Shown here piece after piece: positions 1 through 64,000 of a stretch of 64,000 bases of DNA. Source of the DNA: Chrysomallon squamiferum. Its lineage: Eukaryota > Animalia > Mollusca. The translations under genes were made by a program, and so were the position numbers. Under the pieces are notes generated by a model. It saw only the letters and a program-made list of their open reading frames with translations, had not been told where the DNA came from and searched no databases. Positions within the stretch are counted from its first letter, which is position 1. Every line of letters begins with the position of its first letter. Where the stretch lies: positions 1,178,001 to 1,242,000 of the forward strand of contig CM022676.1 in assembly GCA_012295275.1 (NCBI GenBank), read 5' to 3'.

Positions 1-109
1 TATTTGTAATAAAGTGAATATCTGCACTGTACATTATAGCTAGTGTGAGAATATGTGAATATAGTTGTCTGTCCGTCTGTCTGCTTGTGTGTCTGAATGT
101 GAATATGTT

Positions 110-254
110 TATATGTATGTAGTATATGTATGTATGTATGTATGTAGTAGTATGTATGTATGTATGTAAGTATGTATGCAGTAACTATGTATGTATGTAT
201 GTATGTGTATGTATTACGTATGTACGTATGTATATATGTACGTATATACGTATG

Positions 255-288
<34 letters not shown>

Positions 289-302
289 TATATGTATGTA
301 TG

Positions 303-336
<34 letters not shown>

Positions 337-366
337 TGTATGTATGTATATATATATGTATGTATG

Positions 367-400
<34 letters not shown>

Positions 401-420
401 TGTATGTATGTATATATGTA
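110..420. repeat. (TATG)n microsatellite
   Basis: Near-continuous tatg/tata units; source of the spurious ORFs at 126-758, 160-432 and 191-565. Confidence 0.95.
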
Positions 421-428
421 CTGCTTAC

Positions 429-863
429 TTGAAGGGATCTGGTTTCAGTGGTTTGTTGGTACCGCGAAGCCAGGCAACCATTGGTGTGTTGTTCACGAAG
501 TCATTTCTGACCTGTGCACGACAGCTCAAGGTCACGTGGTTTCCCAGAATTCCATCGACTCGTGAAGTTGAATTCACAATAACCGGCGGTCCTGGAAAGT
601 TTAATACATACATACATACATATATATATAATATAAATTATAATTTTGTTATAGAGCGTTGTTTGGAATGGGAAATAGACATTTTAAGAGATTTCATCCT
701 GAAGCTTTATTATTCCCATCCAGCTCCAACCTTACATCTGAAGCAGAAAATACTATAATTATAGTAATGACGATGATTATGACGTTGATGATAATTATGA
801 TGATAATAATAAACAATGTTATACCAGCAACAATGATAATGACGATCATGATGACGACAACAG

Positions 864-942
<79 letters not shown>

Positions 943-2033
943 TAGAAGAACAAGAAGAACAAGAACAAGAAGAATTTAAATTTGTCTAACCGTCAATAAC
1001 GACGTCAGCAGAATCCTGTAGGTTACCATAGTGACAGGAGTATTTCCCTTCGTCGTCATACGTAATATTATTAATTTTCAGAATAGATATCATAGTGTGT
1101 TTGTTTCCACGTGTCTCTGCGATGTCATATTTCGACGACTTCTTTATAGTCACTTCATTAACCAATTCGTTATAATAGTTAAATGTCCAGAAAACCTGAA
1201 GAAAGGATATATGCAAAATTGATGATGCACACAATTTGTATTCATTTTTCTTACTGTACAGTGTATTACTTACATAGTTTGTAGTGACTGTTGATACTGT
1301 ACAGTATATTACTTGCATAGTTTGTTGTGACTGTTGATACTCTACAGTGTATTACTTACATAGTTTGTAGTGACTGTTGATACTGTACAATATATTACTT
1401 GCATAGTTTGTTGTGACTGTTGATAATGTACAGTGTATTACTTACATAGTTTGTAGTGGCTGTTGATACTGTACAGTATATTACTTGCATAGTTTGTTGT
1501 GACTGTTGATACTGTACAGTATATTACTTACATAGTTTGTAGTGACTGTTGATACTGTACAGTTTATTACTTACACTGTCTGACGTTGAGGTGACTGTTG
1601 ATATTGTACAATATAATACTTACATAGTTTGTAGTGACTGTTGATACTGTACAGTGTATTAATTACATAGTTTGTAGTGACTGTTGATACTGTACAATAT
1701 ATTACTTACATAGTTTGTAGTGACTGTTCATACTGTACAGTATATTACTTACATAGTTTGTAGTGACTGTTGATACTGTACAGTTTATTACTTACACTGT
1801 CTGACGTTGAGGTGACTGTTGATATTGTACAATATATTACTTACATAGTTTGTAGTGACTGTTGATACTGTACAGTATAATACTTACACTGTCTGATGTT
1901 GAGGTGACTGTTGATATTGTACAGCGTACTGTAAGACTGGAATCTACGATTGCTCGTAAATTATCTTCGTCTATGTTTAATTCTTCTGAAGCTGCTGGTC
2001 CAGTCAGCGGAAGAAATACTAAAATTAAAATTG

Positions 2034-2089
<56 letters not shown>

Positions 2090-2102
2090 GTTGTTGTTGT
2101 TG

Positions 2103-2152
<50 letters not shown>

Positions 2153-2508
2153 GTTATTATTACTAATATTATTATTGTTATTATTATTATTATTATTATT
2201 ACTAATATTATTATATAACAATATGTGTATATAACAATAGTAATAATAACAAAAAATAAAAATAATATATTTACAGATAGATGCACACATAACGTCATAT
2301 ATACATACATATAAACATACATGTGGACGACCAGTATCGTTATATATTTGTAGTTTGTATTTAGTCATTTATTTCTAAAATATGTGTTTGAAATAAAAAC
2401 AAGCTAATTAGACTAATGTATGTTTATTTTATGTCGAAATCTACTAAAGAATCATTTTAAAATGACAAAATCAAACTTACCTAACAATAACATGAACCAA
2501 TAATTCAT
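429..2508 (-). CDS. Secreted or membrane immunoglobulin-superfamily protein, 5' part only (signal peptide, Ig1, start of Ig2; loosely FGFR/FGFRL-like); continues beyond the window start
   Basis: Phase-consistent exons 2508-2481 (MNYWFMLLL, donor GTAAGT), 2018-1888, 1195-991 and 591-429. Spliced product: MNYWFMLLLVFLPLTGPAAS-EELNIDEDNLRAIVDSSLTVRC...VFWTF...LKINNITYDDEGKYSC...DGPPVIVNSTSRVDGILGNHVTLSCRAQ...PMVAWLRG. This has a hydrophobic signal peptide and the Ig C...W...DxGxYxC pattern. Family assignment beyond IgSF is uncertain. Confidence 0.8.
1254..1925. repeat. Minisatellite of about 15 units (43 bp, three of 49 bp) built from an exon end and splice donor
   Basis: Unit tgtacagtatattacttacatagtttgtagtgactgttgatac recurs every 43 nt (donor-like hexamers at about 1268, 1311, 1354 ... 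1839, 1882). The 49-bp variants (cttacactgtctgacgttgaggtgactgttgatattgtaca) at about 1569, 1790 and 1882 match the 3' end of exon 2018-1888. Confidence 0.95.
2035..2215. repeat. (ATT)n/(GTT)n trinucleotide microsatellite
   Basis: Direct inspection; gives the poly-I, poly-L and poly-N artefact ORFs. Confidence 0.95.
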
Positions 2509-3204
2509 GTTTACATCTTCTCGTTTCCCTGCGAATTATTAATATTTTTTAAAACAAATTAACAGAGATATCCAGTCTTGTCAGTGTAATTTTCTACAAA
2601 CAATCGAAATGCTGTTGTCGTAGGTGTTGTTGTATAACTCTTTCTTTACCAAACATGATGATTCATTCTTCTTACGTATTACTGAACAAACAACCAACAC
2701 AAGACGTAAACATGAATAGAATTTCCATCAAAAACAAGTTACTTTTATCGTTCCATATGGTGTCAAAATGCATCAGACTTTCTTAATACTTTCTTCTCGA
2801 TTTGCTGTTTTAAATAGAAGTAACATTCGCTTAGGAAAACAGTAATAAAAACAAAATAAATCAGAAGGTGGGAAGACAATAAAATCATTGTGGGTCACTT
2901 GTAGAAGGTGGCTAAGCCTGAATCGTCACTGAACCGTTGATAAATGGTCTGCCTGGGTTCAGGGGACAGACCAGTGTCAGTTACAAGGGAGGGCAGTCAG
3001 CTGAGACGGTAGAAGCGCGAAGATATCGTACAGTTCTTTTCTTTGTGCCACTGTTACTAGGATCGCTTTAAGCGCGATAATTTTACATTTACGATAATTT
3101 TATTACGACACAAATAATTATTAGCTCGTATGAACCGCAAAACAAAGACAAAGAAAGCGTCAGAGATAGAGAGTACGAAAGAGAGTTAGAGAAAGATCGA
3201 GCAA

Positions 3205-3215
3205 GACAGAGAGAG

Positions 3216-3304
<89 letters not shown>

Positions 3305-3340
3305 CAAACAGACAGACAGAGTGAGAGTACATTTAGAGAC
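3205..3340. repeat. (GA)n/(GACA)n microsatellite
   Basis: Direct inspection. Confidence 0.9.
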
Positions 3341-5404
3341 AGAAACAACTACCACTTGATAATATAAATATAAAAATATAACATATCAATAACTTTGTGA
3401 GTTTACTTTTAATATCTTCACACATAAGTCTTAACATTATAAATCCAGTCCAACATGATTTTTCTTTTTTCACTCAGACCGTTGGTAGGACGCATTCTTA
3501 GTCTTTTCAGTAGTTATCAGTAATCTAGTCTTATTTTAAACTCTTCAGCAACCATCAACATCAGATCAACACTGTTAGCTTTTAAATTTTAGTTATCATT
3601 ATATACCACTGAAGGAGTTGAGATGACATTCTTAATTTAAGTAAAACATATTTTTAAAAGAAAACTGATAAATAATTAAATTAATATTTAAAAAATTTAT
3701 TGTAAGACTGAAATGAATACAAATTTCATGATTATAATTTTAAAAAACGAACAGAAGATGGCATTCATATGGTATTTATATATAAAAATAAATAAACAGG
3801 TAAATAAAACCAAACAAAACCTTAAATAAGAAGTTAAATTCCTAGGTATTCGTCTTCCTAAATTTAATTATATTCGCAGACAGTTTTAAAACTTATTATT
3901 AGCGGTTAGAATAATAGATAGGAAATACTGACAAGAGTATTAAATTTGTTTTGATAATAGATATTATTAGTATTTAGTATGGATATCTGTCGTTTATTTA
4001 TTTTTTTTTTTTATTAAAATATATACACACTTTTTTATTATTTATTTGTTTCTTCTTCTCCTTCTTCTTCATCTTCTTCATTATCATCATAATATTTTTA
4101 TTATAATAATAAAATTAATAATTAAATAAAATAACTGAAGATGGGGTATCACAAAGTACGACAGACGTGGACTTGGCGAGTTTCCTACTATCACACATAA
4201 ATCACTCAAACACGTGTGCACCGCCCTGCAGTAACATCACATCTGAAAATTCCTTTTTTTTTTTTTCTTTTTCTTTTACCCGTACTGTCGTGACTTCGGT
4301 GTCCTGGGAAAGTATTCTCAGTTTATTAATAAACCCGTTGCTTATTCAAATCAACACAACTTCAGTGCTTACTCTGTGTTTAAAATTCCGTCTTTGTTAC
4401 GTACATTAAATACGTGCTTATGTTGAGTTAATAGCCGTTTGTGAACACATTAAAGAAAAAACAGTATGGGACTTTACCTCTACGTTTTATACTGCTGCTG
4501 CTGCACACACACAGATACAGATATACATACACATACATACATACAAAACAAATATATGTATGTGTCCGTATGTCCATCAGTCTATGATGTATCTATTTAT
4601 ATTTTTTATATATGTAGTGTAAAAGTATGTTTCTCCATAGCAATTTTCTTTTCTTGTTTTATATATATATAATTAAAGGGAAGATTGTCGGAAAATATAC
4701 CAGAGAATTCCTTTCAAGATATTTAAATTTTTTCCATCTTGTATTTACACAATTATGTGTTCATTTGTTTCTATATATATGGGTATGCATGCGTGCGTTC
4801 ACACATTTGTAAAACTATAATTTTAATGTACATTTAGAAAAGCACCTAACAGACTCAGGTTTAGCAGGGTAACATTCAGTGAACTGTGACATCCTTCACA
4901 ATGACGATCAACGTTTATTCCGTTGATAATATCCTAAATCCATAGATATAAATCAGCAGTGACAGACGATGTCTGCACAGTGTTAACAGTCATCAGTTGT
5001 TTTGAACCGTCTGTCTACTTTTGATGGGATTTGTTTGTTATTTATTTATTTACCTGTTCTCTCTAATTTGAAGGTAACCTAAGCCAAAAATTAAAGAAAA
5101 TAAATATATCTTTTACCAACAGCAGTCATATGAGTTATATTATTGTTGTGTTGTTGCGACTGCGGTTGCTGTGACTGTGACTGTGGCTATGGTGGTTGCG
5201 GTTGCTGTGGCTGCTGCAGTTGGTTATTATTATTACTGTTAATAATATATTATTATTATTATTACTACTACTACTACTACTATTATTATTATTAGCATTA
5301 TTATTACTACTACTACTACTATTAGCAGTAGTAGTAGTAGTAGTAGTAGTAGATTATTATATTGATACTGAAGTGTAATGCAGGCTGTCTCGGACATTTT
5401 TCTG

Positions 5405-5515
5405 TCTGACGCATATCTCAACAACATGGTCAGCGCGTGCAGACTGCAGTGAGCACACAAACCTGTCACTTCTCACTTCGCGCAGACACAGGCGTCACGT
5501 GACAACACGCCATCT
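5405..5515. promoter_or_regulatory. Candidate promoter or regulatory patch
   Basis: Locally GC- and CpG-rich, with CAACATGG (YY1-like), GCGCGTGC and the palindromic E-box GTCACGTGAC near 5494. Lies between the divergent Ig gene and the GPCR gene. Motif-only evidence. Confidence 0.3.
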
Positions 5516-5599
5516 TTCTAATATAACATCATGGTCATTTTATTCACCTGGCGATGACTTTCTGTTGTTTTTGTTGCTGTAGTTATCGTTGTTGATTTC

Positions 5600-5755
<156 letters not shown>

Positions 5756-6520
5756 ATTAATACATTTTTTTATTATTGTTGTTAATTATAATGAAATCCC
5801 ATCTATAAAATACCTCTGCTACCACTGTATGGAAATAATGGTTTATTTCGTTGTGCACGTAACAATGGAAGATTAAACAGTCATTTTTGGTTGAATGTTT
5901 ATATATCATAACTATAACACTTTGACAATATTATAAAAGTTGCAGGGAGAATAACTCTGGTTGTCACAATTTTGTTTCGAATAGAAAGAGTATCGTGCCT
6001 TTATTCATCTTCTTATTTAGTTTTCTAACAAAGTATGTAAGATATTTTTTAAATTGTGTGTGTGGGTGTAAACATATATATATATATTCCTCTTAAATGG
6101 AGAAGATGTGTTCATTGTGATATTCAGCTTCTTTCTAAATAATAATTAAAATTATATGAATTACAAGTATCATTTTCTTTATTAATAATGATTACTTATC
6201 TCTTTTTTTTGACAAATGGTTTCACATCACTGGATTACAAAATATGAGTTTGTTCTCTCCTGCCTCTGAGTAGGCGCTTAGTCGTACAATCTATTACTGC
6301 TTAAATTAATGATAAAAGTAGCATTGAAAGACTGGCTACAAGCAGACGGTTTCAGTGAACGTTTTGTTAGAAACGCAATCAGCATTAAATGTCTTTTCAA
6401 AAAGCATTGTTATAATCATTAAAAAATAAAAATTAAAAAAGAAGAAGAAGGTATAAGTGAGGTAATTAAAGTATTCTTAATTAATTCATCTCTGTTTATT
6501 TCTTTTCTTCTGTCTCACAG

Positions 6521-6640
6521 TTTCTTTCTGTTTGTTGTTGACAATACGTGTGTGTTTAGTGGCCGGCACTGAAAGCTTGTCTAACAGTAAAATATTTACT
6601 TGTTCTCTGATCTGTTCAATCAGAGACAGAAACGATGCAG
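6521..6640 (+). other. Candidate upstream exon of the GPR156-like gene (phase 1-1, 120 nt)
   Basis: Strong acceptor tcttttcttctgtctcacag and donor GCAG|gtaaaa. Open frame SFCLLLTIRVCLVAGTESLSNSKIFTCSLICSIRDRNDA is phase-compatible with exon 12758. No start exon identified. Confidence 0.35.
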
Positions 6641-8600
6641 GTAAAAATTTCACACAACTGACTGGTTCTTATAAACCCAGCCTTGCAAACACGCAGAATA
6701 AACAAACAGATGTAAACACGTAAATAAACTGTGACACTGATAGAAGAGACGTATTTTAAACACTCGTTACAGCTTTGCTTATTTACAACGTTTTGTGTAT
6801 TTTCAACGTCTGTATAACAACGCGACCCCTAGAACGTGAAGGGTGTGTACACAGTAAGCACATTTAGCAAATGAATCTCTTCACACATTAAAAGCCTGTG
6901 ATTAAAGTGGTAATTAATTATTTACTACAAAATGAATGAATGAATGAATTGATAAATTACTGAATATTGAACCCCAACGCAGCAACTTTCAGTTTTAATT
7001 ATTTTATTAAATATATAGGGGTTTTGTTTTTGTTTGTTTTGTTTGCTTACTTGTTGTTGTTTGGGATTTTTTATGTTTTTTGTGGGGTTTTTTGTGGGGT
7101 TGTTTATAACATTTTAATTTTTCTTTTCTTTTTTTCTTAGGGGGTGTGTTTTCCTTTTTTCCTTTTTTTTCCTTTTTTTTTCAATTAATATATTATTAAA
7201 AAATCAGTCATAGCAAAGGAACTGTTCTTTGATATTTTAGTGTCACTGACAATTTAGGGAAAAGGACAGACATACAGACAGACAGACAAATAGACAGATA
7301 GACACAGAGAGAGAGAGTACTTACATATAATAATCCTAGTGTGTTTGTGTATACAAATATATGTTTGTGCGTATATAAAAACAGATATTTTGATGGATAT
7401 ATTTTATACAGTCAGTTGTGTATGACAGACAGACAGACAGACAGACAGACATACAAAACATAATAGATACATATGTGTGTTTTGTGTGTATACCATATGT
7501 GCGTATATAAGAACAGATAGTTCACATTAAATTCAGTCAACTGTGTGTGTGTATATATGTATGTATGTCTATGTATATGTGTATGTGTGTGGATATGTGT
7601 ATGTGTGGTTGGGTGCACACGCGTGTCTACAAACTGACATTTTGATCTGTATATTTCATTCAGTCAGCAGGTGTGGTTATAACACTGTGTAGATAACAGT
7701 GTGTAACTGATTTTTTCTGTGATTCTTGTAATTGGTGTCAAAGATTTTCTTCACCTTCCTCGCGGTTTCAAGCGTTGAAACTCAAAATAAGACATTATTA
7801 TATGTACAGAAAACTCAAAATATTCGCATTGTTTTCATTTTACAGATACTCTCTGTGTCGAGGTACGCGGGGTTTAGAGTTTATCGCTTGATTTATTTAG
7901 GTGAGTGTGTGCCTGTTTATTATTACTGAATATTTTGTTTGAATTTTTATAACCAATTTTTAAATAACATTTTAAAGCAGGAGTCAAAAATATATTTGCT
8001 GGACAACGTGTGTGTGTGTGTGTGTGTAGACGCATATACACAGAGATAATTATATTCATTTTCAAACATTTGATACCTTCTACTTTTCTTTTCTCTCAGT
8101 CACTCTCTGTCGATCTCAATTCCCTTAGTAATATCAAAATAGTTGTTTAGTTTCTATCATTTTAAATTTAATCTCTGTCACTGTGTGAATGTGTACAGAA
8201 AATACAGAATACTGATTTACTAGACGGCTATTTGTGATTGCAGATATTTACATATGTATATGTACATTTATATACAGTTTATATGTTTATATAAGTGATG
8301 AAAGCCAATATTTACATTATCATGTAACCAATATTATTATTTTTCATTCTACTTTTTTTAATTCATATATATATCGCAATCTACAATTGTTCCTTACCAT
8401 TCTAGGGGTTTTTTTGTTGTTGTTTTTCGTTATTCCTGTATATACATGTTCTGTTTATTTATTTTATTTTTATTTTTGCTAATATTGATCCTTGAATGTT
8501 ATTACATCCCTAGTATTCTAGTTTGTCGACATTTTGTCGTATGTAAACATTAAACAGAGTGAGCTTCTGTAAACATATCAACACAACATTGTTTAGTCCA

Positions 8601-8738
8601 GCGCGCATGCTCAGACGAAGTAAGCAAACTTCCAAATATTTTGAAAGAGTTGATCTTTTATTTAGTTTTTTTCTCAACATGGATGTCAGTCGGCTTCAGA
8701 ATTTTCTGAGTTTTATATTTTTATTCTCATAACTGCAG
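8601..8738 (+). promoter_or_regulatory. Candidate alternative promoter and first exon of the GPR156-like gene, with a short uORF
   Basis: NRF1-like GCGCGCATGCTCAG at 8601; ATG at 8679 (MDVSRLQNFLSFIFLFS*); strong donor GCAG|gtaagg at 8738/8739. Confidence 0.35.
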
Positions 8739-9087
8739 GTAAGGTTAATTTCAATAATTAAAATGTACAGTTTAATTATAGTTTATTTAATTATTTTTAA
8801 TAAAGATATTTTGTAACTTTATAAGGCTATTGATTTTTCAGTAAAACTATTTCTTTATTCATTTATTCATTCATTCATTTCTTTTATTTTTTAAACTTTT
8901 ATTTTGAATATTTTTAATTTTTTAAACTTTTTTAATTTTAATAAATATAACTTTATATATCAATTTATACTTACGTGTGAATTAGTCAGTATTAATAATT
9001 ATAGTGAATACATAGATTATATATGTATATTTGTTTCCATTTACTCATTTTTTATTTTAAATGTTAATAAACAAATTTATTGTGACA

Positions 9088-9091
<4 letters not shown>

Positions 9092-9182
<91 letters not shown>
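9092..9182. repeat. (CT)n microsatellite
   Basis: Direct inspection. Similar GA/CT tracts occur at about 10291-10358, 11106-11207, 47402-47473 and 60656-60716. Confidence 0.95.
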
Positions 9183-9186
<4 letters not shown>

Positions 9187-9236
9187 CCAGTTTTCAACAA
9201 GGCGTTTAATTAAGATACTAAAAAATGTATTTAATA

Positions 9237-9284
<48 letters not shown>

Positions 9285-10287
9285 GTATTGATCAGATAGA
9301 CACCTGTATATATGTCGTTCTATTCACTGTTATTTTTCAGTTAGTTATATAATGAAATTTGATATCGTAATCTAAGAATAACTAAATTTGATTTTAAAGG
9401 CGACTATATAACATGAAATCTTTGTAAAACTAAAAACACTTGTACCGAGCTGTCTATAAAAAACATGTTGGAACGGAATTTTAACAATGAATTCCTAATT
9501 CAACAGAAAGAAGTGTCTGTTACAAAACAACCCACTCAGACATCAAGACGTGATGTCAAGGATTAAATAGTTCATAGAATAGAGGTGGCCATTAAATACT
9601 GTGGAATGAGGGATTCCGAATTTGAATGATAATAATGATGATTATGATAATCAAAAATGATGATGATATTAATAATAATATAATAATATGGTAATCGTAA
9701 CTCTATGATAATGACATGATGAAGATAATGATGATTAATTAGGATGATACTGATCACAAGATAATGAACATAATAATGATGATACGATACTCAGGTTTAA
9801 TTTTTTTTTAAATGAGATTAAATAATGAACTGAAATGTATTCACAACTTTTTTCTTTTGCTAATTAAATTAAATTTGAGTAATAATGATAATGATATTCA
9901 AATAACTGATATTTAATTAATTGTAGTAATAATTTCGCGCAGAATCAGTTACAACAAATCTTACAGCGGGAACGGGCCGTTTCAAAACTTCATCCTCAAC
10001 CTAAACCCGGAAGGTTCATCCCTGTTTGAAGCACAAAACGACGAGGCTAATCCGATAAACTGTTACAGCACGCCCTGACTCTAAAAGTGTATTGTTCTAA
10101 AAATAATCTCTCCTTATTTGAGTAAAAATAAACACGTATATTTATAAATACAGACCCAACGAAATATTTGTACTTATTCTTTAGTAAATAAAATTCTTTT
10201 GACAGAGAATGTTAATAACGTTCTTGCGTGTTCTGTCAACTTTCAGACAGGCTATTTTTTCTAAAACTACCGTTTGTTTTGTTACTT

Positions 10288-10364
<77 letters not shown>

Positions 10365-10523
10365 ATTTATTTTAATTATTTTACTTTATCTTTCTAGGAT
10401 TTATATCGAAGTCTTGGCATAAAGATTTTTTAATAGACTGGTTTCAAATTCCGTCATTCTTTAGAACTAAGTTTGTCTGAAACAAAATGTAGATTGGTAT
10501 GTTTTCTCAATCTTTCTTCTCTC

Positions 10524-10635
10524 GGAGCGAGCATAGCTAGGGCCAGAGCATGCGCATACGGTGCAATACAGCGTAGATCGATTTCTCATAGCTGACACAC
10601 TTGACAGTTTGTCATTTCAGCCTCTGCTTCACACG
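10524..10635 (+). mobile_element. Possible degenerate tRNA-derived SINE head
   Basis: Box-A-like TAGCTAGGGCCAGAGC and box-B-like AGATCGATTTC at tRNA-like spacing, in a GC-richer patch. No full cloverleaf or target-site duplication seen. Confidence 0.3.
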
Positions 10636-10872
10636 CACGGATGAAACATATTTCGCATGGCTCCCGAAGCTCACCTCTCACTATTTTTCTCTCCGTCGAG
10701 TTTTCTTTGCAGTCCTTTTATGATTTTATAATTTTTCATACGTGCAAATATGTTATACTTCTTGAGTCCACATCACGGTTGTTCTCATCCAGGGATTGAA
10801 GGAGAGAAAGCGCCTTGAATTTTGCTTATACATATGTTATTTAAATATATCTGTTATTTGTAAATCTTTTAC

Positions 10873-10925
<53 letters not shown>

Positions 10926-11103
10926 GATAATTGATATATATATATTATATGAGAGACATGCTTTTGGAAAGATGGAAAGAGAGATAATAGATAGATATAT
11001 GTTGATATCGATATTTTATGAGAGATATAATGGAGAGAGAAGCAAAGAGAGTGACTGACAACCGGTAATAAAAAACAGACATTTACAGAGGTGTTGAAGA
11101 AAT

Positions 11104-11209
<106 letters not shown>

Positions 11210-12633
11210 TGTTAAACAAATCTCAGACTTGTTAAACAAATATTTTCACTTGTTCTCGACTTTCACGTCTCTGTGAGGATTTTCAGCTGTACACTGTCAT
11301 GTCGGGTGAGAAAATATTAAACACGTTTTAACATGTCAGTCACATTACCTGAAAATAGGACTGTTATAAATAAGACACGAATATTACTTATATACAGCCG
11401 TCAGCTTTGTGGTGGAACGAACGTGTACATTTATAGTTCAAACAGCTGCTTGTAATCCAGAGAAAATTTTGAATGTAAAAATTATCTAATAACAATTTGC
11501 TTCGGATTAAGCTTGTGAATTTCAGTCATTTCATTCGTCTACATGACTACATATGCATGAGTACATGTAAGAGATAGATAGAATAGTATTGTTGTTTTTT
11601 TGCAGTATCGTGTTTTTCTACGTAGTTTTATTATTTTTCGTTTACTGTTCAGTTCCTAATTGTAATAATATATGTCATATCTGTGGGAAAGTTCATATGA
11701 GAGATTCATGAGAATGTAGAGTATTTCTCTGAAGACCACAAGAAAAAGAAAATCTTTCGACATTCAATATACCTTGAGAGAAAACCGATTCAGTGTTATG
11801 CAAGAACAAACTTTAAACTGATTCAATTACCACGAACAGATAACACCAAATACCATGTCTCTTTTAAACTCCTTACTAAACATACATGAGGCAAGTGGAA
11901 ATCTCTTTCCTATGCAAAAACAGGATAGTTAATTTTCATTTTCTTTTAGTTCCCTCTCTTTCTCTCTGTGTGTCTCTCTGTTTTTCTTTCTTTCTCTTTC
12001 TATCTTTTGTTTTCTCGCTTAATCTCTTTGTGTCTTTATCTCTCTTTTGTCTGTCATTCCTTCCCTCTCTCTCTCTTTCTCTCACTCTCTCTACCTCTGC
12101 CTCTACCTATCTCTCTCTCTCTCTATCATTGTGTGGGTGGGTGTATCATTTAAAACTTTTTGTTGTGTTGTGTTATTTAAATTTAAATTATTATAATTTG
12201 ATTATTCTGCTTGAGAACAGCAGCCAGTAAAGCAACAATCGGCGACAGATTACCGCTCGCTGTATTTAATCACTGTTCCTTTATCTAATGTATTTACTTA
12301 TTTTACACATATTTTACATATTTCTGATTTCATTTATACGTTTCATGGCTACATTATGTTTTCTAGTTCTAGTCGGAGTTTAACATTGACACAATACAGC
12401 TGATATCCGATTACTTTCAAAGTTCAGCCATTAGCTAATAGTTATTTTGGAAGCTATTCAATGTTAAGTAAATCTAGCTTTCATTTATTTTCCTGCCATA
12501 AAGTGAAATATGTACATCAAAATCCAGAGTGTATTCTTAGTAAATAATTAAATACCTCAAACCTTTTCCTTGCGACATTGCGAATTTTACGGATAACTTC
12601 CTGACCTGATTATCGTATTTATTAATACTACTG

Positions 12634-12686
<53 letters not shown>

Positions 12687-12757
12687 GGTTACATTTTATG
12701 TTATCTAACTCCGATTTTATATATATATATATATATTTTTTTTTTCCCCCCCTGCAG

Positions 12758-15241
12758 TGTTATTAAATACTGAAGTTATGTCGCGTGATCTTTCGGTGGG
12801 CGTGGTTATCGAAGCTTGCGTGCTTGGATTGGTCAGTATGAGCTTGTCAGTCATCTTTCTTGTGTTCAACGTCAGACTGAGGGAGACTAGGTGAGTTGTT
12901 ATGTTCATAAGATCACTATAATAATAATAATAATAATAATAATAAAACACTGTTGGTTGATATATGTACTGATTTTTTATTTTTATTTAAAACGCCTTTC
13001 TGTGATAAATTTACAAGCTGCGAATTTATTCTCAAAAACTGTAAATAGCACAATTTAAATTCATGATCTAAACATCCATGTTTTGTTTCCAGAATAATCA
13101 AGATGTCAAGTCCGAATCTAAATGTTATGATAGCTTTTGGCGGGATTTTTGCAAGTATCGGCTGTTTGATGTTTGGAATGGATTACTTCTTGGAGGATGA
13201 TGAATCCAAAATGTCTACTTTGTGTCAGGTAAATTTTTAAATAATGCGGAGAATTTTTCGTATTAAATAATGATAAAAGCAATAGATTATTTTGCAGGCA
13301 ATTAATCTTTGCTAATAATAAAGTATCACAATAAAATAACAAAGGTGTAAGAAAACACAGAAATTAAAATTTACCCATTTTTATGATATTTCAGTGATTA
13401 AATTATGACATTAAAAAGACCCTTCATCTGTATTAACAACGGTAGATTTTAATTGTTATATTTAGTTTTACTTTAATTTAAAATGTTTTAGAAATGAAAT
13501 ATTTTGTTGTTCAGGTTCGAGTTGCTGTGATAGTTCTGTCTACAAGTCTTGTGTTTGGTCCTATGTTTACGAAAGCTTGGCGAGTTCATAAAATATTCCA
13601 GCAAGCTGCCACTAGAAAAGTTGTAAGTTGACTTTTTTTTAAACTTACTCATTTACAACTGTTTATCGGGTTAATATTTATATAATTTGTTTATCGGGTA
13701 TGTCTATATCTATCTATCTATCTATATACATACGTACATACATACATACATTAGTTTCAGATGAATGTAATAGCTAACAAATCAAAAAAGCAAAAACAAA
13801 TTAGGAGCATAATTTTGATGATATCATTTCATTTATGTAAATTAGTTTTTACATTTTATTTCATTTCTGCTTTTTTGTTTATTTAAATGATAGGTTATTA
13901 GAGACAACAAGCTGTTTCTTATAATCAGCGCCATCTTGTTGTGTGACGTCACAGTTATTTGTGTTTGGCAGAGCATTGATCCACTTCAGTGGACAACAAC
14001 AGTTGTGACCAGTCAGGTAAACGTTAATTATTTTTTCTTTAATTAAATTTCTTTTCTCTTCTTCTTTTGTTTTTATTTTTTATTTTTATTTCATTTTATT
14101 TTTTTTAAATTTAATTTTTACTTTATATTTATATTTATATTTCTTCCATATATTGCTATATATGTTACTTACGTATATTTTACAATATACTTTTTCTCCT
14201 AAAACTTCTAACTTTATAATAATTTATACATATAACGATATTTAATATACGCATTAATGACTTTATTGCAGGTCTTCCCTACTCTTTCATCAAATGATTC
14301 GACAAACAACGTCATCACTGTCCACTGGTGTACGTCACAAAACGCTGACGTATGGGTTGCCAGCTTGTTAACCTTCAAAGTAGTCATACTTCTGTATGGT
14401 CTTTATCTAGCATGGCAAGTCAGAAACATCACTCTACCGTCAATGAATGACGCAAATCCCATTATTGTGACGTCACTGACAACCATGATAATGGCAACGT
14501 TTGCGTCATCCGTTACCATGATGCTGAGGGCATGGCCTAATGCAGTCTATGCATGTATTATCTTTGCAGTTTGGTTCAGCAATGTAACATCCATGATGGC
14601 AGTGTTTTTGCCAAAGGTATGAACATTTTATTAATAGTAAATAAATTAAATTAAAATCTAATCAATAAAATTATAATATATATTATTTTCATATAGTAAT
14701 CATTTATTATTAACGCTAATTTATTTATTGTTAATTATTATACCTTTATTATTTTTGATTTTCATACAGTTATAACTCAGAAAATTAAGTCAACACAATC
14801 TACATTGGATATCCTTTCATATTATATACTACGTTCTGAGATATTTTCAGGATACGTCAGTGTAAAAATGAGCTATTTAGAAATCAATAAAATAGCAAAC
14901 TTGTACTCTGTGACATATTTGTGAACATCTGTATGATTACATTTAAATGTAGAAAATGTACGTATTTATGTAATAATTCTAGTTAACTCTGGTTTGACTT
15001 CAGATTCGACTGTGGAAGAAAACGCCAGGCAATCCTCAGTTCAGAGTAAGCACAGCGTCAGGTAACATGACATCTGGGTTGCAGTCGTTTGAGCAAGTGG
15101 AAGAGGAACTGTATCACATGGTCAAGGAAAACATTTCTTTACAGAAGTCGCTTCAAGAGGTAAATATTTAATTTATAAACTAACACCTTCATATCAGTTT
15201 ATAAATAAATAAATAAATAAATATTATTACTGTTGTTGCTA

Positions 15242-15295
<54 letters not shown>

Positions 15296-16060
15296 TTAAA
15301 ACAGAAAAATGAAGATATCCAAGTACTTCAGAAACATCTTGACAGTGCTCAGGAAAAATTAACTCAAATTAAAATAGCACAAGAAGGGAAGCAGGACAGT
15401 GGCCTTGACCTTTCTTCTGTCAGTCATGATGATGGCTGTGAAATCACTGTTCTGCACAAGGACTGTTACAACAGCAGAGAAAGTTATCAAAGTTACATGG
15501 ACATGAATGGAACTGTTACTCAGAGTTGTCACAAATCTAAACGTCCTTCCAGTGCACACAGTATAGTCAGTGCAGCTAGCTTGAGTCAGCTTGCCCAGCT
15601 CAGAGATGCTGTAGTAGATGACATAGCTCAAGCCAACACTTTAAGTTCCAACTTAACCAAGTCATTTTCAAAAGACATTGACAAGGCTAGCAAACGGCGC
15701 TCATGGATTTACGATTCTTTACGATCCAGGCAAGAATTAGCTGGAGCCATAGCAAAATCTTACAACTTGGATGATATAGGGGATACATATTCTTATGTCT
15801 CTAGTTATCTCCCTTCGTCAAGCTCTCTATTCCATAGTCTAGATCCAGCCCATCATCACTATTCATCATCGGAAAGTCTGACATTAGCAAATGACAGTCT
15901 ATATCCTGAGTGTTCTAAACAAAGACAAGTACTAAGGGATCAGAAACGACACAAACATAGACAGAAGGAAGGTAAAAATTCAGAGAAGAAAGTTGAGCCA
16001 CCATATTTAATAGAATGTAATTTGCAAACTGGATGTTTACAGACAGACACATTTGTGTGA
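12758..16060 (+). CDS. GPR156: GPR156-like (GABA-B receptor-related) class C GPCR without a Venus-flytrap domain
   Basis: Phase-consistent exons 12758-12890, 13093-13228, 13515-13622, 13894-14016, 14272-14616, 15004-15159 and 15305-16060. Motifs RIIKMSSPNLN, SLVFGPMFTKAWRVHKIF, VIRDNKL, DPLQW, WCTS, LLYGLYLAWQVRNI-MND, WPNAVY and VFLPK are typical of the GABA-B/GPR156 7TM domain. A coiled coil follows (EEELYHMVKENISLQKSLQEKNEDIQVLQKHLDSAQEKL), then a long Ser-rich tail ending DTFV. In-frame ATG at 12778; the true start may lie in an upstream exon. Confidence 0.85.
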
Positions 16061-16154
16061 AGTTAAAATTCATTAAAAAGTATTCAGTGTTTTCCTCTTC
16101 TGAAAACAGTTCTGTGGATCATTTTAGTTTTACATATGAGAAGTCGAAAAGCTC

Positions 16155-16160
16155 AATAAA
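16155..16160 (+). terminator. Candidate polyadenylation signal for the GPR156-like gene
   Basis: AATAAA about 95 nt after the stop codon; more AATAAA copies near 16182. The motif is common in this AT-rich DNA. Confidence 0.4.
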
Positions 16161-16271
16161 ATGCATCACCATTTCCATCAAAATAAATAAATAGTGCTGA
16201 AACTGGATTAATCTGACTTCCTGTACAGTGTTTCAGTTTTCATTATTCACTGAGACAGCTCATTACATCAC

Positions 16272-16316
<45 letters not shown>

Positions 16317-19300
16317 CATCATTATGATAGAATCTCTACTAACTACTATCTCTACTGTTGGTTAAAGGAGCCAATACAAGACAAAAACAGATCATTTACA
16401 TATTATTTATTAGTCTGGTATTTTGTCTTGCACCCCATTCAAACATACAAAGTGTACAAAAATAACATAAACTGACAATGCAGGCCTAACAAAAACTGGC
16501 CCGGGTTATGATTAAATGTGTAATATTATAAATTTGTGTGAGAGACAACAATTTCAACACTATGTAAATAAATTATTTTGCAGATCTACTTCTTTTCTTG
16601 ATATGTACTGAATACAGTTGTGGATGGTCTTCAAGAAAAAGCAACTATCATCTCACTTCAAACTGAATTCAATTCTACAAACATGCAGGTCATAACCTAC
16701 TCATGTTTAGAATGATTTCATGAATTTTTTTTTTTTTTTTTTTCATTACATTCTACTCAAATGCAGAAACAGTTTTCAATTAGACCAGCTAAAGGGTTGA
16801 AATTAAACTGACTTTTTTTCCTCCTGACCTGCAAACATAATTATACAAATTCTGTAATTATATACTTTAAAAAATGTAACTGAATGCAGCTGAGAAAAAA
16901 ATAAAGAGCCAAAAAAAAAAAAAAAAAAAAAGTTAATAAATAAATAAGTAAATAAATAATAATAATAATAATAATAATTTAAAAACAAAAATTGCAGTAA
17001 ATGAAAAGTAATTTCATAAAAAAAGTTTTAATGGGTTAGTTTCTACATCATATTTTAATAACAAAAAAAAGAAGAAAACGTTTACTGAGGTATAAAATAA
17101 TAAATCACACTGAATTTATGTGTGCTAAGCTTGTAGATTATACTGGTACAAAAACCCTTAACAACAGTATGAAATACTTCTTAACTAAAAAATATAAACT
17201 CAAAAATTCACATATTGAAATATTGTTCAGTTCCAGGAAATGAATAGCAACAAAGTAAACAAAGAAAAAAAAAAAAAAATATTAGAGAGAAAAAAGAAAA
17301 AAAGAATTAGAAAATATATATAAGAAAAAAATAAGAAAAATAAAAAGTTTATGCAAGAGTAATGTAAATGCAGTGCTGTTTCATTATATAAAAACACTAT
17401 TAATGTAGTTAGCACATTAACTGCAATAACTAAACATTTATACAATCAGTTACATACCATAGATGAAATTAAATACCACTACACTTTAAAATCAGACTGA
17501 AATAAAGAAAAACATAAATTGTGAAAAAAATTAATTGAATTATAGGTATAATGAAAAATTTCATCCAAGAAAATTATCATATTTTTTAATAATTTTAAAC
17601 CTGAAAAATCTTTAGAGAGCTGAACGTCACTGTACTGTTGTGACATTAAAAAAGAAATTATTGACAAAGATAGAACTAAATATCATAGTACTTTCAACAA
17701 CTATAAAAATTATACAAATGTCTAAGTTGAGTATATTTAAAACTGCACTATTGTTATATGTACTTGTTTTAACTAAAATTACGAAGAGAAGTTACTGCTA
17801 AAGTCTACAAAACCAAATAACTATCTTGAGTTACATAATTACGTATAATACACCTGGATGAAAAATGGATTATTGGGCATTTTATTTATTCTAATAACCA
17901 ATACAAAAGCATCATTTTACATGCACACATTCTTACTTACGTACACAAACAAGCACTTTCGTTTACCACAACCTTTCTCAGACAAAATGAATATATGTGT
18001 ACACATCAATTTTATGTATAAGATTTGTCCAAATTTATTTACATTAACTGACTCTATATACTTATATGATATATAGCGCTGATAAAATAATGTAACTCTT
18101 AAAATGTAACAATAGAAACTATAAAAATGAAGGCAACATATCTGTAAATGAGCCTTAATTAATAATATATTGGTACACTAATATAGTATGTTTATATTGG
18201 AATTGTATAATCTTTATTTATTTAAAATAAGAACGGCAATAGCTATTCCTATTTTAGTTTTTGTCTCATCTTCCTTAGCTAGCTGACAAATAATATTCTT
18301 CAAATAATTATCTAAGCAATAAATTAATAATAATAATAATAATAAAATTATTAAAAATTAATAAGTGAAGTAAGTAACAGAAATAAAGAGCACTATAATA
18401 ACAAATGAGAGAGGAGTTAATTCAGCTGATATTTTGATTCTGTAGGAAACCCACAGCCTTTTTTAAACAGTGGTCTTGTTATCTGGAAGCATGGTGAATG
18501 ATTTAAAATAATAAAATAAATATTAAGCTGTAATAATGGAAGACATGGACGGATAAATGATAAATTAATAGATTTATAAGATCTTAACAAAAACAGACCT
18601 CCCATTAAAGCAGTTTACAAACAAATACTTACAAAAATAATATAAATAAACAAAAATAAAATTTAATAATATTAAAAGATAAAATTATAATGTCTGTAAA
18701 AGCTAGTATGAAGATGGATAGCTATTTTTGTAACAAAGTTTATGTTTAAATAGTTTACATTATAAGGTTCACAAACTTTAACATTACATGTGTAAGGAAT
18801 AACAAAGATTTTTTTAAAGTAATTACTAGCTGAAATACACATTTTGTAAAGTAAGACTGAAACTTACTGGATTTCATTTTGAATATGCTCTTTCACTAAA
18901 ATGTATTATTTTCTGAATGTATTTTGATATAATCTTTTTTTAAATGACAAAAATATTTTTTTTTACAAATATATATATTATTTTTATACCCAAAATATTA
19001 TAATTTTGATAATCAACAGAAATAATTAACATACACATAAAATAAATAACACAAAAATTTGCTGCCAGCAAATCCACTATCAATGGAAATAATTACAGGA
19101 CTAAAAAACTATCTTCTTTGTTATCTTCGCATTATAAAAGACTAACATTAAAAAATGAGGATTATGTGTGATATTATGCATAGATTTTGTTTTGTCACAA
19201 CACTTGTTCTGAGGCATGGATCACAGTACACTGAAGATTACTATATGATTTTTATATATGTACAATTACTGAAACCTGCCTCTTGCTGCAGCATTTTAAC

Positions 19301-20184
19301 AGTTTTAAAACAAGTTTAAAGATATTAACAGTCATGTTATTAAGTAAAAAACATGACTCTATAACTCAGGAAAATGAATTTCATCAATGCAGCATTTCTC
19401 CTTTTCTCAGTTTTGTTTTGTTTGAAATATTCTTTTTTATTTATTTTTATTAGTTTTTCATGATGCCAGTTCCATTTCCACATCATTGGTATATTTCTTC
19501 ATACACATTCATGAAAACAGATTTTCTTAATGTATATATAATTCTCACTGGTCTTAAAAATATGCTGAAACAAATGTAAATTTTTACTTTCCTGAAGATC
19601 ATAAAAAAATACAACTGTCTTTCTTCCAGTAGTATCATGTGCATGACACAAATACATCCACAACATTCTATAAGTTAATTTCATCCCTTATAGCTGTTAT
19701 TCCATAAAATGAAGTTACGATTTTCAATTCCTGTATTATGTTAATTATTATATGTCTATAGTTTATTTTTCACAAAAATAATAAACAACATAATGCAGAG
19801 GTTTTCATAAGAATCACAATTCAATCTAATAGGAATCAATTACTCACTATAAATGAATGAATTTCCAGCATCAGCACAAAATGGCCAATGAAAGAGGACA
19901 CATATTCAGTGAAATATAAAGTTTACATGTGACATTGATATGAAAAAGTTGATATGACACAAAATATGTCAAGATGTTCTTTGAAATGTATAGTTTATAT
20001 GTGATACAAATAAAAAAACATTGATCTGATGTTAGATTATATCAATGTCATATTCATTGAAATATCAAGTTTATAACTGACACAAATACAGAAAAATCTC
20101 ATGTAACATAAAACATCCCCATTGTGCTATTTCTGAATATTGCTCCGAAGTTCTTTTGATGAGACAGATACCATCCATGATGTT

Positions 20185-20510
20185 AATGCACCTTTGAATA
20201 TGTTAATGTTTTATTATATCTTGAAGTACATAAATACAGTTCTGTGTTTTTGATATATATTGTTTTTCCATATCCTTGATGTCCATTAATGTTTTTGCTA
20301 CATCCTTGATGTACACAGTATGTTTTACTATATATAATTCAAGTAAGTTAATCTTTATATCCTTGAAGTATATAGAAGAGTACTTCCTTGAAGTGTGTTA
20401 ATGAATCTGATAATGTCCTTCAAGTATGTTAAATTTTGCTATGCACTTGAAGTACAATAGTTAATTTGATTATATTAAATTATATTGTTTTTCTAAATCC
20501 TTGAAGAAAG
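20185..20510. repeat. Degenerate ~30-bp minisatellite in the presumed nephrin 3' UTR
   Basis: Recurrent core (t)ccttga(a/t)gta followed by tgttaatgttt-like spacers, roughly every 25-35 nt. Confidence 0.6.
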
Positions 20511-20939
20511 TGTTTACATAGGTAAAAGATTCTCAGAGAGAAGGTTTCTTGTTCTGGCACTAATTGTAGAACAGAACTGTAATTTCATTTCACCTTTTGA
20601 GAATTCCAAGTAAGAGATTTGTTTCCATTAAAACTGTATGGTCCACTGTATTTTAAACTCTTCAGTGATAAAAAAAAAATAAAATAAAAATAATAATAAT
20701 AAATTAATTAATTAATTCATTAATAAAGAAGAAAAAAAAAAAAAAAAAAAAATTAAATAATAAAAATAAAAATAAAAATAAAAAAATAAATAAATTAAAT
20801 AATAAAAATAATAAACAAAAATAAAAATTAGGCAGCACAAAAGGTTTTCATCCAAGAAAGTTCATGTATCATTTTCAGTTTGCTGTGACCACTGGTTTAT
20901 GCACAGGTAAAGTAAAATAGCAAACAGATTGTTTTTTTC

Positions 20940-21832
20940 CTATACAAGATATCCACGCATCTCTGTTCCATTGTATACATGCATGTCTTGTGGTAAATTG
21001 TTCACTGTGGGTCCATCATAGTTAGGATTGTTTATTATATTAGGTGACACTGATGCAAAGGATCCTGAAAAATACAAATGATCGAAAATATTAACAGTAC
21101 ATAATTATTCTTCCAGTTACTGATTCCAGATTCTTACTTTCCTTTTTTTTCCTTTTTTCTTGTTCTTTTGTTTGTTTGTTTTTTGTTTCTTTACTATTTT
21201 CAGCTAAATAAATGTACATCTGTTTATAGAAAATATGATTCTTCGAGTAACTATCTTAAACTATCTTAAATAGCTATTAGACAACAGAAAACATATTTAA
21301 AAAAAATAATTGTAATAAATAAATAAATAAAAATAAAATGCAGCAATAGGTATTATACATTAAAAGCAATAAATTATCTTCATATATCAATAATTGAAAA
21401 AAAATATATTTTTATTTTAATTAAAAATCAAAATACTGTAATAAAAACTTATATTTAAGATAATATTTAAGTAATATTTAAGATAAGTCACCAGTACTTT
21501 TTTCTTCTTTGGTTTCAAAACCTGTTTTAAAAAGATCTACCTCGTTCTTTATGAATAAGAGTAGATAATGCTTTACTTTTTTTTTTAAGTTGTGCAGTTT
21601 CATTTGAAAAAACTTATATTACTGTGTTATTATATGTTATTCCAAGCAAATTATGGTATGTTAATAAACTGTAAGAAATGGAGATAGGGAAAATAAATGG
21701 TAGAGAGGGCTTTTTTCATATATTTAAAGAATAAATAAATAAACAAATAAAACTGGAGACAAGCAAAATAAAAAGTGTAATCTGCAAGGTGATTATATTT
21801 AAACAGATAAAGACAAACACTGTGAGACTTGC

Positions 21833-21872
<40 letters not shown>

Positions 21873-22586
21873 GTTTTCATTGGTAAGATAATTATATTTT
21901 AAAACAAACTTACATGCTTCAAATAAAAGCATTATTTATTATATAAGTAATAAATCTAACAAGTTACCATCTATAATGATTTTTTAAAAAGAAGTTTAAA
22001 AAAGAAAATAAAAGCAATAAAGGAAAGAAAACCTCCACAAAGCAGAAACACACAATCATAGAAATGAAAAAAACAAACAAAAAAAAGCAGATTAACAAGC
22101 AAATATCTATTCACTGACGTGAACAAATATATAAATTATCAATATAAAATTTTAGTAATGAAGGTTTTAATCAAATTTAGTAAGGAAACTACAAAGCTGA
22201 ATGAAAGTTAATTATGAAGATGAATTTGTAGAACCAACCCCAGTGTCACTTCAAGTATAACTAAGTTAGATGTTTTTTACTTTAAATATCTTAAATCTTG
22301 AGAAAACAAATATAAATAAGTAGAATCTGTCTTGAATCAAACTATAGAACATTGATTTATTTATATATGATTCTTATTTTAGTTTCAGTGCAGATAATTA
22401 ATTTGTATAATTCAGATTTATTCTAAGCCCATACATATAAAACTATAAACTAAAAATTATGATGAACTTATTTTTCTAACAAATTTTATTTGTGAATTAG
22501 TCTGATGCTATAGTCTTTAAAAAATATTATGAAATTATTTTTGCTTATTAATTTAAAAATAATTTAAAAAATATATATATAAATAA

Positions 22587-22630
<44 letters not shown>

Positions 22631-22920
22631 ATTGTGCTTATTTTTCTTTATATTCTTTTTTTTTAAAATTATCATGTTTAAAAAGCATTGTTCATAACAA
22701 TATAAATAAAATTAAAATAATAATACTCTTTCAAGATTTAAAAATTAGTATTATAACCTTGAAGTGACATTAAAAAGCAGAAATTGAAAATAAAGTAAGA
22801 TCAATTTTAATTACACAACTTACTAAACCCAAGTAAATAAGACTTTCACCATCAATTATTTTCCTCTGGGAACTGAGAAAAAATATAAATCAATATATAT
22901 AGTAAAAATTAGAGACTCTC

Positions 22921-22951
<31 letters not shown>

Positions 22952-25900
22952 TAAAAAATGTAACAATACAAAAAGCTAATTATTTAAATTAATATCTTAA
23001 AATCTTCCAATTTTTGTCCAGTCTCTAAATTTTACACTTACATATTTCCACAACAGAATAAAAAAAAATAATAATAAAAAAAAAAAAAAAAATGATTTCT
23101 GCCTTTTTATTTCTGTTCAGTGATAAAATGCTATAAAAATACCATAATAAATATCTGGGGGCTACCTGAATTGAATATTCTTATATTAGTCTTATTTTTT
23201 TGTTTGTAAGTTAATTTTTTTCACTGACTGTTAAACATGCATCACAGATTGCTCTACCATGCAGTTGTTTCAAAATTCATGCCATGTATAAAATGAAACA
23301 TAATTCCATAAAGGCATGCAAAAAGATGATGTATATTTACAATACATAGTTTTAATAGTTGTAATAAGCTGTCTTTTTCATTAATCCAAAAATGTTTATA
23401 AATTAAAAAGAAAGGGATAAAACACAGATTATTAAATTTACTGGAAGGGAATGCAGGTAGATCTGACGAATTAAAATTATTAAAAAAAAAAAAAAAAAAA
23501 AATTCTTGGATTATATTCTAAGCATTTAGTAAAAAAAAATAATAAAAAAAATAATTATAATAACAATAAACATAAATAAACAAAAAATAATAATTTATAA
23601 ATAAATAAATAATAAAATAAGAATAATAAAAATAATAATCATAATCATAATAATAATAATAATAAAAGCAAATTAACAATTTAAAACCAAATTATGAATT
23701 ATGGAATATCAGCTTTAAAGCAAAATAATAGAGCACAGGGAATTTATTTGTATATATTTTTTATTATGAAGATAAAGTTTTACCTGGGAGAGAGGTATAT
23801 CTGTTTGCAGCAGGCTGCTCCATATTTCGACTTGACATTCGCGGTGGAGGTGTAGGTGGAGCTCTGGGCTGAAAAAAACAAACAAATAAATTAAATTAAA
23901 AAATAAATAAAATAAAATAAATAAATAAATATTCTGTTTAACTTTTACCAAAAATTTCATGAAATAACTTTAGTCTTTTACAAATTTAAACCATACAGGA
24001 TATTTTATACAGGATAATACAAAACATCTACATTAAGCAAACATTTACATGTTTGATATTTTTGAAACTATATTTATTCAAGCAGATTAAGAAAAGATTA
24101 AACACTAATTAAACCTAATGAAGAAAAGTACAAAATAAGACTAAACAGATTTATAGAGAAAATAAACAGATAGATTACATACATAAACATACATTCACAT
24201 ACGCACTCATGGTGTCACACATGCACACGCACACAAACACACACACAAACACACAGGTATGACAAACCTTTGAAGGTTTTTGTTCTCGAATTCTCAGTGC
24301 TTTTGGAATAGCTGGAGATCCTTTTGGTCCTTTAGCACCTGCTTTCGTGAGATTTTCATTTGATCTTTCCCTCTGTCTCAGAGACTTCATTGACTCAGTG
24401 TCCCTCCTGTCTTGATCACTTAGCGATTTCTGTCTGTCAAATGACAGATCATGTCCAGAAAAACGCTTCTCTTGTCTCTGAAGGTAATCTGTAGATTTAA
24501 TTATTTTAAATTATTTAATTAAAAAAACAAAACAGCAGGTAACAATTGAAATTAAACACACTGTAACAGTTGTGCAAAAATAAATGAATAAATGAATGAA
24601 TAAATAAAAAAATAAATAATGTTCTAATATAAATTGTTGCACTAATTCTGTAATTGTAAATATTATTTACATAATTCTTTAGTTAATTCAAATATTTATT
24701 ACTGATACACATTTTAAACTTGTGTATGATTCATAAATAAAAATATGAAATAATAATATTTTTTTAGTAACAGAGTTCAGTTGTTGCTATCAGTTAACGT
24801 TACTTAATTTATAATAATTAATAGTAATCAAATCAATTTTTTTTTGTTCAGGGATGAGAATCCTGGTAGTAAAAAGAGTAATAAATATAAATAGCTTATT
24901 TTAGTATTTTGTATTTTTCCTCTTTATATCCCCAACCCTGCTGGTAATTAGAACCTGTTATCACAGATCTTTATATAATGAAATTGTCTTTACAGTTTAC
25001 CCAAAGCATCAAAGTAAATTACTTTATCCAGAACAATTTGGATAGTTGCTCAATTACTATTTATCCAGAACAGGTCATACATTTACACATCACAAAATTC
25101 CAAACTTCTAACCAAATATTATTTTCTAACCTTTCTCATTTACCCATTTACCCATTTAGTCACATATTCATTTCGGACAAATTTATAGGTTTAAACAGAA
25201 ATTTCAAATGATCTGTCCAGTAAATAAGGGTGTACTTCTGAACAAACAAAATTGTTCCAAAGAATGATAAAAATGCTGTCCTATAACCAACTTTGAAAAT
25301 CATTAATTAACTGTGGGCCTTTTTGAAACATTTTGTGAAATTCCAGTCATTAACAGACACCAAATGACAGTCAACTTCTGAAAGTTACCCACAGAGTCAA
25401 GAAACAATAAACTGTTCCTTCTCTTCCAGCAAAATGGTCACTAGTAGTTATTTTACAAAATTCAGACCCAGAAAAAAATTTCCTACACAATTCTCATCCC
25501 TGTTACGTACCAGGGTAATTAATCATTCTGAACGAACCTCGTCGCATTTCTTGTATTGTGTTTGGAGTGCCTAGATCTGTATGGTGTAATGATGGTCTTC
25601 TGCTTTCATCACGCTGTAAAATCAATCAACCAATTTATAACAATATTTGTAGTTCACACAGAAACTGAGTTTTAAAAATAATATATATATATCTCTTTGA
25701 AAACATTATTTACAGCAGTAAATGTGTGTACCTTAAATAACAACAAAAAAAAAAAAAAAAAAAAAACAAAACAAACAATACATGAATAAATAAATAAATA
25801 AACAAATAAATAAATAAAACAAAAAATAATAATAATAAAATAAAAAACTTACATGGTATTCTTCTGCATATTCATCAAGATACTGATCAAGTTGTCTGTT

Positions 25901-26009
25901 TGGTTCATATTCAATCTCATCATCACTCCTATCTTCACACTTGTACTGTTTATACATCTCAAACACAGATTTACCTGAAACCAAAACAGCAGTTTTATTT
26001 ATTTACCTG

Positions 26010-26065
<56 letters not shown>

Positions 26066-29000
26066 GAAAATTCATTTATAAATAAAGCATTTTGTTATTA
26101 AAATACTATTTGCTTATTTCTATTAACCAATAAAAAAATTAAATTTACTGAAAGCTAAAAAATCATTTTATCTTTGATGTGTTAATAAGTTTAATAAGTT
26201 TGGAACATTAAAACTTACATTAAATCATTTCTTTTTTTAATAATTGTATTATAATTATATAAAAATGGAACATGTTAAATAAAAAGAAATGTAAATGAAA
26301 TGTAAATTTTCCTTTATAATAAATAATAATAATTCGTAAAATTTAAAAACAATAATAAAAAATCAAAACATTAAAAATTAATAATTAGCTGTTAAAAAAA
26401 AAAAAATATATATATATATATATAAAAAAAACAAAAAAAAAAAAATGTTAATTTCCCATAATATAAATATAATAATTAAATATATTAACTCACTTTCCAT
26501 TTTCTTTTTGCGACGTCGAACAAAGTACAAGATGAGTCCAACATTAAGTGACAGCAGAAAGACACCAACAATACAAACAATAAGGATTATTATTATAGGA
26601 ACATCATCCTTGTCTTTCAGAGAAGATGCTGATATGTCTTCTGGTGGAGCAATGTCTGAAATTACAGAGTAAAAATACTATGATGATGGTAAGTAATGAA
26701 ACTAATGTTTCTCAGTAAACAAACAGACTGAAATTCACACATACGTTGTAAGTAAGAAATCAAACAATAAAGCTTCACTGAAAATATAATAATCTCATAT
26801 TTGTTCTCAAAAAGAAATCAGAATTCACCTTCTTTTATGTAGGAATTATGTAAATTTGATTGACAAATTAAAAAATAATCAAACAGAACAAAAACCAAAT
26901 CAAACAAGAGGAAAAAAGAAAAGAATTAATGTTGCTTTTGTACTAAATTAATATAAATAAATGCAAAAGTTGAAACTGTTATAAATAATTTTAATAATAA
27001 TAAAAGAAAATGTAAATAAAAGATTAAGTAACAACAATTCTTTTAATTGTTAACACTGGAACAAATATATTACAAAATCAGATAATTTTGTTTGTGAATG
27101 TATATATCTGTGTTATGTATGTGTGTGTGTCTGTGCATGTGTGCACACGTTCGTGTGTTGTATTATGTTGTTCTGCTGCATGTAGTGTCTATATGTTTGT
27201 ATGAAGATGTATTCGTATGTATATTTATCATGCTTGTGTGTTTGTGTAAATTTTATCAGGTATGGTATGAATATGTGTGAAAAGGACCATGCAGATTTTC
27301 TACAAAATAATTTTAAACAAGTCTCCTCAAAAGTATTTAAAAATAAATAATAACACAAAATATTATATATTTAACAATAACTTTAGGAAAGAATTAAAAC
27401 TGAAACAAAAAATGAAATGTTCATCTCACCAGTCTCATTAAAATTAAATGGCTTTTCAGCTGTTAAAAATTAAAATAAATGTTCAAGATGTTTTGAAATA
27501 TAAATGTTCAAGATGTTTTGAAATATAAATGTTTCAGTATTAAATTTTTTTTAAAATGTTACTTTTCTCAAAGATGAACAAAAAACAGAATAGAACAGAA
27601 TAGAACAGAATAGAAAAGAACAGAATAGAATAGAATAGAACAGGTCAGGAAGGTAATTACAAAACAAAATAAAAATAAATAATTCTGATTTTTATTTTTA
27701 ATGTTATGTTTCCTGGATGAGAAGGTTAACAGAACAGAAATCTTACTTGATGTCTTTGCCTTTATTATGTTTGGCTGGAAAATGCTTCTCCCTTTCTCAT
27801 TAAATGCTAACACAGTTATTTCATATTCCTGTCCTAGCTTCAGTCCTGCAAAAGTTTTAAACACTGTACGAATGTATTGACATTTATTACTGCTTTCTTC
27901 TGCACTTTTCTTTTGCTGTTACATTATAATGTTTTTTACTTTACAATTTATAAACACTACACATTTTACTTCTTCTTCTTTTTTTTTTTCTTAAATTTGG
28001 TAATGTTAGTTAGAGAAATAGGTATCACAAACCTGGTATAGTGAAAACTGAGGTCCCTGAAGAACTGATATCAATGTAGACAAAACCCCTTGCTCCAACC
28101 TGTCTATAGCGAACCTGAAAACTCTGGACAAGTCCACCATCAAAGCCAGGCTTCCATGATATTGTGATCGAGTTGTGTGTTGCATTAACAAACTGTATGT
28201 CATATGGTGGGTCTGGAGCACCTATAATTTGAAGAAAAAAACAAAGTAAAGATAACTAAAATTAAGTTGATTTTATTTTTACTTTCAATTTTAGTTTATA
28301 TTTAAAATATTTAAAATAAAATTCATTTTTTTAAATTTATTTTCACAGCTTACATTAAAAATATTCATAATAAAGTTGATTCTTTTAGATTTAAAATCAA
28401 AGTAATATTAAAAAACAGAAATAAAACAGGAGACAAAGCAAACTGAACAAGTAATTATAGAAACATTCTCACTTGTGCCATCTAAAACAATCTCAAATCT
28501 ATCAGTGCCCTTCTCATTGATAGCTGTGCACACATACAGGCCATAGTCAGCCTTCATCACATTCTTTATAATCAGCTCGTTGTGATAGTGGACCAGGTCC
28601 TTCTCCTTAGTTTTCACTGTGTACTTGCCAGTGGTCACATCCAGGAGCATCCCATTCTGTAAATATATTAACACATTACTTGTTATAATTACTAATAATC
28701 AGAAAATGTCATGTGCATTTGCATTCCATTCTGAAAACCTAATATTACCTAATATAATTACAAACAATCAGAAAATGCTGGGGGTTTTAAAGTAAGACAA
28801 CTCTTTCAAATTGTTTCCTGACACAAACGTAGTTACATCCCCAGTTATGTAAGATTTGTATACAGCCTAATGTTATCTTAAAACAATTTTGGATGATTTT
28901 ATACATATATATAATTTTATAATATAATGTTATTAAATAATAATCAATATGCTTGATTAATTATTAGACCCATGTCTTGTCAAAGACAGAGAAATTCTAT

Positions 29001-29550
29001 TATTTGCTTTAAAAAATCATTTAAAATATTTATGTATATGAAAAGTATTTATAAGTTAATCCCAATTATACCACATTTCCATTTAATTATAACAAAGATA
29101 CAAACAAATATACAATTATCTAGTTAACTGAAAAAGAAAAACATTTAAAACTATTTTACTTCATGGAAATCAGATTCTGAACTAATCATGTTAACAGATG
29201 ATAAATAAATGAATATGCACTGAAAGAGTAAGCACTGAACAGATATTACAGAAAATTAGAGAATATTCTAAATAGTAACTACTAACCTTAGACCAGCTGA
29301 ATGTTATGTTGGGTGCACCTTCAGCATTGCAGATAAGAATTCCTTTTGATTTCATTTCACTGGCTGCCTTGGCAAACTGTGGTGATTTGTCAATGTAGGG
29401 AGGATCTTTTGAAATAACAATGTAGCATTGCTAATGATAATATTTTGGCTATTTTGAATAAGTTATGCAAAATGCCATCATAAATTATGATGATTTGTAA
29501 ATTAACATAAAAAATATCACAATTTAAGTGAAAACAACAAAATCTCTCTC

Positions 29551-29598
<48 letters not shown>

Positions 29599-32500
29599 TA
29601 TATATATATATACACACAATAAATAACTTACATTTTCATCATAAATCAATAATGGTTAATAAATTAATTAAAAATTGCAATACTCACAGTGAACCTGAAA
29701 CAACATTGATATGATACACATTAAAAACAAAAATCAAAATGACAATAAAAGACTCACATTTGACAATTAACGTTGCCTTCTTAGAGGCTGGTTTTCCAAT
29801 TCTGTTATCTGCTGTACACTTAAACACTCCAGTATCTGTTCTCTTCAGGTCATACACTGTCAGATAGGCCTTGCCTTTCTCGATAGTCTGTTTGGTTTTA
29901 CTCATATCATAGTCATCACGTGACCATGACACCAGATTCTTAACCATTGGGTTGGCATTAGCAACACATTCAAAAAATGCAGTTCCACCTTCATCCTCCA
30001 TCACAGATGATGTGATTCTCGTTATAGTAGCTTCATCTAGAAAATAGCAAGAAATATATGAAATTATACATTTATCTGTTATATCTACAGTAAATAAATT
30101 TTTATAAGGACTTTTCTTTTCCAATTTAAATCTAATCAGAGTGAATTAATAAAAATAAAAACAAAACTAAACCTGGTGTAAATTAAGTACAGGTACCAAA
30201 CCATTTATCCAGCTTCCAGAAATCTAGAAAATCCAGAAAACCTGCTTTTTGGTTTAAACTGGCTACTTTTGAATTAGGCATGCTTTTATTTAGTTCTGTA
30301 ATGTGACAGTATTGCTGTATACAGTAAATCCTATCACAATAAGTTATGGTTTCAGTTTATTCTCATTTTCATTTATTGTACTGTAAAAAAAACTTGCAGA
30401 AATGCAACTTACTAGTGAAAACTGCAGGTATTTTAACAATTTAAAATGAATTACTAAAGATCAGACAGTCACTGCTTTAGAAGTGTATTAATTTGTGTCT
30501 GCTAAATACAATTTCATTGTTTATTTTTCACTGTTTATTTTATTTTTAAGTAAAGATTTAATCTGGAACACCTCTGGTCAAATAAATGGTTTAGTAGGTA
30601 GAAGAAAACAGTTTACATTAATAAAACAAATTGATTTAAAAAAAAACTTACATCTAACATTGATGGTAAAGTTATAATCTGTAGTTCCTTCTTTGTTAGT
30701 GGCTCTCATTGTGAAGTTTCCTTTATCTGTTTTTCTAATCCTTGTGATGTTCAGTATCCCATTGACCAGTTTGAATCTGGGAATGTCGCTGGTCATTGTG
30801 AGCTTCACACCCTCATGAAACATCTCGTATTTCATTGCCGCTGGGTTGCCATATGCTGTATAATTCAGACTCCTGCTTTCACCAGCCACCATTACTACCT
30901 TCTTTGGTGATACAGCAGGGTTAAACTCTGGTTTAACTGAAACAAACATAATATCAAAAATAAAAATTTCTCTCTCAAATCTATATTCAGATTATGGAAT
31001 TCTGGATTGTTTTGTTCTTTTTCATTTGAAAAATAAAAAAAAAAAAAGAATTATGACTGGAAGTTTAATATCAATATTCAGTTTAAATATGTTAGTTTAA
31101 TAATAGATTATGGAGCTTTGGTTGTTTGTTATTTTCCTTATGACACTGAAGCTAAGCTACAGCTTCACTTAAAAAAATTAAATATTATATTAAAATAAAA
31201 TAAAACAAAAGTTTAAATTATTGTAACTGAAAGTTTAGCGTTCAGTTTGTGACATCATATGGAATTAATATTTGACTGTGTTCATAAAACACTTTGTTTC
31301 ACTTACATAAAACTTGTAACGTCAAAGCATCAGTTACAGCTCGTCCAAACATGGCATTTGTAGCTCTACAGCCATAATAAGAATTGTGGTCATCTGAGAC
31401 AGGAATAAACTCCAGGACATTTGTTGTTGACCAGCCACCATTTTCAGCTTCCACTGATCCCCGATTTGTTCCTCGGATGTCTCTCCCATCACGAATCCAT
31501 GTTATATCTGCAGCTGGATTGCTGGACGCACAGACACAAGTCAGATTCATCATCTCACCAACCCTCGGCTCATCTGGCCAGGCAGTAATAGCAACAGATG
31601 CAGGCGGGACTGAAAATAGTTCAGTCATAGATAATGTACATAATGGAAACACCCTCATTTTTACAAACACATGCAAGTGCAAATATAGTAAAATCTCAAT
31701 GACCTAACCTCTCTTACTTGTGATTTCAGTTATTATTATAACAATTTTTGTTTTTAAGTTTCCTGTTACAAAAACAGGTTTAAATTAATTAACATAAATA
31801 AAGAAACACCAAATTTTACTGTACTTTAAATATTATATGGCAAATAAAAAAATACTCACAAAGAACAGTCAAATTAACTGAGGTTTCCAGTGGGGTTGGG
31901 GTGGCATCATTTGATGCAGTACACTTGAAGGAAGCACCATTATCACTTGCCTTGACCACAACAGCTATCTCAGCTGAAGCGATGTTACCCATTACCTTAT
32001 TTTCTGAGGGTATCTTAACATCTCCTGAAGAAACAAAGGAAAAAAAAAATCTAAATTATTTCAGCAGTGTAGAGAAGATTCTTCCTTTACTATAAATAAT
32101 GTTTTCTGAGGGAATCTCAACTTCTCCTGAAAAAAATGTTAAAACAAAATGTGAATATATCTCTGTCAAAGTAGATGCTTTCTAAACCATAGGAAGATGA
32201 ATTCTGAGGTATTCTTTACAATCTTGTAAAAAAAGAGATTTTAAAAAATTAAGAATTATTTCCCCCAGTATAAAGCTGTCAAAGCAGATTCTTTCTGAAC
32301 TACAGGAAAATAAATTATAAATAATGTTTAACTGCTAATTTGAAATAACTCATGAATGAGGACTGTGGATTTTGTTTCAGTTAAAAATTTGCATCAATGA
32401 CAAAGCATATCTTTTCTTAACCACATGAAGATTAATTGTAAATAATGATTATGATATGATCTGAAATAGCTCATGAAATGGTAATGGATTTCCCTTCAGA

Positions 32501-34227
32501 CAATTTACACACACTTGTTAAGAGCACTCATAATCTGAAAACATCATTGCTTATGACAGTCCTGAAAAGATGATCTGCCTCTGATACAATGTCTGAACAT
32601 CTATTTATTGAAAATATGATAAAGAAATAATTAATCTTTATCTTGAGCATGAACTAAATATCAGACTAGATATTTCAGTTGAGTTAAGAATGATAACCTA
32701 CCTTTATACCACTTTATAGTGGCAAGAGGGTTTCCTCCTACAGCTAAACAGTTCATTCTCTCAACTTCTCCTGCCTTGATTGGAGCACCCTCTGTGTATC
32801 CAGATATCACAGGTGCCCTTGGAGGATCTAAACAAAATTTCAAATACCATTAATAATAATAGTAATAATAATAATAATAAAATTAAAATTATAAAATAAA
32901 GTGCTTATACTCTATATGTATGTGTGTGTGTTGGGGGATTACATTCTTTAAGTTTTCAATTTACCATATACTCTATATGTATGTATGTGTGTTGGGGGGA
33001 TTACATTCTTTAAGTTTTCAATTTACCATAATCATAGTTAACATACTATAGCTAATTTACAAACTTTCAGGATCATTTACAAAATGGCATATTTATATAA
33101 GTACGTATAATTTTTTTAATTTATTTATTTATTTTTTGATGATTTCCTGTTATCAGCCTTATGTGATTTACTCAAACCTCAGAAGTAAGATTATACAAGT
33201 GTTCATTTTTTATGATATTAAAAATATGAACTGAAAACAATTTCTATTTTATATTTTCATTATTCACAACTGTACATTAAAATTGTTTAATATTCATTTG
33301 TTCATGTGGAAATAGGGTCACTACATAAAGCATGATGTGTTTTTTAAAATTAAAAACATAGATTGAAAACAATTTTAAATTTATATTATCAGTAGTTATA
33401 TTCACAAATGAATAGTAAAATAGGTTTAATGTCTATTGTGGAGCTAAGTGTGAGTTTTAAACTTGGACTGAAATAAAGAACTTACAGAGTACACTCAGAG
33501 TGACAGTGTCAGCCACATTCTGCCCCAGGGCTGTGTTTGTAGCCTGGCAGGTATACACCAGGTTGTGATCCTGATCAGACAGCCTCACTTTCACTGTGGA
33601 CACGGATATAAAACCACCATCAGGCGATGGTGTAACCTTTGTGTTGGCTTCTGGCAACTGCCGCCCTCGGGCAAACCAGGTAATGACAGCTGCAGGGTTG
33701 CTGTTTGAAGACACACATGTAAGTTTGACTGTTTCCCCAGCCTTCTTGGGACTTTCTCCACCTGTTATTGTCACCTTGCTAGGAGGAACTGAAATAAATA
33801 AAAATAAAATAATAAAAATTGTGTGAAAGAAAAATATCTGAAACAAATGGTTTCATGATTTCATTCTTCTGAAGTCCAGCAACAAATTCAACCACTAAAT
33901 AAAAGAACAAAAGAAAAATTAATCTGAAGTTATTTCAAATATTTAGACATATTTACATTTCTGTAAACTGAGTTTTCTTCAATAAATAAAGAGCCAAACA
34001 AATAAATTTATGATAAATTCAGTCAAAATTTGGAATATCTTTATGTAATAATTCCAGAGATCTGATTCTAATTATTTCACCATATGCGAAGATATCAGGT
34101 GATAACATATAATGATGCACAAACTGAAATACAAAGAAATAATTAGCTTAGATTTAAATAGTTCGATAACATTAAACTATTATTCTTTTTTTTTTCCATT
34201 TTCTTTTGGTGTGTGTGTGTTTCTAGT

Positions 34228-34258
<31 letters not shown>

Positions 34259-35128
34259 ATTTTTCTTTCTACAAATAAAAGAAATGCAGTTTAAAAAGAA
34301 CAAACCAATATTGCTTAATTATCTCTTTCTGAAATTCTATTTACAGTAAAAGCCTCAAAATGCTGAAGCAGTTAACATCATTTCTGAATAATGGACTAAC
34401 CATATTTGTTGTGTATGGTTATAAAATATATTGTTTTATCTGTTTTTCTCATAAAACTTTGGTAATAAGTTTTCACTTTACATATGTTCACTGGTAATAT
34501 TTAGCCAATTATATATCATTAAATTAACATAAAGATCATAAATTCTACCTAATCTTATTTTGAAACTGACAATGTATTAAAGTGAACTACTGCTAACACG
34601 AGCAATGATTTAAATATCTCTATACTTCTATTTATTTTGTTTTCTTTTTTCTTTTGTTTTCCATCTAATCTTTATTAATAACAAAATATAACAAGATGAA
34701 TGATGAAGAATAAAATCTTCACAGAAACAAAATAAAAAAATAAAAAAATTAAATAAATCTGTTTGCATATATGCAGTTATGCATGATTCTAATTGTGAAG
34801 GGGTAAAATAGCAACATTCACATATTTTGTAACAGTATATATTTACTGTCATACAATAAAACTACAAAATAATAACTTGGAAATCTAAAAAAAATTTTCT
34901 TACACCATATGTCCATACTGTCACTGTAATGTTATATTAACTGTCAGTTTGGTTAGTGTGGTAATATGATTTGCTAAATACAAAGCTGTATCATTTTCAG
35001 TAAAAGTAAAAACATTTAAATTACAAAACCTCAATGCCATATTTATATCCATTTGTTCTCTTTCTCCTTAAATTTAAAGCTTTATTGTAGAATCAATTAT
35101 ATTTATTTTGAACAAAACATTAAAAAGC

Positions 35129-35159
<31 letters not shown>

Positions 35160-35550
35160 AATATATAAAATAAAATAAAATAAAATAAAATAAAGAATAA
35201 AAGAACTAAAAAAAAAGAAAAAAGCAAAAAAAGCAAAAGGACACTCAAAAACCATTCCCACTATTTAAATGCCCTTTTTCTCAACTATTTTCCCAATACT
35301 ATAAAGCAGTATGGTGTACAATGAAGCCAGTCATTCATAAACTGCATGCAAGCATGTGTATGTCTGATGGAACCCTTTAGAGTTAATCATTATTATCAAA
35401 AGGTATTTGGAATGACCAGCTATTTATTTTCATGATTTAATTCTGTATAAAAGAGTAAATCACTAAAAATAATAGAAATTAGGAAATTCAAATAAATGCT
35501 CAAAACTCAGTTCTTAAAATAATGGCACTTTTTATCGGTTATGTAAAAAC

Positions 35551-35615
<65 letters not shown>

Positions 35616-38089
35616 CAAAAAATAATAACGATCACTGAATAAAAATATGAACAAATAATAAATATCAAAAAAAAATAAAGAAGTAAAGCATTTTTTGATG
35701 AATAAAATGGTGAAACAAAAATTTCTTTCACTTCACAAAAAACTTCTTTCAAGTCCTAAAATGGAGAAATAACTGTTTTCAATGTTCAAAAGTAGAAACA
35801 AGAATGTACAAAACCATCTTGTTTTTATACAGAAAATGTAGTAAAAATTGTAGAAAAAAAAGAATTTAGTTAAAAAACAAAAACAACAAAAACAAAACAA
35901 ACAACAAAACAGGAATGTAAAAAGAATACAAAAATTAAAAATGTTTAATGTACAAAATAAAGAAACGTATATATTTAGCAAGTTTTTAATGTACTAGAAG
36001 TAGTTAACACTAAAATATAAAATAACAAATAATTTAACTCAGCAAAAATAATGTAATTTGGAAATGTAAATAATCTGATTTTGAAAATCTCACCGTAACT
36101 AACATTTTTTGCTACAATAGAATCTAAAATAATAATAAAATGTTATTTAAAACAATAATTAACACTATAAACAAACAAATATTTAAAGTTTAATATTTAT
36201 CTTTACTGGTTTTATATTGTCACTACACTGTGGCTACACCATATTATAAATTTAAAAATATATTAATTTGATTGAAAGAATGATATTAAAAATTAAATTT
36301 TATCTATTACTTTCTTTTTATTATTATAAGTATTTATACAGATATAGATACAGATATAATGAAAATAAAATGCAGATCAAACAAATGAAATAAAAATTTT
36401 TAAATTAAATGAAACCTTTATAGTGAAATAAATTTTAAAATGTTAGCAACTCTTACCAATGGTAATATTTTCTGTAGCTAGAAATTCTATAATGATAATG
36501 ATAATAATGAGATTAATGTTACAATTAAATAAATAATATGAACAAATCAAAAATACTATTATTAATCCATCTAAATACTCTTTTATTTATTATTTTTATT
36601 TTATTTTTTACCTTTTTAAATATGATCAAATTAAATTACTTAAAACTATCACAACCATAAAATATATCACTATAATTAAGTAATGTGATCAACGAAATAA
36701 TTGGAATAAAAAATAAATAAAAAGTGAACACAGTATTTAACATAGTTGTTTTACTATTTATATGATTCTGTCTCTTGGTAATAGTACATTGCTTAAGAAA
36801 TAATAAAATAAAAATAAATAAAAATCAAATAACAAAAAATCAATTGCAGAGTTAAAACTGCTGTGGAAGTCTCCATGGACCACCTGACTGCAGCAGATGA
36901 GAAGTATTCTACACAAATTTCTCTTCACTTTAATAATTTATTGTTTCAGTTACCATGAGTCTGAAGTTATTTATAAGTCACATAAGAAAATTAAAATAAA
37001 ATAAAACATATTTTATTTAAAATATTTAGTTTTTTCTAATTTCAAATAAATAAATAAATAAATAAACCAATCTTTTAATGAAGGAAATTTAAATATTTAA
37101 AGAAACTTTTTCCTTACCAAAAGTGGTATTTTCAGGAAAATATAAACCTAGAATGAAACATTTTATATACTGTACATTTGAAATCATTATCAACCTGAAA
37201 AGTAGCAATATTTAAAGTGACATTTGAAGTCATATATATATTGAACTACTATATATACTAATATATATACTAAAAAAAGTACAAAAAAAACCCTTAAGAT
37301 TATTTTTATAATGAACAATAAACAAAACCACTTTGCCTACAGCTAATTTAGGTAAAAAGAACCACAGTTGTGAGCTGTATTTATAACAACTTTAAAAATG
37401 TTGTGCTGACTCTGCAAATTATAAATTCTTACACTATTCTAAAACAATGATTGCTGTCTTTCTGAGCTGAAGAATTTCCTAATAAAAAATCATTTAAAAG
37501 AAATATTAATTTTAATCAGAAAACATTTCTGTTAAATAACATTTTTTTTTCTCACTTTTTTAAGAGACACACACACACACACTTCTTTTTAATTTATACC
37601 TAATTATTATATATTTGATTAGATATTAAATATGCAAGCCAAATCCATAATTATAAATCTTTTGTCAATAAAGAAACAAAGAAACAAGAAAACAAATGAA
37701 AGGGTCAAAACTAATTTCAAGTTTTAATATGACATTTGAAAATAATTCTTTAAAATACACATACTGAAAAAAACAAAACAACAAAAAACAAAATCAAACT
37801 CAAGTCAAAATACAAAGATAAGAAAAACACAACAAAAAAAAACAGTACTTGATTGGATCATTAGTTTTACACCTCTTTAGCGGATGTTTTTAGACAGTTT
37901 GCAAAAAAAAAAAAAAAAATCATACAAAAAAAAAAATAAATAAAAAATAATTATTAAAACAAAAATATTCCATTTACTAACTACACATACCTTTGATGAC
38001 TGTTAAGGCATAAACCAGAAACAAATATATTTTCTGCACATAAATTTAATAATGACTTCTGTTGTATTTATATAAAAGCAAATTAAAAA

Positions 38090-38121
<32 letters not shown>

Positions 38122-38348
38122 ATTCAGGTGATATTAAAAAGAAAAAAATAACCAAAGTATTTTCAACAGTTCTCACCAACTAAAATTTTTCTGATCTCCT
38201 CTTCTGTCAATTTTATGAATAACCAAGAAAATAAATAAATAAAATATGAAACATTACATTTTAGGTGGCAGGAACATTCTCAGAGAAAAATCTGTACATG
38301 AATATAAACATAACATGAACAAAAGCAACATAAATAAATATTCACTTG

Positions 38349-38380
<32 letters not shown>

Positions 38381-38502
38381 GTGAGAAAATTAATATTTAC
38401 AATTTAATTTAAACATTAACAATTGCATAACAGAGACATTTTATATATTTATTTTAAAAATAATCCAAATTCATCATTAATCATTTATTTTAATGACTGA
38501 TA

Positions 38503-38534
<32 letters not shown>

Positions 38535-41177
38535 ATTGATGATAATAATTAATAATAAAATAAATGGGAAAAAAGGGGAAACAACACAATTCAAAATAAA
38601 TTTAAAAAAATAATAATAAACAAACAAACAAACAAACAAACAAACAAATAAAAAATAAAACAAAGCAAAAACAATAATTCAGAGAAAAGAAAATTAAACA
38701 CAGAAGTGACATTTTATTGATACTTTGGGAATTGCTCTTGAAAAAGAAAATCTTGTTATAGAAAATTTTAACTGATCTAGTCCTGTATTTAAATTTATAA
38801 TGCTGAATTGAATTTTCTTTCATGGAGATATTACTAAGAAATAGATAAATAGGTAGATAGGTATATATTAGATAGACAGACAGAGAAATAGTTAGATAAA
38901 CAGACATATAGACAGATAAATAGAGATAGACAGATAAATGAAGATAGACAGATAGACAGAAAATTAGTAATTATTAAAAACAATTATATTTTTCTTCTAC
39001 AAATCTGGAATAATGATTAAAGTCACAAACATAAAATGGTATTTAAATCATTAATAAAACAAGAAAATGCAAATATAATCAACAATGAAATATAAAATTA
39101 AAAACACAATATTTTTTTTCAACAATTCTTACCATAATCTTCATCATCTACTTCTTCCCTTACTGGTTTCAATTATATGATATAAAATAATTAAATATAT
39201 TCGGTATTTCACATTATGTTAAGCATAATGACTAAATAACAACATCAGATATTCTATCTGACTGTTCATTTTTCTGCAGCTGTTTCTGTTTATATAATAA
39301 GAACTTGTAAAGTAACAGGCTAAAGTAGAGTAAAGAAAGAGTATATTAATGGAAAGAGTACAGTAATTCAGACATAAAACAAAAACAATCTTTCAAATCT
39401 CTTGCTTCAGCCAGTTTTTGAACTTTTCTCTTCCCCCTGCTCTACATTAAGAATTTACAACATCAAAATCTGTAATATCAGTAATACAATAATATTGTAA
39501 TACAGTGTTATTAACTGTTGATGATCCAAACTAATGCCTTGGTACTGGTTACTTTTACTACTTTTGAATTTTTGCTTTTAAGCAATACCAACCTTAGTAG
39601 GAAGAGCTTAATAAACTATAGTTCTAAAATATTAAAATAAACAGATTTACTACCAGATATAACACAACATGCATATGTTTATACACACACATACAGCCAC
39701 ACACATACATCAACACACACACACACACAGTCACACACACAAACACACACACACACACACAAAAAAGAAGAAAAAAGAAAGAATAATAAATTTCTCATTA
39801 TAACAAAACATTTTATTATTTGGATTAGAAGGAAGAAAAGAAACTCAAAACCCTTGAAATATTATCAAATGCATGTTACTGTTATTTACAAATTTTAGAA
39901 ACAAATACCATTCAGTGTGTTTCAGCAGATTCTGTAAAAGTAAATAAAAAACTAAACTTACAGTGTACAGTGAGTTTAATCTGAGTGCTGAGAGGCTTTT
40001 CTGTGATCAGGTTGGAAACCTCACAACGGTAGATGGCATTGTTATCACTGGCATCAACAATAAAGGTGTATTCATTCACAAATTTGTTAGCTCCACTGAA
40101 ATATGAATAGTCCACCTTCTCCTGATTTCTGTACCAAACTACCCTGGGTACTGGGTTGCCTCCTCGTGTGGTACATATCAGACGTATTGTGTCATTTACC
40201 CGAATCACTGTAGAATTGGAATAACCAGTTATCTGTGGAGGGCCAGGAGGTACTGAAAATATATTAAGAAGATATTTTTACACCCACACATTTTGAAATT
40301 AATCCAGATCATTATGAACCTACACATTATATATCTTGCCAGACTGATTAATTATAATAACCACAGCTGAGAACAGCTATGAAAGAGTTAATTAAAATAA
40401 GTAATTAATTAACTGTGTGTGTGTTTGTATGTCATAATGTTCATATCTAGTTAACAGTGATACAGCAATATTAAAAATAATATTTAAATCAACAATATTT
40501 GAATGATCTTTCTATCAATTCCATTTCATGTTAGATTTAAGGAACTTTCTGTTGGTATAAAATAAACAATCATTTCTAGCAGCATAGTATTAAAAAAATT
40601 ATATTATATATATATATGTATATATATTATATGAAATGTATAAATTTATAATTTTTATTCATTTATCATTCATTCATTCACCCTATATCCATTTATTTAT
40701 TTATTTATTTATTTATTAGTTTTAAGTTATTTATTTATTAATTTGTTGCACAACTTACCTAGAATGGTAATATTTACAACAGTGGATAAGACATCTCCTT
40801 GTAAAGCACTGTTAGTTGCATGACATGAATACAAAACGTTGTTCTCCTCATAACTATGTCGCCAGGTAATTGTAATCACACTCTTTGCATTCATCCTTTT
40901 GTCACCAGGAATTTCATCAACTGAATATTTGATATTTTTGGTAACCTTCACTCCATTCCTGTACCATTCTAAAGCAGCAGGCGGCCTACCATTCCTGGCA
41001 ACACATGTCAACTCTACCTTAAACTTAGTGTTAGGTACATTGACACTGGATCCATTACTGTAGCCTTCAATCTCTGGCATGTCAGGAGGAACTGTAATAA
41101 TAATAACAATAATAATAATAATAGGGGTTAATAATAATAATAACAATAATAATAATAGTGTTAATAATAATAATAAC

Positions 41178-41209
<32 letters not shown>

Positions 41210-41485
41210 TAGTAGTAATAGTAATAATTACAGTGATAATAATATTTATATGTTGTGTGTACATGTATTTTGTAAATTTTGCACAAAATATCTCACAATT
41301 GTGTTTAAACATTTCTGTTAATAAAGACAACATAACATTAAAAATTTTAAAATCAGTGTTAACATACTATAAAAATGTATAAAACTATTATTAATATGAA
41401 TAAATTTAAATCATAATAACAGTTTTAAGAAATATGATTTTGACATACATTAAAATTATAAATGAACAAAGCCCAAGTTTAAATG

Positions 41486-41528
<43 letters not shown>

Positions 41529-44458
41529 TAAAGAGACTTTATGAATGTGTGAGAGTATATATGTGAATATGTGTTCATGTGCATACTTGCTTGAGCATGA
41601 GTGTTAATGCATGTGTCTGTATGTGTTTGCATGTTTGAATATATGTGTGAATATATGACTACAAGCTCATGTCTGTTTGTGTGTTGATATATTTGTGAAT
41701 GTAAGCATGCTTGTTTTTGTGCATACATGTTTATATCTGGTTGTCATATTTACCTAGAACAGTGAGAAAAGCTGAAGCTTGTATAGCTGGATCACCATTG
41801 GATCCTGGTAAAACCTGGCAGTTATATTCCGCATCATCTTCAAGATGTGTATTTTCAATATGCAAGTTGAACTCCTCTCCATTTGAAGACACATGTAAAC
41901 GTTTATAGCCTGGAATTTCTGGATTAAAACCTGTAGTGATTTAAAAATATATTTTTATAGTGTATCATAATTTATTAACTGTATTTTAAAATCACAGTTT
42001 TGAAGGAGAGAGAGAAATAACAGAGTGAATGTATTTGTGTTTGTATGATTATGTATATCTGTGTGTTAACAAATAAAGATTATGAGTTGATATCAAATAG
42101 CTTTTTGCAGATAAATACATATACATATAAAATTAAAGAATCTACAGCATGAGTGCAGATTTTCTGAAGATGTGAACAACAGTGTGAGTGCAACATGTTA
42201 ACAACTGTTTAAATTAATTTGTTTTTCTGTTAATTGTTAAAAATATTGATGTCTACAAATTGTTTAAAATATATAAATTATGATAGTTAAGTATTGAAAA
42301 TTTTAATGATGTACAAAAGGATTTTTAAAATTTTTTCCTCTCTTTTTTCTTTATTCATATTATTTTTTTTTAAGTCTATGTGACTTATATATATTCTCTT
42401 AATATATAAACCAATCTTGTCTCAGGATCTTCTATTTTTTGTAAATGTAAATAAGATCAAATGTATACAAAACCAGCTAGTTAAAGGAAATTGACAATTT
42501 TATTTTCATGTTTTCAGAAGACTGTTATAGATTTCTCTGTCATAATTTAATGCTTTCTTCTAAGTATAGCAAATCTTTAAAAAATTAAAATAAACATTTA
42601 AAACACTGCAAGGTTATTAACATTTCCTGCCAGATGTTTCAATTTTCTTTCTATCCACCTCATTTGCAATACTCAAGTTTCACTGATGAAAATAAATAAT
42701 TATATTAATAATGCTCCATATTAATAATTTCTATAAAAATGCACAGGCTCTGTAACAATTCATCATATTAGTTTAGTTTTTTTTAATTTTCTCAATACCC
42801 AGCTGTTCTTGTTATCCTTTGAACACGGTTGTCACTGAGAATTAATTAAATTTATCAACAGATCAAACCAAAAACCACTGACAAATTTAGCATGTTTTTC
42901 CAGAAATCTTTTTCCAGAAATATAAATTTATTTTACCAGACAATGCATTTTAATTACCAGTCAGAATTAGATTTAATTATAAAAGTTATCTCCATATCAG
43001 TGTCTACTGTACTGCTATTTTGCAATTTATTTCATCTTCAATGCATATTAAAAAAAAATAATTGAATTACTTTTAAAATTAATAAAAACATTCAGCACTG
43101 AAGGACCTTACAACAGTCAAGTGATAAGAAAATATTGCAGATTTTAAAGAATATTATTATGGAATGTGTGAAAAGTTAAGTTTTGATGTAGTTTATGCTA
43201 GATTTATAAACCTGTGGGGGTGCAAATAAAATTTTACTAATAAATAAAATAAATTTCAAAAAAAAAAAAAATATGATATATGATTAAGTAAAACAAATCA
43301 AAACAAATAATACTAATAATACTAATAGTAATAGTGATAGTAATAAAAAAAAAAAAAAAAAATCGACTTGAAAATAAAATCAATAATAATATTAAATTAA
43401 TAACAAAATGGAGATTTGGTGAACAAATTTAATATTAGTTAATTATTCATAAAATATAAAATTTTGTTTCTAATTGTATTTTATATTTTTGTTTTTAACA
43501 ATGCAGTCAATAACCAATGCATTTAAAACAAAATCTTTTCTTTCATTTTCAAATAAAATGTAATATACCTTAGTGTTAGAACCTAACTATTACACTGTCT
43601 GATAATTACCATTAACATCTAGATATACAAACATAATAAATATTTCATTGACAAGCAAGTTCTTAATTTTGATACTGACGTTGAATAATTGAAATGCCAG
43701 AACTGCACCTCAGGTGATTATGGTAAACATCAAAGTTACTTCTGATTTAGTTTGGTATGCCTAATGTGCATGAAACAGAAGATAACTGCTGAATTAGTAG
43801 TAAGAAATGACCATGTGAGAATGTTTCACTATTAGTCACATACAAACATGTTTAAGAAAACTGGATCATAGCCAAACTGATGTAACTGGTTTTCTAAGAG
43901 ACAAATAAAGTGAATGTTTCAGAAGAAATATTAACAATGACATGATAAGCTAAATAAATACAGAACTGGTAATGACTGAGACAAAATATTTGGTAAAGAT
44001 GTATAGACAGTGATCATAAACATGTTACTATTTTCTTCTGGTTTTTACATAGCAATCTAAACCACAGATTTATTAGTTCAGTTACACTGAATATATATGT
44101 AGTTTGTATTTTATTTCTATATTTACCACCATCAGAATCATTATCAGATACATTTTATACATTAAGTCATTAACAATCTTGCTGAGTTTATTAATATTTG
44201 TATTTGTCCTTTCATGTACAACAAGACAGCCAGAAGAAAAATATCACTTGAAGATATAAAATGATTTTTTTTTTCTTATTCTGTATGCTAATTATTTTTA
44301 TTTCCTAATTATAGACTCTCTCTCATATCCACATCCACCTAGCCACATCACACATACAAAACATGCACATGCACACTCCATACATAACTTTCTTTTAATT
44401 CTACCTGAAATAATTTCCTCTCTTAATTTTCTTACAGATAAAATAGTGTTTGTAAATG

Positions 44459-44521
<63 letters not shown>

Positions 44522-47398
44522 TTAATAATATTAATAATAATAATAAGTAGTAGTGGTAGTAGTAGTAGTAGTAGTGGTAGTAGTAGTAGTAGTGGTAGTA
44601 GTAGTAGTACAGGTAGTAGTAGTAATAATAATAATAACAACAATAATAATAATAGTGAAAAAGAAAAGAAATGCTTTTCATTGACTTCCACTCCCAGTTT
44701 CCTGTAGGTCTTGCTTTATTTAGAAGGATCTAAAATGTTAAAGTTCTTGTAAATACTGCCATGGCACCATGACTTACTATGTTTACATAACATAACATTT
44801 ATTGTTCTCACCAGACAGCAAACTATTTTACTGCAACAACACAGCACCGAAAAAAAATTACTGACATTTCATTTAGTTTTAAAATAACACCTTAACAAAA
44901 TATAGCATTCTTGAAAACATTACTAAAGTAGTTGAGTGTACATTTACTAAACTTTTGTCCAGGCTGACAACAAAAGCATTGTGTGTTTTATCTTTGTGTC
45001 ATCACCATTCCATTTTCACAAGATAGACCTATGTGTCAGTTATCTCAAGAATGGCATATATGTCTTTTTTTTTTTTACCTCACTTTATTTTTACCTCTTT
45101 CTTCCTTAGTTTCTTTTTTTCTTTCTTTTTTTTTCTTTTATTTTCTGAATTTTTTTCCCAATGTCATATAACTAATTTTTTCTTTACTTAATATTTTAAG
45201 GATTTTTTTATCTGAACTATTTTAGTTCATTTTTCTCAAATTCTTTTTACTTTGTTCATTTCAGACATATTATGAGAATAACTCAAGACTGGGAGAGCAT
45301 CTTTCATACCAGTTAACAAAGACGGAAATATACAAAGAAAGCTAATATATACATATTTAAATTATATGAATTAACACTGACAATATGATGGTATCAATAC
45401 TAATTACTTATATTTATGTTGCTGTAATGAGAAAGAGGCTATATATCAATGAGATGTGTAACTTGCATTAATAATTATTAATGTTAAATTATAAAGATCT
45501 AACTTTAAATTTTTGTTTGTTCATTCCAGTCTTGTGTTTTACAAGAGTTCTGACCAAGACATGTTAAAAAAAATATATGAAAAAAGATTAAAAGAAAAAT
45601 ATTCCTATTTAAAGAATTAAAGTAAATTAGTCTACTGTCTATGGTGCTAATTGTCATGTAATATCAGACACAGATCTAGGTACAAGCAATATAATGTAAT
45701 GGAAACAAGTTGAGGGAGCCATGAAAAAGCACAAGTAATCATGGCTTTTGCCTATCTATCGTGTGGATGTTCTCGGAAGATACAGCTCTGTCTGGAGATG
45801 AAAGAAAGCAATCAACTTTGTTTCACCAGTAACAATACCTATATAATTAGGTGGCCTACAGAGACTGGGAGTCTAACTCAATTTGTAGCTGGCAAGATAA
45901 TGTTTATGGTTGCTGCTTGAAAGTTGTTAAAGCAGCTCAATTTCACTGACAGTCCATGCTGAAAAAGCTATTTGACAGGCAAGACGTATCATTAAAGGAA
46001 TTTTCTTGTAATTATACGAAATTAAAAAAAATAAAATTATAAAACGAAAACTAAAAACATTATTTTTAATTTAAGATTGAAGACTGCTTTTAATCAACAG
46101 TAATTTAATAGAAAAATGATCTGGCAAACACTTATTAAATATTCATATAAGAAGGTTTGTTACTTAGTGATGAAATTTTGTTATTAAATTATATTGTTTA
46201 AATTCTCCTTTAACAAAGAACCAATGAGTGATATCAAATGCATTTTTCTGTGAGAAAAGTAACAATGGTTTACTAATGTCTTTATTTCTAAAATAAAATG
46301 TATTCTTTTAGAGTTTTGTATTTAAAAATCATCATCATTATTTAAAATTTCTCCAAAATAACTATTAAGACATTTTCTACAGTTCTTTTGGGCAGATGCA
46401 TAAGCATATACCAGATGCAAAGAAAATGAAGGTAATTTAGTATTTAAACAGAGAAATTTTCTATCAAATAGGTCCTGTAGTACAAACCCTGCTGGAAAAG
46501 CAACGCTGTCATTTGTTAGTGAAAATGTTGGGTTCACTAAACTAAAGATTTGCATTTAGTTTCATTTATAGTAAAAAAAAAAAAAACTTTTTTTTATCTT
46601 CTTAAACTTCATACAATATTTTTTAATTTAAAAGAAAAGTTTTTGTGGAGTGAAGAATTTCAAAAGTCACTAATGGAATCTAATTTTCTTTTCTACATTT
46701 TGAAAAGACCACACTATTTCATTTTTTCTTTAATTCCACGGGAGTGTTCTATTTATATTTGCTGTAATATCACAGAATGAAAATAGTTTGTGTGGTAGAA
46801 TGGATCCCTGTAGATATTTCTGTGTATTTGTTCACTAATAGCTCAACAAACAATGTGAGAAAATATGAGGCAATGGCACACAGGTGCTGTCTGATTTTTA
46901 TCAGGATTTCTCAGATTCTTAAAACATGCACAACAGCTTTTTATCAGCTGAAATTTTGGGTCAAATTTATTTTAAAAAAACAAAACAATAAGGATAAAAA
47001 TTTAAAAAATGATGGATTAAAAAGAAAAGACTATAATATTAAAAAATCAACAATATAAAAATTAATATAACTTAAAAAAAAAAAAATAATAATATACAGG
47101 TAAAATACTAACACTAATAATGACAATGGATGATGATGATAAGAAGATGAAAAATCATCAAATGAATAGTTTCTAGCACTGTTAAGTGGTTCTAAATATT
47201 TATATGATTACATATATTTTTTAATTTTGTAAATAGGTCACACTTGCGTTTCAGAAGTTGGCAGGAAGACATACTGTTTTGATATTATTTGATATACTAA
47301 AAATTAATATCATAAGGAACCTAATTGAATAAGTGTAATGAAATCTATCAGAGAAGAAACATAAAGTAGATAAAGTTTGGAAGCAAAATTTTATTTTC

Positions 47399-47477
<79 letters not shown>

Positions 47478-48553
47478 ATTTCAACATAATAAACAGATAA
47501 AAATAAAATGCTGAATAAAACACAAAAATGCAGATTACATTGGTAGTTGTACATAATTCTTTTTTACTGTGAGAAATGTTTAACTTGACTAAGTGGAAGC
47601 ACTTATTTACAAGAAGGAAACCTGTTCTGCATTGACCTCAATACCATCTTTTCTGACAGGAAAAATAATAAAAATACCTAAACTAATGTAAATGTGAAAC
47701 GACTTCATAATGTTATTCTATTTTTCATGGTCAGAAATAGGTAAAAATGAAAACAAGATGGCAGAAATGAAATAAATAACTTGCAAATGTATTGACAATT
47801 TAATTTCTATACATCAACAGTAACTTTATGAATGGATTGATAAAATATAAAAAGCTATTAATAGTTGAAGATTATTTTAAAACAATAAAATATATTAAGC
47901 TTTTGCTGTTATATTAAAGAAATAGTAACTGAGGAGAAATTCCCAAATGTACACTCTGAAGAGGTATCTTGAAAAATGTAATAATATAACTATCTTCAGA
48001 AGAAAAAAAAAGTCCTCTGCAGAATATAATGTGAATCTGTCACACGAGGGTAAAATTCATTTAATGTGAATAGCTGAACAAGATCAATGCATTTATTTAA
48101 TGAAATCTGGAATCAATGATAAATTAAACTTGCTTTTTAATAATAACTTCTCCAGCCAGATACATCAGTAACAAAATGAACATAACCAATATATTGATAT
48201 TAGAACTTATGACAGACAAGTTAATCTAGATCTGAAACCATGTCTTTATACCAAGTCTTTTAAATATACAGATATTACATACCAAGAGCAAATCCATCCT
48301 TGGTCCATTGAATTTTACCAACTCGGTCCTTCACAGAACAGCGCATCACAGCAGACAGGCCCAAAATCACAGACGTGTTCTGAGGTTTCTCACTAAACCG
48401 TTGTCTTCCTAACACTGGAATTAAAAGATTGCATGGATAAAAATATAAATAATGTAGATATAAATTAATATTGTAAGGTGATGCAATAAGAAGGATAAAT
48501 GAACTATTATAGATGCTCATATAAATTGATAAAAACATATCCACCATAACACA

Positions 48554-48584
<31 letters not shown>

Positions 48585-48870
48585 CACAAAACCATATAAA
48601 CATACTAACAGACATATACATCCATGCACATGGCCAGAACCAAACACACGCACACATACCCAAATATCCATACTTTGAATATATACAACAAACACATATT
48701 GTTAATAAAAAAAATGTCTTTCTATTTAATCATAATTTTACAAAACTTACAGATATATGATACAGTTATAAGTAATCCACAACAAATGCTTATAAATAAT
48801 TCAGCTTACCTTGTGCAATTACAAGTGAGATAAGTATCACAAAAGTAATCTCAAAATGATTGGCCTCCAT
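20940..48870 (-). CDS. NPHS1: Nephrin / Sticks-and-stones / SYG-2 family adhesion protein (signal peptide, 9 Ig, FN3, TM, cytoplasmic tail)
   Basis: Phase-consistent GT-AG exons: 48870-48810 (MEANHFEITFVILISLVIAQ); 48414-48283 and 41930-41754 (Ig1, QWTKDGFALG...LEDDAEYNCQV); 41091-40759 (Ig2); 40252-39962 (Ig3); 33788-33486 (Ig4); 32827-32702 and 32024-31860 (Ig5); 31609-31307 (Ig6); 30936-30652 (Ig7); 30036-29758 (Ig8); 29405-29287 and 28656-28473 (Ig9); 28221-28033 and 27845-27747 (FN3, WKPGFDGG); 26655-26494 (TM, then RRRKKK); 25974-25853; 25613-25511; 24488-24268; 23868-23784; 21064-20940. The C-terminus EMRGYLV* resembles the ELRGHLV* end of vertebrate nephrin. Confidence 0.93.
21492..21521 (-). 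CDS. Nephrin candidate cytoplasmic microexon (30 nt): (G/S)FETKEEKST
   Basis: tttttaaaacag|GTTTTGAAACCAAAGAAGAAAAAAGTACTG|gtgact; phase 1-1, GAA-rich. Confidence 0.6.
23236..23320 (-). promoter_or_regulatory. Cluster of Rbfox-type TGCATG intronic splicing elements
   Basis: Minus-strand TGCATG at 23236-41, 23258-63 and 23315-20, plus GCATG near 23278, about 120-205 nt downstream of the 21-nt microexon. Confidence 0.55.
23442..23462 (-). CDS. Nephrin candidate cytoplasmic microexon (21 nt): (D)LPAFPS
   Basis: ttttaattcgtcag|ATCTACCTGCATTCCCTTCCA|gtaaat; phase 1-1, with a TGCATG cluster downstream. Confidence 0.6.
27430..27459 (-). CDS. Nephrin candidate stalk microexon (30 nt, sequon NET): (T)EKPFNFNET
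   Basis: tttttaacag|CTGAAAAGCCATTTAATTTTAATGAGACTG|gtgaga; phase 1-1, between the FN3 and TM exons. Confidence 0.75.
27476..27533. repeat. Short tandem duplication (~25 bp x2)
   Basis: taaatgttcaagatgttttgaaata occurs twice in tandem, just upstream of the stalk microexon acceptor. Confidence 0.85.
32907..33030. repeat. Tandem duplication (~61 bp x2)
   Basis: atactctatatgtatgtgtgtgtgttgggggattacattctttaagttttcaatttaccat is repeated almost exactly. Confidence 0.9.
36094..36123 (-). CDS. Nephrin candidate microexon F (30 nt, sequon NVS): (D)SIVAKNVSY
   Basis: ttattattttag|ATTCTATTGTAGCAAAAAATGTTAGTTACG|gtgaga; phase 1-1. Confidence 0.75.
36457..36486 (-). CDS. Nephrin candidate microexon E (30 nt, sequon NIT): (E)FLATENITI
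   Basis: tcattatag|AATTTCTAGCTACAGAAAATATTACCATTG|gtaaga; phase 1-1. Two internal in-frame AGs could give 21- or 15-nt versions. Confidence 0.75.
37118..37147 (-). CDS. Nephrin candidate microexon D (30 nt, sequon NTT): (G)LYFPENTTF
   Basis: tttcattctag|GTTTATATTTTCCTGAAAATACCACTTTTG|gtaagg; phase 1-1. Confidence 0.75.
37991..37999 (-). CDS. Nephrin candidate microexon C (9 nt): (V)IK
   Basis: ttgtttctggtttatgccttaacag|TCATCAAAG|gtatgt; phase 1-1, with TGC just upstream of the acceptor. Confidence 0.5.
38177..38203 (-). CDS. Nephrin candidate microexon B (27 nt): (E)EEIRKILV
   Basis: ttgacag|AAGAGGAGATCAGAAAAATTTTAGTTG|gtgaga; phase 1-1. Confidence 0.7.
39133..39162 (-). CDS. Nephrin candidate microexon A (30 nt, acidic): (L)REEVDDEDY
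   Basis: aaaccag|TAAGGGAAGAAGTAGATGATGAAGATTATG|gtaaga; phase 1-1, open frame, purine-rich like an exonic enhancer. Confidence 0.75.
44458..44655. repeat. (AAT)n/(AGT)n microsatellite
   Basis: Direct inspection; explains the poly-Y, -L, -I and -S ORFs. Confidence 0.95.
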
Positions 48871-49088
48871 GTTTTTCCTGTGTAAATGTGACAGGTTAAA
48901 ATTCAGATAGGCACTTTTTCATACACCACTGTATCAGCAGCACACCTCCACTCACAGCCAGTCAGAACACATCAACTATTGTAAGCAAGATGAAAAGGCA
49001 CTCAGTTAACTCCAGTCTCTGAATGGTACATCCAAATTTGAGCACAGATCTTTAAATGGTTGAAATCAATATGTCATGTTTTGAAAAT
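48871..49088 (-). other. Probable 5' UTR part of the nephrin first coding exon
   Basis: Acceptor-like ttttattctctgcag at 49089. A further candidate UTR exon spans 49915-49463 (acceptor tttttcttcag, donor GAAG|gtaaag). Confidence 0.45.
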
Positions 49089-51141
49089 CTGCAGAGAATA
49101 AAAATGTAATTTTAAAAAATAAAATTTCTTTTCTCTTTCAATTAATTAGTCTATGTAAAAAAAAAAAAAAAATTTTTTAAATTATAAAAAATAAACCGAC
49201 TGCTTAAAACATTGCATCTACTAATCTAAATGAAACATTAACCTGGATATTCTTTTTGAAATATATAACACAAGCAGCATATAGCAGGATATACTAAAAA
49301 TATAATTTTATATTTTACTTGAAATGAAGACACCTATCTGAAATTATATTCAATTTAAAATATCCAATTATAAAAATATTCAAATTGTTGAAGATGTTAA
49401 ATTGGTACTACACTTCAATCAATCATAACAATCTCGAAATATTTTATTCTTTACAGCTTTACCTTCAAGAAATGCTGATACTATTTCAAGCAATCGTGTT
49501 GTCTTTACAACACATCATTTCCATTTAGTTTGGGTTGTCAGTTGTTTTTTCTTTCTTGTTTAAAATTGACACAAAAAGAACGACCATAAAAATCTGAAGA
49601 AGCAGAAATAGTCAAATGGTTCCTTTGAGTCTAGGAAAAGCTGAGTGTGGGAGAAATGTAGTGGACACTAAATTCACTTCTTTTCATTTTATCACACTGA
49701 CTGTTTATCATTCTAGATATATCAAGGAGAGAATCCAGACTGTGTTCAAATCACTCGAGTTTCATCATCTTTAATCAAATACGGAGCTTGGTAATCCTGG
49801 TACTGCAGAAAAGGCACATTCTGTGTGACACTGCATGGCACACATTTCTTTGTTGCTATATTCCTGTTGTGTGATGTCTGGCAAATATTCCTTCTTCAGA
49901 TGAGTTATGGAATTTCTGAAGAAAAAACAATAATAAAATAAAATAAAATAAATTTAAATGAAAAATAATAGAAGAAAAAAATAATAACAGAGGAATTAAA
50001 ATAAGAGAGGAATTATTTCAGGCCAATACTATCATCAGAGAAAATACAGTTTGTTAAAAAAAAATCACTGAATTAAACTGAAAATAAATTCTGTCATTTT
50101 TTTATATATTTGTATTTAGAAAAATTAGCATTATTGTATTAGAAAATTACAAATATATATTCACTCATGCATAACATAAAAATATACTGTTTATAGTGAC
50201 AAACATGCACACACACACATACACACATACACACACACACACACATGCACACACAAAACCAATAATGTTTGTTAATAAAATGGCTACAGGACTGCACACA
50301 TAACTCTATTTTTTTTCTTTTTCTTCTTGTATTCAATTTATTTATTTCATTTTTATTATTAACTGGATTTTAGGGTAAAAAAAACAATTAATTAAAAATT
50401 GAAACAAAAGAAAGAAAATTTAAGAAAGAAAAGATTAAAAATAATAAGAAAGCTTTTACAAAGATTTGTAAGGATTATATATTTTTTATTTCAATCAAAA
50501 AAATAAATAAATACATTATCTGAAATAAGAAAACTATATGTTTTGCACTATTTTTCAACACATAACCATACTGATCATATTCCAAACAACAACAGCTAAA
50601 ACAAATGTTGGAAAAAAATAAAATATGAACCCTTATTAAATCATTCCACAAAGATTCATCTAATATTCTCTCTACAGAACTTCTTGACCTTTCAGGCCGT
50701 ATCCGAGGGAGACCAGGACACACTGGAACGTGCATTAATTGTCAATGTGGAAAACTTATCAAACAGAAGATTGCCAACATTATGTTGTGTGGAGGATTGA
50801 ATTATGGAATTATGAGAACATCATCATGAATTCTTAACAAAACTGAGAGGTCATGCCTTCAGCCTCAAGACAGAGCTATATACATCAATATCTCAACACA
50901 CTGTAATTGCAAGTGTTGCTTCAGTAATAGTCAAGTAAGTGAGGTAATTCGAATCAATCAGTCTCAACTAAACTAGTTTAAATGTGTATTACTCTCAAAA
51001 ACATGTAACAACTTATATTAATATCACATTAAAAAACCAATACAACTGCTATCTGCATATCAGTATAATGTATGTAAATGAGCAGAAAACATGCGATTAA
51101 TGTAATATGCTGTTATTTAAAGAAGCTAAATTTACTATACC

Positions 51142-51173
<32 letters not shown>

Positions 51174-51473
51174 TTTTTAATGGTTCTAAATGAACAGTTT
51201 GTTTTTAATTATCTGATCTAAATATTTTGCTATCAACTGACCAAAGTTACTTCATTATAAATTCAGTTATTAAAATATAAAAAAAGATTTGAAAGAATGT
51301 GTGTGTGTGTGTGTGTGTGTGAATGCTTTTTTCTTACTTTATTTCTTTATCTGTATTTTTATTTTTTTTATTTTTTTCCCCTAATTTGTTATAATTACAT
51401 AAACATTGCAACTGTACAAATAACTATTTTTAATCTGGTGCTTTGATGCAATTTTTAACCCCTTTTACGTGTA

Positions 51474-51505
<32 letters not shown>

Positions 51506-54397
51506 ACACAAATAATAAACATAAAAAATAAAACCTCTTACACACAGCACATATTTAAATAATGTACAGGGTTACAGGTGTTGTTTTAATTATTTATTTA
51601 TTTCCAAATTATTATCTTTAACAGCAATATCAAATCACAGTAATCAAACAGTGCATGACTCTCTGCAAATTGGATTTTACTCCAACAAGCCAGTGTCAGC
51701 CTGTACAGAGTTCAGAAATAACAATATCATAATGGATTCAATCAGAACACATCTCTTTTACTGCAGTTATTAATTACAAATAAAGCTGTCATCGAAAAAT
51801 AAACTTAAGGGATAAAAGGAACATAATGGACCAAAGCCAATGATAAATAATTAGCTTTCACAGAAGTACACAAAAAAAATAAAAAAATAAAAAAATTTCA
51901 AAGCAATTAGATTTGATAAAAAAAAAATAAAAAAAAGAAAGAAATTATATTTCTATAAAATGAATTACAAAGCATTTTTTAATCTGAAGGATCAAATAAT
52001 ACCAGTATGTAATAACTATATATATATATATAATATTACACACACTCATATGAAAATGATGCCAACTTTAAAATTTATGTTTTCTAGGAAATACATATTC
52101 TCAAAATATATAAATTTTACATATAAAAAAATGTATTTAAAGTCTCAATGAATAAACACCCATGTTAGAACAAAATAATTTCAGTTAAGAAAGATTTCAT
52201 ATTTTATATTATTCATATTATAAATATATATATTTGTTTTCATTTTAATCTTAATTTTTTAACATACACACACACACACACTATATATATATATAAACGA
52301 AATTTGAATTTAGCTTATATATCTTAAAATGGTTTTACATATGGTTCTAATTATTTAACAAAATACACTGTTCTTGTAAAATGTTTTCAGACTTATATTA
52401 CACAACATGGTATCATGCACAGCTGGCACACATTTACATATTCTTAAGTAATCTACCAGTTGTTGTACTGAAGTGTGTTAACAACATCAAAACATTAAAT
52501 ATATAAAACATACAAGAACTAATTAAAACATTCTAGGAATCTCATTGAGTCAGAAGTACTATCTGTATAAATTAAACTATACAAACTTAGAGAAAATGCA
52601 CACTAAAAATATTTCACAACATATCCATCACCTGATTTTTTCCCCAGACAAAGTTTCTTCAAAAACAGAATATACTTTCAAATCACAGACCACAAATTTG
52701 TGTATTCCATTCTGTCTGTAAAAACCTTTTGAAACTATTTACAACAAATCCCTCTTTACAACAGGGTCAAGAAAACTTCAGAGATTTTGGTAAAAGTCCA
52801 AATGACTTGCAGATAGCACTGAGCTGGTTCCATTATTCACAGCACAGCATCAGTGAGGTCAGGCCTGCACATGTGGAACAGTCCAGAGCTCACATAAAGG
52901 ATGGGTGAATCTAACAGGAGAATATCAGGTTTCTCATTTCACCTGAGCTCCACACAAAACAGAAAGCAGTTCCTCCCACATTTTTTAATTATAGCACACC
53001 ACATAGACAAAAGACAGTGACGTCATAGGTCAAGTACATAATACACTGAACATGTGCTAACAGTATTTAATTGAATTCAAATTGAAATATACCAGATACA
53101 TTTTAAGACAGTTTCTTTGGGAGGCTCTAGGTTATCTGTAACACCAGAGTCTCTTGGGAGTTTTAGACTTTCTTAAAATAAATGGTGTGATTATTTACTG
53201 TGATAACTGGAATCTGTTAAAAGTCAATGTTAACTGGATATATTTTAAACAATTAGACTAGAGACATGCATGCATGTATGTGTGCATGAATCTATGCCTA
53301 TAATGTGTGTATGTGTGTGTGTATGTGCGAGTGTGAATACTAGCATGAGTTGTAGTGGGTTGCCATATATTCATGTATATACCAACATATTTTACATTAT
53401 TACGTGTTATTTAAATGTAGATGTGTACCTGAGAACCCACTCAGATTAGATTCTATGAAAAAAATAACTAGGGATTTAGAAAAAACAAATTATAAATCAC
53501 CTTAATAATAATATGAAGAAAAAATGAACAAGATTTTTTAAGCAGCTTCTTCAACACACATATCACCTTTCATTTTTATTTTTTTATTTACTGAATAAGA
53601 AACTATAAAAAAATATTCAAAGAAAAACACACCAATTCATCACATATTTTATGTATAATTATTAATTAACCTTTTCACTAATTAGCAAAATTGGTCTAAT
53701 TATCTAATTATCTACAATTTTGAACTGCATTTTGAACAATACCATACATGTACTGTATATGTAGAATTAATCATACAACTATTACTGCAATTTGTGGTCT
53801 CTTAAGGTACCAAAGAAATAACTATCAAAAGATTATTACAAGGAAAAATTATATTATTAATTTGTGTTTTGTTTTTAGTGTTTCTTTTGAATTTTTGTAT
53901 TTGAATTTTTTTTTGATTATTGTTATTATTTATTGTTATGGTTTTGTTTTGTTCACTTTTGTTTGTTTTTCAGGCTTTTTTTTCTTACAACAAATGGCTA
54001 GAGTTATTATAATCTATAAATACATATTATTTATTTCTAACTGCCATTTGATAAATGGATATAATAATCATATCTGAAAGAAATTAGTCTTTGTTTTGTT
54101 TTCCAAAAAATAAATGGCAAAAAATTACACCTGGGATTGAGAATTCCAACAGAGCAGAGATTCAAAGTGACACCTGATTTCCATTTACTTCACAGAATTT
54201 AACATCTGGTCTATTACCAGATATTTCCCAATAGTATCAAAGATCAGAGTGAAAACTAAAGACCTTGTTAAGTTTGTAAAACAGTTTATCCATATTTACA
54301 CTGCTATAGTCTTGAAGAACGAAAAATAAATTTTAATGCAAAATACAAAACTGAATCTAGGGATGAAATTCTCTCTCTCTCTCTCTCTCTCTCCCTC

Positions 54398-54434
<37 letters not shown>

Positions 54435-55058
54435 CACTCATACACTAACACACAGCCACACATAAACACACACTCACATTATTACATTACTAAATATATG
54501 ACTGAAAACAAACATAAATGAGTACATGTATACATCAGCTGATTCTTTCCTAAGTAAATGCTTTCTGAACACTGTAAGAAAATACTGACCAAACTTCTGC
54601 TATTTAATTACATATGATGATCTGCATTCCTCCCATGAGACACATCAGTGAGAATACAAATCAAATAATGGCTTAGTGAAGACTCAACTCCATTTCTTTA
54701 TCACGTTCATTTAAAGAATATTTATTTTTATCACCAATCTTTTTAAATTATGGTAGACTGAAATAAAATGAGCTAGTAAAAATATTCTTCTGACACAGCA
54801 CATTAATTTAAAAACAGAAATATTTATTAATGCCATCTATGAGTTACAACTTACCAGTTTTTATTTATTTATTTATTTCTGCTTTCATTTGTCTTGGTTT
54901 TTTATGGGTTTATCCCAAAAACATTTTAGGACTGCAAAAAAAAAATGAAACCACTTTACATATAGTATTACTGAGTTATAATGAAAGTAAAAAACAAAAA
55001 CAAAAATTATATATATATACTGTATATCTAATTCATTTTGGGGGTTTTACTCTTTTTT

Positions 55059-55091
<33 letters not shown>

Positions 55092-55930
55092 TTTGTTTCC
55101 TCTGTGGCAAAACATCCTCTTCAAATTATTTATTTTTAATTGTACAATTTTATGTATTAAAATTTATTTTGTATAAAAACATATTTAAAAAAAAGAAAGA
55201 ATAAAAACTATCTTTTTCTTTGTTATGTGTTTTTACAGTTTTAAAAACCTATCCTTAAAAACTTTTTTCGTTGTGGTTTTTACTTTAAAATAAAAAGTTG
55301 GAGAAAAGTAAATAAAAGATTTGACTGAGATTGGAACCAATCTTGTGGTGATAAATGTGATACCTCTGAGGAGTTTGAATCTCCCTCTACATCTTCAAGT
55401 GTTGACATAACTCATTAGTCCCACAATTACATCAACTCACAGTGGTGTTTGAAAACAAACTTTGAAAGTAACATTAGTCAACACAAATTACCTGTTGGGT
55501 TTGGGATACTGCTAGTCAAGACAAGAGGTCCTGATAAGCAAATCCCAAGAATGAGACATGAAAGCTTGATAAGATAGAGAACAAGTCCCAAGGCAGTTAG
55601 TGTTATCACTCCTGCCAATTAACAAATGTAATTGTGTCATTTGGAAATTAAATTAGTGCTATCTAGGGGACTAGCTTTGTACTGGTTATTGTGTGATTGA
55701 CCCTCGGGTAATGCCAAATGACAACAGATATGAATACCAATGATAAAACTTGAAACAAGACCTGGTGACTCAAGAGTTGTCATGATTTACACAAGAATTC
55801 ACTAAGATTTATCCCTTCTGGCTAACTGCATAAACAATGACAGATCTACCAACATGCTTGTTTAACATAATGAAATCAGGTTTTCCTTTTCTTCTTTTTT
55901 AAACAAAATAAATTTCAAAAAATAATAATA

Positions 55931-55971
<41 letters not shown>

Positions 55972-55995
55972 TTAATAATAACAGAAAAAATAATA

Positions 55996-56030
<35 letters not shown>

Positions 56031-56574
56031 CACAAGAACAATAACACAAAAAGATACACTTTCTGCATGAAGCTGTACACACTGTAGCTAGACTTCAAAA
56101 ATTATCTCCACACAACTGTTCAAGGTATGAAATATGACTACCAACCAGACTGGGCTAATTATTGTCAAAGATTTATTGGACAGGTCGAGCCATTTGCTCC
56201 ACTGACAGCATCTCATAAAGATGTCCATTCCATATAGCCCATTACATGCCTCAATTGGTAGCTTTGCTTGGTCAGCTTGGTCAGCATGGTCACTGCTTGA
56301 GCCACAGCATAAACAATTCTATTTTCAGTAACAGTAACTTGCTATTTCCATACTAAAAATTCTGGTACCAAGATCACATTGAATTAAAGTTCACTGCAAG
56401 TAATCACTTTTTTCCTTTCTTACTAGTATATTTCATGTGAAATATTTGAATCTGAGGTTTATAAATAACAATGTACTTAATTATATTCTGACTCTCTCAT
56501 CATTTTTTTTTTTTTTTGTGTGTGTGTGTGCACTGATTTTTATAACTGGTGCTTATATATGTTGTCACACACTC

Positions 56575-56608
<34 letters not shown>

Positions 56609-57102
56609 TTGTCCCTGCACTTACAGACAGCAATAGAAAACAGGTGTAAATTACCAGCACATACTCAACAGTTTGACCATTGCAGCCACTCAGGCTACTA
56701 CTTCATCTTATGTGGCACACACAAATGCACTAAACCATTAGCTTTCCAAAAATCGTTTACTCCAAGCGGACTGATGTGAATGAAAATAGGTCTGAGGGGA
56801 ATGAAACCAATTAAAAAAATATCTCAGCATTCCTCACCAACTGAGGCATCTGTCTAACAACTTCCTGTTCAGACCTTCCAGACCCCATTAAAGTATGTAA
56901 CATATAAATTGTATATGGTTACAAGGCATGAGCATGAAGCTTGGCCACAAATGATACATATGGCACCTGTTCTTTTTAGTCAAAGAGAATTGGTAACATT
57001 GCAAAAAGAAATAATATTAGTTTTAGAATAAATCTAAAATAATGGGCACCATCATAAAAAAAATAAAAAAAAAAAAATTAATAATAATAAAATTCAAAAA
57101 TA

Positions 57103-57138
<36 letters not shown>

Positions 57139-59884
57139 AAATAAAATATTCAAAAATTATAATATTAAAAATAGATACTAAATGTGATTATAAATCAAAA
57201 GAAAATTAAAATAATAACTGTTTAAAACCTATTTTGATTTAGTAATATTAATAACTTATTACAAATGATACTGTACATTAATTCTTATATAAAATAACAA
57301 ACTACACTCTGTTATGTATTCAGTTTTGTAAAGGCTTATTTAATCTGCAACATTGTAAATGCCAGATATTAATTCATTATACAGATAAGATCTTCCCAAC
57401 AAGTCACAGATGATTATATTGTAAATAAATCATGTACGACTCAATGTCTGATTACTACTTGCAAATCAAACAGCAGTATGGTTCCATTATACAAAAAGAT
57501 GTCTAGAAAAATCAACCATCAAACCTTCCAGAGAATATCTTTACAACTAATCATTTTACATAAAGCAAAATCAGTCACAGCCTCATAATCAAAAAGCTCC
57601 TGCAAATTAAGTCATATTTTCTCAAGATATGAGCACCAACTTTTATTTCCACATGGGTGATTTCAGTTCTGACTCCAAAGCCTTTTTGCTAAATTGCTTT
57701 TCTGAAACATACTGAAGGCAAAGTCAATTTCTTAATGCAAAACTATGGTTACAGGTTGACAAGATCTTCTCACTGAAAGGACAATCCAGCATAGTTCCTG
57801 TCTTGAAACATTTTGCTATCAGTGCCAGCTGACTGGACAGAAGCAAGAAGGTGCTTCATCCTTTGGCTGCACAGGGACACGAGATTGCCTAAATTAATCA
57901 CATTAACCATCCCAATTTAGAACACGACTTCATTCTATTAAAACTAGTAACTCTGTGAGCAATGAAATGCTTCGTGAAGCCATAACAGAAGTGTATGTTC
58001 TTCTAATCAGACTGGCAGAATTAGTTACCCTGTGTGATAAAAAATGTTCAACTTGTAAACATGACTTTGACTAAATTAATCTTATTAGAGTAGTAGAAAT
58101 ACGCTGGATTTCTTTATCTGCCAATATCAGATCATGAAATGATGAACCTCTAATCAATAAACTGTCTAAATACAGATGTACAGTTTAGCATTGTGAAATA
58201 ATGTCTCTGGTAAAGACATACATCACTTTGCTAAGATAACTTCAAAAGAATGCAGTAATTAATATTATTTTTTGTCTAGCAGTAATCAAAATAATTATTA
58301 ATTATAAGCATAAATAAAAACATTAGAACAGAATGTAATAGTTTTGAGATGTTTAGATTATTCAGTTAATGAATCAAAACAACATTTAGATTTTAAAATT
58401 ATACAAAAGTATGTGTTTTGTTCTAAATTATATAAATGCCAAGAAATGAAGAGAACATTTGTGTCTCTACAACAGCAAATATATTATTTTCTTTCATTTA
58501 TATTTAATGCTATTTTCCACTTGACACTAATCAGAACTGGAATCATGCCGTGACTTGTTGAGCTAAACATCAAAAGCACACTGTCTGAACTTGGTGAAAA
58601 TCTGACATAATGTGGCACAAGAGACTTTGTAATTCCTTCCATAGAAAGCAGAGTCAGTAATGACCTTATAAAACAAAGGTCTATTACGAAAATCAACTAT
58701 TTGGCTCACAAAAGGCATCAATGCATTACTGCATATCCACTTCACCAGGAAGGGACCTGTCTTTCTGACAAAACAATTCAAGAAATGGTAAACATGTTTT
58801 GTAATTCTATCAACAGATGCAGTTGCATGTTTTGTAAAGCCATTGAACTTTTGGAGTCTTCAAGAAATTGATGAATTGGTCATTTCATGCTTGACTGTCT
58901 GCTCAATAAGACCTTGTTAAGTCTAAACAAAGAAAATTTGTAATATGCAAATTGCATTTCTCCAAATTTGAGCATCACTGTACTTTCAGTGATTTACTAC
59001 ATAATATGTAAATAATGAACTCTCCAAGAGGATTTACTTTAAAACTAAATATTTATCAGTCAAATTAAATTAATGTAAAAATTTCTCTGGAAAATAAATC
59101 ATAAAATACTTTGGCAATTGTCAAAGTACAGAGCAATATTTATCAATGAACTGAAAATAAAACAAATAAAAACAAATAACTGATACAGAGCAAGGGTTTC
59201 TTTTCAAATATGAAGGGCAGAGATCCGTTTATTTATTTTATAACAATTTGTAATTAAGATTTTCTATGAATATAGTAAAAAAAAAAAAAAATAATAATAA
59301 TAAAAAAAATAATAATAATAATAATAATAAATAAACAAATAAATAAATAAACAAAACTTAAAGTTATTGGTTCAATGTTAATTTAATAGTGTTTATAATA
59401 ACCTATCACATTTTTATACTTACTCATTTTTAATTCTTACTAAATTAAAATTCAGGGTCTATTCTTTACTTATTAATCTGAATGGAAAAATGAAATTTCT
59501 GATTAAATTTAGTGTCATTTTTATTAAAAAAAAATTCTTCTGTTTTTTATTTATTTATATTTTTTTAATCCTACACTGAAAATATTGTTATCTCATGAAT
59601 TTACCAACTAGATTTATACCTCCAGCCACTGCACTGGTAATATATTACATTAGCCACAGCAAGACAGACATGAAGGGTAATAACATAAACGTCTTTATGT
59701 GCACTCACTATGGGGTATTAAACTCACTGGTTTGGAATGTAGGTAATACAATATGCAGATATTATTTTTTTATTTTTCTCTGCATAACGGGTAGGACTGT
59801 GTCTAATGAAGAACAAATATTGTAGTTTTTCCTGTACTGGACAGAGGTATAATTAAATTAGCCTGATACATAACTATTATATAT

Positions 59885-60043
59885 ACAGGTGTATGGGAAT
59901 TCTTTGGTAAAATTTGCCTGAAATTTTACACATTTTAAAAACACAATTACCAATTTCCTTTTGTTTCACCCACATTTTCCCCATTGTTTTTCCTTATTTT
60001 GGGGGACAGTTGCCCCCTCTGATTACCTGAGTCATACACCAAA
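59885..60043. mobile_element. Degenerate MITE-like element
   Basis: Terminal inverted match GGTGTATG (59888-95) / CATACACC (60033-40), with an internal GC hairpin GGGGGACAGTTGCCCCC near one end; about 155 bp, non-coding. Confidence 0.45.
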
Positions 60044-60651
60044 ACAGTTTGCTTATTATTCTTTCTGTTTTTCTTTTGTGGTCTTTTATTTTGTATAAAT
60101 AATTAAGCTACTGACAGTTACAATATTTAAACTACTGTACCAACTTGTTTTTAACATATTATAGAGCTGAATGGCTGTAGGCTATGCTACTGTCATTAGT
60201 ACTAATAATGGTCACATTCTTAAGGAGACCAGTGGTCATGATAGTTGATGGAAGAACTCTGACACATGATACCTCACTAAATGTTAATTCATCTAACTGT
60301 GTGGCGTGTCAGGGTAATGACTAGTTGAATCACAGATCTATCCTGATAACAAAGTAATCATTGTTATCTGACACTGCTCTCTGGCAAGAAACAAACTCAG
60401 CAACTATAATTTATCTACTAAAACTTTAGAATATATGTTAAAAGAAAGTGAAAACAAAAAGAAGGGAAAAGGAGAGAGAAAAAGAAGTGAAAGAGAGAAG
60501 AAAAAAGGTATAAAAACAACTTGCATTAAAACAATAAAAAATTGCCCTAAAATATATATGTCTGTGTATGTTTATGTTTGTGGATTTTAGTGATTGTTTA
60601 TATGTGAGTGTGGGTCAGTGGGTGTGTTTCTACAGAAAGAGAGCTTGAGAG

Positions 60652-60721
<70 letters not shown>

Positions 60722-61199
60722 TAAACAAAGAAAGAAAGAAGTGCTGGATCAAGATACAGAATCATTTTATAAACACATGATTCATATAACTGTGGTCAGG
60801 AACAGTCCACAGACTTACATATATGAAGGACACTCTTATAGTCTGACCAGCTAACATTATTGTGTTATTAGCTGCTGACAAAATAATGCTTTCTATATAT
60901 CTGTCTTTTATTATCAGACAACATAAATGCCAACAAGATTTTTAATGATGAACAGCTAGAACAGCACATAAATTTAGTTAGTGATTATCTTGTTGGAATA
61001 TATCCAGAAAAAGCACCAACAGAACAGAATCTTTTAATAATATTATTATATAATGTTTATTTTGTATTACTGTAAATACAAGTTTCATGCACATTTAACT
61101 AAGTGGTTGCACAGAATGATGTTTTTTGTATATTTTGTTTTGATATGTAGTTTTCTATAAAGTAAATGTACATATTCATCTGCTCACAGATTTCAGCTT

Positions 61200-61230
<31 letters not shown>

Positions 61231-64000
61231 TAAATAGATTTTAAACACACGCACACCTTGGTGATACAGAAAAAGAAAAGAAAAAGTTACATGTTAAAGA
61301 TATCTTAGAGTCATTATATTTAACTATTGCAGACACATAGATACAATTTGATAATTTTTTTTTTTTTCAAGAATCTCTGTGTTATCAGCACACTCCACAA
61401 ACAAGAGGCCCTACAGGTAAAGATAAACCAGCACCTCTAAGGCAATTCCTAACATTCTATCAGGAAGAGAAACCTCTAAAATAACAAGACTTCTTCATAT
61501 CTCCATGTGGATCATATTTTAATCTTTATCTCTAGAAATTATAATAATATTTTCCATTGAATTTGTTCTTTAACATGAAGGAGGAGTGGTTCATATCATT
61601 AAGTGAATTTCAGATACAGTTACTTAACGAATACTGTAGTTTGATGAAAGGTGTAAATAAACATATTTGTTTCTTTCTAAGTAGAAATTTATATATGTGT
61701 TTTTGTATGTATGTGTATGAATGTGTAATTGTATGTTTGTCTGTAGTTGTACATGCATGTGCGTGTACGAGTGTGATGTATATGCAAGTTTTATTAGGGT
61801 CTGTAGGGTGGCTGGATATATTTATTAACAGGTCTGTTTAGATAATGTCTCTGCATGTTTAGTGCTTGCAAGGGTGGATAAAGGTGGATTTGTGTTTTGT
61901 ACGTTGAGTGACTCAGTATATTTATGGGAATTGGTAAATATGTCTGTGTGACACAACTATTCATAGATATCATGTACTGTATCTTTAATACTATCAGTTT
62001 GATTTATGCTAAATCTAACCTAACAGGAAATAATCTCCCTCTCAGAGCTGTACTCTTTCCTGTTATTTTACAATATTAAAGTATTCAGCAATAAGTAACT
62101 ATATAGGTTTAAAAGATAAATGGTTTTTATTAACATTAAGCTGTCCTAACGGATCACTGCTTTAGCCACTAATTTTTCATGATTTTAGTATTCTGTATTA
62201 TCAGTTATTAGAGACTTTATTATCTAACTATAGATTTGTCCATGGTTTTGTGTGTGTGTGTGTGTGTGTTTGTTTGTGTGTTTTGTGTGTGTGTGTGACA
62301 GAGTAAATGAGTGAAAGAAAATGTATCATTTTTTGAATATATATACAAAATGTATGTATGTATGTATGTATGTTTCTAGCTATACATACACATACACAGA
62401 TAGAGAGAGCAAACAATATTAGATATATAGATAGATATGTACATACTTACATACATCCATACATACATTTGTAGATATCTGAAAAATGAAATAACGTTTC
62501 TTTTAGATTCCAATTTAAATTATTTCTAATTATTTTCAATATAGAAAAACCCCAGAAGGAAACAATAAAAAGAAAATATATCCATATACTAAAAGATATC
62601 AAGTATGAAATCAACATATAGTATCTGTTAACCCAGTTTTTCTACCAACACATCTCAGAACTAATATTATAGTTGTTACCAATGAACCTCCTAGACATCT
62701 GTCATCTACCTATCAGTAAAAATCAATGATGTGATTTTCTTAACAGATTCATCTGAGACCGATTTCCTTACTTACAGGTAATGCAGTACAATAATTGAAT
62801 TTATAAAAATAATGAAAAATATAAAAGAAAAGAAATTTTAAGTTTCACAAGAGAGTAATTATCATAACTGAATGAAACAGAGAAATTACTTTTATTATTT
62901 TCTTATTTAATATTAATTTTCCTTTCTGCTTTTCAGTTTGTTTTTTCTTAATCAACTAAATACAAAGAAAAAATATGAAAAATAAACAAAACAAAATTGT
63001 ATTTTAATGTATTACTAACATTATATTATCTTCATTTTTATTTTTTAAAATTCTGTTGTTTGTTTTTTATTGTTGTTTTTTTGTTTTTTATCTTTTCTAA
63101 ATTAAAATATTTCTTTTATTATAATTGTTCATTTTTCACTTCTGTATTTACATCTATTAATAACACTATTTTCTTGCATTTCTAAATCTCTAAATTTATT
63201 CTTACATAATTGCTGAGCAAACCAAAGTTCAGTAATTTCTGCTGATAACAATATACTATCCCAATATAGGTAAGATTATAGAGCAATTAGTAAATAAATC
63301 TCATATTAAACTAATTGACAAATGAGATGATTAATATGAATTAGAATCTGATGGATGGTCATGAAATGACAAGATAACACCCACACAGACACACAGGCAG
63401 CCTGTCACTATAAATCAAGAGAAAAACACTTACAATCACACTAAACATCCAAACAATTCTGCAATTAATTCTCACAGATAATGACTCAATTACTGACACT
63501 TGTTTGCTCTCTCTAATAGTATTTACCCAAATAACTGTCGAGCTTTCATTAACAAGAAAAACCTTTTTGAACAATCACCAGTCAGTAAGTTGTACATATT
63601 TTCCATTTCACATGAAATAAAATAAATTGGAACCAAACTACAATGCAAGATATTTCATTCTGTTTATCAGGAAGGGCTATGCATTTTTTACAACATTCTG
63701 ACCATAAATGTCAGATATGCTGTTTACAGAATGAAAAGTCAAATTAGACTTTGTAAATCTCAACTGGTAAACAACTTTTATCATTGTGCTCAAAACTTTT
63801 GATAATAATAGAGTTGTATTCCTAAAAAGGATCAGTATCACAAACAAGAGGATATGTTCATCGGTCAGATATTTTTCATTTCCTTTTTCAGCAAATGTCC
63901 TTGTATAACAAAGTAAATATAAAGTTTTTTTTTAAGATCTTGATGTATCATGAAGAAAATTTTGAATTAAGATTCATATAATATTTTGACATATTTTTAC

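Follow-up and report, generated by a model that had tools for sequence, protein, structure and literature searches.

A putative gated microexon switch at the Ig3-Ig4 joint of a nephrin-like gene in Chrysomallon squamiferum

In the nephrin-like gene of the snail Chrysomallon squamiferum, the intron between the third and fourth immunoglobulin domains contains six small in-frame cassettes, five of which are found spliced together in RNA. On balance, these cassettes probably constitute a gated, mostly two-state splice switch that puts a flexible spacer into a rigid nephrin joint. In the skipped state, nephrin would have Ig3 and Ig4 joined with no spacer, as in other animals; in the included state, an acidic spacer of 49 residues, bearing three sequons for N-glycosylation, would lie between the two domains and is predicted to break the coupling between the Ig1-3 head and the Ig4-FN3 stalk. 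Inclusion may be regulated by sample or tissue. The ectodomains of the nephrin family are regarded as rods of fixed length, and the slit-diaphragm fishnet is attributed to their geometry; with a switchable insert of this length, it could readily be tested whether slit width and sieving depend on how long and how rigid the rod is. The array appears to have been built by duplication in one lineage, its ordering rule lies in the junction codons, and such arrays are missed by standard gene models.

Host gene and cassettes

The window analysed is a stretch of 64,000 nucleotides from contig CM022676.1, in which the following features were placed:

20943..48427, minus strand: host gene, assigned as nephrin/Sns/SYG-2 orthologue (tblastn map of Gigantopelta aegis isoform X3)
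39962..40252, minus strand: Ig3 exon, phase 1-1, last letter T (Ig_3, E 8e-12)
39133..39162, minus strand: ME1, 30 nt, acidic, C-terminal D-D-E-D-Y (DNA and RNA loose end)
38177..38203, minus strand: ME2, 27 nt (DNA and RNA contig)
37991..37999, minus strand: ME3, 9-nt candidate (DNA only)
37118..37147, minus strand: ME4, 30 nt, N-T-T sequon (DNA and RNA contig)
36457..36486, minus strand: ME5, 30 nt, N-I-T sequon (DNA and RNA contig)
36094..36123, minus strand: ME6, 30 nt, N-V-S sequon, spliced to Ig4 (DNA and RNA contig)
33486..33788, minus strand: Ig4 exon (domain annotation and RNA contig)
27430..27459, minus strand: candidate seventh microexon, 30 nt, phase 1-1, FN3-TM intron, terminal N-E-T sequon (DNA only)

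The exon map of the host gene comprises nine Ig domains, one FN3 domain, one transmembrane segment (TM) and a cytoplasmic tail; the position of the signal-peptide exon was not found in this map. The same nine Ig, one FN3 and one TM make up Sns (PMC12489029), all seven Ig exons submitted to Pfam gave Ig matches, and the best homologue matches bear the name nephrin-like. With the G. aegis orthologue as query, the best PDB match was SYG-2 (4ofy, E 8e-48). Judged by sequence, the host gene is an orthologue of nephrin/Sns/SYG-2, as the earlier note on this DNA had proposed. In Lymnaea, the rhogocyte periphery is labelled by anti-nephrin (PMC4619347), a result that does not refer to the present gene. 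Compared with G. aegis, the Ig3 exon is 73% identical and Ig4 is the most conserved domain (93 of 100 residues identical). In the skip form a single Phe stands at the Ig3-Ig4 joint, the same as in other molluscs, and the inclusion form departs from this linker-less state.

The Ig3-Ig4 intron (39961-33789, minus strand; 6173 nt) contains all six AG..GT cassettes, with the sizes (30, 27, 9, 30, 30 and 30 nt) and the donors (GTAAGA, GTGAGA, GTATGT and GTAAGG) that had been described for them. Every one of the six is a multiple of three, internally stop-free and ends in G, and all fall within the definition of microexons as frame-keeping exons of at most 51 nt, an upper size that follows PMC6687390. 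Their sum is 156 nt or 52 residues, so that the figure of 45 residues formerly given for full inclusion is wrong. Nine of the 13 acidic residues lie within ME1-ME2. Neural microexons of the SRRM4/eMIC type are included in neural tissue, are deeply conserved and have a UGC shortly before the acceptor; among the six, only ME3 has a UGC near its acceptor (at -11), and conservation of the array was seen in G. aegis alone. At the site of the candidate seventh microexon, no insert was seen in the homologue sequences compared.

A cassette rule, set after the six had been seen (YAG, 6-51 nt, multiple of 3, stop-free, GTRAG or GTATG donor), recovers exactly these six in the Ig3-Ig4 intron. Among 300 dinucleotide shuffles of it, the mean count was 0.11 (maximum 1) with a final G required and 1.21 (maximum 5) without this requirement. 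As none reached six, the idea that the array arose by chance was discarded, in agreement with the earlier argument. Applied to 14 further introns, the same rule gave one cassette, and it gave none in the flanks, the antisense intron or the whole plus strand, and a scan of the Ig3-Ig4 intron with relaxed donors added no cassette above 3 nt.

Inclusion and skipping in RNA

RNA contigs of four samples (X1-X4) from one study were compared over 33450-38300, with Ig3 and ME1 being read from a loose end. Record 2 of sample X1 (206 nt, depth 23) consists of Ig4, ME6, ME5, ME4 and ME2 with three CT..AC joints, followed by a 58-nt loose end whose length and first 30 letters are those predicted for ME1 plus 29 nt of Ig3. 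The joint 37145-38175 leaves out ME3. The observed inclusion form is thus ME1, 2, 4, 5 and 6, and it adds 147 nt (49 residues), bringing the length, acidic charge and N-x-S/T sequons (three) that had been anticipated from the DNA. Its depth is comparable to that of the Ig4 contig (37); it is one contig in one of four samples of one study, of a kind that loses rare forms and gives no reliable level or tissue.

Skipping is seen in the other samples, where the Ig4 contigs of samples X2, X3 and X4 extend about 1101, 154 and 307 nt beyond the acceptor and ME2, 4, 5 and 6 are uncovered; ME1, ME3 and Ig3 are outside or below the reach of this comparison, and skipping in X2-X4 is shown for these four only. 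In sample X1, a 3045-nt contig stops at the Ig4 acceptor. When the contig ends were set against 63 alternative paths and the pre-mRNA, only the direct Ig3-Ig4 skip gave 29 Ig3 + 147 + 30 Ig4 letters at k=31. Since the ends of the inclusion contig fit no other partner, the direct Ig3-Ig4 form appears to coexist in sample X1. Both inclusion and skipping are therefore seen directly in RNA for ME2, 4, 5 and 6, while for ME1 inclusion comes from the loose end and skipping from the contig-end arithmetic.

The cassettes thus behave as alternatively spliced microexons: the direct Ig3-Ig4 junction is not the only one in the RNA, and the six are not always included together, with ME3 absent from the inclusion contig and skipping in other samples. 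A few extra isoforms, e.g., with or without ME3, may exist as well, because contigs drop rare forms. Three non-canonical joints (36893-38225, 37105-37518 and 38159-36013) rest on matches of 18-24 nt and were set aside as chance. Among 29 candidate short transcript fragments, none with the insert reached E<=0.001.

Junction codons and permitted combinations

The Ig3 exon ends in T, and this letter sets the junction codon. ME2 or ME5 placed directly after Ig3 yields a TAA stop, for which reason 18 of the 64 combinations create a stop and 46 are stop-free; ME4 in first position yields a free Cys, which affects four further combinations. ME1 joins Ig3 without a stop and serves as gatekeeper in the observed form.

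The earlier proposal of a combinatorial dial, in which the exons would be skipped semi-independently and the linker would vary widely in length, charge and number of glycans (with 46 open forms at most), is unlikely. All cassettes preserve the frame and have G as their last letter, their order is free once ME1, ME3, ME4 or ME6 comes first, ME3 is skipped beside included neighbours, which means that the array is not all-or-none, and G. aegis has a shorter, two-unit form. However, the 64 independent variants once envisaged are reduced by the stops and free cysteines, the inclusion contig is unbranched across its 147 nt, and its ends fit the full skip only, so that a single five-exon block and the direct skip are what was observed. 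Dose control, whereby ME2 or ME5 directly on Ig3 would bring a premature stop leading to decay or to a secreted Ig1-3 decoy, is the most doubtful of the alternatives and highly improbable: a TAA after Ig3 does arise from two of the six cassettes, but AT-rich exons may begin with AA by chance, no such junction was seen, and the contig ends exclude a partner path with ME2 or ME5 first.

Distribution and origin of the array

In G. aegis, three of four RefSeq nephrin-like isoforms, X1, X2 and X4 (XP_041373931.1/933.1, 934.1 and 936.1), have a 19-residue insert at the Ig3-Ig4 joint, which is absent from isoform X3 (935.1). The insert holds two sequons, and its halves match best to ME5 (score 20) and then ME6 (score 13), in the same order. 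The distance from sequon to unit end is constant in all three units here and in both units of G. aegis. The G. aegis insert comes from an automatic gene model in which exon boundaries are not visible, and the 57 nt of the insert may belong to a single exon.

No insert is present at this joint in 160 of 163 scorable homologous proteins. The 50%-identity representatives (best 150 of 730) included 142 new ones, 123 of them scorable; within this best-150 set the Cys-Cys distance was 39-48 in 116 of the 123 and longer in seven. Of these seven, three look like read-through of an intron; the other four score low, and their additional residues fall inside a domain or at different pairs of domains. By eye, no resemblance to the cassettes was seen in any of the seven. 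Only one other species among those checked has a spacer at the Ig3-Ig4 joint; a lineage-restricted insert is the best reading of these sequences, and a literature search found no report of such a microexon array in nephrins. Of the 21 pairs compared, ME1 and ME2 alone reach p<0.05 in all three regions, namely the upstream flank, the exon and the downstream flank (p = 0.007, 0.033 and 0.008; singly none survives correction for 63 tests), and they are likely tandem duplicates. The array may have grown by tandem duplication in a lineage common to Gigantopelta.

Nearly neutral accretion, in which a recently arisen exon was duplicated within a single lineage and persists, tolerated but with no selected role, in a minority of the transcripts or cells, is considered very unlikely. 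It would agree with the absence of the cassettes from all other taxa checked and with the low sequence conservation against G. aegis, where divergence of the insert is much faster than that of Ig4, as fits weak constraint. On the other hand, the reading frame is kept by all six cassettes, strong donors and splicing are seen for five, with a contig depth (23) comparable to that of the Ig4 contig (37), and the spacing of sequons from the unit end is the same in 3/3 units here and 2/2 in G. aegis.

Possible structural and functional effects

Under the favoured two-state switch, the spacer would be flexible and glycosylated. In the fold prediction of the G. aegis protein, insert residues 102-111 have pLDDT <50 (pTM 0.50), and a zero-linker relative used as fold control gave pTM 0.77; this control is another protein, with 43% identity to the Haliotis row. 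Flexible linkers were reportedly found by Ozkan et al. in 2014 to impair SYG-2. SYG-1/SYG-2 are described as rigid in PMC4239663, and proposed lattice crossings are Ig4-Ig4 in fly Sns and Ig2/3-Ig5 in mouse (PMC12489029; bioRxiv 10.1101/2023.10.27.564405). Because the Ig3-Ig4 joint sits at or between these proposed crossing points, the long form would be expected to loosen or widen nephrin junctions, or to exclude that nephrin from the tight slit-diaphragm lattice; an effect on pore size or adhesion is inferred.

A further-reaching idea, rather unlikely at present, is that a splice-tunable slit diaphragm evolved in one snail lineage, with a longer, acidic, glycan-lined nephrin giving a wider or differently charged mesh and a stop-codon gate ordering the lengths. 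The rod could then gain up to about 18 nm of contour (49 residues at about 0.36 nm, a rule of thumb). If true, the mesh might be tuned in particular filters (e.g., haemocyanin-exporting rhogocytes) or contacts, providing a natural experiment on how nephrin geometry sets filter width.

Instead of acting as a spacer, the insert might create a site for binding or recognition and alter partner binding as ROBO exon 6b or RPTP meB does, a reading judged quite unlikely. The concentration of acidic residues in ME1-ME2 would suit such a role. Tyrosine sulfation takes place at tyrosines in an acidic context, and the acid-flanked tyrosine at the end of ME1, followed by three ME2 glutamates, would be a likely context for it. 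Linker microexons are likewise reported to alter ROBO1/2 activity (PMC6687390) and RPTPsigma-TrkC binding (PMC4239663). Against this, the annotated G. aegis insert has sequon units only and lacks the acidic part, and no partner is known.

Comparison with known systems

NCAM has a muscle-specific block that lies between FN3 domains and carries O-glycans, unlike the snail block, which lies between Ig3 and Ig4 and has N-sequons, an acidic patch and a stop-codon gate. According to PMC2120321, this NCAM domain of small exons 12A-12D is expressed as a single unit in heart and as a subset in brain, inclusion of the block varies with site and stage between nearly 0 and 100%, and the reference list includes a title on O-linked glycosylation. 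Both are sets of small alternative exons in an adhesion ectodomain of the Ig superfamily, by analogy and not homology, and the unbranched five-exon contig may reflect single-unit expression, bearing in mind that contigs drop rare forms.

Like the snail cassettes, ROBO1/2 exon 6b is an Ig3-Ig4 linker microexon, whose inclusion alters receptor activity; it is described in PMC6687390 as one exon of 9 or 12 bp, conserved in mammals and chickens and under NOVA control, whereas snail nephrin has six exons, 49-52 residues and, so far, one snail lineage. The mini-exon meB of type IIa RPTPs also adds length to an Ig-Ig linker and modulates binding across the synapse, yet, according to PMC4239663, it adds four residues to an already flexible receptor, in contrast to a long insert in a family described as rigid. 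G. aegis has an optional insert at the identical joint, with two sequon units matching ME5 and ME6, but of 19 residues and with no annotated acidic part, against 49 residues, some of them acidic, in the observed snail form. Lastly, schistosome micro-exon genes (MEGs; bioRxiv 10.1101/2023.06.21.545858) share tandem tiny exons, a spiralian host and the capacity for protein variation by skipping. Their proteins are secreted and built mostly of micro-exons, whereas the snail array forms a single insert within a conserved receptor of nine Ig domains, its 156 nt lying within a gene of roughly 1300 codons, which places it outside the micro-exon genes.

Host gene and cassette array

The six microexon cassettes (ME1-ME6) lie in the Ig3-Ig4 intron of a minus-strand nephrin/Sns/SYG-2 gene, which encodes nine Ig domains, one FN3 domain, a transmembrane (TM) segment and a tail. 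Their positions and donor sites are as the earlier note gave them; its length for full inclusion, 45 aa, was wrong, as the six cassettes comprise 156 nt, i.e., 52 aa. The closest named protein is the nephrin-like protein of Gigantopelta aegis (per-domain identity 62-93%, top in Ig4), and with this G. aegis orthologue as the query, SYG-2 was the best solved-structure match. A class C GPCR gene is convergent with the nephrin gene.

Features in the window
At least 48427 to 20943, minus strand: nephrin/Sns/SYG-2 gene (exon map, domain matches)
39162-39133, 38203-38177, 37999-37991, 37147-37118, 36486-36457 and 36123-36094, minus strand: ME1 to ME6
27459-27430, minus strand: candidate seventh cassette, 30 nt, phase 1-1, FN3-TM intron (cassette rule, DNA)
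About 12709-16060, plus strand: class C GPCR gene, long C-terminal exon (7tm_3, E 3e-11)
About 425-2220, minus strand: exons of a further Ig-domain gene (Ig matches weak, under curated cut-offs)

A cassette rule (YAG, 6-51 nt, multiple of 3, stop-free, GTRAG/GTATG donor; final G required in the strict form), drawn up post hoc with the six cassettes already known, returns six cassettes in the Ig3-Ig4 intron, against shuffle means of 0.11 (strict) and 1.21 (relaxed), and none of the 300 shuffles reached six. There were no matches on the flanks, the antisense intron or the plus strand, and one across 14 other introns tested. This sole match in the window outside the Ig3-Ig4 intron is the candidate seventh cassette, which has a CAG acceptor, a GTGAGA donor and an N-E-T sequon at its end; none of the homologue sequences compared there shows an insert at its site. 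Under the strict rule, no cassette was found in the Ig1-splitting intron (41931-48282, minus strand), another long one at 6352 nt.

Expression and junction constraints

The microexon array is real and RNA-supported. Of five runs listed, four were RNA (four samples, one study), and the Logan contigs of all four were placed on 33450-38300; such contigs lose rare forms, and neither tissue nor dependable level is readable from them. In run X1, a 206-nt contig (depth 23) joins the Ig4 start, ME6, ME5, ME4 and ME2 via three CT..AC joints, and its 58-nt loose end fits the predicted ME1 plus 29 nt of Ig3 in length and first 30 letters. The resulting insert (147 nt, 49 aa) leaves out ME3; it has three N-x-S/T sequons, and 13 of its residues are acidic against 4 basic ones. 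The long X1 contig ends at the Ig4 acceptor, which indicates a branch there. When 63 alternative paths and the pre-mRNA were compared using 31-letter words, the direct Ig3-Ig4 path alone yielded a private contig of 29 + 147 + 30 letters, so that the direct and inclusion forms likely coexist in X1. In runs X2, X3 and X4, Ig4 contigs extend about 1101, 154 and 307 nt past the acceptor with zero cover on ME2, ME4, ME5 and ME6; these four cassettes are thus skipped there, a statement that covers neither ME1 nor ME3. ME3 alone among the six has a UGC motif at -11, and it is left out where the neighbouring cassettes are spliced in; it may be separately regulated, possibly in neurons. A further X1 contig, intronic (35270-35465, 196 nt, depth 3.8), could derive from pre-mRNA, from contaminating DNA or from an unannotated transcript.

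The earlier note had envisaged independent skipping with up to 64 linker variants. Ig3 ends in T and all six cassettes end in G; ME2 and ME5 start with AA and hence create TAA when either directly follows Ig3, while ME4 in that position gives Cys. Only 46 of the 64 cassette combinations are stop-free, and this ordering rule at the Ig3 junction speaks against cassettes being skipped freely and independently of one another. It still permits a more limited range of forms. A combinatorial dial is considered fairly unlikely. ME1, which changes the junction base, comes first in the observed form. Use of the array for decay or decoy control is regarded as highly improbable.

Distribution and origin

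Homologues comprised 171 proteins (163 scorable), including the best 120 of 293 matches from one search; many entries are isoforms of one species, and the named entries include no vertebrate. Among the matches listed, the Ig3-Ig4 cysteine interval is without insert in 160 of the 163, from gastropods, bivalves, a chiton, cephalopods, brachiopods, nemerteans, arthropods and amphioxus. The three carriers are G. aegis isoforms X1, X2 and X4 (isoform X3 has none). Their 19-aa insert consists of 10 + 9 residues. An N-x-S/T sequon followed by a single residue closes each half, and the halves best match ME5 and ME6, in the same order. In a wider representative search, a similar insert was absent from the 123 scorable of 142 new proteins among the matches listed. 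By these gene models and transcripts, in which a missing insert is not proof because annotation overlooks microexons, the array is lineage-restricted and sits at a joint that does not vary elsewhere in the nephrin family.

The array likely arose by tandem duplication, judging from the flanks shared by ME1 and ME2 (uncorrected p 0.007 upstream, 0.033 exon, 0.008 downstream; no other of the 21 pairs has all three below 0.05) and from ME4-6, which have 14-16 of 30 bases in common and the same sequon position. Neutral accretion of the cassettes is thought quite unlikely. The Ig2 exon end (40759-40775, minus strand) and the ME5 end (36457-36470, minus strand) share 13 identical bases encoding N-I-T-I, either by chance or because the cassette arose from the end of an Ig exon.

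Comparable systems and proposed function

The NCAM 12A-D block, which in heart is reported to be expressed as one unit (PMC2120321), ROBO exon 6b, likewise at an Ig3-Ig4 linker (PMC6687390), and RPTP meB (PMC4239663) work in a comparable mode, whereas the array differs from schistosome-type micro-exon genes and is not of that class (bioRxiv 10.1101/2023.06.21.545858). No report of microexons in nephrin (searched as "microexon"), of glycosylated linker microexons or, by title and abstract start, of the array in vent-snail papers was found among the matches listed in the mainly non-subscription literature searched; genome-paper supplements might list these exons. PMC12284917 and PMC4196579 contributed nothing further.

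Published work describes the fly slit diaphragm as 44 nm, with a favoured model of Sns Ig4-Ig4 crossings and Ig4 named crucial (PMC12489029), the mouse one as 53 nm with contacts between Ig2/3 and Ig5, linkers that serve as pivots and glycans that act as shields (bioRxiv 10.1101/2023.10.27.564405), SYG-1/SYG-2 as rigid (PMC4239663), and snail rhogocytes as having slits of about 20 nm with anti-nephrin labelling (PMC4619347). AlphaFold2 predicts both domains of G. aegis Ig3-insert-Ig4 to be well folded, with pLDDT <50 for insert residues 102-111 (pTM 0.50); a zero-linker relative with the same 47 supporting rows gave pLDDT 93-98 over the joint (pTM 0.77), a loose control, being a different protein, and both folds are of relatives rather than the window's spliced form. 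By rule of thumb, the contour length of a 49-residue spacer reaches at most about 18 nm; coiled, the spacer is shorter. Together with three bulky glycans at the Ig3-Ig4 joint, it would likely shift or block lattice contacts, and on this basis we are inclined to infer that the array is a gated switch, with a rigid nephrin that forms the lattice on one side and a long, flexible nephrin shielded by glycans on the other. That the insert instead creates a new binding site is deemed unlikely. The acid-flanked tyrosine at the end of ME1 (39133-39147, minus strand) is followed by three glutamates from ME2 (38203-38195, minus strand), which across the junction of the two would make up a likely tyrosine-sulfation context.

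Follow-up and report, generated by a model that had tools for sequence, protein, structure and literature searches.

The closest described analogue of the locus studied here is the muscle-specific domain (MSD) of NCAM, encoded by the mini-exons 12A-12D (MSD1a-c plus AAG). Both cases involve very small frame-preserving exons that lie in one intron of an immunoglobulin superfamily (IgSF) adhesion gene. The short segment that they encode forms no domain of its own, sits between folded extracellular modules and is glycosylated, which for the present locus is a prediction. The NCAM insert is membrane-proximal and lies between fibronectin type III repeats, whereas the insert of the nephrin-like gene described here lies between Ig3 and Ig4. 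Walsh et al. are said to have found in 1989 that the NCAM MSD carries O-linked glycans, in contrast to the N-x-S/T motif of the nephrin-like cassettes. The NCAM exons contain no repeated unit, but the three microexons D, E and F of our locus repeat one 10-residue design, and the two blocks have no sequence relationship. According to one account, NCAM exons 12A-D are apparently expressed as a single unit (PMC2120321). To that extent the NCAM case matches the block-wise inclusion of A+B+D+E+F described below, as an analogy of design and not as homology.

Three other systems share some of these features. The neuronal microexons of the SRRM4/eMIC programme are also very short, frame-preserving and surface-exposed cassettes with strong donors in genes of the adhesion or synaptic type. 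The upper limit of a microexon is often set at 27 nt (the programme range is 3-27 nt), and four of our five exons exceed it with 30 nt. Moreover, the 3' splice site of SRRM4/eMIC-type microexons is preceded at a short distance by a UGC-containing enhancer, whereas no UGC/TGC was present within 50 nt upstream of the acceptor in any of the five exons here; A, B and D have their nearest UGC at -60 to -67, and none was found upstream of E and F. Mutually exclusive arrays of the Dscam type (for human genes there is a review, PMC9741552) likewise consist of tandem exons of the same length and phase, probably made by duplication, but D, E and F are included together rather than one per transcript and are far shorter than a domain half. 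The variable exons of CD44 and CD45 are roughly 100-200 nt long, mainly O-glycosylated and used combinatorially. As is proposed for our exons, inclusion of these cassettes gives the receptor extra glycosylated, unstructured sequence outside the cell and alters its size and charge; the exons here differ in being 27-30 nt long, with one N-sequon in each of D, E and F, and in apparently being used as a block. A search of the published literature found no paper on nephrin microexons, and nothing on such a feature was found for microexons with N-glycosylation in the IgSF or in molluscs. As a kind of splice variant, the block is not unprecedented.

The host of D, E and F is a minus-strand nephrin-like gene of Chrysomallon squamiferum, located in a window of 64 kb (the whole stretch of DNA that was analysed). 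The three exons sit inside the 6.2-kb intron that separates the Ig3 and Ig4 exons (Table 1). The Ig3 exon matched Pfam Ig_3 and C2-set_2 and is 73% identical to residues 241-336 of the Gigantopelta aegis nephrin-like protein P0012; the Ig4 exon is 93% identical to residues 357-456 of the same protein. C2-set_2 (PF08205) was matched by Ig4 (E = 9.7e-16), Ig6 (E = 4.7e-10), Ig2 (E = 1.1e-07) and Ig3 (E = 8.8e-07), other exons gave additional Ig_3 and I-set matches, and one fn3 was found (PF00041, E = 4.3e-07). From Ig1 to the cytoplasmic tail, the exons are collinear with residues 21-1130 of P0012 at 49-93% identity. Profile matches and collinearity together give a layout of a C2-set Ig chain, a single fn3, a TM segment and a cytoplasmic tail. 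The top database matches are gastropod proteins named nephrin-like. By domain chain and collinearity the gene belongs to the Nephrin/Sticks-and-stones/Hibris/SYG-2 family and is, as judged from sequence, a member of the Nephrin/Sns/SYG-2 IgSF adhesion receptors. Receptors of this group bind heterophilically to a Neph/Kirre/SYG-1 partner. A study of gastropod nephrin mentions a long non-Ig linker of nephrin between Ig6 and Ig7 (PMC4074132). The insert of the Chrysomallon gene differs from that linker in its location at Ig3/Ig4.

Table 1. Exons of the Ig3-Ig4 region, in gene-strand order. Positions are those of the window; a slash marks an exon boundary.
Feature	Positions	Strand	Length (nt)	Phase	Boundaries	Peptide
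Ig3 exon	39962..40252	-		1	3' end ...CACT/gtaagt	
Microexon A	39133..39162	-	30	1-1	ccag/ and /gtaaga	(L)REEVDDEDY
Microexon B	38177..38203	-	27	1-1	gacag/ and /gtgaga	EEEIRKILV
Microexon D	37118..37147	-	30	1-1	ctag/GTTTATATTTTCCTGAAAATACCACTTTTG/gtaagg	GLYFPENTTF
Microexon E	36457..36486	-	30	1-1	atag/AATTTCTAGCTACAGAAAATATTACCATTG/gtaaga	EFLATENITI
Microexon F	36094..36123	-	30	1-1	ttag/ATTCTATTGTAGCAAAAAATGTTAGTTACG/gtgaga	DSIVAKNVSY
Ig4 exon	33486..33788	-			5' start cag/TTCCTCCT; 3' end CTCT/gtaagt	

All five microexons have a YAG acceptor and a G/GTRAG donor. In D, E and F, codons 7-9 form the sequons NTT, NIT and NVS, which are followed by F, I and Y, respectively. An acidic or basic residue precedes the Asn in each of them, and the last base of each exon is G. 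The three sequons conform to N-x-S/T (x not Pro) and lie in a segment that is flanked by two extracellular Ig domains and encoded ahead of the TM exon. Microexon A is acidic and has no sequon. The initial annotation had described D, E and F as three 30-nt sequon-bearing microexons of identical length and phase, with the sequon at codons 7-9 followed by a hydrophobic residue. The minus-strand sequence agrees with this in every point, the 3' halves had been quoted exactly, and the exons themselves are supported by their splice sites and by a spliced RNA contig. The first residue of D had been given as Gly, which is correct when D follows exon B; if D were joined straight to Ig3, which ends in T, the same codon would read Cys. 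At the other end of the block, the final G of F and the TT of Ig4 form a Val codon, where the skipped form would have Phe.

RNA contigs from four runs (X1-X4) of a single study were placed on positions 33300-38500; they are uninformative on isoform ratios, strand and tissue, and rare variants are dropped from them. Because the placement covered this interval only, Ig3 and A appear solely as a loose end. The Ig4 exon was covered by contigs of 2.6-3.8 kb in all four runs. Run X2 contains a spliced contig of 206 nt (record 7, depth 23) with no mismatches on its placed pieces. It begins with the first 30 nt of Ig4, continues immediately with F at its positions 31-60, then with E, D and B, and finishes in a 58-nt loose end behind 38204. 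The 30 visible letters of this end correspond to A in reverse complement, together with the last base of Ig3. The pieces add up to the length of the contig (30+30+30+30+27+30+29 = 206), and the 29-nt Ig3 tail is deduced from this sum. The listed joints, 36123->36457 (F/E), 36486->37118 (E/D) and 37145(+2)->38175(+2) (D/B), are CT..AC on the plus strand, which is GT..AG on the gene strand, and the order on the gene strand is Ig3-A-B-D-E-F-Ig4. Spliced RNA contains A, B, D, E and F, which are real exons. The idea of three expressed cassettes was to be given up if no transcripts contained D, E or F; this contig contains all three, joined in a way that shows additive use together with A and B. The inclusion form was seen as one contig in one of the four runs. 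No contig lay on A, B, D, E or F in runs X1, X3 and X4, and such gaps do not count as evidence of skipping. A 9-nt candidate exon "C" (37991-37999; acag/TCATCAAAG/gtatgt) was rejected, as no RNA piece lay on it and the inclusion contig joins B directly to D. RNA pieces of about 20 nt in X1-X4 (e.g. X4 record 15, 36407->37823, with 3 extra letters) were dismissed as low-complexity matches from other transcripts.

The closest orthologue found is the nephrin-like gene of Gigantopelta aegis, which has two cassettes at the same Ig3/Ig4 junction in its RefSeq isoforms. Isoform models X1, X2 and X4 of this gene read KLTVH / SFLSEGNMTF / EFASVNMSF / VPPIKV, and isoform X3, in which the cassettes are skipped, reads KLTVH / F / PPIKV. 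The switch from Phe to Val at the split codon is the same as in Chrysomallon, and the Gigantopelta "TF/EF" seam equals the D/E seam. Retention of Asn and Ser/Thr in orthologous cassettes had been named as a check on the initial proposal. Both Gigantopelta cassettes end in N-x-S/T plus Phe, so the sequon and its hydrophobic neighbor are kept while the other residues differ. Among 138 + 32 other nephrin-like models and assembled proteins there was no insert at the Ig3/Ig4 junction, which leaves the three Gigantopelta isoforms as the only ones with it. The insert block is either lineage-restricted or widely missed by gene models. A search for shorter homologues around the Gigantopelta insert gave one match among 43 candidates; this fragment covers Ig4 alone and does not reach the junction. 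Scanning metagenomes with the Ig4 exon gave four animal loci, two of which (L001, 66% identity; L002, 56% identity) have both Ig3-like and Ig4-like exons. Their Ig3-Ig4 gaps of about 620 and 260 nt, respectively, contain no strict-site cassette, and both loci are too distant to bear on the origin of the block.

An open frame flanked by splice dinucleotides proves nothing by itself, because loose AG..GT open frames are common: this intron alone holds 164 phase-1 AG..GT open candidates of 6-60 nt, and D, E and F might be no exons but frames that happen to be open between splice-like sequences in AT-rich intronic DNA. Under the strict pattern YAG/30 nt/GTRAG in phase 1, however, the two strands of the window together yielded only six candidates. 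A, D, E and F, all in this intron, account for four of these, and N-x-S/T at codons 7-9 occurs in three of the six, namely D, E and F. The sequon density of nephrin-like proteins is 0.8-1.3% per residue, so three sequons in register would arise by chance with a probability of the order of 1e-6. Orthologous cassettes are also present in the annotated Gigantopelta isoforms, and the spliced RNA contig already refutes the chance explanation, which we find hardly credible. With D, E and F taken as exons, the manner of their choice has to be considered. Equal length and phase mean that any subset of the three keeps the frame, and it had been suggested initially that splicing could add 0-3 glycans stepwise or that the three could be mutually exclusive, which is the Dscam-type choice of one at a time. 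Strict mutual exclusion is excluded by the RNA contig that has F, E and D in series. Stepwise use is unsupported as well, because inclusion looks block-wise: the sole inclusion form seen is A+B+D+E+F, its contig is unbranched from Ig3 to Ig4, which suggests that any partial form was too rare in that run to break it up, and the Gigantopelta models contain both cassettes in three of four cases, none in the fourth and just one in no case. Since contigs drop rare variants, minor partial forms could exist unseen, and rare partial forms of the block are possible; independent choice of the exons is distinctly improbable. It may also be argued that the block is constitutive in Chrysomallon and its apparent alternative use an artefact of assembly or annotation. 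A direct Ig3->Ig4 joint was not observed among the RNA contigs on 33300-38500, and gene models often overlook microexons, which could account for the insert-less models elsewhere. Against this, the end of a 3045-nt contig of run X2 (record 6) coincides exactly with the 5' edge of Ig4, where record 7 overlaps it by 30 nt. This is the branch pattern of a k=31 graph, from which we infer optional use. Record 7 has 29 and not 30 nt of Ig3, as expected if the second arm starts with T, and the direct Ig3->Ig4 joint starts with TT; the 30/29-nt overlaps would thus mark one arm of a bubble. The Gigantopelta annotation contains both forms. The block is probably skipped in part of the Chrysomallon transcripts, to judge from the assembly-graph break and the Gigantopelta skipping isoform model, and constitutive inclusion is unlikely.

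The origin of the three cassettes is a related problem. Tandem exon duplication, as put forward in the initial annotation, is plausible on sequence grounds as the source of D, E and F: the equal length, phase, final G and motif register agree with it, but the DNA itself does not demonstrate it. The pairwise identities are only 16, 14 and 16 of 30; the background is 10 ± 2.9, and the probability of 16 or more is 0.034 per pair. When the five bases fixed by the sequon are left out, 10-12 of 25 are identical, and the 200-nt intron flanks on each side of the exons have no similarity (z from -0.8 to 0.2). The low identity outside the sequon and the unlike flanks would be expected if D, E and F were not paralogues but unrelated pieces of intron, each of which became an exon on its own and gained N-x-S/T convergently through selection for glycosylation. 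This explanation has to accommodate the common length of 30, the 1-1 phase, the terminal G and the sequon register, as well as the hydrophobic residue after the sequon and the acidic or basic residue before Asn. Identity over the whole exons (14-16 of 30) is above background, and at positions 2-4 the F-L/F-A of the Gigantopelta cassettes recurs in E. We consider independent exonisation unlikely, though it deserves to be kept in view, and exon duplication the probable source of the units; D and E are probably older than the split from the Gigantopelta lineage.

Taken together, we propose that D, E and F are real exons used in series with A and B between Ig3 and Ig4, and that the resulting 49-residue insert is a predicted N-glycosylated, likely flexible and probably optional spacer. 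We put the probability of this reading at about 0.7. As the segment is extracellular, one N-glycan would be attached in the ER to every 10-residue unit of the form x-x-x-x-x-x-N-x-S/T-hydrophobic. The part encoded by A and B would add a strongly acidic stretch, and its Tyr is in a context that we take to resemble tyrosine-sulfation sites. With the block included, the linker between Ig3 and Ig4 would be longer, bulkier, more highly charged and shielded. In the cell-cell or slit-diaphragm-type contacts formed by nephrin family proteins, the ectodomain would then differ in reach, rigidity or packing. An AlphaFold2 model of the Gigantopelta Ig3-insert-Ig4 fragment had a mean pLDDT of 87.5 with both Ig domains confident. 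Insert residues 101-113 had pLDDT < 50 and no secondary structure, although these low values may merely reflect the 40-row alignment, where the insert occurs solely in the Gigantopelta entries (P0012 and a fragment derived from it). A gastropod nephrin is reported to be localised to the slit apparatus of rhogocytes, and work cited in the same source indicates that N-glycans are needed for the surface localisation of human nephrin (PMC4074132).

A bolder version of the spacer proposal is that of a glycan ruler, with one N-glycan per 30-nt exon and an acidic, possibly tyrosine-sulfated leader, in which inclusion of the block retunes the length, stiffness and negative charge of the nephrin strand. 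Such a ruler would act in the molluscan slit diaphragm (the filter of rhogocytes or podocytes) or in other nephrin-dependent contacts, and lineages would adjust it by gain and loss of exon units, Gigantopelta having two units and Chrysomallon three plus A/B. We regard the ruler as speculative and rather improbable in this specific form.

The proposed spacer would matter beyond this locus. In five cassettes of two species the sequon register is kept and most other residues differ, which makes the insert a clean natural example of selection on a post-translational motif and not on the peptide. Exons of this kind may be overlooked in the annotation of molluscan adhesion genes. Ectodomain geometry matters both for the size-selective slit diaphragms that nephrin-family proteins build and for the cell-cell contacts that they specify. 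An optional insert of 49 residues at the Ig3/Ig4 seam, in which an acidic leader precedes three N-glycan sites at even spacing, would be a simple genetic means of altering the length, bulk and charge of the ectodomain, and it would leave the binding domains untouched.

The window is AT-rich (GC 21-35% per 2 kb) and its minus strand carries a multi-exon gene whose exon translations contain C2-set/I-set immunoglobulin domains and a single fibronectin type III domain, followed by a transmembrane segment and a tail. The nephrin-like P0012 of Gigantopelta aegis, a gastropod, is collinear with these exons from Ig1 to the tail (65-93% identity in the Ig, FN3 and TM exons, 49% in the first tail exon). 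The best database matches of the Ig3 exon are also nephrin-like proteins (Gigantopelta 73%, Haliotis 64%), and the database protein searches found no protein of the same species. Judged by its domain content, its collinearity with P0012 and its nephrin-like best matches, the host is a nephrin/Sns-family gene. The cytoplasmic tail varies among annotated isoforms of Gigantopelta and Haliotis (P0010, P0016, P0024, P0026), with alternative C-termini, a ~90-residue deletion and a 4-residue difference (SMYN/-) after the TM segment; thus the gene is alternatively spliced at several places. Downstream of it, further Ig-like exons at 428-637 (-) and 989-1351 (-) gave only weak Ig_3, ig and I-set matches, under the Pfam cut-offs, and are probably part of a second IgSF gene. 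A plus-strand neighbour, 14236-14619 (+) and 15221-16057 (+), has one exon encoding the C-terminal half of a class-C GPCR 7TM domain (PF00003 7tm_3, E = 3.4e-11), followed by a long open exon without a confident family.

The 6.2-kb intron between Ig3 and Ig4 holds the microexons D, E and F and, farther upstream, A and B, which have the same construction. The limits set by the initial annotation coincide exactly with exon ends, 36094 with the 3' end of F and 37147 with the 5' end of D. The sequence confirmed that D, E and F are equal in length and phase, and that each has its sequon (N-x-S/T) at codons 7-9 followed by F, I and Y, respectively. All three are of phase 1-1 and have a terminal G, YAG acceptors and G/GTRAG donors. 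Successive introns from Ig3 through A, B, D, E and F to Ig4 measure 799, 929, 1029, 631, 333 and 2305 nt. Introns throughout the window are rich in (ATT)n, (ATTT)n, (GT)n and (GA)n microsatellites, for example at 35550-35610, 38530-38680 (including 38591-38678) and 39690-39760.

Features of the nephrin-like gene around the microexon block
Feature	Position	Strand	Length	Peptide or boundary
Nephrin-like gene, multi-exon	~48600 to 24200	(-)		
Ig3 exon	40252-39962	(-)		ends ...CACT, then gtaagt
A	39162-39133	(-)	30 nt	(L)REEVDDEDY
B	38203-38177	(-)	27 nt	EEEIRKILV
D	37147-37118	(-)	30 nt	GLYFPENTTF
E	36486-36457	(-)	30 nt	EFLATENITI
F	36123-36094	(-)	30 nt	DSIVAKNVSY
Ig4 exon	starts 33788	(-)		cag/TTCCTCCT

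Splice dinucleotides and an open frame are insufficient as exon evidence, because this one intron holds 164 phase-1 AG..GT open candidates of 6-60 nt. Under strict sites (YAG, 30 nt, GTRAG), the whole window, both strands included, yielded only six candidates; A, D, E and F account for four of these, and N-x-S/T at codons 7-9 occurs in three of the six, namely D, E and F only. The sequon density of nephrin-like proteins is 0.8-1.3% per residue. Also among the six is a phase-1-compatible 30-nt candidate microexon with strong sites at 27430-27459 (-) (aacag/CTGAAAAGCC...GAGACTG/gtgaga; peptide EKPFNFNET, sequon NET at the 3' end), in the intron that separates the second FN3 exon (ending ...AGT A/gtaaga) from the TM exon. 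The Gigantopelta and Haliotis isoforms have no insert at that seam.

Parts of the stretch are covered by four RNA runs, all from one study, and by one run that is probably DNA; RNA contigs were placed on 33300-38500, an interval that ends short of Ig3. A 206-nt contig of run X2 (record 7; depth 23, no mismatches) spans the block in the order first 30 nt of Ig4, F, E, D, B and a 58-nt loose end, of which the 30 displayed letters are the reverse complement of A, then the last Ig3 base. All joints listed for this contig are CT..AC on the plus strand, that is GT..AG on the gene strand, and the sum 30+30+30+30+27+30+29 = 206 is exact provided that its undisplayed remainder is Ig3. Therefore D, E and F are real exons, used additively, together with A and B. 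The initial annotation had depended on transcripts including D, E or F, and this contig includes all three; its suggestion of mutually exclusive use was not borne out, as F, E and D stand in series in a single contig, which also rules out a Dscam-type mutually exclusive array. A 9-nt phase-1 candidate exon between B and D, 37991-37999 (-) (acag/TCATCAAAG/gtatgt), with the weaker donor GTATG, is absent from the contig, where B joins D directly.

Run X2 also yielded a 3045-nt contig, containing Ig4 and downstream exons, that ends exactly at the 5' edge of Ig4 and shares 30 nt with the 206-nt contig. A break and overlap of this kind would mark a branching point in a k=31 assembly graph. At the opposite end of the 206-nt contig, the presumed remainder holds 29 nt of Ig3, not 30, as expected if the competing arm also begins with T, like the direct Ig3-to-Ig4 joint (TT..). 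These two observations suggest a second splice path omitting the block in Chrysomallon squamiferum. The lack of microexon cover in runs X1, X3 and X4 does not count as evidence of skipping.

In Gigantopelta aegis, the isoforms of the P0001 cluster, known solely as automatic RefSeq models, differ exactly at the Ig3/Ig4 seam. Isoforms X1, X2 and X4, distinct from the RNA runs of those names, read KLTVH / SFLSEGNMTF / EFASVNMSF / VPPIKV, and isoform X3 reads KLTVH / F / PPIKV. The split-codon change from Phe to Val seen here is predicted likewise for Chrysomallon squamiferum. The first cassette has 10 residues and the second 9, and both end in N-x-S/T then Phe, so that the sequon is retained in an orthologue, which is the check that the initial annotation had proposed. 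Its idea of zero to three glycans added stepwise is not evident: three of the four Gigantopelta models hold both cassettes, one holds none, and a single cassette occurs in none of them. Cassette use in Gigantopelta, like that in Chrysomallon squamiferum, looks block-wise. Among 138 protostome nephrin-like proteins longer than 700 aa (6 rows incomplete at the seam), a seam insert was present only in the 3 Gigantopelta isoforms; there was none in the 32 further isoforms or cluster members listed for ten mollusc clusters, two of which had 15 of 28 and 15 of 22 members listed. Insert-less models elsewhere are no proof of absence because gene models easily miss microexons. The Ig3-Ig4 introns (~620 and ~260 nt) of two distant relatives, on metagenome contigs, contained no cassettes.

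Origin of D, E and F by exon duplication is the more economical explanation of their shared length, phase, terminal G and motif register. Their ungapped DNA identities are 16, 14 and 16 of 30, compared with 10 ± 2.9 for random intron 30-mers (P(>=16) = 0.034). However, only 10-12 of 25 bases agree once the five sequon-fixed bases are removed, and the 200-nt flanks on each side resemble one another no more than shuffled sequences do (z -0.8 to 0.2). Tandem duplication followed by selection on the sequon, as originally proposed, is supported in the conservation of the sequon, but its duplication step is unproven. If true, the D/E duplication is old and predates the split from the Gigantopelta lineage. 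The TF/EF seam is common to D/E and the first two sequon cassettes of Gigantopelta, and the sequon pairs NTT/NMT and NIT/NMS are kept while the majority of the remaining positions have changed.

The SRRM4-type neuronal microexon programme is defined by an upstream UGC motif. No UGC was present within 50 nt upstream of any of the five acceptors (A, B, D, E and F); therefore nothing indicates such a programme. In design the block comes closest to the NCAM muscle-specific domain, which Walsh et al. reportedly found in 1989 to be O-glycosylated. PMC2120321 describes the small NCAM exons 12A-D as encoding an extracellular insert and as apparently expressed together, as one unit. Unlike NCAM, the nephrin-like block lies at Ig3/Ig4, has N- rather than O-glycan motifs and repeats a one-exon-one-sequon unit. 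Literature searches on nephrin microexons, N-glycosylated IgSF microexons and mollusc microexons gave no description of such a block, which we place with the glycosylated mini-exon spacers of IgSF adhesion receptors.

At the Ig3/Ig4 seam, inclusion of the block lengthens the reading frame by 49 codons without shifting it. Because the segment is extracellular, each of the three 10-residue units is predicted to acquire one N-glycan. A and B would contribute an acidic run around a Tyr, a context that would resemble tyrosine-sulfation sites. When the Gigantopelta Ig3-insert-Ig4 fragment is modelled with AlphaFold2, the Ig domains are confident and insert residues 101-113 are coil with pLDDT <50, which fits a flexible linker, although the insert has almost no alignment depth. 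Passages of PMC4074132 localise Biomphalaria nephrin to the rhogocyte slit apparatus and cite work in which human nephrin depends critically on N-glycans for its surface localisation. A linker carrying the block would be longer, more highly charged and sterically shielded, which would make the ectodomain differ in reach or rigidity.
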